From Squalus acanthias (taxonomy: Eukaryota): a DNA stretch of 64,000 nucleotides. Position 1 is the stretch's first letter. Every line of letters starts with the position of its first letter. The stretch spans positions 5,582,001 through 5,646,000 of the forward strand of contig JASTWF010000033.1 of assembly GCA_030390025.1 (NCBI GenBank). The letters run 5' to 3'. A model generated the notes under the pieces. It was given only the letters and a program-made list of their open reading frames with translations. It made no database searches and was not told the origin of the DNA. This document shows, in pieces, positions 1 through 64,000 of this stretch. The position numbers and the translations under genes are program-made.

Positions 1-280
1 TTGCCATGGCTGTGATCAACTAACAGCCCAGATCAAGGACTGCACTTTGGACCTTCCCAGTCAGTAGTGCCGAATGTTTTAAAGCGGGCGTGGTGGTAGG
101 GCGGGGCCAATGTGGAGGTGGGAAGTGTTGGAAGAGAACATTCTGAAAGAAATGCTACTCCACCTTTAAAGGACCATGATGTGGAGATGCCGGTGTTGGA
201 CTGGGGTAGACAAATGTGAGAATTCGCGGGATGGATCTTGTTGATGTTATCGTGTAGTCTTTTCAGTGATTCTTCACCAT

Positions 281-640
281 GGTTCCAAATCTTAGGACCA
301 CTTACACTGTCACACCAAATCCAGGGACCACTTACACTGTGACACTAAATCCAGGGACAATTTACAGTGTGACACCAAATCCAGGGACAACTTACACTAT
401 GACACCAAATGCGGGGACCACTTACATTGTGACACCAAATCCAGGAGTATTTGCACTGTGACACCAATTCCAGGGCCCACTTACAATGCGACACCAAATC
501 TGGGGAACACTTACTCTGAGACACCAAATCGAGAGACCACTTACACTGTGACACCAAATCCGGGGAACACTTACAGTGTGACACCAAATCCAGGGACCAC
601 TTACACTACGATACCGAATCCAGGGATCATTTACACTGAG
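281..640. repeat. 30-bp minisatellite (CCAGGGACCACTTACACTGTGACACCAAAT), about 12 copies
   Basis: Directly visible tandem units; the ORFs at 279 and 458 show the 10-aa period TPNPGTTYTV. Confidence 0.95.
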
Positions 641-1479
641 TCTATAAATGGGAATCAGAGAGCCTCTGTATGGGGACTGGTCATGGTGGTGAAATCAGCT
701 CCAGTGAGGGTGAAAGGCGGGTAATGGATGAAGATATGATGTTGGAATCAGATGGTTACTGGTGGGGCCTGGTGACAGGTTATTGTCAGAAGCCCTTTAC
801 AGGCAGGCCAAAGATTGGATGTAAGCAGCACAACACCTGGATCCGCCTGTTCTTGTCCCCAAGTCTAATGACCCTGATGTCTTTTTCTGTGTCAAATGTA
901 GAGTTGTGAAAGAAGAGAGGAAATCAGGCTCGGGCCAGAAAGATGATTCCTTGAATGAACAATTCATGAGGCTGTTTTCTGACTCATCTGCGTGAGGTTA
1001 TAACACCATGAAATGAAAGAGAACATGTCGAGTGACACTGGCGTTGTCAATAGTGGTTTCTATCCCTAATCACCGTCTCATAAGCCTAACATCCTAACCC
1101 GAACCCCAGCCCCTAACCCCTAATGAAGGATTATTGACAGGGTTCAATGGAGGAGCTAAAGACCTGATGAAGGAAGTATTAGAAAAAATGATCTCAATTA
1201 AGAAATAGTGCAAGTTATGTTAATAACAAGAGATTGAATCAAAGAGACCATCAAAATCAGCAATGACAATTACAAAGATCAGAACATTTCAAAGGCGATC
1301 ACATGCAATATGTGTGAAGGAGTTTTTACTAAATTGGATCCAAAAAGGGTTAAATGATACAGAAAATAACGGATTGCAAATCTTATACAAGATCGTTCTT
1401 TTAAGGGTGGTTCAAAGGAATTTCAGATGAGTGTACTCTTTTTAAGCAACCCATAAACAAATAAACTGTAACTTAACAA

Positions 1480-1790
1480 AAATACATTAAATTAAACTTA
1501 ATAAATTAAATAAAAATTTGGTTGCCGGGGGTGATGATGCACTTTAGTCCCTGCGGTGCCCACCGGTCGCAGACACCGCGTGCTCCATCTCCAGGGCCAC
1601 CCGGGCGCAAATGTGTCCGAACAACCCCCTCGACCGCCTGCTGCCTGGACCAGTTAATGGCCTTTTTGGCCAGGCCCAGGAGCAGTCCTATGAGGAGGTC
1701 CTCCGATCTGCCCGCTCCCCTCCGCACCGAGTGAGTCAGATGAGTGTACAGTGAGACACTGCAGTTCAGTCTCTGACACCCACAAGCCAT
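1480..1790 (-). mobile_element. 3' fragment of a Tx1/L1-clade LINE (ORF2 C-terminus)
   Basis: Minus-strand peptide EDLLIGLLLGLAKKAINWSRQQAVEG...CDRWAPQGLKCII resembles the Tx1-type ORF2 C-terminus and is followed by a T/A-rich tail. Family call from recognition only. Confidence 0.55.
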
Positions 1791-1944
1791 GTACTCAAAC
1801 GGAACAAGCTTGGGGTTTGATGTGGTAGAGGATGAACGAGGTGAGAAGTGATATAAGTTAGAGTAAGAAAGGGCCCAAAAATAGAACAGTCTGTAACAAC
1901 ATCAATTCGTCTCCTCTTATCAACTATTCGACCGACTGTCAGTT

Positions 1945-2058
1945 TGAAACACAGCTGATGTATTCAATATTTATACAGAACATTAATCTCCAGCCCAGTT
2001 ATAGGGGTTATTAAGATCAGCAGAAACATACTCTAACTGCCAGAATGAATATAGTTCA
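1945..2058 (-). pseudogene. Inverted relic of a zinc-finger gene 3' UTR
   Basis: The reverse complement (...TGATCTTAATAACCCCTATAACTGGGCTGGAGATTAATGTTCTG...) aligns by eye with the ZNF 3' UTR at about 6236-6358 (...TGATGTTAATAACCCCTGTAACTGGGCTGGAGTTTAATATTCTG...). No adjacent finger-coding sequence. Confidence 0.7.
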
Positions 2059-2434
2059 AATATTTTTATTCAAAAACAATAATACCTGTACAACTCATCA
2101 ATTACATAGTAAATCCATTACATAGTAAATCCATTACATTCATCCATCACAGTAAAAAATAAAGCCTTAAAAACAGCCTTATAGTTAATATAAATGCAAT
2201 GATTAATTTTACAAATAATCAATAATCTTTACAGTACAAATACCCTTAAACAATACCACACAACTTTTTAGATTTAAAATAATAAATCTCAAAGTTAACT
2301 CCACATAAAACAAAAACCATTTCAACACCAGTGTACAAACACATAGCACCATCATAATCCAATTAAATGCTACAGATAACATTTATTCCAATAAACCAAG
2401 AAAAAAACCCTTTTACGCCAGTCCTACTGGCATT

Positions 2435-2910
2435 GTTCGTTCGATCATTCGATCATTCATTCAATTGTTCGTTCGTTCATTCAAGCGTTCGTTCGTTCGA
2501 TCGAGCGTAAGTTCCAATATGTATGTATGAATGCGTGTGTGCGTATCATTTGTCTAAGTGCGCGCCTGCATGCGTTCGCTCGATTATCGTTCGTTTGATC
2601 GTTCACCACGTGATCATTCGTTCGATCGAGTGTAAGTTCCAATGTGCATGCTTGCGTTCGCTCGAATCGTTCGTTCGACCACTACCCCATGAGGTCGTTC
2701 GTTTGATCGAGTGTAAGTTCCAATATGTATGTCTGAATGCGTGCGTGCATATCATTTGTCTAAGTGCGCGCCTGCGTGCGTTCCCTCGAATCGTTCGTTC
2801 TATCACTGCACAAGTGATCATTCGTTCGATCGAGTGTAAGTTCCAATATGCATGAATGCGTTTGTTCGAATCGTTCATCCGTTCGTTCACTCGAGCGTCC
2901 GTTCGTTCAA
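2435..2910. repeat. CpG-rich compound repeat (TTCG/GATC microsatellite with 4 copies of CGATCGAGTGTAAGTTCCAAT)
   Basis: The motif recurs near 2498, 2623, 2704 and 2827 within (TTCG)n-like sequence. Confidence 0.85.
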
Positions 2911-3685
2911 TAAATTACCAATATTAATTTACTTTATCTTTTCAAACACACCAACACCAGATAATAACCTCAAAGTAAATTCCTACATAACCACCAATAC
3001 ATCATCATGTGCAAATTCCCACAATCCTTATCAGAAAATCAATTAAGTTTCAAGTAAACTGCTTTCAAACAGAAAACCTGAAACCTTCCCAACAAAACAA
3101 TTAAATACCAGTTCTACGCCAGTCCTATTGGCAATCCATTAACTCATATCATTTGATGTTGTCGAACCATGTCCACAGTCTTCAGCCCTTCCACGGAAAA
3201 AGAAGCCATCCACTTCCTGAAATCCCGTAAAAAGACCGAACACTCAAATCTTCTTCTGCTTGCTGTTATCGCTCACAGGACCTAACCATCAAAGAATACT
3301 CATCATTCCTTACTGATATTACTTTGCTTTGTCTTTTAATTTCCTTTTATTTTCCGTCTTTTAACCATTCACATTTTCCATCTTGTAAACGCTCACGCGC
3401 CACATTACAGATGGAAATAATTTGTCTTTCCTTCACCAATATGGCGACGCATAAACCGGTCCCATGACCAAGAAAAAGCATCACAGCTGCCGCCAGGCAG
3501 AGCAGATGCTGGGCCGCTGGAACTCATTAAGGCCCGAAACCATTCTGCAACTTTCAGAACCAGTGCAGCAATGCTCACCAACCGCATCTCCCGACTCCAC
3601 CTCTGCCGACCAGCCGCCCCGCCCTGGGCCCCCCGCCTGGGGTTCTCCGTGCTGGGCCTCCCGCCCAGGCCACTCTCCTCCGGGT

Positions 3686-3888
3686 CTTCCACCTTGGGCC
3701 TTCTGCACCGGGCCCTCCGCACCAGCATTCCCCGCGAGCAGCCGGGGTGTGGAGCTGCCCGTTCACACAGCGCCGAGTTGAAAATCTCACAGCCTTTCCT
3801 CCCCGGGCCTTCTGCACTGGGCCCTCCGCACCGGCATTCCCCGCAAGCAGCCGGGATGTGGAGCTCACCCGTTCACACAGCACCAAAC
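3686..3888. repeat. GC-rich direct duplication (about 90-bp unit, 2 copies)
   Basis: GGGCCTTCTGCAC..GGGCCCTCCGCACC.GCATTCCCCGC.AGCAGCCGGG.TGTGGAGCT..CCCGTTCACACAGC occurs at about 3696 and 3805. Confidence 0.85.
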
Positions 3889-4009
3889 TAAACTGAGAAT
3901 CTTGCAGCCTGGGCTTCGATTTTGTCATTAGGGCGGGCTGGGCATGAACATGGTTCAGTGCTCAAGGAAATCTTGGAAAATTCTGTTCTATTCACTAATG
4001 GGGCCTTTC

Positions 4010-4435
4010 AATGGCGGAGGTTTGACCCAGCATTCACCGCGGGGGAGAATGTGCCGCACACGGACTAGAGGAGCCCAGTGCGCAGGCGCAGGACCCGCCT
4101 TGTTTGGGCATGCGCGGTGCGTGTCATCTCAGAGGACGTTGTCTCTGATGAGCTCCTGATCAATCCGTGAAAAGCGACCGGACGGAGCGGAGTAATGGAC
4201 CGGCGGTGGGCTGGGAGGCTTCATAAACAACTAGTGCAGGCCGCAAGCACCGAATAATAACCTGAAGGTCCCGCGTTTGCAGCTTCGGGGCTTCTTCCGG
4301 TCACAGGCCCAGGATAACGGCCGCCATCTTGAGTCAGTGAGTAGCAAAGCGCATGCGCAGACATCTTGTTTGTGAACAGAGTGGGCGGGGCTTCAGTGTC
4401 TGTTCCCAACCGGGTCCTAGTGCCCGGGTAAGTAA
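4010..4435 (+). promoter_or_regulatory. CpG-island promoter and probable non-coding exon 1 of the ZNF gene
   Basis: CpG-dense; NRF1-like TGCGCAGGCGCA (4079) and GCGCATGCGCA (4349), ETS CTTCCGG (4294), YY1 CCGCCATCTT (4321), GC box GGGCGGGGC (4383), splice donor GG|GTAAGT (about 4427). Confidence 0.7.
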
Positions 4436-4573
4436 ACATTGACTCAGTTATTTGATTCAGACTCTCTGCACTTCGGATTTCTCACCATCTCTCCAGAAGG
4501 CGCTGGTAAAAGCAGAACATACGGTTAACATCCCACACAGTTGTAACAGAAGAGCCCCAGAGCTGGGCCCCCC

Positions 4574-4970
4574 TTGTACAGTCCCAGGATTGGAATCCCC
4601 ATGTACAGTCCCAGGGTTAGAATCCCCATGTACAGTCCCAGGGTTGGAATCCCCATGTACAGTCCCAGGGTTAGAATCCCCATGTACAGTCCCAGGGTAA
4701 GAATCCCCATGTACAGTCCCAGGGTTGGAATCCCCATGTACAGTCCCAGGGTTAGAATCCCCATGTACAGTCCCAGGGTTAGAATCCCCATGTACAGTCC
4801 CAGGGTTAGAATCCCATGTACAGTCCCAGGGTTAGAATCCCCATGTACAGTCCCAGGGTTAGAATCCCCATGTACAGTCCCAGGGTTAGAATCCCCATGT
4901 ACAGTCCCAGGGTTAGAATCCCCATGTACAGTCCCAGGGTTAGAATCCCCATGTACAGTCCCAGGGTTGG
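4574..4970. repeat. 27-bp minisatellite (ATGTACAGTCCCAGGGTTAGAATCCCC), about 14-15 near-identical copies, in the ZNF intron
   Basis: Direct observation; 9-aa period MYSPRVRIP in the ORF track. Confidence 0.97.
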
Positions 4971-5249
4971 AACCCTCAGCAACACCGAGTGCGGGTCTCA
5001 GGCCCCGAGTCAGAGCCGCCAGGCCCTGGGCAACACCGAGTAGGAATGGCGATATATACCCAAGTCAGGATAGTGTGTGACTTGGAGGGGAACTGGGAGG
5101 TGATGGTGTTCCCATACACCTGCTGCCCTTGTCCATCTAGGTGGTGGAGGTCGCGTGTTTGGGAGGTGCTGTCAAAGTTCTAGTCGAGTTGCAGATGTAT
5201 TAAGTCGCTCTCCTTCACCCCTCCCACCTCGCTCTCTCTCCTCCCATAG

Positions 5250-5415
5250 AGGCCAGAGTCTTGTGTAGGCCCAGACCGGGTGGCGGGTTCCCTTCCCTGA
5301 AGGACATTAGTGAACCAGTTGAATTTTACAACAATCCGGCAGCTTTCATGGTCACTTTTTTCTAGTGCCGGCCCCACAAATTCCCAGATTCATTCAGCTC
5401 AATTTCACAACCTGC
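5250..5415 (-). mobile_element. DeuSINE/SacSINE-like fragment
   Basis: CCTTCCCTGAAGGACATTAGTGAACCAG...TTTTACAACAATC resembles a recurrent chondrichthyan SINE segment; family call from memory. Confidence 0.4.
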
Positions 5416-5571
5416 CTTTGTGTTTTTGTGGGTTCTCTCTCACCCTCCCTTTTTCCTGTTTTAAATTAATTTTACAGGGTATTAGAAGGGGAGGATTTGC
5501 AGACGGGAAACTCAAACCAAACATCACTTCAAGATCTGACAGAGTCACTCGATTCATCAGGACCTTTGAAC

Positions 5572-6189
5572 ATGGAAGCAGAAAGCACCGTTCAGAGCGG
5601 GGAGAAACCGTACATGTGTTCTGTGTGTGGACGAGGCTTCAGCCGATCCTCTTGCCTGTCGAGACACAAGCGCAGTCACACCGGGGAGAGGCCGTTCACC
5701 TGCACTGAGTGTGGGAAGGGATTCACTCAGTCATGCAATCTGCTGCAGCACCAGCGAGTTCACACTGACAAGAGACCTTTTGAATGTCAGGACTGCGGGA
5801 AGTGCTTTAAAAGTTCCAGGAACCTGACACACCATCATAGTGTTCACACTGACAAGAGACCGTTCAGGTGCTCTTACTGTGGGACTGGGTTCAGGCGATC
5901 ATCTGAACTCACTGTACACCAGCGCACTCACACCGGGGAGAGGCCGTTCACCTGCTCCGGGTGTGGGAAGGGATTCACTCGGTCATCCCACCTGCTGACA
6001 CACCAGCGAGTTCACACTGGGGAGAGGCCATTCACCTGCTCTGAGTGTGGGAAGGGATTCACTCATTCATCCAACCTGCTGACACACCAGCGAGTTCACA
6101 CTGGGGAGAGACCATTCACCTGCTCCGAGTGTGGAAAGGGATTCACTGACTCATCCCACCTGCTGAGACACCAGCGAGTTCACAAGTGA
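5572..6189 (+). CDS. C2H2 zinc-finger protein, 7 tandem fingers, 205 aa, single coding exon
   Basis: Seven CxxC-x12-HxxxH units with TGERP/TDKRP linkers and no stops; acceptor TTTTACAG|G at 5477/5478; first ATG (AACATGG) at 5572. The frame is open upstream, so an N-terminal extension is possible. Confidence 0.93.
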
Positions 6190-6333
6190 CTGCAGGGGTT
6201 GGATTCTGTGTTATTGGTGCTGTTAATTACATCCTGAACTGAATCGTGTTCACACTGACAGCTGGGGTTTGTATCTGTTGATGTTAATAACCCCTGTAAC
6301 TGGGCTGGAGTTTAATATTCTGGATATATGTCA

Positions 6334-6339
6334 AATAAA
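6334..6339 (+). terminator. Polyadenylation signal of the ZNF gene
   Basis: AATAAA 145 nt after the stop, followed by GT-rich TTGTTGTGGATTTTTGT. Confidence 0.6.
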
Positions 6340-6574
6340 TCAGCTTTGCTTTAAACACATTGTTGTGGATTTTTGTCGTTCCCACCTGAGTGTTTAGCAT
6401 CACCTGGCTGGAGCTCAGAAAGGACAATCTGGGGGGAGGATCGTACGGCGGGAACAGAACTACAGCCTGGACACAGTCCTTCAGGGCCACACTGAGAGGG
6501 GCAAACGGCACTTTGGTCTTTCTCGTCTCTCTTCACTGACAGCAAAGTTGCCGGGCAGATTAAGAACACAAGGA

Positions 6575-7455
6575 AAGATCATAAGAATTAGGAGCAGGAG
6601 TAGGTCACACGGCCCCTCGAGCCTGCTCTGCCATTCAGTAAGATCATGGCTGATCATCCACCTCAACTCCACTTTCCCACCCGATCTCCATATCCCTTGA
6701 TTCCCCTAGAGTCCAAAAATCTATCTATCTCAGCCTTGAATATACTCAAAGACTGAACATTCACAGCCCTCTGGGGTAGAGAATTCCAAAGATTCACAAC
6801 CCTCCGAGTGAAAAAATTCCTCCTCATCTCAGTCTTAAATGGCCTACCCCTTATCCTGAGACTATGCTCCCTAGTTCTAGACACTCCAGCCAGGGGAAAC
6901 AACCTCTCAGCATCTACCCTGTCAATCCCCTTCAGAATCTTGTATGTTTCAATGAGATCACCTCTCATTCTTCTAAACTCCAGAGAGTAGAGGCCCATTC
7001 TACACAATCTCTCATCACAGGACAGCCCTCTCATCCCAGGAATCAATCTCGTGAACCTTCGTTGCACCTACTCCAAGGCATGTATATCCTTCCTTAGATA
7101 AAGAGACCAAAACTGTGCACAGTACTCCAGGTGTGGTCTCACCAAGGCCCTGTACAATTGTAGTAAGACTTCCTTACTCTTATACTCCAACCCCTTGCAA
7201 TAAAGGCCAACATGCCATTTGCCTTCCTTATTGCTTGCTGTACCTGCATGCTAGCTTTCTGTGTTTCTTGCATGAGGACACCCAAATCTCTCTGAACACC
7301 AACATTTGTAAGTTTCTCACCATTTAAAAAATATTCTGTTTTTCTATTCTTCCTACCAAAGTGAATAACCTCACATTTTCCTACATTATACTCCATCTGC
7401 CATCTTACTGCCCACTCACTTAGTCTATCTATATCCCTTTGCAGACCTATATCCC
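6575..7455 (-). mobile_element. CR1 LINE, 5'-truncated (RT C-terminus and 3' UTR)
   Basis: Peptides YNVGKCEVIHFG, QRRFTRLIPGM and RRNFFTRRVVNLWNSLP; frameshifted. Confidence 0.95.
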
Positions 7456-7469
7456 TTTAATCTTGAGGC

Positions 7470-7925
7470 CGATAACAAAAGTGGCAGTCAGAGAAAACAA
7501 CGGTTTAAATCAAACATGGCCACAGCAAATACTAATTCTAATAGGTCTAAGAGCGTTAAAAAAACAAGCCTGAAGGCTTTGTGTCTTAATGCATGGAGCA
7601 TTCGGAACAAGGTGGATGAATTAGCTGCGCAAATAAAGGTAAACGAATATGATTTGATTGGGATTACCAAAATATGGCTCCAGAGTGGCCAAGGCTGGGA
7701 ACTCAACATCCAGGGGTACTCAATATTCAGGAAAGATAGGCAAAAAGGAAAGGGAGTTGATGCTAATAGCACAGACACATTTAAAGGGGGAAAGGAATAG
7801 AATGATATTTTTACTGGGTTAGATGAAGGAGGGTGGGTGGAGGGTCGTGTGGAGCATGGACACCAACATGGACATTTTGAGTCGAATGGCCTGTCTCGGT
7901 CCTGTAAATACTTTGTAAATTGTAT
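7470..7925 (+). mobile_element. CR1 fragments: ORF2 endonuclease N-terminus fused to a CR1 3' end
   Basis: LKALCLNAWSIRNKVDEL...YDLIGITKIWL (APE domain start), then an abrupt switch near 7760 to a 3'-UTR-like sequence. Confidence 0.8.
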
Positions 7926-8037
7926 TAAACATGTATAGGACCCGGGTCACGTCACACTTAGAGAACTGAGCATAGTTATGGTCTCCATAATATAAAAAGG
8001 ACATAGAAGAACTGGAGAAAGTGCAAAAAATACTTAC

Positions 8038-8867
8038 AACAACAACAACAACTTGTATTTATATAGCGCCTTTAACATAGTAAAATGACCCAAGCGATTC
8101 ACGGGAGCGATATTGAACAACACCTGACCCTGAGCCACATAAGGAGATATCTGGAAAGATGACCAAAAGCTTAGTCAAAGAGGTAAGTTTTAAGCAGCAT
8201 CGTAAAGGAGGAGGGAAATTTAGAGAAGCAGAGGTTCAGGGAGGGGATTCCTGAGCTTCGGGCCCAGGCAGCTGAAAGCACAGCCGCCAATGGTGGAGCG
8301 GTTACAATCGGAGATGTGAAAGAGGCCAGAATTAGAGGAACACAGAGATCTCGGGAGTGTTGTGGGGCTGGTGGAGCTTGCAGAGGTAGGGAGGGCGAGG
8401 CCATGTAGGGATTTGAAAGCAAGGATGATCATTTTAAAATGGAGGCATTGCCGGATCGGGAGTCACATGTAGGTCAGCGAGCACAGGGGTGGTGGTTTAC
8501 CGGGATTTGGTGTGGGTTAGGTTACGGGCAGCACAGCTTTGGATGAGCTCAAGTTATGGAGGGTGGGTGTTGGTAAGCCAGCCAGGAGAGAGTTGGTGTT
8601 ATCAAGTCTAGAGCTACCAAAGGCATGGATGATGGTTTGAGCAGCAGATGAGCTGAGGCAGGGGCGAAGTTCGGCGATGTTACCGAGGTGGAAGTAAGCC
8701 GTCCTGGTGATGGAGTGAATATCCGGTCGGAAGATCATCCCATGGTCAAATACGACACCAAGGTTGCAAACAGCATTTTTTGGTGCTAAGGAGAGGGATG
8801 GAGTCGGTGTTTAGGCAACGGAGTTTGTGAAGTGGGCCAATAGCTTCGTTCTTACAAATAATTAGGT
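8038..8867 (-). mobile_element. L2 LINE, 3' fragment with (TTG)n tail
   Basis: RTAYFHLGNIAELRPCLSSSAAQTIIHAFGSSRLDNTNSLLAGLP and AFKSLHGLA are L2 RT C-terminal motifs; (CAA)n at 8038-8052. Confidence 0.9.
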
Positions 8868-9139
8868 GGATGGCACCAGAACTGAAAGATTGCAGCTATC
8901 GTGAAAGATTGAACAGGTTGTGCCTTTCTGCTATAGAAGAGAGAGGTCTTTGCAGAGGCCTGATATAGATCTTCAAAATTATGAATGGGTTGGACAGGGT
9001 AGATGTGGAGAGAATGTTTACACTTGTGGGAGAATGCAACACTTGGGGGTCATAAATACAAGATAGTTACTAATAAATTCAATTTGGAAATAAGGAGCAA
9101 TTTCTGTACTCAGAGTGGCTAGAATGTGGACCTCACTAC

Positions 9140-10628
9140 ATTCGATGGAATCTGGAACTGTACCCATGGATTGGAGGGTAGCTAATGTAACCCCACTATT
9201 CAAAAATGGTGATAGAGAGAAAGCGGGGAATTACAGACCAGTAAGCCTGACATCGGTATTAGGGAAAATGCTAGAGTCCATTATAAAGGATGTAATAGCT
9301 GAGCACTTGAAAAACAGTGACAGGATCGGACAAAGTCAACATGGATTTACAAAAGGTAAATCGTGCTTGACCAATCTACTGGAATCTTTTGAGGATGTAA
9401 CTGGGAAAATAGATAAGGGAGAACCAGTAGAGGTGGTGTATTTGGACTTTCAAAAGGCTTTTGATAAGGTCCCACATAAGAGATTGGCGTGTAAAGTTAA
9501 GGCACATGGGATTGGGGGCAAGGTATTGACTTGGATAGAGAACTGGTTGGCGGACAGAAAGCAGAGAGTAGGAATTAATGGGTCTTTTTCTGAGTGGCAA
9601 GCAGTGACTAGTGGGGTACCGTAGGGATCGGTCCTTGGACCCCAGCTATTCATAATATACATTAATGGTCTAGATAAGGGAACTAAATGTAATATGTCCA
9701 AGTTTGCAGATGACACAAAGCTGGGTGGGAGTGTGTGCTGCGAGGAGGATACCGAGAAACTCCAGGATGATTTGGACAGGTTGGGTGAGTGGGCAGAAGC
9801 GTGGCAGATGCAATATAACGTGGATAAGTGCGAGGTTATCCACTTTGGTGTCAAAAACAGAAAGACAGACTATTATCTGAATTGCAATAGATTGGGAGAA
9901 GGGGAAGTGCAACGAGACCTGGGTGTCCTTGTGCACCAGTCGCTGAAAGTAAGCATGCAGGTGCAGCAGGCGGTGAAGAAGGCAAATAGTAAGTTGGCCT
10001 TCATAGCGAAAGGGTTTGAGTATAGGAACATGGATGTCCTGCTGCAGTTGTACAGGGCCTTGGTGAGACCACACCTTGAGTACTGTGTGCAGTTTTGGCC
10101 GCCTTATCTGAGGAAGGATGTTCTTGCCATGGAAGGAGTTCAGCGAAGATTCACAAGGCTGATACCTGGGATGGCAGGAATGACATATGAGGAGAGATTG
10201 GGTCGATTGGGCTTATACTCGCTGGAGTATAGAAGAATGAGAGGGGATCTCATCGAAACATATAAAATTCTGACAGGTCTGGACAAACTAGATGCAGGAA
10301 GAATGTTCCCGATGGTCGGAGAGTCCAGAACCAGGGGTCATAATCTAAGGATAACGGGTAAGCCATTTAGGACAGAAATGAGGAGGAATTTCTTCACCCA
10401 GAGAGTGGTGAATCTGTGGAATTCTCTACCACAGAAGGTAGTTTAGGCCAAGTCATTAAATATATTCAAGAATGAGTTAGATATATTTCTTAAAGCTAAA
10501 GGTATCAAGGGATATGGGGAGAAGGCAGGTACAGGGTACTGAGTTTGGATGATCAGCCATGATCTCATCGAATGGCGGAGCAGGCTCGAGAGGCCGAATG
10601 GCCTACTCCTGCTCCTATCTTCTATGTT
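9140..10628 (+). mobile_element. CR1 LINE, 5'-truncated RT region with nonsense codons
   Basis: NYRPVSLTS, YLDFQKAFDKVPH, SKFADDTKL; stops at about 9622 and 10444; ACTAC on both flanks (9135-9139, 10629-10633) as a likely target-site duplication. Confidence 0.96.
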
Positions 10629-11176
10629 ACTACCACAAGAAGAGCTTGAGGAAAATAGTTTAGATTATTTCAGAATGAAACTAAACCAGTAAATGCAAGA
10701 AAGGGGAATAGAAAGATATTCTGAGAGACTGAGATGAGGTAGATGCAATGAGAGGAGACTGATATGGAGGATAAACACCAGCACAGACTGATTGGGCCGA
10801 ATGGCCTGTTTGTGTGCTGTATATTCCAGGTAATATAATCCTCTGAACTGCAGCTCAGCTCCGCTCTGTCTGCCTACCTATTGACCAGGCTCTTACTCTG
10901 GAAGCAGTGAATGAATTGCTGCCCTCAATCGCTGAAGGGACACTTTACAGAAGAGCTCAGAGTGAAAGCAGCAAACTAGTGGTCCTGTCCCGAAAAACAA
11001 TGTGGGAAATGTCAGTCAGAAACAGCGCCGAGTCCTAAACACAGTGCTCGCCCCGTCGCTGGCAGTATCTTCAGATCTCCAGCGATTGCTGGTGTAATCC
11101 AGTGGATGGCGGTCTGGGGCTGAATATTGCATTCCTGGGCTGGAAACACTGGGAGCCGCCTCTGGGCTGCGCTCAG

Positions 11177-12084
11177 TTATTTCTGATTAATAATGAATTG
11201 AATAATTGAGGTAAGCGGATATTTCACCGCCCTCTTCACCTGCTCTCTGAACTTGGACTGTGTCACCCCATAAATAAATGTGTTTGTGCAGCAACTTAAA
11301 CTCCGCAGCATAGCTCCGACTTGTCCAAAGATATATAAAGAATCAGTGTAATAAGCGGGATCTGTTCCTGTAATGGTATAATATAAGAACTCTATAACAT
11401 AGACCAGCCACAGCAGTATGAAGCTGCCGGATAAGGTGAAGAGTAAAATCACAGACTTCCTTCTGCTCTCCATCTCTGGGTCTCTGCCATTCTCTCCCTT
11501 GCTCTCACCCCTCAGTCCCTTACGGACCCGACTGGCCACTAAAATGTGTCTGACTGTCAGAGCGTTGAGCAACAGAATTAAAGCAAATGGGAGCAATGGG
11601 TTTAAAACCGTGTTAAACCAGTCCAATCCCACCCACCCGGGCTCAGTATAAAAGCTCGGGATTATGACACAGAACCACGGCACATTATGGAATATCACCC
11701 AGGGTTGAATTGTAAAGTAGAAGGGAACGTTTTTTAAACAGAGCAGAATGCCGGTAGTTCCCAGAACCACAGCTGCTGTTTTCCCGGTGCAATATTTAGT
11801 TTTCAGCTTCTGGCAACAAATGGCCACAAATCGATCAAAGGTGAAAGTGACGGTGAACCAGACAGAACATTCCATGGCTGCACGGGTCAGGACATAGAGA
11901 ACAGTACACACAGGCGTGATGTCCAGGAAAGACACTGGGAAATAATACGAATTGATCTGCCTCAGTATGACCTCAGTGACAATGACCAGGAGATCCGCCG
12001 CTGCCATGCCCACCAGGTAGCGAGTGGTGCAGGTGGAGAGCCCGCACTTTCCCCGGGACAGGATCACAATCGCCACTAAATTCA
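11177..12084 (-). CDS. GPR139/GPR142-like class A GPCR, coding exon 2
   Basis: Open 302-codon frame with the end of TM1 through TM7: AAADLLVI, TFDRFVAIC, LLPFALILLLN, FILLW, TNTFIY. Preceded on - by the acceptor CTCTTTTCCCTTCTGTGTTTTACAG. Confidence 0.93.
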
Positions 12085-12483
12085 CTGTAAAACACAGAAG
12101 GGAAAAGAGACTGGAAATTACTGATCACACATTCTCCGTGTCTGAGCCCAGACAGTAAGAGCTGGATTTTAACACCCCAAAAACCGGCGGGTTGGGGTCG
12201 GGTCAGAGGTGAAAATATAAAAATATCCTCCCCACCACAACCCGCCTCCAACCCGCCCGCTTCCGTGTTTAACGGAGACGGGACAGGGGAGCGGGGAGCG
12301 AACCGCTCCCAGGAGGCGGGTTGGCAAGTTAAATATTTTAATGAGGCGGGCAGGCTCTGATTTAACTTGTTTTCCTGGTTTAAGTACGGCTGGCCAGGCT
12401 TCCTGGGCCTCGGGAATGATTTCGCCCCCCACCCCCCAAGCTCTACCCATCGCCCGAAACCCCCCATGGATGGAAACCTGGGG

Positions 12484-13700
12484 TCCAGTGGATGTTGTGT
12501 ATTTGGAATTTCAAAAGGCTTTCGATAAGGTCCCGCATAAGAGATTAGCGTGTAAAGTTAAGGCACATGAGATTGGGGGCAAGGTATTGATCTGGATAGA
12601 GAACTGATTGGCGGACAGAAAGCAGAGAGTAGGAATTAATGGGTCTTTTTCCGAGTGGCAGGCAGTGACTAGTGGGGTGCCGCAGGGATCGGTCCTTGGA
12701 CCCCAGCTATTCACAATATACATTAATGATCTAGACAAGGGAACTAAATGTAATATCTCCAAGTTTGCAGACGACACTAAGCTGGGTGGGAGTGTGTGCT
12801 GCGAGGAGGATGCCGAGAAACTCCAGGATGATTTGGACAGGTTGGGTGAGTGGGCAGAAGCGTGGCAGATGCAATATAACGTGGATAAATGCGAGGTTAT
12901 CCACTTTGGTGTCAAAAACAGAAAGGCAGACTATTATCTGAATGGCAAGAGATTGGGAGAAGGGGAAGTGCAACGAGACCTGGGTGTCCTTGTGCACCTG
13001 TCACTGAAGGTAATCATGCAGGTGCAGCAGGCGGTGAAGAATGCAAATGGTATGTTGGCCTTCATAGCGAAAGGGTTTGAGTATAGGAACAGGGATGTCC
13101 TGCTGCAGTTGTACAGGGTCTTGGTGAGACAACACCTGAGTACTGTGTGCAGTTTTGGTTGCCTGATCTGAGGAAGGATGTTCTTGCCATGGAAGGAGTT
13201 CAGCGAAGATTCACAAGGCTGATACCTGGGATGGCAGGAATGACATATGAGGAGAGATTGGGACGATTGGGCTTATACTCGCTGGAGTATAGAAGAATGA
13301 GACTGGATCTCATCGAAACATATAACATTCTGACAGTTCTGGACAAACTAGATGCAGGAAGAATGTTCCCGATGGTCGGAAAGTCCAGAACCAGGGGTCA
13401 TAATCTAAGGATAAGGGGTAAGCCATTTAGGAAAGAAATGAGGAAGAATTTCTTCACCCAGAGAGTGGTGAACCTGTGGAATTCTCTACCACAGAAGGTA
13501 GTTGATGACAAGTCATTAAATATATTCACGAATGAGTTAGATATATGTCTTAAAGCTAAAGGTATCAAGGGATATGGGGAGAAGGCAGGTACAGGGTACT
13601 GAGTTTGGATGATCAGCAATGATCTCATCGAATGTCGGAGCAGGCTCGAGGGGCCGAATGTCCTACTCCTGCTCCTATCTTCTATGTTTCTATGTTTTTA
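12484..13700 (+). mobile_element. CR1 LINE, 5'-truncated, same subfamily as 9140-10628
   Basis: Closely similar to 9424-10628; GVPQGSVLGP and FADD motifs; TTCTATGT tail. Confidence 0.96.
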
Positions 13701-13744
13701 TGTCCGGATCGGACATCTCCAAGCCTGGGGATTGGACACGCCCC

Positions 13745-14290
13745 CGAGACTGGTCAAACCCCCGGGACTGTTCAAACCCCCTGGGAGCAGTCAAACCCCC
13801 GGGACTGGTCAAACCCCCGGGACCGGTCACACCCCCGGGACCTGTCACACTCCTGGGACCGGTCACACCCCTGGGACCGGTCACACTCCTGGGACCGGTC
13901 ACACCCCTGGGACCGGTCAAACCCCGGGACCGGTCACACCCCCGGGACCGGTCACACCCCCGGGACCCGTCACACCCCTGGGACCGGTCAAACCCCCGGG
14001 ACCGGTCAAACCCTCGGGATCGTTCAAACACCCGGGACCGGTCACACCCCTGGGACAGGTCACACCCCTGGGACCGGTCAAACCCCGGGACCGGTCACAC
14101 CCCCGGGACTGGTCAAACCCCTGGGACCGGTCAAACCCCCGGGACCGGTCACACCCCTGGGACCGGTCAAACCCCCGGGATCGGTGAAACTCCCGGGACC
14201 GGTCAATCAACCAGGACCGGTCAAACCCCCGGGACCGGTCAAACCCCCGGGGATCGGTCACACCCCCCGGGACAGGTCAAATCCCCTGGT
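13745..14290. repeat. 17-18-bp GC-rich minisatellite GGGACCGGTCA(C/A)ACCCC(C/T), about 30 copies
   Basis: Direct observation; 6-aa period (TPGTGH, GPVTPP) in the ORF track. Confidence 0.95.
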
Positions 14291-14627
14291 CCATGATCGG
14301 ACACATCGCGGGATCAGACGCCCCATCCAACCCAGTTTCATCCATCCGACCTACCTGGTCCTGCTCCGGAGTCCCCCCACCCCGTCCGACTGGAAGCCCG
14401 ACTGTCAATCAGGCTGACTTCCGGGGTGGGGAACCAGTCAAGGAGAAGGACGTATGCTGTGGAGTTAAGAAACCCCAACGTCCGGGAATAGCTGGACTTC
14501 CTGGTATCCTGTCTGATATTCCACATCCACTCCGTACCTTCCGGCCATCGTACATAACCCGCCTCTCATAATATCCAGGCGGAAGTATATGAGCAGATGC
14601 AAAATACGGAGACTACTTTAATTCTGA

Positions 14628-16655
14628 TAAGAACATAAGAACATAAGAAATAGGAGCAGGAGTCGGCCATTTGACCCTTCGAGCCTGCTTCGCCATTCAA
14701 TGAGATCATGGCTGATCTTCTGCCTCAATTCCATTCACCGGCCTTATCGCCATATCCCTTGATGCCCTTACTAGTCAGGAATCTATCGACCTCTTTTGAA
14801 TATACCCAATGACTGAGCATCCACAGCCCTCTGGGGTAGAGAATTCGAAAGATTTACCACCCTCTGTGTGAAGAAATTTCTTCTTATCCTTGTCCTGAAT
14901 GGCCTACCCTTTATCCAAAGGCTGTGGCCCCCGGTTCTAGACTCCCCAGCCAAGGGAAACATTCTCCCAGCACCCACCCTATCAAACCCTGTAATAATTT
15001 TGTATGCTTCAATGAGAACCCCTCTCATTCTTCTGAATTCAAGAGAATACAGGCCTAGTTTACTCAATCTCTTCTCATACGACAGATCCGTCATCCCAGG
15101 AATAAATCTCGTGAACCTTCGTTGCACTCCCTCTATGGCAAGTATATCCTTCCTTATGTAAGGAGACCACAATTGTACACAGTACTCCAGGTGTGGTCTC
15201 ACCAAGGCCCTATAGAATTGGAGGAAGACTTCTTTACTCCTGTACGCAAGTATCCTCTTGTAATGAAGGCCAGCATACCATTTGCCTTCCTAATGGCTTG
15301 CTGCACCTGCACATTCACTTGCAGTGACTCATGTACAAGAACACCCAGGTACCTTTGAGCATCTGCATTCCCCAATCTTTCACCATTTAGGAAATACTCT
15401 GCCTTTCCGTTTTTTCGACCAAAGTGGATAACTTCACATTTATCCACATTATAATCCATCTGCTATGTTCTCGCCCACTCACTGAGCCTGTCGACATCCC
15501 CTTGAAGCCTCTTCACATCCTCTTCGCAACTGACACTGCCACCTAGCTTTGTGTCATCAGCAAATTTGGAAATGTTACATTTAGTCACATCATCCAAATC
15601 ATTGATATAGATTGTGAATAGCTGGGGCCCAAGCACCGATCCTTGCGGTACCCCACTAGTCACAGCCTGCCATCCTGAAAAAGATTCATTTATCCCTACT
15701 CTGTTTGCTGTCTGTTAACCAATTCTCAATCCATGCTAGTATATTACCCCCAATTCCAAGTGCCCTAATTTTTTTCACCAACCTCTTGTGTGGGACCTTA
15801 TCGAAGGCCTTCTGAAAATCCAAATGCACCACATCTACCGGTTCCCCTTTCTTTGTCTACTTACTTCACAAGTTACATCCTCAAAGAACTCCAATAGGTT
15901 TGTCAAACAGGCCTTCACTTTCATAAATCCATGTTGACTCTGCCCAATCTTACTATTAGTTTCTAAGTGCCCAGTTATTGCATCCTTTATAATAGATTCC
16001 AGCATTTTCCCAAAGACTGATGTGAGACTAGCAGGTCTGTAGTTCCCCTTTTCTCTGTCCCTCCTTTCTTAAAAAGCGGTGTTACATTTTCTATCCTCCA
16101 ATCTGCAGGAACCATTCCAGAATCTATAGAATTTTGGAAGATGACAACCAATGCGTCCACTATCCCAATGGCCACCTCTTTCAAAACCCTAGGATGTAGG
16201 TCATCCGGTCCTTGAGATTTATTAACTTTTAGTCCCATTAATTTTGCTAGTACTGTTTTTTTTACTAATAATAATTTCATTATGTTCTTCATTCTCGCCA
16301 CACCCTTGGTTTTCTTGTATTTCTGGGAGGTTTTTTGTGTCTTCCTCCGTGAAGACAGAAACAAAGTATTTATTTAATTTCTCTGACATTTCCTCATTCC
16401 CCATTATAAATTCTCCCGTCTCTGACTGTAAAGGACCTACATTTACCTTCACCAGTCTTTTCCTTTTCACATACCTATAGAAGCTTTTACAATCCGTTTT
16501 TATATTTTTCTCTGATTTGTGCTTTTATTCCATTTTCCCTTTCTTTATCCATTTCTTGGTCCCCCTTTGCTGATTTCAAAAAGATCCCAATCCTCAGGCT
16601 GACTGTGTTTTCTGGCAACTTTATAAGCTTCCTCCTTTGACTTAATACTAGCTTT
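14628..16655 (-). mobile_element. CR1 LINE, 5'-truncated, frameshifted
   Basis: (AAGAACAT)n tail at about 14628-14648; colinear ORF2 fragments in several frames. Confidence 0.95.
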
Positions 16656-16723
16656 AATTTATTAAAAAAGACAATGCTGAAAACACTCAGCGGGTCAGGC
16701 AGCATCTGTGCAGAGAGAAACAG

Positions 16724-16760
16724 AGTTAACATTTCAGGTCCATGACCTTTCATCAGAACT
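16724..16760 (-). ncRNA. Minimal type I hammerhead ribozyme motif (Penelope-type)
   Basis: Minus strand reads AGUU-CUGAUGA-A-AGGUC-AUG-GACCU-GAAA-U-GUU-AACU: helix I AGUU/AACU, helix II AGGUC/GACCU, intact core boxes, GUU cleavage triplet, no intramolecular helix III. Confidence 0.7.
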
Positions 16761-17214
16761 GGACGATTCCAGATATTATCTGTATTAAAGCAATGATAGA
16801 GTCACAGAAAAGTGCTTTAGCATAAGGATAGAAAAAAGAGGAATCTCTGTGATTGGTTGGAGGGCCGGAGTGATTCAATGACAAAAGGGATGATGGTGCA
16901 AGGCGAATGGGACAATTAAAGAAACAGAAGATGGGTCTAGAGGAGGTGTAAATGGTTACAGCAGAATAACAAGGGGGAGGGGTAGTAGGGCACATGTGGC
17001 AGAGAAAGTTGGGTAGACCCCAGGTGTTTGGGCCAGCCCGCTGACCGTGTACCGGGATCGCCACCCCAAGCCCCAGCCCAAACCTCCTCCACTCCCAGTG
17101 GCTCTGGTGGAGCCATCCTCCATTACCAGCACATGTCGTCCGAGAAAACGGGAGCGGAGGTTATGATCTGAAGTTTTTAAACTTAGTGTTGAATCCGGCA
17201 GGCAATAAAATGCG

Positions 17215-17583
17215 GAATCATAGAATCTGGGAGCAGGAGTAGGCCATTCGGCCCGTCGAGCCTGCTCCACCATTCAACACGATCATGGCTGATCATTCAA
17301 ATCCAGTACCCTGTCCCTGCTTTAATCCCCCCAGTACACATATCCCAATAACCCCACATATTTAATCCCCCCCTAACACTAAGGGTCAATTTATCATAGC
17401 CAAATCAACCTAACCCGCACATTTTTGGACTGTGAGAGGAAACCGGAGCACCCGGAGGAAACCCACGCAGACACGGGGAGAATGTGCAAACTCCACACAG
17501 ACAGTCACACCGAGGTCAGATTCGAACCCGGGTCCCTGGCGCTGTGAGGCACCAGTGCTAACCACTACGCCACCGTGTTGCCC
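17215..17583 (-). mobile_element. tRNA-derived SINE (HE1/V-SINE type) with a CR1-derived 3' tail
   Basis: A box TGGCGTAGTGG, B box GGTTCGAATC, V-domain-like GTCTGCGTGGGTTTCCTCCGGGTGCTCCGGTTTCC; the tail matches the CR1 3' end at about 27075-27170. Confidence 0.88.
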
Positions 17584-18064
17584 GAAGGGGAGCAGATGTT
17601 AGTGGTGATGGAAGAGTGGACCAGGGTGTTGCGAGGGCCGGGGGGATGGGAGTGCAGGGGAAGATATGTTTGTTGTTGGCCTTCGCTGAACATGATGGAA
17701 ATGGCAGAGGATGATCCGTTGAATGTGAAGGCTGGTGCAGTGGAAGCTGAGGACAAGGGGTAATGGGAGCAATGCAGATTGACACGGTCGAGGGCCCTGG
17801 CATTCACAATGGAGGTGAATACTCGGCTGAGGAAATATGAAGACATTTCGGAAGCACTGGTGTGAAAGGTGGTATCGTCAGAACATATGCAACGGTGGCG
17901 GAGAAACTTTGAGAATAGAATATAGCCCTTCCAGGAAGCCGGGTGGGAGGAAGTCTACTCAAGATTCCTGTGGGAGTTGGTGGGATTATAGTAGATATTG
18001 GTGGATGGCCTAGACCCTGAAATGAAGATCGAGAAGTCGAGGAAGGGAATGGAAGATCACTGTG

Positions 18065-20215
18065 GTTCACCATTTAAATGTTATTCCTGTATTTAAAATG
18101 GAAGATAGAACAATTCCATGGATCTACAGACCAGTTAGCATAACGTCGATTTTAGGAAAGTTAATGGAATCCTTACTCAAAGATGTAACAGAAAAACATC
18201 TAGAAACACAAAATATAATAACGAGTAGTCAGCAGGTTTTCCAAAAGAAAATCATAGAATGGTTATAGCACAGAAGGAGGCCATTCGGCCTGTCGAGCCC
18301 GTGCTCACTCTCTGCACATGCACTGCAGCTAATCCCAATCCCTGCCCTTTCACCGTAGCCCTGCAATTCTTTTCCTTCAGGTACTTATCCCATTTCCATT
18401 TGAAAACCACGATTGAATCTGCCTGCACCACCCTTTCAGGCAGTGCATTACAGATCATAACCCAACGCTGCCTTAAAAAGGTTTTCCTCATGTCACCTTT
18501 GGATCTTCAGCACATCACCTAAAACCTGTGCCCTATGGTTCTTGACCGTTCTACCAATGGGAACAGCTTCTCTCTATCTACACTGTCTACTCCGTCTAGA
18601 ACCCTCATGATTTTGATCCACTCTATCAAATCTCCTCTCAATCTTCTCTGCTCTACTGAGAACAACCCCAGCTTCTCCAGTATATCTACATAACTGAAGT
18701 CCTTCATCCCTGGAAACATTCTTGTGAATCTTTTCTGCACCCTCTCTAAAGCCTTCATGCCCCTTCCTGAAGTGCGGTGCCCAGAATTGGACACAATACT
18801 CCAGTTGTGGCCGAACCAATGTTTCATAAATGTTTATCATAACTTCTTTGCTTTTGTACTCTATGCCTCTATTTATAAAGCTAAGATTCCAGTAAGCATT
18901 TTTAATCGCTTTCTCAACTTGCCCTGCCACCTTCAACGATTTTTGTACATGTACCCCCGGGTCCATCTGTTCCTGCACCCCCTTTGGAATGTCTTGCTTG
19001 AGTAACCTTAGTGAATTATTTGAATAAGTATCAGAAAGATTAGATAAGGGTTATGCAGGAGATATATTTGATTTTTTAAAGCCATTCGATAAGGTACCAC
19101 ATAGCAGACTGAATCACAGAGCAAGTGGAGTTAGGAGACAAGCAGCAGAATGGATAGCAAGATGGCTGCAAGAACAGAAAATAGGGAGTAGTGGATAAAG
19201 CTATTTACTCAGATAGGTGGATGGTGAGAAGTGATGTCCCACAAGGATCGGCGTTGCAATCATTGTTGTTCACCATTTACATAAACGCTATTGAATCGGG
19301 AAGCAGAAGAACAAATTCAAAATTTGCGGATGAATCCAAATTGGAAGTACAGTTAATACAGAGGAAGAATGCAACACAATACCTGCAGATATTAATAAAC
19401 TTGCAGAAAGGGCGTTTAAATGGCAAATTAATTTCAATATAGCTAAGTGAGAGGTACTGCATTTTGCTAGGAAGAATAAGTTTCCCAAATACTCCTTGGA
19501 AATCAGAGCGGGAATGGGGTAGAAGGGCACCGATTAACTAATCATTTAAAGTAGCAACGCATGTTAACAAGACCATAAACATGGAAACAAAGCACTGGGG
19601 TTCATTTCTAGAAGAATAGAATCGTAAAGCAAAGAGGTTAGCTTAAACTTATATCGAACCTTGGTTATACCACACTGAGCGTACTGTGTGCAGTTCTGAT
19701 CTCCATATTACATAAAGGATATTAAGGCTCAGGAGAAAGTGTAATATTTTTACAAGGATGACACCAGAACTGAGACATTATAAGCATCAGGAAAGATTGA
19801 ACAGGCTGGGGCTCCTTTCTTTACAAAAGAGAAGGCTGAGGGGTGGCCTAATAGAGGCCTTTAAATTTTGAAGGGGTAACATAGGGTAGATGTTTATACT
19901 CGTGACGTGAGTGCAAAATTGGAGATTATTATAAAAGAGAGTCACTAATAAATCCAATACGGAATTGAGGAGAAATGTCTTTACTCAGAGATTGGTTAGA
20001 ATGTGGAACTCCCTACAACTTGGAGTACTTGAGGCGAATAGCAGAGATGCATTTAAGGGTAAGCGAGAGAAGTACACGAGGTAGAAAGCAGTAGAAGGTT
20101 ATGCTGATCGGGTGAGATGAAGAGGGGTGGGAGGAGGCTCCTGTGGAGCATAAACACTGGCATAACCTAGTGTGGCCGAATGGCCTGTTTTGTGCTGTAA
20201 ATTCTAAGGAGTTCT
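18065..20215 (+). mobile_element. Old degenerate CR1 RT region (18065-18250 and about 18995-20215)
   Basis: YRPVSITSILGKLMES, VPQGSAL, SKFADESKL; many stops. Confidence 0.85.
18251..18990 (-). mobile_element. CR1 3' fragment nested in the older CR1
   Basis: LVRPQLEYCVQFWAPHF and RRLRGDLIE; tail near 18251. Confidence 0.9.
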
Positions 20216-23200
20216 CCGTAACTTGAGTACAAATTAATCACATTCATCAGTTCATTTAATCATTGCGGATATTGAAGTGATTTATTTATTGAGGCATTGC
20301 CCTATATATTAAATTTTTATCAATTTATTAATGCTATTATTTACTGCCCTCGGGACTGATATGTGTATTATGAAAACCTGATATACATGTTCTTCAGTTA
20401 TGCATGTCTCTCCTCGCAGGGACACACCTCACTGAGCTAAGGCCAGAGATCGTTGCAGGTTACCTGTGCAGAGACTCTGAATCAGAGTTAAGAACTGTTT
20501 CGTCAAACCTTAATCAGTTACAGAAGTGGATCAATAACCACAGCCCAATATTTATCCTGTCTAATGAGAGGGAGGAATTGAATGAAATCAATTGTAGGGA
20601 TATTGACTGGATTGAAGGCCGATAAATCCCCAAGGCCTGATAATCTACATCCTAGGGTACTTAAGGAAGTGGCCGTAGACATAGTAAGAACATTAGAACA
20701 TAAGAAATAGGAGCAGGAGTAGGCCAATTGGCCCCTCGAGCCTGCTCCGCCATTCAATAAGATCATGGCTGATCTGATCCTAACCGCCAATCTACTATCT
20801 CAGAACCATCTCCTGAACATAACAGAACTGGACACACGAAATAGGAGCAGTATCAGGCTACACGGCCCCTGGGCCCGCTACGCTACCCACAGGGCCATGA
20901 CCGATCCGAACCTAGACTCATGTCCAAATTCCTGCCCGCTCCCCGTAACCCTTAATTCCCTTTACTTCTAGGAAACTGTCTATTTCTCTTTTAAAATTAT
21001 GTAATGATGTAGCTTCTACAGCTTTTGGGGGCAGCATATTCCATGGACCTACCACCCTCTGAGTGAAGTAGTTTCTTCTCATCTCAGTTTTGAAAGAGCA
21101 GCCCCTTATTCTAAGACTATGCCACCTAGTTCTAGTTTCACCCATCATCGGGAACATCCTCCCCGCATCCACCCAATCCAACCCCTTCACAATCTTATAT
21201 GTTTCAATAAGATCGCCTCTCATTCTTCTGAACTCCAATGAGTACAGTCCCAATCTACCCAACCTCTCCTCATATTTCCATCCCCTCATCCCCGGGATTA
21301 ACCGAGTGAACCTTCTTTGTACTGACTCGAGAGCAAGTATGTCTTTTCTTAAGTATGGACACCAAAACTGTATGCAGTATTCCAGGTGCGGTCTCACCAA
21401 TACCTTGTACAACTGAAGCAATACCTCCCTATTTTTATATTCTATCCCCTTAGCAATGAAAGGCAACATTCCAATGGCCTTCTTAATCACTTGCTGCACC
21501 TGCATACTAACCTTTTGAGTTTCGTGCACCAGGACCTCCAGATCCCTTTGTACTTCAGTACTTTCCAGTTTCTTGCCATTTAGATAATAACTTGCTCTAC
21601 TACTTTTCCTGACAAAGTGCATAACCTCACACTTTCCAGTATTGTATTCCATCTGCCAAATCTCTGCCCACTTACTTAGCCTGACTATGTCCCCTTGCAG
21701 ATTTTTTATGTCCTCCTCACTCACTACTTTCCCTCCCATCTTAGTATCATCTGCAAACTTTGATATGTTACACTCGGTCCCCTCCTCCAAATCGTTAATA
21801 TAGATTGTAAAGAGTTGGGGACCCAGCACTGACCCCTGTGGAACACCACTAGTTACTGATTGCCAGTCCGAGAATGAACCATGTATCCCAACTCTCTGCC
21901 CTCTGTTAGATTGCCAATCCTCTATCCATGCCAGAATATTACAACCAATCCAGTGATTTTTTATCTTAAGCAATAATCTTTTGTGTGGCACCTTGTCAAA
22001 AGCCTTTTGGAATTCTAAATACACCACATCCACTGGTTCCCCTTTATCCACCCTGTGTGTTACTTCCTCAAAGAACTCCAGCAAATTTGTCAAACATGAC
22101 TTCCCCTTCATAAAACCATGCTGACTTTGTCCTATTAAATTATGATTATCCAAATGTCCCGTTACTGTCTCCTTAATAATGGACTCCAAAATTTTACCTA
22201 CCACAGATGTTAGGCTAACCGGTCTATAGTTTCCAGCCTTCTGTCTACTGCCCTTTTTAAATAAGGGTGTTACATTAGCAGTTTTCCAGTCTGCCGGGAT
22301 CTTTGCTGAGTCCAGGGAGTTTTGGAAAATTATTACCAATGCATCCACAATCCCTACCGCCACTTCCCTCAAGACCCTAGGATGTAAGCCATCAGGTCCA
22401 GGTGATTTATCCGCCTTGAATCCCATTATTTTACCGAGTACCACTTCCTTAGTGATTTTGATCGTGTTTAGCTCCTCCCCCCCCCCCCCTATAGCCCCCT
22501 ATTTGTCCAGTGTTGGGATATTCTTAGTTTCCTCTACTGTAAAGACTGATACAAATTATTCATTCAGTGTATTTGCCATCTCCATATTTCCCACCATTAA
22601 TTTCCCGGTCTCATCCTCTAAGAGACCAACATTTACTTTAGCCACCCTTTTTCTTTTTATATAACTATAAAAACTCTTACTATCTGTTTTTATATTTTTT
22701 GCTAATTTACTTTCATAATCTATCTTTCCTTTCTTAATCAATCTTTTTTTATTTTTTGCTGTCTTTTAAAGATTTCCCAATCCTCTATCCTCCCACTAGA
22801 TTTGGCTACCTTATAAGCCCTTGTTTTTAGTCGAATACTATCCTTAATTTCTTTGCTTAGCCACGGATGACTGTCTTTTCTTTTACACCCTTTTCTTCTC
22901 AGTGGAATATATATTTTTTGGAAGTTGTAAAATAACTCCTTAAATGTACACCACAGATCATGTATCGTCTTACCCTTTAATCTATTTTCCCAATCCACTC
23001 TACTCAATTCCGCTCGCATACCTTCATAGTCTCCTTTATTCAAGCTTAGCACGCTTGTTTGAGAGCCGACCTTCTCACCCTCTAATTGAATATGGAATTC
23101 AACAATGTTATGGTCACTCATTCTAAGGGGATCCTTTACTACGACATTTTTAATTAATCCTGTCTCGTTACTCAGGACCAGATCTAAGGTTGCTTGCCAC

Positions 23201-23910
23201 CTGGTCGGTTCAGTTACATACTACTCAAGAAACCCATCCCTAATACACTCAATGAACTCATCCTCAAGGCAGCCCTGCCCAATTTGATTTGTCCAATTAA
23301 TATGATAGTTAAAATCCCCATAATTATAGATGTTCCCTTATTACAAGCCTCAACTATTTCCTGATTGATACTCCGTCCAACAGAGTTGCAACTATTCGGA
23401 GGCCTATAGACTACGCCCACTAGTGTTTTTTCCCCCTTATTATTCCTTATCTCCACCCAAACTGTTTCTTTATCCTGATCTTTTGACCCAATATAATTTC
23501 TCTGTATTACAGTGATTCCTTCCTTTATTAACATAGCCACCCCACCTCCCCTTCCTTCCTGCCTGTCCTTCCTGATCGTTAAATAACCTGGTATGTTTAA
23601 TTCCCAGGCATTGTCACCCTGCAGCCATGTTTCTGTAATGGCCACAAGATCATACCCATATGTAGTTATTTGTGCCATTAACTCGTCTATTTTGTTACGA
23701 ATGATACGTGCATTCAGATAGAGAACTTTCAAATATGTTTTGTGACACTTAGTTCCTGCTTTTGCCCTTTTTATTACTTTACCTTTTACTCCATACCTTC
23801 TGCCACTTCCTGACACACTCTGGTTTTTAATTTCCCCACTGCTACCTAAGTCTATGACCTTCTCTGTTGTCATTTTTATTATTTGCTCTCTAGGAACCTC
23901 CCCCCACTAG

Positions 23911-24861
23911 TTAGGTTAAAGCCCTCTCTACAGCCCTAGTTCTATGATCCGCCAGGACTCTAGTCCCAGCACTGGCCAAGTGAAGCCCATCCCAATGGAA
24001 CAGCTCCCTCCTGCCCCAGTACTGGTGCCAGTGTCCCAGGAAGCAAAACCCATTTCTCCCACACCAGTCTTTGAGCCACTCATTTAAATCTCTAATTTTA
24101 TTTGTCCCAGCCAAATTCGCTCGTGGCTCAGGTAATAATCCAGAGATTATTACCCTTGAGGTTCTGTTTTTTAATTTGACCCCTAGCTGCTCATACTCCT
24201 TTAAAAGAACCGGCTTCCTTGTCCTATCTACGTCGTTTGTACCAACATGGACCACGACAACTGGATCCACCCCCTCCCACTGCAAGTTTCTTTCCAGCCC
24301 AGAGGAGATGTCCTTAACCCTGGCACCGGGCAGGCAACACAGCCGACGGGACTCTCGCTCTCGGCTGCAGAGAACTCTATCTATCCCCCTAATAATACTA
24401 TCCCCTACCACTACAACATTTCTATTTACTCCCCGCTCTTGAATGGCCCCCCGTTCCACGGTTCTGTGGCCAGGTAGCTCATCCTCCCTGCAGTCCCTGC
24501 TCCCGTCCCCACAGGGAGTAAGAAACTCGAACCTGTTGGACAAGAGCAAGGGCTGCGGCTCCTCCAACACTACCTCCTGGATCCCCGTACCTGCCTCACT
24601 CGTCACACCGTCCTGTCCCTGACCATGGGCTACATCTGAATTAATTAACTTCATAGGTGTGACCACCTCCTGAAACACAAAGTCCAGGTACTTCTCCCCC
24701 TCTCAGATGTGTCGCAGTGTCTGAAGCTCAGATTCCAGCTCATCAACACGGAGCTGGAGTTCCTGTAGCAGCAGACACTTGTCACAGATGTAATCACCGT
24801 GAGCCTCAATGGGGTCCACCGGCTCCCACATCTTGCAACAGTAACACATCACCTGCTCCAT
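23911..24861 (-). pseudogene. CR1 ORF1 (Cys zinc finger / leucine zipper plus SGNH esterase) with one internal stop
   Basis: MEQVMCYCCKMW...YICDKCLLLQELQLRVDELESELQTLRHI* continues in frame to VVVVGDSII, HVGTND and DGLHL. The TGA near 24703 is consistent with CGA decay. Confidence 0.88.
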
Positions 24862-25081
24862 TCTATGTAATTATTATATTTTTTATTCTTAGTTATGGAC
24901 ACTCTCTGCCCGATTATAGCTGCTAGTATCCCCTCTAATTAATTGGATTTAAATTAAATCAATCCCTCTAAATTACACCAGTTAAATGGTTTACCAACAG
25001 TCACTCTGCCCCAGAAAGGCGTTATTAACTACAACCCAGAGTTAAAGTTTGAAAAGAGCACCCTTCACCCCACTCACCCGA

Positions 25082-25423
25082 ACTCACACTTACCCAAACT
25101 CAGCACTCTCTGCTGACTTGCACTCAGTGCTTGCTCTCACTAGCACTGGTCTTTTTCTACTGTTTGTTTGTTTACAGCCAAATGAGTCACGCCTGCTGAT
25201 TGATTAGAAAACTGGTTTCCACTGCCTGCTGTGCCAATTTACTCCTACTGCAGTGTAACCTTGTTTTACTCTTCTTAAACCAACAGCATCCCAAATAGTT
25301 AACTTTTCCCCTTCACTTAAACTGCTTAAGTACTCTTATCAAGAATGATTTAAAGAGAACTAACAATTAAAGAACTACTCACACTTACCCAAACTCAGCA
25401 CTCTCTGCTGACTTGCACTCAGT
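25082..25423. repeat. About 47-bp exact direct repeat bounding the CR1 5' region
   Basis: ACTCACACTTACCCAAACTCAGCACTCTCTGCTGACTTGCACTCAGT at 25082-25128 and 25377-25423. Confidence 0.9.
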
Positions 25424-26690
25424 AAATGCATTGCTGGTCATCTTTCAAAATTCTATAGATTCTGCAACAGTTCCCATGGATTGGAGCATAGCTAATGTAA
25501 CCCCACTATTTAAAAAAGGTGGTAGAGAAAAAACGGGGAAATATAGACCGGTAAGACTGACATCGGTAGTGTGCAAAATGCTAGAGTCCATTATAAAAGA
25601 TATAATAGCAGAGCACTTGGAAAACAGTGACAGGATCGGACAAAGTCAACATGGATTTACAAAAGGGAAATCATGCCTGACTAATCTACTGGAATTTTTT
25701 GAGGATGTAACTGGTAGAATAGATAAGGGAGAAATAGTGGATGTGGTGTATTTGGACTTTCAGAAGGCTTTCGATAAGGTCCCGCATAAGAGATTAGCGT
25801 GCAAAGTTAAAGCACATGGGATTGGGGGTAAGGTACTGATTTGGATAGAGAACTGGTTGACAGACAGGAAGCAAAGAGTTGGAATAAACGGGTCTTTTGC
25901 CGAGTGGCAGGCAGAGACTAGTGGGGTACCACAGGGATCGTTGCTAGGACCCCAGCTATTCACAATATATATTAATGATCTAGACGAGGGAACTAGATGT
26001 AATATCTCTAAGTTTGCAGACGACACAAATCTGGGTGGGCGTGTGTGCTGTGAGGAGGATGCAGAGAAACTCCAGTATGATTTGGACAGTTTGGGTGATT
26101 AGGCAGATGCATGGCAGTTGCAGTATAATGTGGATAAATGCGAGGTTATCCACTTTGGTTGCAAAAACAGTCAGACAGATTATTATCTGAACGGCAATAG
26201 ATTGGGAAAAGGGGAAGTGCAACGTTATCTGGGAGTCCTTGTGCACCAGTCGCTGAAGGTAAGCATGCAGGTGCAGCAGGCGTATAAGAAGGCAAATGGT
26301 ATGTTGGCCTTCATAGCGAGAGCATTCGAGTACAGGAGCAAGGATGTATTGCTGCATTTGTACAAGTTGGTGAGTCACACCTTGAGTATTGTGTGCAGTT
26401 TTGGTCGCCTTATCTGAGGAAGGATGTTCTTGCCATGGAGGGAGTGCAGCGAAGATTTACCAGACTGATACCTGGGATGGCAGGAATAAAATATGAAGAG
26501 AAATTGGGTCGATTAGGCTTATATTCGCTAGAGTTTCGAAGAATGAGAGGGGATCTCATTGAAACTTATAAAATTCTAACAGGACTAGACAGTCTAGATG
26601 CAGGAAGGATGTTCCCGATGGCGGGGGAGTCCAGAACCAGGGGTCACAGTCTAAGCTACTGCTCCTATCTTCGATGCTTCTATGTAACAT
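25424..26690 (+). mobile_element. CR1 LINE, 5'-truncated, with an internal 3' deletion
   Basis: RT motifs in ORFs 25413, 26118 and 26393; jumps from CACAGTCTAAG directly to the terminal CTGCTCCTATCTT. Confidence 0.95.
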
Positions 26691-26934
26691 AATGAAATTC
26701 AGTGCTCATGAACCACAGATTCTCAGGGCGGTGTTGGGGGAAGGTGATTAATCAGCACCAAAACAATTAAAGTATTTACAATAACTCTACTTAGAGTAAG
26801 AATAAGTCAATATAGAGAGGATTTGAATACTGTAACACTGCTGTACTGCTGTTTACCTGTCAGTAATTAGTTAACATCTGTTTCTGTTGGTGCAGTTCAG
26901 TAGGAAACAAAGCATTATCAATGCATTTCAACTT

Positions 26935-28546
26935 ATATATGAACATAAGAACATAAGAAATAGGAGCAGGAGTAGCCCATTCGGCCCCTCGAACCAGCTC
27001 CGCCATTCAATAAAATCATGGCTGATCATCGACCTCAATAGCCGTTTCCTGCCACTGGGATAGAAACATAGAAAATAGGAGCAGGAGTAGGCCATTCGGC
27101 CCCTCGAGCCTGCTCCGCCATTCAATGCGATCATGGCTGATCATCCAAATTCAGTACCCTGTCCCTGCTTTCTCCCCATATTCCTTGATCACCTTAGCCT
27201 TAAGAAATATAACTAGCTCCTTCTTGAATATATTTAATGAATTGGACTCAACTGTCTTCTGTGGTAGAGAATTCCACAGGTTCACCACTCTCTGGGTGAA
27301 GAAATTCCTCCTCATCTCAAACCTAAATGGCTTACCCCTTATCCTTAGACTGTGACCCCTGGTTCTGGACTCCCCCACCATCGGGGACATCCTTCCTGCA
27401 TCTAGTCTGTCTAGTCCTGTTAGAATGTTATAAGTTTCAATGAGATCCCCTCTCATTCTTCTAAGTTCTAGCGAATACAAGCTCAATCGACCCAATCTCT
27501 CTTCATACGTCATTCCTGCCATCCCAGGTATCAGTCTGGTGAATCTTCGCTGCACTCTCTCCATGGCAAGAACATCTTTCCTTTGATAAGGCGACCAAAA
27601 CTGCACACAATATTCAATGTGTGGTCTCACCAAGGCCCTGTACAACTGCAGCAAGACATCCTTGCTCCTGTACTCGAATCCTCTCGCTATGAAGGCCAAC
27701 ATACCATTTGCCTTCTTAACCGCCTGCTGCACCTGCATGCTTACCTTCAGCGACTTGTGCACAAGGACACCCAGGTCTCGTTGCACTTCGCCTTTTCCCA
27801 ATCTATTGCCATTCAGATAATAATCTGCCTTCCTGTTTTTGCCCCCAAAGTGGATAACCTCGCATTTATCCACATTATACTGCATCTGCCGTGCATCTGC
27901 CCAATCACCCAACCTGTCCAAATCATACTGAAGTTTCTCTGCATCCTCCTCACAGCACACACGCCCACCCAGTTGTGTGTCATCTTCAAACTTAGAGATA
28001 TGACATCTGGTTCCCTCGTCTAGATCATTAACATATATTGTGAATAACTGGGGTCCTAGCACCGATCCCTGCAGTACCCCACTAGTCACTGCCTGCCACT
28101 CGGAAAAAGTCCCGTTTATTTCAACTTCTGCTTCCTGTCTGCCAATCAGTTTTCTATCCAAGACAGTACCTTACCCCCAATCCCGTGTGCTTTAACTTTG
28201 CACGCTAATCTCTTATGCGGGACCTTATCGAAAGCCTTCTGAAATTCCAAATACACTACATCCACTGGTTCTCCCTAATCTATTCTACCAGTTACATCCT
28301 CAAATAATTCCAGTAGATTAGTCAAACATGATTTAACTTTTGTAAATCCATGTTGACTGTCTGATCCTGTCACTGTTTACCAAGTGCTCTGCTATTACAT
28401 CTTTTATAATGGACTCTAGCATTTTCCCCACTACCGATGTCAGTCTTACCGGTCTATAATTCCCCATTTTCTCTCTACCACCTTTTTATAATAGTGGGGT
28501 TACATTAGCTACCCTCCAATCCATGGGAGCTGTTCCAGAGTCTATA
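26935..28546 (-). mobile_element. CR1 LINE, 5'-truncated (27060-28546), plus a short second 3' end (26935-27055)
   Basis: 336-aa RT ORF at 27151-28161 (FADD mutated to FEDD); two tandem 3' UTR/tail segments. Confidence 0.95.
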
Positions 28547-28848
28547 GGTGTTCCACTCCGGTTAGTGACCTGCACTCAGTGCAATTCTACAGTGACAGAT
28601 ACTCCCAGTAATACATGGCCACTGGGGTCAGGTGTTCCACTCCAGTTAGGGACCTACACTCAGGACAATTCTACAGTGACAGATACTCCCAGTAATACAT
28701 GGCCACTGAGGTCAGGTGCTCCACTCCGGTTAGTGACCCACACTCAGTACATTTCTACAGTGACAGATACTCCCAGTAATACATGGCCACTGGGGTCAGG
28801 TGTTCCACTCCGGTTAGTGACCCACACTCAGTAGTTCTACAGTGACAG
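28547..28848. repeat. 84-bp tandem repeat, about 3.6 copies
   Basis: GGTG(T/C)TCCACTCC(G/A)GTTAG recurs at 28547, 28631, 28715 and 28799. Confidence 0.95.
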
Positions 28849-29165
28849 TCCCTTCCACTAATACCTTCTCTCAGAGAGTTCCTTACACTGAGGTCTGATT
28901 CAACAGTACACAATATTACACGAAAGTCAATAACTACATAACACAGCGAGCCCGTGAGTTACAAACAGAGTTTTACTTTCAGTTGAGGCAATGGAATAAA
29001 ACCTTACATAATTCAGTACATTTGTCTAAACGAAATGCTATCACTGATCGGGTGTCTGTATAACGGTGACCACTGGATCAGGATGTAACATTAGCAGTCA
29101 CATAGCAAAACCAGAGACCAGCTCACACACAGATTTAAACAACTTCAATGGTTATAATCACTTAC

Positions 29166-29232
29166 CAGGAAAACCAATGACGGCAATGATCACGTAGTAT
29201 ATTTTCTCCACATGTTGAATTGGCTGAAGCAT
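29166..29232 (-). CDS. GPR139/GPR142-like GPCR, coding exon 1 (MLQPIQHVEKIYYVIIAVIGFP + G)
   Basis: ATG at 29232, 22 codons plus 1 nt, then donor GTAAGT. The phase-1 join to TG AAT at 12084 yields IYYVIIAVIGFPVNLVAIVIL, a complete TM1 with GxxxN. Confidence 0.9.
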
Positions 29233-29289
29233 TTTCTGTGTGAAGCGATGTGTCCCTTCGTGCTGCAGGCAATCTCTCTGAATTAAACT

Positions 29290-29350
29290 CTGAGGCGGGA
29301 CATTCCCAGAGCCTTTCATTTATACCCTGCGGGATCTCCACGGGGAGATT
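29290..29350 (-). promoter_or_regulatory. Putative core promoter of the GPCR (TATA box)
   Basis: Minus-strand GTATAAATG (TATAAA at 29319-29324), about 90 nt upstream of the ATG. Confidence 0.55.
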
Positions 29351-29747
29351 GAGGTTGCAACATCACTGAAAATATTATTTAAAAAAACATTTGAACAAAC
29401 AGATGACGACAGCCGAGTTAATTCCCTGTTGTGATGGAATATATTTAGTGCTGAGATTGTAATTGAAAACCCCAAAGACCGGTGAATTCTGGTCACATGT
29501 ATTAACTAATGAAAATTGCCAGCTGTATTCTCCCAGCAATGGGGTTGTTGTTTCAAACACCACCAATCTCTGGACCTCATATTGTTTCGGTGATTTCCTT
29601 CGCTCTGCTGTGGCCATTCAGTAATTAAATTCCAAAAGTTAGAGTGTCCTCTCAGGGCTGCTCTGCTCCACTCTGGGATGTGGCTGTCCGCCTTAACTGT
29701 GGCCATTTAGTTAAACAATGAAAGTGTTGAATTTGTGTCGATGGATC

Positions 29748-32320
29748 CTCAAACTAATGCAGCCCCTCATCAAATACAGTACCTCAAACTAATACAGTAC
29801 ATCAAACTAATACAGTACCTGAAACTAATACAGTACCTGAAACTAATACAGCCCCTCAAACTAATACAGCCCCTCAAACTAATACAATACCTCAAACTAA
29901 TACATTACCTCAAACTAATACAGACCCTCAAACTAATACAGACCCTCAAACTAATACAGCACCTCAAACTAATACAGAACCTCAAACTAATACAGCCTCT
30001 CAAATTAATACAGCCCCTCAAACTAATACAGTACCTCAAACTAATACAGTACCTCAAACTAATACAGCCCCTCAAACTAATACGGAACCTCAAACTAATA
30101 CAGCCTCTCAAATTAATACAGACCCTCAAACTAATACAGTGCCTCAAACTAATACAGCCCCTCAAACTAATACAGCTCCTCAAACTAATACAGTAACGGA
30201 AACTAATACAGCCCCTCAAACTAATACAGTACCTCAAACTAATACAGCCCCTCAAACTAATACAGTACCTCAAACAAATACAGATCTTCAAACTGATACA
30301 GTACCTCAAACTAATACGGTACCTCAAACTAATACAGCCCCTCAAATTAATACAGTACCTCAAAATAATACAGCTCCTCAAACTAATACAGCACCTCAAA
30401 CTAATACAGCCCCTCAAATTAATACAGTACCTCAAAATAATACAGCTCCTCAAACTAATACAGTACCTCAAACTAATACAGTACCTCAAACTAATACAGC
30501 CCCTTAAAAGTAATACAGTAACTCAAACTAATACAGTACCTCAAACTAATACAGCTCCTCAAAATAATACAGACCCTCAAACTAATACAGACCCTCAAAC
30601 TAATACAGCTCCTCAAACTAATACAGACCCTAAAACTAATACAGCACCTCAAACTAATACAGACCCTCAAACTAATACAGCACTCAAACAAATACAGACC
30701 CTCAAACTAATACAGTACCTCAAGCTAATACAATACCTCAAACTATTACAGCTCCTTAAACTAATACAGCACCTCAAACTAAAACAGAAACTAAAACAAA
30801 TACAGCACCTCAAACTAATACAGTACCTCAAACTAATACAGCACCTCATAGTAATACAATACCTCAAACTAATACAGCTCCTCAAACTAATACAGCCCCT
30901 CAAACTAATACAGCCCCTCAAACTAATACAGACCCTCAAACTAATACAGCCCCTCAAACTAATACAGCCCCTCAAACTTATCCAGCCCCTCAAACTAATA
31001 CAGCACCTCAAACTAATACAGTACCTCAAACTAATACAGAACCTCAAACTAATACAGCCCCTCAAACTAATACAGATCCTCAAACTAATACAGTACCTCA
31101 AACTAATACAGTACCTCAAACTAATACATTACCTCAAACTAATACAGCCCCTCAAACTAATACAGCCCCTCAAACTAATAGAGCCCCTGAAAATTATACA
31201 GTCCCTCAAACTAATACAGCCCCTCAAACTAATACAGCCCCTCAAACTAATACAGCACCTCAAACTAATACAGCCCCTCAAACTAATACAGCCCCTCAAA
31301 CTAATACAGCCCCTCAAACTAATACAGACCCTCAAACTAATACAGCTCCTCAAACTAATACAGACCCTCAAACTAATACAGCCCCTCAAACTAATACAGC
31401 CCCTCAAACTAATACAGCCCCTCAAACGAATACAGTACCTCAAACTAATACAGCCCCTCAAACTAATACAGCCCCTCAAACTAATACAGCCCCTCAAACT
31501 AATACAGACCCTCAAACTAATACAGACCCTCAAACTAATACAGACCCTCAAACTAATACAACCCCTCAAACTAATACAGCCCCTCAAACTAATACAGCAC
31601 CTCAAACTAATACAGCCCCTCAAACTAATACAGACCATCAAACTAATACAGCTCCTCAAACTAATACAGCTCCTCAAACTAATACAGCCCCTCAAACTAA
31701 TACAGCCCCTCAAACTAATACAGCTCCTCAAACTAATACAGCCCTCAAACTAATACAGCTCCTCAAACTAATACAGCCCCTCAAACTAATACAGACCATC
31801 AAACTAATACAGCTCCTCAAACTAATAGAGCTCCTCAACTAATACAGTACCTCAAACTAATACCCCCTTCAAACTAATACAGACCCTCAAACTAATACAG
31901 CTCCTCAAACTAATACAGCCCCTCAAACTAATACAGACCCTCAAACTAATACAGCTCCTCAAACTAATACAGCCCCTCAAACTAATACAACCCTGTCAAA
32001 CTAATACAGATCCTCAAACTAATACAGTATCTCAAACTAATACAGCCCCTCAAACTAATACAGCCCCTCAAACTAATACAGACCCTCAAACTAATACAGT
32101 ACCTCAAACTAATACAGTACCTCAAACTGATACAGCCCCTCAAACTAATAGAGCTCCTCAAACTAATACAGTTCCCCAAACTAATACAGCCCCTCAAACT
32201 AATGCAGCACCTGAAACTAATACAGCTTATCAAACTATTATACCCCCTCAAACTAATGCAGCCCCTCAAGCTAATACAGTACCTCAAACTAATACAGCTC
32301 CTCAAACTAATACAGTTCCT
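29748..32320. repeat. 18-bp minisatellite CTCAAACTAATACA-GNNC, about 140 copies
   Basis: A near-constant 14-mer with variable 4-mers (GCCC, GTAC, GACC, GCTC, GCAC, GAAC, GATC). Confidence 0.98.
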
Positions 32321-32499
32321 CTAACGAGTAGACAGACCCGCCCACCACCTTCTGGTCCAAAGTCCTGTAATCTCCTGTTCCCACAAAGTCACAGTGCATG
32401 GGATATCACTTGCCAGACACCATGAGGTCGTTACCAGGCTAACAACAACTCATTGTACAGATTATTTGAACAGTTTAACAATGCGAATTCTAAATATAA

Positions 32500-33793
32500 A
32501 TTTAAAAGTCTTGTGTTTATTTCTGTTAAGTTATTAGTGGTCTATTAGATAAAGGCATGGCAGGGCACCTCATTCCCGTGGAATACACATCTTGTGCCAT
32601 GTGGGAACTCCAGTACACTTCCCGTGTCCTGGACAATCACATGTGCAGGAAGTGTCGTCAGCTGGAGGAGCTCGAACTCCGGGTTTAGGAGCTTGAACAG
32701 CAACTGGCGTCACTGCGGTGCATCCGTGAGGCTGAGAGCTACGTGGATAGCACGTTTCAGGAGATGGTCACCCCGCAACCTAAGAGTGTGCAGGCAGAGA
32801 GGGAATGGGTGACCGCCAGACAGACAAGGTGGACCAGGCAGGTAGTGCAGGAGTCTCCTGAGTGCATCTCACTCTCTAACCGGTATTCAGTGGTACATAC
32901 TGGAGTGGGAGTTGGTTCCTCTGGCGAGTACAGCCAGAGCCAAGTCCAGAGCGCCACGGGTGGATCAGCTCTACAATGGGGGGTGGGGCAGGGGAGGAGA
33001 AAGATCAGGAAAGCAATAGTGATCGGGGATTCAATAGTTAGGGGAATAGACAATCGTTTCTGCGGCCGCAGACGTGACTCCAGGATGGTATGTTTCCTCC
33101 CTGGTGCCAGGGTCAAGGACTGAAGAACATTCTGAGGAGGGAGGTTGAATAGCCAGAGGTCGTGGTCAATATCGGTACCAATGACATATGTAGAAAGAGG
33201 GATGACGACCTGCAGGCAGATTTTAGGGAGCTGGGAAAGAGATTAATCAGGACCTCAAAGGTAGTTATGTTCGGATTACTCCCGGTGCCTGTGCTGGTGA
33301 GTATAGAAATAGGAGGATAGAGCAGATGAATGAATGGCTGGAGAGATGGTGCATTAGGGAGTGCTTTCGATTCCTGGGTCATTGGGACCGGTTCTCGGGG
33401 AGGTGGGACCTGTACAGGCCTGAAAGTTTGCACCTCAACAGGGCCGAAACCAATGGCCTCGACGGGGAGGGGGAGGGGTTGCTCGGAGTGTTGGGGAGGT
33501 TTTAAACTAATTTGGCAGTGGGTGGGCACCAGGATGTAGCATTAGAAAGGAGAATCAAGGTACACAAAGGATTGGCAGAGACGGATAGCACAAGAGTAAG
33601 AAATAATAAGGTCCTATGTGGGGTCAGACTAAGAGAATACAAGACAGGTTTATAGTGCATGTGGGTAAATGCATGAAGTGTGGTTAATAAGGTTGGTGAG
33701 CTGCAGGCCACATGGCAATATGTTGTCGTGATGATAATGGAGACATGCTCAAAAAAGGGAAGGATTGGGTACCAAATATTCCTGGGGACAAGG
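32500..33793 (+). mobile_element. Degenerate CR1 5' part (ORF1 esterase and start of ORF2)
   Basis: KAIVIGDSIVRG...MVCFLPGARVKD, an upstream CRKC/leucine-zipper segment, and a decayed endonuclease start at about 33650. Confidence 0.88.
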
Positions 33794-34595
33794 TCATAGT
33801 CATAGTCACAGAGTCATAGATTTATACAGCACAGAAAGAGGCCCTTTGGCCCATCGTGTCCGCGCCGGCCATGAAGCCCTATCTATTCTAATCCCATTTT
33901 CCAGCACTTGGTCCGTAGCCTTGTATGCTATGGCATTTCAAGTGCTCATCTAAATGCTTCTTGAATGCTGTGAGGGTTCCTGCCTCTACCACCCTTTCAG
34001 GCAGTGAGTTCCAGATTCCAACCACCCTCTGGGTGAAAACGTTTTTCCTCAAATCCCCTCTAAACCTTCTGCCCCTTACATTGAAACTATGCCCCCTGGT
34101 TATTGACCCCTCTACTAAGGGGAAAAGTTCTTTTCTATCTACCGTATCAATGTCCCTCATAATTTTGTACACCTCAATCAAGTTCCCCCCTCAGCCTTCT
34201 CTGCTCTAAGGAAAACAACCCCAGCCTGTCCAGTTTCTCTTCATAGCTGAAGCGCTCCAGCCCAGTTAACATCCTGGTGAATCTCCTCTGCACCCTTTCA
34301 AATACAATCACATCCTTCCTATAGTGTGGCGACCAGAACTGCACACAGTATTCCAGCTGTGGCCGAACTAGCGTTTTGTACAGCTCCGTCGTAACCTCCC
34401 TGCGCTTATATTCTATGCCTCGGCGAATGAAGGCAAGTATCCCATATGCCTTTTTAAACACCTTTTCTACCTCTCCTGCTGCCTTCAGGGATCTATGTAC
34501 ATGCACACCAAGGTCCCTCTGAACCTCCCTCCTTCCTAGGGTCCTACCATTCATTGTGTATTCCCTTGCCTTGTTAATCTTCCCAAAATGCTCAT
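33794..34595 (-). mobile_element. CR1 3' fragment
   Basis: LVRPQLEYCVQFWSPHY and FTQRVVGIWNSLP; (GTCATA)-like tail at about 33794-33820. Confidence 0.93.
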
Positions 34596-35447
34596 TTCAA
34601 AATCACAGACAACTCATTTCACAAACTCAGAAAGTTCATTTCAGTGACCTAGACAGCTCCATTCACAGATTAGGACAGATCCATTCACAGACTCAGACAG
34701 CTCCAATCACAGAAACAGACAGCAACATTCACAGACATGGAAAGCTGATGTCAAAAACCCAGACAGCTCATTTCAAAAACACAGAAAGTTAATTTCACAG
34801 ATCTAGACGTCTCCACTCACAGACACAGACAACTCATTTCAGAGACTCAGTCAGCTAAATACACAGACCCAGATAGATGCATTCACAGACCCAGACATCT
34901 CCATTCACAGATCCAGACAGCTCCATTCACAGACTCAGACAGCTCAATTCACAGACACAGAGAGCTCCATTCACAGACCCAGGCAGCTCCATTCACAGAC
35001 TCAGACAGCTCACTTCAAAGACTCAGGAAGCTCATGACACAGACCCAGACAGCTCCATTCACAGACTAAGACAGCTCCATTCACAGACCTAGACAGCTCC
35101 ATTCACAGACTCAGACAGCTCTATTCACAGACCCAGACAACTCCATTCTCAGACCCAGACAGCTAATTTCACTGACACAGACAGCACCAATCAACGACCC
35201 AGACAGTTCCATTCACAGACCCAGACAGCTCCATTGAAAGACACAGACAGTTCTATTCACAGAACCAGATAGATCATTTCACAGACCCAGACATCACCAT
35301 TCACAGACCAAGACAGATCGTTTCACAGACTCAGAAAGCTCATTTGACTGTCCCAGACAGCTCCATTCACAGACCCAGACAGCTCACTTTACAGACCTAG
35401 ACAGCTCCATTCACAGATCCAGACAGCTCCATTCACAGACCCAGACA

Positions 35448-38400
35448 GTCCAAAGATGTGCGGGTTAGGTTGATTTGGCTATGATAAATTGACCCTTAGT
35501 GTTAGGGGGATTAAATACGTGGGGTTACGGGGATAGGGTGGGATATGTGTCGGTGCAGGCTCGATGGGCCGAAATGGCATCTATCTGCATTAGGGGATTC
35601 TGTGATTCTGTGATTTCACAGACCCAAACAGTTCCGTTCACAGACATGGAAAGCTGATTTCAAAAACCAAGACAGCTCATTTCACAAACACAGAAAGTTC
35701 ATTTCACATACCCAGACATTTCCCTTCACAGACCCAGACCACTCATTTCACAGATTCAGACAGCTCAATTCACAGACACAGACATCTCCATTCACAGAAC
35801 GAGACAGCTCCATTCACAGACTCAGACAGCTTAATGCACAGACCCAGACATCTCCATTCACAGACCTAGACAACGCATTTCGCAGACTCCGAAAGCTCCA
35901 TTCACAGACCCATGCAGCTCCATTCACGGACCCAGACAGCACATTTCACAGACGGAGAAAGCATATTTCACTGACCCAGAGAGCTCCATTCACAGAGTCA
36001 GACAGCTCCATTTACAGACCCAGACAGCTCCATTGAAGATAGTTCTTCGACCTGAAACGTTAACTCTGTTTCTTCCTCCACGGATTGTGCCTGGCCCGAA
36101 GAGTTTTCCAGCGTTTTCTGTTGATAGATTCATTCACAGATTCAGACAGCTCCATTCACAGACTCAGAAAGTTCATTTCAGAGACCGAGATAGCACCATT
36201 CACAGACACAGACAGTTGCATTCACAGACCCAGACAGCACCATTCACAGACACAGACAGTTACATTCAGAGACCCAGACAGTTCTATTCACAGACCCAGA
36301 CAGCTCCATTCAGAGACTCAGACAGCTCCATTCACAGATCCAGACAGCTCCATTCACAAACACAGACAGTTCCATTCAGAAACTCAGACAGCTCCATTCA
36401 CAGACTCCGAAAGTTTATTTCACAGATCCAGACAGCTCCATTCACAGACCAAGACAGCTCCAATCATAGACCCAGACAGATCAATTCACAGACTCAGACA
36501 GCTCAATTCACAGACTCAGACAGCTCCATTCACAGAAACAGATAGCAACATTCACAGACATGGAAAGCTGATTTGAAATAAACAGACAGCTCATTTCACG
36601 AACAGATTCAGACAACTCATTTGACAGACCCAGACATCTCCATTCAGAGACTCAGAAAGCTCATTTCAGACACTCAGACAGCTCCATTCAAAGATCCAGA
36701 CGGCTGACTTCAAAGACTCTGAAAGCTCAGGTTACAGACCCAGACAGCTCCATTAACAACGTCAGACAGCTCCATTCACAGACCCAGACAACTCCATTTT
36801 CAGACCCAGACAGCACATTTCCCAGACCCAGACAGCTCATTCACAGACACAGACAGTTCCATTCACAGATCCAGACAGCTCCATTCACAGACCCAGACAG
36901 CTCCATTCCCATACCTAGACAGCTCATTCACCGACACAGATAGCTCCATTCACAGACCCAAACAGCACCATTCACAGACACAGACAGCTCCATTCACAGA
37001 TCAAGACAGCTCCATTCACAGAACCAGACAGCTCCATTCACAGACCCAGACAGCTCCATTCACAGACACAGACAGCTCCATTCACAGACCCAGACAGCTC
37101 CATTCACAGACCCAAACAGCTCCATTCACAGACACAGACAGCTCCGTTCACAGACCCAGACAGCTGCATTTAAAGACTCAGACAGCTTCAGTCACAGACC
37201 CAGACAACTCCATTCACAGACTCAGACAGCTCCATTCACAGACCAAGACAGCTCATTCACAGACCCAGACAGCTCCATTCACAGACTCAGACAGCTCAAT
37301 GCACAGACCCAGACATCTCCATTCACAGAACTAGACAACGCTTTTCGCAGACTCCGAAAGCTCCATTCACAGACCCATGCAACTCCATTCACAGACCCAG
37401 ACAACTCATTGCACAGACCCAGACAGCCCATTCACATACCCTGACATCACAATTCACAGAGGCACACAGCTCCATTCAGAGACTCAGACAGCTCCATTCA
37501 CAGACCCAGACAGCTCCATTCACAGACCCAGAAAGCTCCATTCACAGACCCAGCCAGCTCCATTCACAGACACAGACAGCTCCATTCACAGACTCAGACA
37601 GCTCCATTCACAGACCCAGACAGCTCTATTCACAGACCCAGAAAGCTCCATTCGCAGACCCAAACAGCTCCATTCACAGACCCAGACAGCTCCATTCACA
37701 GACCCAGACAGCCCATTCACAGACACAGATATCTCCATTCACAGACCCAAACAGCTCCATTCACAGACTCTGACAGCTCCATTCACAGACACAGACAGCT
37801 CCATTCACAGACCCAGACAGCTCCATTTACAGACCCAAACAGCTCCATTCACAGACCAAAACAGCTCCATTTAAAGACCCAGACAGCTCCATTTACAGAC
37901 ACAGACAGCTCCATTTACAGACCCAGACAGCTCCATTTACAGACTCTGACAGCTCAATTCACAGACAAAGACAGCTCCATTCACAGAAACAGACAGCTCC
38001 ATTCACAGACCCAGACAGCTCCATTTACAGACTCTGACAGCTCAATTCACAGACACAGACAGCTCCATTCACAGACCCAGACAGCTCCATTCACACACCC
38101 AGACAGCTCAATTTACACACTCAGACAGCTCCATTCAAAGACCCAGACAGCTCCATTCACAGACCCAGACAGCTCCATTTACAGACTCTGACAGCTCAAT
38201 TCACAGACACAGACAGCTCCATTCACAGACTCAGACAGCTCCATTCACAGACCCAGACAGCTCCATTTACAGACTCTGACAGCTCAATTCACAGACACAG
38301 ACAGCTCCATGCACAGAAACAGACAGCTCCATTCACAGACCAAGACAGCTCCATTTACAGACTCTGACAGCTCAATTCACAGACACAGACAGCTCCATTC

Positions 38401-41400
38401 AAAGACACAGACAGCTCATTTCATCGACCAAGACAGCTCCATTTACAGACTCTGACAGCTCAATTCACAGACACAGACAGCTCCATTCAAAGACACAGAC
38501 AGCTCCATTCACGGACCCAGACAGCACATTTCACAGACGCAGAAAGCATATTTCACTGAACCAGAGAGCTCCATTCACAGAGTCAGACAGCTCCATTTAC
38601 AGACCCAGACAGCTCCATTGAAGATAGTTCTTCGACCTGAAACGTTAACTCTGTTTCTCTCTCCACGGATTGTGCCTGGCCCGACGAGTTTTCCAGCGTT
38701 TTCTGTTGTTAGATTCATTCACAGATTCAGACAGCTCCATTCACAGACTCAGAAAGTTCATTTCAGAGACCGAGATAGCACCATTCACAGACACAGACAG
38801 TTGCATTCACAGACCCAGACAGTTCTATTCACAGACCCAGACAGCTCCATTCAGAGACTCAGACAGTTCCATTCACAAATCCAGACAGCTCCATTCACAA
38901 ACACAGACAGTTCCATTCAGAAACTCAGACAGCTCCATTCACAGACCAAGACAGCTTCATTCATAGACCCAGACAGATCAATTCACAGACTCAGACAGCT
39001 CAATTCACAGACTCAGACAGCTCCATTCACAGAAACAGATAGCAACATTCACAGACATGGAAAGCTGATTTGAAATAAACAGACAGCTCATTTCACGAAC
39101 AGATTCAGACAATTCATTTGACAGACCCAGACATCTCCATTCAGAGACTCAGAAAGCTCATTTCAGACACTCAGACATCTCCATTCAAAGATCCAGACGG
39201 CTGACTTCAAAGACTCTGAAAGCTCAGGTCACAGACCCAGACAGCTCCATTAACAACGTCAGACAGCTCTATTCACAGACCCATACAACTCCATTTTCAG
39301 ACCCAGACAGCACATTTCCCAGACCCAGACAGTTCAGTCACAGACACAGACAGTTCCATTCACAGATCCAGACAGCTCCATTCACAGACCCAGACAGCTC
39401 CATTCACATACCTAGACAGCTCATTCACCGACACAGATAGCTCCATTCACAGACCCAAACAGCACCATTTTGAGACACAGACAGCTCCATTCACAGATCC
39501 AGACAACTCCATTCACAGAACCAGACTGCTCCATTCACAGACCCAGACAGCTCCATTCACAGACCCAAACAGCTCCATTCACAGACACAGACAGCTCCAT
39601 TCACAGACCCAGACAGCTCCATTTAAAGACTCAGACAGCTTCAGTCACAGACCCAGACAACTCCATTCACAGACTCAGACAGCTCCATTCACAGACCAAG
39701 ACAGCTCATTCACAGACCCAGACAGCTCCATTCACAGACACAGACATCTCCATTCACAGAACGAGACAGGTCCATTCACAGACTCAGACAGCTCAATGCA
39801 CAGACCCAGACATCTCCATTCACAGAACTAGACAACGCTTTTCGCAGACTCCGAAAGCTCCATTCACAGACCCATGCAACTCCATTCACAGACCTAGACA
39901 ACTCATTGCACAGACCCAGACAGCCCATTCACATACCCTGACATCACAATTCACAGAGGCACACAGCTCCATTCAGAGACTCAGACAGCTCCATTCACAG
40001 ACCCAGACAGCTCCATTCACAGACCCAGAAAGCTCCATTCACAGACCCAGCCAGCTCCATTCACAGACCCAGACAGCTCCATTCACAGACTCAGACAGCT
40101 CCATTCACAGACCCAGACAGCTCTATTCACAGACCCAGAAAGCTCCATTCGCAGACCCAAACAGCTCCATTCACAGACCCAGACAGCTCCATTCACAGAC
40201 CCAGACAGCCCATTCACAGACACAGATATCTCCATTCACAGACCCAAACAGCTCCATTCACAGACTCTGACAGCTCCATTCACAGACACAGACAGCTCCA
40301 TTCACAGACCCAGACAGCTCCATTTACAGACCCAGACAGCTCCATTTACAGACCCAAACAGCTCCATTCACAGACCAAAACAGCTCCATTTAAAGAACCA
40401 GACAGCTCCATTTACAGACCCAGACAGCTCCATTTACAGACACAGACAGCTCCATTTACAGACCCAGACAGCTCCATTTACAGACTCTGACAGCTCAATT
40501 CACAGACAAAGACAGCTCCATTCACAGAAACAGACAGCTCCATTCACACACCCAGACAGCTCAATTTACACACTCAGACAGCTCCATTCAAAGACCCAGA
40601 CAGCTCCATTCACAGACCCAGACAGCTCCATTTACAGACTCTGACAGCTCAATTCACAGACACAGACAGCTCCATTCACAGACTCAGACAGCTCCATTCA
40701 CAGACCCAGACAGCTCCATTTACAGACTCTGACAGCTCAATTCACAGACACAGACAGCTCCATTCACAGAAACAGACAGCTCCATTCACAGACCAAGACA
40801 GCTCCATTTACAGACTCTGACAGCTCAATTCACAGACACAGACAGCTCCATTCACAGACCCAGACAGCTCCATTCACAGACACAGACAGCTCATTTCATC
40901 GACCAAGACAGCTCCATTTACAGACTCTGACAGCTCCATTCACAGACCCAGTCAGCTTCATTCACGGACCCAGGCAGCTGATTTCACAGACCCAGACAGC
41001 ACAATTCACAGACGGAGAAAGCATATTTCACTGACCCAGAGAGCTCCATTCACGGAGTCAGACAGCTCCATTTACAGACCCAGACAGCTCCATTGAAGAT
41101 AGTTCTTCGACCTGAAACGTTAACTCTGTTTCTCTCTCCACGGATTGTGCCTGGCCCGCTGAGTTTTCCAACGTTTTCTGTTGTTAGATTCATTCACAGA
41201 TTCAGACAGCTCCATTCACAGACTCAGAAAGTTCATTTCAGAGACCTAGATAGCACCATTCACAGACACAGACAGTTCCATTCACAGACTCAGACAGCTC
41301 AATTCGCAGACCCAGACAACTCCATTCACAAACCCAGACAGCTCCATTTACAGACATGGAAAGCTGATTTGAAAATAACAGACAGCTCATTTCACGAACA

Positions 41401-44400
41401 GATTCAGACAATTCATTCACAGACCCAGACAGCTCCATTCACAGACACAGACAGCTCATTCACAGACTCAGACAGCTCCATTCACAGACCCAAACAGCAC
41501 CATTCGCAGACTCAGACAGCTCCATTCACTGACCCAGACAGCTCCATTCACAAACCCAGACAGCTCCATTCACAGACCCAGACAGCTCCATTCACAGACG
41601 CAGACAGGTCTATTCACAGACTCAGACAGCTCCATTCACAGACCCAGACAGCTCGATTTACCGACCCAGACAACTCCATTCACAGACTCAGACAGCTCCA
41701 TTCACAGACCCAGACAGCTCCATTCACAGACCCAGACAACTCCATTCACAAACCCAGGCAGCTCCATTCAAAGATCCAGAAAGCTCATTTCGCAGACTCA
41801 GACAGCTCCATTTAGAGACCCAGACAGCTCCATTCACAGACTCAGACAGCTCCATTTAGAGACTCAGACAGCTCCATTCACAGACACAGACAGCTCCATT
41901 TAGAGACTCAGACAGCTCAATTCACAGACACAGAGAGCTCCATTCACAGACCCAGGCAGCTCCATTCACAGACTCAGACAGCTCACTTCAAAGACTCAGA
42001 AAGCTCATGACACAGACCCAGACAGCTCCATTCACAGACTCAGACAGCTCCATTCACAGACCTAGACAGCTCCATTCACAGACTCAGACAGCTCTATTCA
42101 CAGACCCAGACAACTCCATTCTCAGACCCAGACAGCTAATTTCACTGACACAGACAGCACCAATCAACGACCCAGACAGTTCCATTCACAGACCCAGACA
42201 GCTCCATTGAAAGACACAGACAGTTCTATTCACAGAACCAGATAGATCATTTCACAGACCCAGACATCACCATTCACAGACCAAGACAGATCGTTTCACA
42301 GACTCAGAAAGCTCATTTGACTGTCCCAGACAGCTCCATTCACAGACCCAGACAGCTCACTTCACAGACCTAGACAGCTCCATTCACAGATCCAGACAGC
42401 TCCATTCACAGACCCAGACAGTCCAAAGATGTGCGGGTTAGGTTGATTTGGCTATGATAAATTGACCCTTAGTGTTAGGGGGATTAAATACGTGGGGTTA
42501 CGGGGATAGGGTGGGATATGTGTCGGTGCAGGCTCGATGGGCCGAAATGGCATCTATCTGCATTAGGGGATTCTGTGATTCTGTGATTTCACAGACCCAA
42601 ACAGTTCCGTTCACAGACATGGAAAGCTGATTTCAAAAACCAAGACAGCTCATTTCACAAACACAGAAAGTTCATTTCACATACCCAGACATTTCCCTTC
42701 ACAGACCCAGACCACTCATTTCACAGATTCAGACAGCTCAATTCACAGACACAGACATCTCCATTCACAGAACGAGACAGCTCCATTCACAGACTCAGAC
42801 AGCTTAATGCACAGACCCAGACATCTCCATTCACAGACCTAGACAACGCATTTCGCAGACTCCGAAAGCTCCATTCACAGACCCATGCAGCTCCATTCAC
42901 AGACCCAGACAACTCATTGCACAGACCCAGACAGCCCATTCACATACCCTGACATCACAATTCACAGAGGCACACAGCTCCATTCAGAGACTCAGACAGC
43001 TCCATTCACAGACCCAGACAGCTCCATTCACAGACCCAGAAAGCTCCATTCACAGACCCAGCCAGCTCCATTCACAGACCCAGACAGCTCCATTCACAGA
43101 CTCAGACAGCTCCATTCACAAACCCAGACAGCTCTATTCACAGACCCAGAAAGCTCCATTCACAGACCCAAACAGCTCCATTCACAGACCCAGACAGCTC
43201 CATTCACAGACCCAGACAGCCCATTCACAGACACAGATATCTCCATTCACAGACCCAAACAGCTCCATTCACAGACTCTGACAGCTCCATTTAAAGACCC
43301 AGACAGCTCCATTTACAGACACAGACAGCTCCATTTACAGTCCCAGACAGCTCCATTTACAGACTCTGACAGCTCAATTCACAGACACAGACAGCTCCAT
43401 TCACAGAAACAGACAGCTCCATTCACAGACCAAGACAGCTCCATTTACAGACTCTGACAGCTCAATTCACAGACACAGACAGCTCCATTCACAGACCCAG
43501 ACAGCTCCATTCACAGACACAGACAGCTCATTTCATCGACCAAGACAGCTCCATTTACAGACTCTGACAGCTCCATTCACAGACCCAGTCAGCTTCATTC
43601 ATGGACCCAGGCAGCTGATTTCACAGACCCAGAGGGCACAATTCACAGACGGAGAAAGCATATTTCACTGACCCAGAGAGCTCCATTCACGGAGTCAGAC
43701 AGCTCCATTTACAGACCCAGACAGCTCCATTGAAGATAGTTCTTCGACCTGAAACGTTAACTCTGTTTCTCTCTCCACGGATTGTGCCTGGCCCGCTGAG
43801 TTTTCCAACGTTTTCTGTTGTTAGATTCATTCACAGATTCAGACAGCTCCATTCACAGACTCAGAAAGTTCATTTCAGAGACCTAGATAGCACCATTCAC
43901 AGACACAGACAGTTCCATTCACAGACTCAGACAGCTCAATTCGCAGACCCAGACAACTCCATTCACAGACCCAGACAGCTCCATTCACAGACCCAGACAG
44001 CTCATTCACCGACACAGATAGCTCCATTCACAGACCCAAACAGCACCATTCTCAGACTCAGACAGCTCCATTCACAGATCCAGACAGCTCATTCACAGAC
44101 ACAGATAACTCCATTCACAGACCCAAACAGCACCATTCACAGACTCAGACAGCTCCATTTACAGACCCAGACAGCTGCATTCACAGACCCAGACAGCTCC
44201 ATTCACAGACCCAGACAGCTCCATTCACAGATTCAGACAGCTCCATTCACAGACACAGACAGCTCATTTCATCGACCAAGACAGCTCCATTTACAGACTC
44301 TGACAGCTCCATTCACAGACCCAGTCAGCTTCATTCACGGACCCAGGCAGCTGATTTCACAGACCCAGACAGCACATTTCACAGACGGAGAAAGCATATT

Positions 44401-47400
44401 TCACTGACCCAGAGAGCTCCATTCACGGAGTCAGACAGCTCCATTTACAGACCCAGACAGCTCCATTGAAGATAGTTCTTCGACCTGAAACGTTAACTCT
44501 GTTTCTCTCTCCACGGATTGTGCCTGGCCCGCTGAGTTTTCCAACGTTTTCTGTTGTTAGATTCATTCACAGATTCAGACAGCTCCATTCACAGACTCAG
44601 AAAGTTCATTTCAGAGACCTAGATAGCACCATTCACAGACACAGACAGTTCCATTCACAGACTCAGACAGCTCAATTCGCAGACCCAGACAACTCCATTC
44701 ACAAACCCAGACAGCTCCATTTACAGACATGGAAAGCTGATTTGAAAATAACAGACAGCTCATTTCACGAACAGATTCAGACAATTCATTCACAGACCCA
44801 GACAGCTCCATTCACAGACACAGACAGCTCATTCACAGACTCAGACAGCTCCATTCACAGACCCAAACAGCACCATTCGCAGACTCAGACAGCTCCATTC
44901 ACTGACCCAGACAGCTCCATTCACAGACCCAGACAGCTCCATTCACAGACCCAGACAGCTCCATTCACAGACGCAGACAGGTCTATTCACAGACTCAGAC
45001 AGCTCCATTCACAGACCCAGACAGCTCGATTTACCGACCCAGACAACTCCATTCACAGACTCAGACAGCTCCATTCACAGACCCAGACAGCTCCATTCAC
45101 AGACCCAGACAACTCCATTCACAAACCCAGGCAGCTCCATTCAAAGATCCAGAAAGCTCATTTCGCAGACTCAGACAGCTCCATTTAGAGACCCAGACAG
45201 CTCCATTCACAGACTCAGACAGCTCCATTTAGAGACTCAGACAGCTCCATTCACAGACACAGACAGCTCCATTTAGAGACTCAGACAGCTCAATTCACAG
45301 ACACAGAGAGCTCCATTCACAGACCCAGGCAGCTCCATTCACAGACTCAGACAGCTCACTTCAAAGACTCAGAAAGCTCATGACACAGACCCAGACAGCT
45401 CCATTCACAGACTCAGACAGCTCCATTCACAGACCTAGACAGCTCCATTCACAGACTCAGACAGCTCTATTCACAGACCCAGACAACTCCATTCTCAGAC
45501 CCAGACAGCTAATTTCACTGACACAGACAGCACCAATCAACGACCCAGACAGTTCCATTCACAGACCCAGACAGCTCCATTGAAAGACACAGACAGTTCT
45601 ATTCACAGAACCAGATAGATCATTTCACAGACCCAGACATCACCATTCACAGACCAAGACAGATCGTTTCACAGACTCAGAAAGCTCATTTGACTGTCCC
45701 AGACAGCTCCATTCACAGACCCAGACAGCTCACTTCACAGACCTAGACAGCTCCATTCACAGATCCAGACAGCTCCATTCACAGACCCAGACAGTCCAAA
45801 GATGTGCGGGTTAGGTTGATTTGGCTATGATAAATTGACCCTTAGTGTTAGGGGGATTAAATACGTGGGGTTACGGGGATAGGGTGGGATATGTGTCGGT
45901 GCAGGCTCGATGGGCCGAAATGGCATCTATCTGCATTAGGGGATTCTGTGATTCTGTGATTTCACAGACCCAAACAGTTCCGTTCACAGACATGGAAAGC
46001 TGATTTCAAAAACCAAGACAGCTCATTTCACAAACACAGAAAGTTCATTTCACATACCCAGACATTTCCCTTCACAGACCCAGACCACTCATTTCACAGA
46101 TTCAGACAGCTCAATTCACAGACACAGACATCTCCATTCACAGAACGAGACAGCTCCATTCACAGACTCAGACAGCTTAATGCACAGACCCAGACATCTC
46201 CATTCACAGACCTAGACAACGCATTTCGCAGACTCCGAAAGCTCCATTCACAGACCCATGCAGCTCCATTCACAGACCCAGACAACTCATTGCACAGACC
46301 CAGACAGCCCATTCACATACCCTGACATCACAATTCACAGAGGCACACAGCTCCATTCAGAGACTCAGACAGCTCCATTCACAGACCCAGACAGCTCCAT
46401 TCACAGACCCAGAAAGCTCCATTCACAGACCCAGCCAGCTCCATTCACAGACCCAGACAGCTCCATTCACAGACTCAGACAGCTCCATTCACAGACCCAG
46501 ACAGCTCTATTCACAGACCCAGAAAGCTCCATTCACAGACCCAAACAGCTCCATTCACAGACCCAGACAGCTCCATTCACAGACCCAGACAGCCCATTCA
46601 CAGACACAGATATCTCCATTCACAGACCCAAACAGCTCCATTCACAGACTCTGACAGCTCCATTTAAAGACCCAGACAGCTCCATTTACAGACACAGACA
46701 GCTCCATTTACAGTCCCAGACAGCTCCATTTACAGACTCTGACAGCTCAATTCACAGACAAAGACAGCTCCATTCACAGAAACAGACAGCTCCATTCACA
46801 GACCCAGACAGCTCCATTTACAGACTCTGACAGCTCAATTCACAGACACAGACAGCTCCGTTCACAGACCCAGACAGCTCCATTCACAGACCCAGACAGC
46901 TCAATTTACACACTCAGACAGCTCCATTCAAAGACCCAGAAAGCTCCATTCACAGACCCAGACAGCTCCATTTACAGACTCTGACAGCTCAATTCACAGA
47001 CACAGACAGCTCCATTCACAGACCCAGACAGCTCCATTTACAGACTCTGACAGCTCAATTCACAGACACAGACAGCTCCATTCAAAGACACAGACAGCTC
47101 ATTTCATCGACCAAGACAGCTCCATTTACAGACTCTGACAGCTCAAATCACAGACACAGACAGCTCCATTCAAAGACACAGACAGCTCCATTCACGGACC
47201 CAGACAGCACATTTCACAGACGTAGAAAGCATATTTCACTGACCCAGAGAGCTCCATTCACAGACCCAGGCAGCTCCATTTACAGACTCAGACAGCTCAC
47301 TTCAAAGACTCAGAAAGCTCATGACACAGACCCAGACAGCTCCATTCACAGACTCAGACAGCTCCATTCACAGACCTAGACAGCTCCATTCACAGACTCA

Positions 47401-47900
47401 GACAGCTCTATTCACAGACCCAGACAACTCCATTCTCAGACCCAGACAGCTAATTTCACTGACACAGACAGCACCTATCAACGACCCAGACAGTTCCATT
47501 CACAGACCCAGACAGCTCCATTGAAAGACACAGACAGTTCTATTCACAGAACCAGATAGATCATTTCACAGACCCAGACATCACCATTCACAGACCAAGA
47601 CAGATCGTTTCACAGACTCAGAAAGCTCATTTGACTGTCCCAGACAGCTCCATTCACAGACCCAGACAGCTCACTTTACAGACCTAGACAGCTCCATTCA
47701 CAGATCCAGACAGCTCCATTCACAGACCCAGACAGTCCAAAGATGTGCGGGTTAGGTTGATTTGGCTATGATAAATTGACCCTTAGTGTTAGGGGGATTA
47801 AATACGTGGGGTTACGGGGATAGGGTGGGATATGTGTCGGTGCAGGCTCGATGGGCCGAAATGGCATCTATCTGCATTAGGGGATTCTGTGATTCTGTGA
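35448..47900 (+). mobile_element. Four copies of a 165-bp SINE 3' half embedded in the satellite (about 35448, 42421, 45794, 47735)
   Basis: GTCCAAAGATGTGCGGGTTAGGTTGATTTGGCTATGATAAATTGACCCTTAGTGTTAGGGGGATTAAAT is the reverse complement of the SINE body at about 17360-17430; each copy ends in (GATTCTGT)2. Confidence 0.9.
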
Positions 47901-50900
47901 TTTCACAGACCCAAACAGTTCCGTTCACAGACATGGAAAGCTGATTTCAAAAACCAAGACAGCTCATTTCACAAACACAGAAAGTTCATTTCACATACCC
48001 AGACATTTCCCTTCACAGACCCAGACCACTCATTTCACAGATTCAGACAGCTCAATTCACAGACACAGATATCTCCATTCACAGACCCAAACAGCTCCAT
48101 TCACAGACTCTGACAGCTCCATTTAAAGACCCAGACAGCTCCATTTACAGACACAGACAGCTCCATTTACAGTCCCAGACAGCTCCATTTACAGACTCTG
48201 ACAGCTCAATTCACAGACAAAGACAGCTCCATTCACAGAAACAGACAGCTCCATTCACAGACCCAGACAGCTCCATTTACAGACTCTGACAGCTCAATTC
48301 ACAGACACAGACAGCTCCGTTCACAGACCCAGACAGCTCCATTCACAGACCCAGACAGCTCAATTTACACACTCAGACAGCTCCATTCAAAGACCCAGAA
48401 AGCTCCATTCACAGACCCAGACAGCTCCATTTACAGACTCTGACAGCTCAATTCACAGACACAGACAGCTCCATTCACAGACCCAGACAGCTCCATTTAC
48501 AGACTCTGACAGCTCAATTCACAGACACAGACAGCTCCATTCAAAGACACAGACAGCTCATTTCATCGACCAAGACAGCTCCATTTACAGACTCTGACAG
48601 CTCAAATCACAGACACAGACAGCTCCATTCAAAGACACAGACAGCTCCATTCACGGACCCAGACAGCACATTTCACAGACGTAGAAAGCATATTTCACTG
48701 ACCCAGAGAGCTCCATTCACAGACCCAGGCAGCTCCATTTACAGACTCAGACAGCTCACTTCAAAGACTCAGAAAGCTCATGACACAGACCCAGACAGCT
48801 CCATTCACAGACTCAGACAGCTCCATTCACAGACCTAGACAGCTCCATTCACAGACTCAGACAGCTCTATTCACAGACCCAGACAACTCCATTCTCAGAC
48901 CCAGACAGCTAATTTCACTGACACAGACAGCACCTATCAACGACCCAGACAGTTCCATTCACAGACCCAGACAGCTCCATTGAAAGACACAGACAGTTCT
49001 ATTCACAGAACCAGATAGATCATTTCACAGACCCAGACATCACCATTCACAGACCAAGACAGATCGTTTCACAGACTCAGAAAGCTCATTTGACTGTCCC
49101 AGACAGCTCCATTCACAGACCCAGACAGCTCACTTTACAGACCTAGACAGCTCCATTCACAGATCCAGACAGCTCCATTCACGGACCCAGACAGCACATT
49201 TCACAGACGGAGAAAGCATATTTCACTGACCCAGAGAGCTCCATTCACAGAGTCAGACAGCTCCATTTACAGACCCAGACAGCTCCATTGAAGATAGTTC
49301 TTCGACCTGAAACGTTAACTCTGTTTCTTCCTCCACGGATTGTGCCTGGCCCGAAGAGTTTTCCAGCGTTTTCTGTTGATAGATTCATTCACAGATTCAG
49401 ACAGCTCCATTCACAGACTCAGAAAGTTCATTTCAGAGACCGAGATAGCACCATTCACAGACACAGACAGTTGCATTCACAGACCCAGACAGTTCTATTC
49501 ACAGACCCAGACAGCTCCATTCAGAGACTCAGACAGCTCCATTCACAGATCCAGACAGCTCCATTCACAAACACAGACAGTTCCATTCAGAAACTCAGAC
49601 AGCTCCATTCACAGACCAAGACAGCTTCATTCATAGACCCAGACAGATCAATTCACAGACTCAGACAGCTCAATTCACAGACTCAGACAGCTCCATTCAC
49701 AGAAACAGATAGCAACATTCACAGACATGGAAAGCTGATTTGAAATAAACAGACAGCTCATTTCACGAACAGATTCAGACAACTCATTTGACAGACCCAG
49801 ACATCTCCATTCAGAGACTCAGAAAGCTCATTTCAGACACTCAGACAGCTCCATTCAAAGATCCAGACGGCTGACTTCAAAGACTCTGAAAGCTCAGGTC
49901 ACAGACCCAGACAGCTCCATTAACAACGTCAGACAGCTCTATTCACAGACCCAGACAACTCCATTTTCAGACCCAGACAGCACATTTCCCAGACCCAGAC
50001 AGCTCATTCACAGACACAGACAGTTCCATTCACAGATCCAGACAGCTCCATTCACAGACCCAGACAGCTCCATTCACATACCTAGACAGCTCATTCACCG
50101 ACACAGATAGCTCCATTCACAGACCCAAACAGCACCATTCACAGACACAGACAGCTCCATTCACAGATCCAGACAGCTCCATTCACAGAACCAGACAGCT
50201 CCATTCACAGACCCAGACAGCTCCATTCACAGACACAGACAGCTCCATTCACAGACCCAGACAGCTCCATTCACAGACCCAAACAGCTCCATTCACAGAC
50301 ACAGACAGCTCCGTTCACAGACCCAGACAGCTGCATTTAAAGACTCAGACAGCTTCAGTCACAGACCCAGACAACTCCATTCACAGACTCAGACAGCTCC
50401 ATTCACAGACCAAGACAGCTCATTCACAGACCCAGACAGCTCCATTCACAGACACAGACATCTCCATTCACAGAACGAGACAGGTCCATTCACAGACTCA
50501 GACAGCTCAATGCACAGACCCAGACATCTCCATTCACAGAACTAGACAACGCTTTTCGCAGACTCCGAAAGCTCCATTCACAGACCCATGCAACTCCATT
50601 CACAGACCCAGACAACTCATTGCACAGACCCAGACAGCCCATTCACATACCCTGACATCACAATTCACAGAGGCACACAGCTCCATTCAGAGACTCAGAC
50701 AGCTCCATTCACAGACCCAGACAGCTCCATTCACAGACCCAGAAAGCTCCATTCACAGACCCAGCCAGCTCCATTCACAGACCCAGACAGCTCCATTCAC
50801 AGACTCAGACAGCTCCATTCACAGACCCAGACAGCTCTATTCACAGACCCAGAAAGCTCCATTCGCAGACCCAAACAGCTCCATTCACAGACCCAGACAG

Positions 50901-53900
50901 CTCCATTCACAGACCCAGACAGCCCATTCACAGACACAGATATCTCCATTCACAGACCCAAACAGCTCCATTCACAGACTCTGACAGCTCCATTCACAGA
51001 CAGAGACAGCTCCATTCACAGACCCAGACAGCTCCATTTACAGACCCAGACAGCTCCATTTACAGACCCAAACAGCTCCATTCACAGACCAAAACAGCTC
51101 CATTTAAAGACCCAGACAGCTCCATTTACAGACACAGACAGCTCCATTTACAGACCCAGACAGCTCCATTTACAGACTCTGACAGCTCAATTCACAGACA
51201 AAGACAGCTCCATTCACAGAAACAGACAGCTCCATTCACAGACCCAGACAGCTCCATTTACAGACTCTGACAGCTCAATTCACAGACACAGACAGCTCCA
51301 TTCACAGACCCAGACAGCTCCATTCACACACCCAGACAGCTCAATTTACACACTCAGACAGCTCCATTCAAAGACCCAGACAGCTCCATTCACAGACCCA
51401 GACAGCTCCATTTACAGACTCTGACAGCTCAATTCACAGACACAGACAGCTCCATTCACAGACTCAGACAGCTCCATTCACAGACCCAGACAGCTCCATT
51501 TACAGACTCTGACAGCTCAATTCACAGACACAGACAGCTCCATTCACAGAAAGAGACAGCTCCATTCACAGACCAAGACAGCTCCATTTACAGACTCTGA
51601 CAGCTCAATTCACAGACACAGACAGCTCCATTCAAAGACACAGACAGCTCATTTCATCGACCAAGACAGCTCCATTTACAGACTCTGACAGCTCAATTCA
51701 CAGACACAGACAGCTCCATTCAAAGACACAGACAGCTCCATTCACGGACCCAGACAGCACATTTCACAGACGCAGAAAGCATATTTCACTGAACCAGAGA
51801 GCTCCATTCACAGAGTCAGACAGCTCCATTTACAGACCCAGACAGCTCCATTGAAGATAGTTCTTCGACCTGAAACGTTAACTCTGTTTCTCTCTCCACG
51901 GATTGTGCCTGGCCCGACGAGTTTTCCAGCGTTTTCTGTTGTTAGATTCATTCACAGATTCAGACAGCTCCATTCACAGACTCAGAAAGTTCATTTGAGA
52001 CCTAGATAGCACCATTCACAGACACAGACAGTTGCATTCACAGACCCAGACAGTTCTATTCACAGACCCAGACAGCTCCATTCAGAGACTCAGACAGCTC
52101 CATTCACAGATCCAGACAGCTCCATTCACAAACACAGACAGTTCCATTCAGAAACTCAGACAGCTCCATTCACAGACCAAGACAGCTTCATTCATAGACC
52201 CAGACAGATCAATTCACAGACTCAGACAGCTCAATTCACAGACTCAGACAGCTCCATTCACAGAAACAGATAGCAACATTCACAGACATGGAAAGCTGAT
52301 TTGAAATAAACAGACAGCTCATTTCACGAACAGATTCAGACAATTCATTTGACAGACCCAGACATCTCCATTCAGAGACTCAGAAAGCTCATTTCAGACA
52401 CTCAGACATCTCCATTCAAAGATCCAGACGGCTGACTTCAAAGACTCTGAAAGCTCAGGTCACAGACCCAGACAGCTCCATTAACAACGTCAGACAGCTC
52501 TATTCACAGACCCATACAACTCCATTTTCAGACCCAGACAGCACATTTCCCAGACCCAGACAGTTCAGTCACAGACACAGACAGTTCCATTCACAGATCC
52601 AGACAGCTCCATTCACAGACCCAGACAGCTCCATTCACATACCTAGACAGCTCATTCACCGACACAGATAGCTCCATTCACAGACCCAAACAGCACCATT
52701 CACAGACACAGACAGCTCCATTCACAGATCCAGACAACTCCATTCACAGAACCAGACTGCTCCATTCACAGACCCAGACAGCTCCATTCACAGACACAGA
52801 CAGCTCCATTCACAGACCCAGACAGCTCCATTCACAGACCCAAACAGCTCCATTCACAGACACAGACAGCTCCATTCACAGACCCAGACAGCTCCATTTA
52901 AAGACTCAGACAGCTTCAGTCACAGACCCAGACAACTCCATTCACAGACTCAGACAGCTCCATTCACAGACCAAGACAGCTCATTCACAGACCCAGACAG
53001 CTCCATTCACAGACACAGACAGCTCCATTCACAGACAAAGACAGCTCATTTACAGACACAGACAGCTCCATTTACAGACCCAGACAGCTCCATTTGCAGA
53101 CACTGACAAATCAATTCACAGACACAGACAGCTACATTCAGAGACCCAGACAGCTCCATTTACAGACTCCGGCAGCTCCATTCACAGACCCAAACAGCTC
53201 ATTTCACAGACCCAGACAGCTCCATTTACAGACCCAGACAGCTCCATTTACGATAGGTCTTCGACCTGAAACGTTAACTCTGTTTCTCTCTCCACGGATT
53301 GTGCCTGGCCTGCAGAGTTTTCCAGCGTTTTCTGTTGTTAGATTCATTCACAGATTCAGACAGCTCCATTCACAGACTCAGAAAGTTCATTTCAGAGACC
53401 TAGATAAAACAATTCACAGACACAGACAGTTCCATTCAGAGACCCAGACAGCTCCATTCACAGACTCCGAAATTTCATTTCACAGATCCAGACAGCTCCA
53501 TTCACAGACCCAGACAGATCCATTCACAGACTCAGACAGCTCAATTCACAGACCCAGACAACTCCATTCACAAACCCAGACAGCTCCATTTACAGACATG
53601 GAAAGCTGATTTGAAAATAACAGACAGCTCATTTCACGAAGAGATTCAGACAATTCATTTGACAGACCAAGACATCTCCATTCAGAGACTCAGTAAGCTC
53701 ATTTCAGACACTCAGACAGCTCCATTCAAAGATCCAGACGGCTGACTTCAAAGACTCTGAAAGCTCAGGTCACAGACCCAGACAGCTCCATTAACAACGT
53801 CAGACAGCTCTATTCACAGACCCAGACAACTCCATTTTCAGACCCAGACAGCACATTTCCCAGACCCAGACAGCTCATTCACAGACACAGACAGTTCCAT

Positions 53901-55420
53901 TCATAGATCCAGAGAGCTCCATTTACAGACTCAGACAGCTCCATTCACAGACCCAGACAGCTCCATTCACAGACCCAGACAGCTCCATTCACAGACCCAG
54001 ACAGCTCCATTCACAGACCCAGACAGCTCCATTCACAGACTCAGAGAGCTCCATTCACAGACTCAGACAGCTCCATTCACAGACCCAGACAGCTCCATTT
54101 ACAAACTCTGACAGCTCAATTCACAGACACAGACAGCTCCATTCACAGACTCAGACAGCTTCATTCACAGACCCAGGCAGCTGATTTCACAGATCCAGAC
54201 AGCACATTTCACAGATCCAGACCTCTCCATTCAAAGACACAGACAGCTCATTTCATCGACCAAGACAGCTCGATTTTCAGAACCAGACAGCTCCATTGAC
54301 GAGAGTTCTTCGACCTGAAAGGTGAACTCTGTTTCTCTCTCCACGGATTGTGCCTGGCCTGCAGAGTTTTCCAGCGTTTTCTGTTGTTAGATTCATTCAC
54401 AGTTTCAGACAGCTACATTCACAGACTCAGAAAGTTCATTTCAGAGACCTAGATAGCACCATTCACAGACACAGACAGTTCCATTCACAGACACAGACAG
54501 TTCCATTCACAGACTCCGAAAGTTCATTTCACAGATCCAGACAGCTCCATTCACAGACCCAGACAGATCCATTCACAGACTCAGACAGCTCAATTCACAG
54601 ACCCAGACAACTCCATTCACAAACCCAGACAGCTCCATTTACAGACATGGAAAGCTGATTTGAAAATAACAGACAGCTCATTTCACGAAGAGATTCAGAC
54701 AATTCATTTGACAGACCAAGACATCTGCATTCAGAGACTCAGTAAGCTCATTTCAGACACTCAGACAGCTCCATTCAAAGATCCAGACGGCTGACTTCAA
54801 AGACTCTGAAAGCTCAGGTCACAGACCCAGACAGCTCCATTAACAACGTCAGACAGCTCTATTCACAGACCCAGACAACTCCATTTTCAGACCCAGACAG
54901 CACATTTCCCAGACCCAGACAGCTCATTCACAGACACAGACAGTTCCATTCATAGATCCAGAGAGCTCCATTTACAGACTCAGACAGCTCCATTCACAGA
55001 CCCAGACAGCTCCATTCACAGACCCAGACAGCTCCATTCACAGACCCAGACAGCTCCATTCACAGACCCAGACAGCTCCATTCACAGACCCAGACAGCTC
55101 CATTCACAGACCCAGACAGCTCCATTCACAGACAAAGACAGCTCCATTCACAGACTCAGACAGCTCCATTCACAGACCCAGACAGCTCCATTTACAGACT
55201 CTGACAGCTGATTTCACAGACCCAGACAGCACATTTCACAGATCCAGACCTCTCCATTCAAAGACACAGACAGCTCATTTCATCGACCAAGACAGCTCCA
55301 TTTTCAGAACCAGACAGCTCCATTGACGAGAGTTCTTCGACCTGAAAGGTGAACTCTGTTTCTCTCTCCACGGATTGTGCCTGGCCTGCAGAGTTTTCCA
55401 GCGTTTTCTGTTGTTAGATT
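36033..55420 (+). mobile_element. Ten copies of a 100-bp Penelope-terminus fragment embedded in the satellite (about 36033, 38618, 41093, 43730, 44466, 49288, 51851, 53250, 54296, 55323)
   Basis: GACCTGAAACGTTAACTCTGTTTCTCTCTCCACGGATTGTGCCTGGCCCGCTGAGTTTTCC matches the reverse complement of 16675-16740. Confidence 0.88.
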
Positions 55421-58400
55421 CATTCACAGTTTCAGACAGCTACAATCACAGACTCAGAAAGTTCATTTCAGAGACCTAGATAGCACCATTCACAGACACA
55501 GACAGTTCCATTCACAGACACAGACAGTCCATTCACAGACTCCGAAAGTTCATTTAACAGATCAAGACAGCTCCATTCACAGACACAGACAGATCCATTC
55601 ACAGACTCAGACAGCTCCATTCACAGACCCAGACAACTCCATTCACAAACCCAGACATCTCCATTTACAGACCCAGACAGCTGCATTTATAGACTCAGAC
55701 AGCTCAATTCACAGACACAGACAGCTGCATTCACAACCCAGACCACTCCATTTACAGACTCTCACAGCTCCATTCACAGACCCAGACAGCTCCATTCACA
55801 GACACAGATAGCTCCATTCACAGACACAGACAGCTCCATTCACAGACCCAGACAGCTCATTCACAGACACAGACAGTTCCATTCACAGATCCAGACAGCT
55901 CCATTCACAGACACAGACAGCTCCATTCAAAGACCCAAACAGCTTCATTAACAGACGCAGACAACTCCATTTACAGACTCTGACAGCTCAATTCACAGAC
56001 ACAGACATCTCCATTCAGAGACCCAGACAGCTCCATTTACAGACTCTCGCAGCTCCATTCACAGACCCAGAGAGCTCTTATTACAGACACAGACAGCTCC
56101 ATTCACAGACCCAGACAGCTCCATTTACAGACTCAGACAGCTCCATTCTCAGACCCAGACAGCACCATTACCAGACTCTGACAGCTCAATTCACAGACAC
56201 AGACAGCTCCATTCAGAGACCCAGACAGCTCCACTTACAGACTCACGCAGCTCCATTCACAGACTCTCGCAGCTCCATTCACAGACCCAGACAGCTCTGT
56301 TTACAGACTCAGACAGCTCCATTCACAGACCCAGACAGCTCCATCCACAGACCCAGACAGCTCCATTCACAGACCCAGACAGCTCCATTCACAGAACTAG
56401 ACATCTCCATTCACAGACTCAGACAGCTCCATTCACAGACACAGATAGCTCCATTCACAGACCCTGACATCTGCATTCACAGACTCAGACAGCTCCATTC
56501 ACAGACCCAGACAGCTCCATTTACAGACACTGACAACTCCATTCACAGAAACAGACAGCTCCATTTACAGACTCTTGCAGCTCCATTCACAGACATAGAC
56601 AGCTCCATTCACAGACCTAGACAGCTTCTTTCACAGACCCAGACAGCTCCATTCACAGACCGTGTCAACTCCATTCACAGACACTGGCAGCTCCATTCAC
56701 AGACTCAGACAGCTCCATTCACAGACCCAAACAGCTCCATTTACAGACCCAGACAGCTCCATTCACAGACCCAGACAGCTCCATTCACAGACCGAAACAG
56801 CTCCATTTACAGACCCAGACAGCTCCATTTACAGATTCAGAAAGTTCATTTCAGAGACCTAGATAGCACCATTCTCAGACACAGACAGTTCCATTCAGAG
56901 ACTCAGACAGCTCCATTCGCAGACTCCGAAAGTTTATTTCACAGATCCAGACAGCTCCATTCACGGACACAGACAGATACATTCACAGACCCAGACCCCT
57001 CCATTCAGAGACCCAGACAGCTCCATTCACAGACCCAGACAGTTCCATTCACAGACTCAGAGAGCTCCATTCACAGACCCAGAGAGCTCCATTCACAGAC
57101 CCAGACAGCTCCATTCACAGACACAGACAGCTCAATTCAAAGACTCAGTCAGCTCCATTCACAGACCCAGACAGCTCCATTCACAGACCCAGACAGTTCC
57201 ATTCACAGACTCAGAGAGCTCCATTCACAGACCCAGAGAGCTCCATTCACAGACCCAGATAGCTCCATTCACAGACTCAGACTGCTCCATTCACAGACTC
57301 AGACAGCTCCATTAACAACGTCAGACAGCTCTATTCACAGACCCAGACAACTCCATTTTCAGACCCAGAAAGCACATTTCAGAGATCCAGACAGCTCATT
57401 CACAGACACAGACAGTTCCATTCACAGATCCAGACAGCTCCATTTACAGACTCAGACAGCTCCATTCACAGACCCAGACAGCTCCATCCACAGACCCAGA
57501 CAGCTCATTCACAGACACAGATAGCTCCATTCACAGACACAGACAGTTCCATTCACAGATCCAGACAGCTCCATTCACAGAACCAGACAGCTCCATTCAC
57601 AGACCCAGACAGCTCATTCACAGACACAGATAGCTCCATTCACAGACACAGAGAGCTCCATTCACAGACCCAGACAGCTCATTCACAGACACAGACAGTT
57701 CCATTCACAGATCCAGACAGCTCCATTCACAGACACAGACAGCTCCATTCAAAGACCCAAACAGCTCCATTAACAGACGCAGACAACTCCATTTACAGAC
57801 TCTGACAGCTCAATTCACAGACACAGACATCTCCATTCAGAGACCCAGACAGCTCCATTTACAGACTCTCGCAGCTCCATTCACAGACCCAGACAGCTCT
57901 TATTACAGACACAGACAGCTCCATTCACAGACCCAGACAGCTCCATTCACAGACTCAGACAGCTCCATTCTCAGACCCAGACAGCTCCATTACCAGACTC
58001 TGACAGCTCAATTCACAGACACAGACAGCTCCATTCAGAGACCCAGACAGCTCCACTTACACACTCACGCAGCTCCATTCACAGACTCTCGCAGCTCCAT
58101 TCACAGACCCAGACAGCTCTATTTACAGACTCAGACAGCTCCATTCACAGACACAGACAGCTCCATCCACAGACCCAGACAGCTCCATTCACAGACCCAG
58201 ACAGCTCCATTCACAGAACCAGACATCTCCATTTACAGACCCAGACAGCTCCATTTACAGACTCAGACAGCTCCATTCACAGACCCAGACAGCTCCATTC
58301 ACAGACCGAAACAGCTCCATTTACAGACCCAGACAGCTCCATTTACAGACTCAGAAAGTTCATTTCAGAGACCTAGATAGCACCATTCTCAGATACAGAC

Positions 58401-61400
58401 AGTTCCATTCAGAGACTCCGAAAGTTTGTTTCACAGATCCAGACAGCTCCATTCACGGACCCAGACAGATCCATTCACAGACCCAGACCCCTCCATTCAG
58501 AGACCCAGACAGCTCCATTCACAGACCCAGACAGTTCCATTCACAGACTCAGAGAGCTCCATTCACAGACCCAGAGAGCTCCATTCACAGACCCAGACAG
58601 CTCCATTCACAGACACAGACAGCTCCATTCAAAGACTCAGTCAGCTCCATTCACAGACCCAGACAGTTCCATTCAGAGACCCAGACAGCTCCATTCACAG
58701 ACCCAGATAGCTCCATTCACAGACTCAGACAGCTCCTTTCACAGACCCAGACAGATCCATTCACAGACTCAGGCAGCAACATTCACAGACATGGAAAGCT
58801 AATTTGAAAAAAACAGACAGCTCATTTCACGAACAGATTCAGACAATTCATTTGACAGACCCAGACATCTCCATTCAGAAACTCAAAAAGCTCATTTCAG
58901 ACACTCAGACAGCTCCATTCAAAGAGCCAGAAGGCTGACTTCAAAGACTCTGAAAGCTCAGGTCACGGACCCAGACAGCTCCATTAACAACGTCAGACAG
59001 CTCTATTCACAGACCCAGACAACTCCATTTTCAGACCCAGAAAGCACATTTCAGAGATCCAGACAGCTCATTCACAGACACAGACAGTTCCATTCACAGA
59101 TCCAGACAGCTCCATTTACAGACTCAGACAGCTCCATTCACAGACCCAGACAGCTCCATCCACAGACCCAGACAGCTCATTCACAGACACAGATAGCTCC
59201 ATTCACAGACACAGACAGTTCCATTCACAGATCCAGACAGCTCCATTCACAGAACCAGACAGCTCCATTCACAGACCCAGACAGCTCATTCACAGACACA
59301 GATAGCTCCATTCACAGACACAGACAGCTCCATTCACAGACCCAGACAGCTCATTCACAGACACAGACAGTTCCATTCACAGATCCAGACAGCTCCATTC
59401 ACAGACACAGACAGCTCCATTCAAAGACCCAAACAGCTCCATTAACAGACGCAGACAACTCCATTTACAGACTCTGACAGCTCAATTCACAGACACAGAC
59501 ATCTCCATTCAGAGACCCAGACAGCTCCATTTACAGACTCTCGCAGCTCCATTCACAGACCCAGACAGCTCTTATTACAGACACAGACAGCTCCATTCAC
59601 AGACCCAGACAGCTCCATTCACAGACTCAGACAGCTCCATTCTCAGACCCAGACAGCTCCATTACCAGACTCTGACAGCTCAATTCACAGACACAGACAG
59701 CTCCATTCAGAGACCCAGACAGCTCCACTGACAGACTCACGCAGCTCCATTCACAGACTCTCGCAGCTGCATTCACAGACCCAGACAGCTCTATTTACAG
59801 ACTCAGACAGCTCCATTCACAGACCCAGACAGCTCCATTCACAGACCCAGACAGCTCCATTCACAGACCCAGACAGCTCCATTCACAGAACCAGACATCT
59901 CCATTCACAGACTCAGACAGCTCCATTCACAGACACAGATAGCTCCATTCACAGACCCAGACATCTGCATTCACAGACTCAGACAGCTCCATTCACAGAC
60001 CCAGACAGCTCCATTTACAGACCCAGACAACTCCATTCACAGACACAGACAGCTCCATTTACAGACTCTGGCAGCTCCATTCACAGACATAGACAGCTCC
60101 GTTCACAGACCTAGAGAGCTTCTTTTACAGACCCAGACAGCTCCATTCGCAGACCTAGTCAACTCCATTCACAGACACTGGCAGCTTCATTTACAGACTC
60201 AGACAGCTCCATTTACAGACACAGACAGCTCCATTCACAGACTCAAACAGCTCCATTGACAGACTCAAACAGCTCCATTTACAGACCCAGACAGCTCCAT
60301 TTACAGACTCAGACAGCTCCATTCACAGACCCAGACAGCTCCATTCACAGACCGAAACAGCTCCATTTACAGACCCAGACAGCTACATTTACAGACTCAG
60401 AAAGTTCATTTCAGAGACCTAGATAGCACCATTCTCAGACACAGACAGTTCCATTCAGAGACTCCGAAAGTTTATTTCACAGATCCAGACAGCTCCATTC
60501 ACAGACACAGACAGATCCATTCACAGACCCAGACCCCTCCATTCACAGACCCAGACAGCTCCATTCACAGACCCAGACAGCTCCATTCACAGACTCAGAC
60601 ATCTCCATTCACAGACCCAGACAGCTCCATTCACAGACCCAGACAGCTCCATTCACAGACTCAGACAGCTCCATTCACAGACACAGACAGTTCCATTCAC
60701 AGATCCAGACAGCTCCATTCACAGAAACAGACAGCTCCATTCACAGACCCAGACAGCTCATTCACAGACACAGATAGCTCCATTCACAGACTCAGACAGC
60801 TCCATTCACAGACCCAGACAGCTCATTCACAGACACAGACAGTTCCATTCACAGATCCAGACAGCTCCATTCACAGACACAGACAGCTCCAGTCAAAGAC
60901 CCAAACAGCTACATTAACAGACGCAGACAGCTCCATTTACAGACTCTGACAGCTCAATTCACAGACACAGACATCTCCATTCAGAGACCCAGACAGCTCC
61001 ATTTACAGACTCTCGCAGCTCCATTCACAGACCCAGACAGCTCTTATTACAGACACAGACAGCTCCATTCACAGGCCCAGACAGCTCCATTCACAGACTC
61101 AGACAGCTCCATTCTCAGACCCAGACAGCTCCATTACCAGACTCTGACAGCTCAATTCACACGCACAGACAGCTCCATTCAGAGACCCAGACAGCTCCAC
61201 TGACAGACTCTCGCAGCTCCATTCACAGACTCTCGCAGCTCCATTCACAGTCCCAGACAGCTCTATTTACAGACTCAGAGAGCTCCATTCACAGACCCAG
61301 ACAGCTCCATCCACAGACCCAGACAGCTCCATTCACAGACCCAGACAGCTCCATTCACAGAACCAGACATCTCCATTCACAGACTCAGACAGCTCCATTC

Positions 61401-64000
61401 ACAGACACAGATAGCTCCATTCACAGACCCAGACATCTGCATTCACAGACTCAGACAGCTCCATTCACAGACCCAGACAGCTCCATTTACAAACCAGACA
61501 ACTCCATTCACAGACACAGACAGCTCCATTCACAGACTCTGGCAGCTCCATTCACAGACATAGACAGCTCCGTTCACAGACCTAGAGAGCTTCTTTTACA
61601 GACCCAGACAGCTCCATTCGCAGACCTAGTCAACTCCATTCACAGACACTTGCAGCTCCATTTACAGACTCAGACAGCTCCATTCACAGACCCAAACAGC
61701 TCCATTTACAGACCCAAACAGCTCCATTTACAGACACAGACAGCTCCATTCACAGACTCAAACAGCTCCATTGACAGACTCAAACAGCTCCATTTACAGA
61801 CCCAGACAGCTCCAATAACAGACTCAGACAGCTCCATTCACAGACCCAGACAGCTCCATTCACAGACCGATACATCTCCATTTACAGACCCAGACAGCTC
61901 CATTTACAGACTCAGAAAGTTCATTTCAGAGACCTAGATAGCACCATTCACAGACAAAGGCAGTTCCATTCAGAGACTCAGACAGCTCCATTCACAGACT
62001 CCGAAAGTTTATTTCACAGATCCAGACAGCTCCATTCACAGACCGAGACAGATCCATTCACAGACCCAGACCCCTCCATTCACAGACCCAGACAGCTCCA
62101 TTCACAGACCCAGACAGCTCCATTCACAGACCCAGGCAGCTCCATTCACAGACTCAGACAGCTCCATTCACAGACTCAGTCAGCTCCATTCACAGACGCA
62201 GACAGTTCCATTCAGAGAACCAGAGAGCTCCATTCACAGACTCAGACAGCTCTATTCACAGACCCAGACAGTTCCATTCAGAGACCCAGACAGCTCCATT
62301 CACAGACCCAGATCGCTCCATTCACAGACTCAGAGAGCTCCATTCACAGACTCAGACAGCTCCTTTCACAGACCCAGACAGATCCATTCACAGACTCAGG
62401 CAGCAACATTCACAGACATGGAAAGCTAATTTGAAAAAAACAGACAGCTCATTTCACGAACAGATCAGACAATTCATTTGACAGACCCAGACATCTGCAT
62501 TCAGAAACTCAAAAAGCTCATTTCAGACACTCAGACAGCTCCATTCAAAGATCCAGACGGCTGACTTCAAAGACTCTGAAAGCTCAGGTCACAGACCCAG
62601 ACAGCTCCATTAACAAAGTCAGACAGCTCTATTCACAGACCCAGACAGCTCCATTTTCAGACCCAGAAAGCACATTTCACAGATCCAGACAGCTCATTCA
62701 CAGACACAGACTGTTCCATTCACAGATCCAGACAGCTCCATTTACAGACTCAGACAGCTCCATTCACAGACCCAGACAGCTCCATTCACAGACCCAGACA
62801 GCTCATTCACAGACACAGATAGCTCCATTCACAGACACAGACAGTTCCATTCACAGATCCAGACAGCTCCATTCACAGAACCAGACAGCTCCATTCACAG
62901 ACCCAGACAGCTCATTCACAGACACAGACAGTTCCATTCACAGATCCAGACAGCTCCATTCACAGACACAGACAGCTCCATTCAAAGACCCAAACAGCTC
63001 CATTCACAGACCCAGACAGCTCCATTCACAGACCCAGACAGCTCCATTCACAGACTCAGACTGCTCCATTCACAGACTCAGTCAGCTCCATTCACAGACC
63101 CAGACAGTTCCATTCAGAGAACAGAGAGCTCCATTCAGAGACTCAGACAGCTCCATTCACAGACCCAGACCATTCAGACCCAGACAGCTCCATTCACAGA
63201 CCGAGATCGCTCCATTCAGAGACTCAGACAGCTCCATTCACAGACTCAGACATCTCCTTCACAGACCCAGACAGATCCATTCACAGACTCAGGGAGCAAT
63301 GTTCACAGACATGGAAAGCTAATTTGAAAAAACAGACAGCTCATTTCACGAGATTCAGACAATTCATTTGACAGACCCAGACATCTGCATTCAGAAACTC
63401 ATAAAAGCTAATTTCAGACACTCAGACAGCTCCATTTAAAGATCCAGACGGCTGACTTCAAAGACTCTGAAAGCTCAGGTCACTGACCCAGACAGCTCCA
63501 TTAACAAAGTCAGACAGCTCTATTCACAGACCCAGACAACTCCATTTTCAGACCCAGAAAGCACATTTCACAGATCCAGACAGCTCATTCACAGACCCAG
63601 ACAGCTCCATTCACAGACCCAGACAGCTCATTCACAGACACAGATAGCTCCATTCACAGAAACAGACAGTTCCATTCACAGTTCCAGACAGCTCCATTCA
63701 CAGAACCAGACAGCTCCATTCACAGACCCAGACTGCTCATTCACAGACACAGATAGCTCCATTCACAGACTCAGAGAGCTCAATTCACAGACCCAGACAG
63801 CTCATTCACAGACACAGACAGTTCCATTCACAGATCCAGTCAGCTCCATTCACAGACACAGACAGCTCCATTCAAAGACCCAAACAGCTCCATTCACAGA
63901 CCGAGTCAACTCCATTCACAGACACTGGCAGCTCCATTCACAGACTCAGACAGCTCCATTCACAGACCCAAACAGCTCCATTTACAGAACCAAACAGCTC

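Follow-up and report, generated by a model that had tools for sequence, protein, structure and literature searches.

Ten copies of a hammerhead-bearing retroelement end lie on one strand of a 22-bp satellite array, and very probably descend from a single 5'-truncated Penelope-like insertion in that satellite, which was afterwards multiplied passively to leave inactive passengers. The observation is real but ordinary.

Ten inserts in a 22-bp satellite array

The window (i.e., the whole stretch of 64,000 nucleotides that was analysed) was vertebrate-like overall. It contained decayed reverse transcriptases of LINE type, a C2H2 zinc-finger exon with seven matched fingers (5470-6189, +), a stop-free frame of 315 codons encoding a rhodopsin-family receptor (11177-12124, -; Pfam 7tm_1, E 2e-20), and, besides the array considered here, a second satellite of 18-bp units (29747-32315; 143 copies, 87% matches). 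The 22-bp satellite starts at 34,606, reaches the end of the window and continues past it. Stop-free frames of up to 570 codons cross it, likely as a by-product of the 22-bp sequence.

A scan for satellite-likeness identified 14 non-satellite stretches within the array: ten hammerhead inserts and four copies of an unrelated 167-bp fragment. The ten 100-bp inserts on the forward strand that had been reported in a preliminary description were recovered, each now resolved into an insert proper of 96 bp and a 4-bp duplication, with CATT on both sides. They could be aligned without gaps and fell into five haplotypes (A-E); their spacing was irregular, from 736 to 4822 bp, in agreement with the 0.7-4.8 kb given previously. 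The features of the array are as follows, 'position 3' being nucleotide 3 of the hammerhead:

34606..64000, + strand: satellite array, 22-bp unit, about 1,330 units, 76% matches
36035..36130, + strand: insert, haplotype A, position 3 at 36033, CATT at 36031-36034 and 36131-36134
38620..38715, + strand: insert, haplotype B, position 3 at 38618
41095..41190, + strand: insert, haplotype C, position 3 at 41093
43732..43827, + strand: insert, haplotype C, position 3 at 43730
44468..44563, + strand: insert, haplotype C, position 3 at 44466, within a 3,373-bp duplication
49290..49385, + strand: insert, haplotype A, position 3 at 49288
51853..51948, + strand: insert, haplotype B, position 3 at 51851
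53249..53344, + strand: insert, haplotype D, position 3 at 53247, helix II intact, G5 lost
54298..54393, + strand: insert, haplotype E, position 3 at 54296, cleavage position G, no palindrome, alternative hairpin
55325..55420, + strand: insert, haplotype E, position 3 at 55323
56804..56881, + strand: empty site with no insert, a single CATT and, downstream, the rare satellite variant that also follows the inserts
about 58318, 60364 and 61879: other related empty sites, single CATT, no insert
35449..35615, 42422-42588, 45795-45961 and 47736-47902, + strand: four copies, 100% identical, of the 167-bp non-satellite fragment

Both junctions were identical in all ten copies. The 5' break lay between U4 and G5, that is, inside the hammerhead, such that satellite supplies nucleotide 3 and all that lies 5' of it. 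The inserts displayed both 5' truncation and target duplication, as expected of a Penelope-like terminus. The empty sites were found through the rare satellite variant downstream of the inserts; searching with this marker returned 14 matches, comprising nine filled sites, four empty sites and the start of the array, while the copy at 51851 escaped through a 2-bp deletion inside its marker. The empty sites are relatives of the target rather than its exact ancestors.

Several independent, site-specific Penelope insertions at one satellite position, rather than duplication of one insertion, would be a highly improbable origin. The duplicated CATT does contain ATT, which is favoured by the anole enzyme (PMC11167929), and the 3' junction is spanned at 85% identity by one contig from the second organism label (see below). 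However, the 5' truncation point was common to all ten copies, to the base; most family contigs lacked tail letters common to the ten (e.g., 41146T and 41147G); and downstream, all ten were followed by one rare variant of the satellite. The identical junctions, the co-duplicated flanks and the four related empty sites with one CATT therefore argue for a single origin. Thus, the ten copies of the terminus noted previously are all present, but as five haplotypes with one pair of junctions and not as independent elements.

The source element and its relatives

The inserts were 78-81% identical over 86-90 nt to 16,666-16,755 on the reverse strand (E 1e-14 to 1e-18), which bears out the homology to 16675-16756 (-) described before. 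This region belongs to a relic:

16660..18056, - strand: decayed Penelope-like element, with an RT-thumb-like remnant at 17607-18056, a SINE-like insert, then the 3' region
16724..16760, - strand: minimal type I hammerhead of the relic, C3 at 16756, helix I of 4 bp, helix II of 5 bp, no loop III

A 59-residue piece of the decayed frame had 52 protein relatives at E<=0.001. When 12 of these were searched with Pfam, GIY-YIG was matched in two and RVT_1 in two, all below the Pfam cut-off; in the sequences, RT motifs precede a nuclease at the C terminus. Three relatives bearing RT or GIY-YIG aligned back to 17,607-18,056 (E 1e-15 to 1e-17). The decayed frame itself produced no Pfam match, nor any match among 175 candidates in a word-index protein search. 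An RT with a C-terminal GIY-YIG is the Penelope-like layout, according to PMC4209133 and bioRxiv 10.1101/2021.04.23.441226, and it is with the 3' terminus of such an element that the inserts share homology. Judged by sequence, they are the hammerhead-bearing 3' end of a Penelope-like element; the original identification as a Penelope terminus is upheld by the protein relatives of the relic and by its motif at 16,756, which passed a minimal hammerhead descriptor. A SINE-like element at 17215-17575 (-), with a tRNA-like head by eye, splits the relic just before the end of the frame. The 167-bp fragment of the array was 93% similar to 17,341-17,429 (-); we take it to be the 3' fragment of a SINE-like element.

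The source motif, represented by the 16,756 copy and the family contigs, shares with metazoan Penelope minimal type I hammerheads, as these are described in PMC4209133, the core boxes, an extra nucleotide after A9, the 4-bp helix I, the lack of a loop III and the palindromic 15-16 segment. It is a known minimal hammerhead. In the same account, most genomic motifs are solo remnants of truncated elements. The array copies differ in that C3 and the helix I 5' strand are missing and satellite surrounds them; the first helix II pair is A-U where G-C is usual. In the PAc element of Anolis (PMC11167929), insertions likewise end in a hammerhead and a short 3' stretch, and the target contains ATT. It likely belongs to a different clade, as the relic's relatives have a zinc-finger-like linker (by eye), and the array, unlike PAc, encodes no protein.

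Public sequencing runs provided family members outside the array. In four of four runs, under two organism labels, loose ends upstream of the insert core retained C3 and an intact strand of helix I (39-260 such contigs per run). Helix II position 10.3 was G in 85-98% of run depth, and T in nine of the ten array copies. Since the runs show an intact helix I strand, C3 and G10.3, the defects of the array copies represent the derived state. The family was very abundant in run contigs, both from DNA and from one RNA-like run whose RNA label is a guess. One contig of run X1 (86 nt, 7 differences) spanned the 3' junction, as did one of run X11, under the second organism label (107 nt, 16 differences); the latter, a single contig, hints that the insertion is old. 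In run X17 (RNA label guessed), the ratio of satellite to element end was far lower than in DNA run X1, contig depth being no measure of expression, and no X17 piece crossed a junction among the pieces listed (32 of 20,656); these proportions did not enter the argument. X11, whose RNA label is also guessed, had DNA-like proportions. The 22-bp satellite gathered depth in runs of the second label too, and is possibly common to related species; 20 public runs under several organism labels had words in common with this stretch.

State of the hammerhead in the array copies

The hammerhead core consensus comprises C3-U4-G5-A6-N-G8-A9, G12-A13-A14, A15-U16 and H17, with three stems (PMC7151607). Neither the C3 to A9 box nor its U3-A8 alternative was present in the array: U3 was combined with G8 in all ten copies, and G5 was also lost in one. 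The U previously read at position 3 was confirmed in every copy, with the refinement that this T is the satellite's own base and no part of the insert. Helix I, whose 5' strand had correctly been said to be replaced by satellite, formed 0 bp in register in ten of ten copies, and at most 1 bp with a shift of 1-3 nt, compared with 4 bp in the 16,756 copy. Array-array dimers similarly gave a helix I of 0 bp in 15 of 15 haplotype pairings; because the 5' strand must be linked directly to position 3, no dimer of array copies can supply it.

Helix II was mismatched in most copies, as had been noted: a U-C mismatch with a pair probability of about 0 affected nine of ten (haplotypes A, B, C and E). 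It was perfect only in haplotype D, the copy near 53250 for which a perfect helix II and a broken first box had been recorded, and where G5 is indeed replaced by T. In folding, the first catalytic box of haplotypes A-C was pulled into a competing hairpin. The GAAA box was retained by all ten copies and GAAAC-GTT-AACT, with the palindrome and GUU triplet, by the eight reported to have it; position 17 was G in two. Every copy had a lesion beyond the lost C3 and helix I strand.

The minimal hammerhead descriptor, a check proposed at the outset, was passed by none of the ten copies, even with U3-G8 allowed; applied to both strands of the 64 kb, it returned two matches, the 16,756 motif and a loose match at 17,827. 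An Rfam scan of the whole window gave three chance-level matches and no hammerhead at E<=5, the 16,756 copy included, and was thus uninformative for minimal motifs. The minimum-energy fold of the 16,756 copy was also not a hammerhead; folding energies discriminate poorly. Natural core variants near C3 retain low activity (PMC3088659), and a search of the literature on the effect of C3U found one paper, which gave no rates. Since energies discriminate poorly and U3 alone would not prove inactivity, the argument for inactivity rests on the missing helix I; all ten copies are predicted to be unable to self-cleave.

The two haplotype E copies (54296-54330 and 55323-55357) folded into a long hairpin, as the preliminary description had proposed, and their three private substitutions all add pairs to this one hairpin. 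Among 20,000 random triple substitutions, 0.45% (RNA) or 0.26% (DNA) folded as well, in a post hoc comparison of one of five haplotypes. These changes fit quasi-palindrome template switching as outlined in PMC3820800 and PMC8604942; since each arm carries substitutions, a single such event would not suffice. Two other configurations were considered and rejected. A chimeric trans-enzyme, in which the satellite 5' arm guides the core to antisense satellite RNA, would find U at 16.1 in 0 of 644 matching satellite sites. Pairing of the mutated helix II strand with the helix I 3' strand, in a shifted register, would preserve none of the catalytic boxes.

It had been suggested that the array might form a system for processing satellite RNA. 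As a retrozyme-like or newt-satellite-2-like satellite with copies cleaving in cis as dimers, it is barely credible. Ten hammerhead-derived motifs do occur in tandem on one strand of DNA, probably of Penelope origin, in the manner of non-LTR retrozymes, newt satellite 2 and schistosome Sm-alpha, and retrozymes reportedly arise from Penelope repeats and are present in a cartilaginous fish (bioRxiv 10.64898/2026.07.22.740005). However, those systems carry a complete ribozyme in each unit of a few hundred bases and yield unit-length or circular RNA (PMC7229834, PMC6155905 and the same preprint), whereas the unit here is 22 bp and ribozyme-free: none of about 1,330 units holds an intact ribozyme, and the ten incomplete motifs are spaced irregularly, against regular retrozyme units of 150-450 bp (PMC7229834). 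A complete hammerhead in at least two consecutive units, the mark of a retrozyme, was absent from the array. The lack of helix I in cis and in array dimers, together with the failure of all ten copies under the descriptor, argues against self-processing.

It is also very unlikely that the dead copies serve as substrates in trans, with intact Penelope hammerheads, perhaps together with the element's protein, cutting array transcripts at eight of ten sites. The more specific version, in which pairing through the common palindromic helix III and through helix I (4 bp each) directs the cut and releases pieces of 0.7-4.8 kb, is equally so. Eight of ten copies retain the palindrome, the triplet and the helix I 3' strand, which is all that a trans substrate needs and counts against the copies being passengers; a 4-bp helix I can be drawn between such a copy and the one at 16,756; family members abound in DNA and in the RNA-like run; and the hammerhead of the anole element depends on its protein for cleavage (PMC11167929). 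Nevertheless, only 8 base pairs would be intermolecular, and the heterodimer reached -3.4 kcal/mol, where the best dimer fold scored -18.7 (for the intact homodimer, -6.6 against -20.7). The site is lost in two of ten copies, even intact minimal hammerheads are weak at dimer cleavage (PMC4209133), and for the anole element no RNA ends were found at the cut site (PMC11167929). The caveat first entered, that the copies may be dead passengers, is favoured by the lost C3, the missing helix I and the additional lesions.

Spread of the inserts and its meaning

Within the array, 47 segments of at least 300 bp are duplicated at 96-100% identity, which gives it a patchwork structure, and flanks were duplicated along with the insert, up to 2,626 bp at 99.8%. 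The 167-bp fragment has no ribozyme and was also multiplied, to four copies, by the same duplications, and thus provides an internal control for passive amplification. Distinctive satellite 20-mers had a median copy number of 4 and a 90th percentile of 9 (n=807), comparable to the insert 20-mers (median 5, maximum 10). Passive amplification is concluded from these two observations, and a copy number that matches passive duplication again speaks against a processing system.

Substitutions among the ten copies told a similar story, within the low power of five haplotypes: 6 of 32 sites varied in the hammerhead part and 7 of 65 in the tail. By class, variable sites numbered 2/11 in the core, 2/16 in the helices, 2/5 at free positions and 7/65 in the tail (constrained vs. 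tail, Fisher p = 0.73); adjacent satellite had 3/33 and 3/48 (6/81 together). Therefore, in this array, the core was as variable as the rest and bore no sign of conservation relative to tail or flanks, contrary to what a processing system had implied, weak as a test of five haplotypes is. Post hoc subsets showed opposite trends. The seven copies of haplotypes A, B and C had 0/32 variable sites in the hammerhead part against 6/65 in the tail (p = 0.17; flanks 6/152), while D and E had 5/32 against 0/65 (p = 0.003), an excess in the hammerhead part; this fits a mosaic produced by exchange between copies.

The sequence of events would be as follows. Target-primed reverse transcription of Penelope RNA would have started at a CATT site and been aborted 96 nt in, just inside the hammerhead, with a 1-nt microhomology at U4, leaving the ribozyme dead on arrival. 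The insert was then probably multiplied as blocks of the array underwent unequal exchange and tandem duplication, after which the copies would have drifted just as the satellite around them did, with a degree of gene conversion among them. Unequal crossing-over and gene conversion are standard causes of such spread; PMC5615363 describes transposon fragments dispersed in satellites by these processes and by higher-order repeats. The mechanism here is of the same type, and there are likewise mosaic kilobase duplications at 96-100% identity that carry two different inserts, the passenger in this case being a ribozyme stump. In the main texts searched, which included few subscription papers, amplification of a Penelope end in a satellite of cartilaginous fish was not found.

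Cleavage in trans, if it did occur, would link satellite RNA to the activity of a transposon through a natural hammerhead reaction acting in trans, which would be a rarity. Where tandem DNA contains hammerhead-like motifs, helix I needs to be checked, and the inserts are useful as a marker for ordering the duplications of the array. On this reading the array clearly illustrates how satellite turnover can spread the stump of a retroelement, and is of little wider importance.
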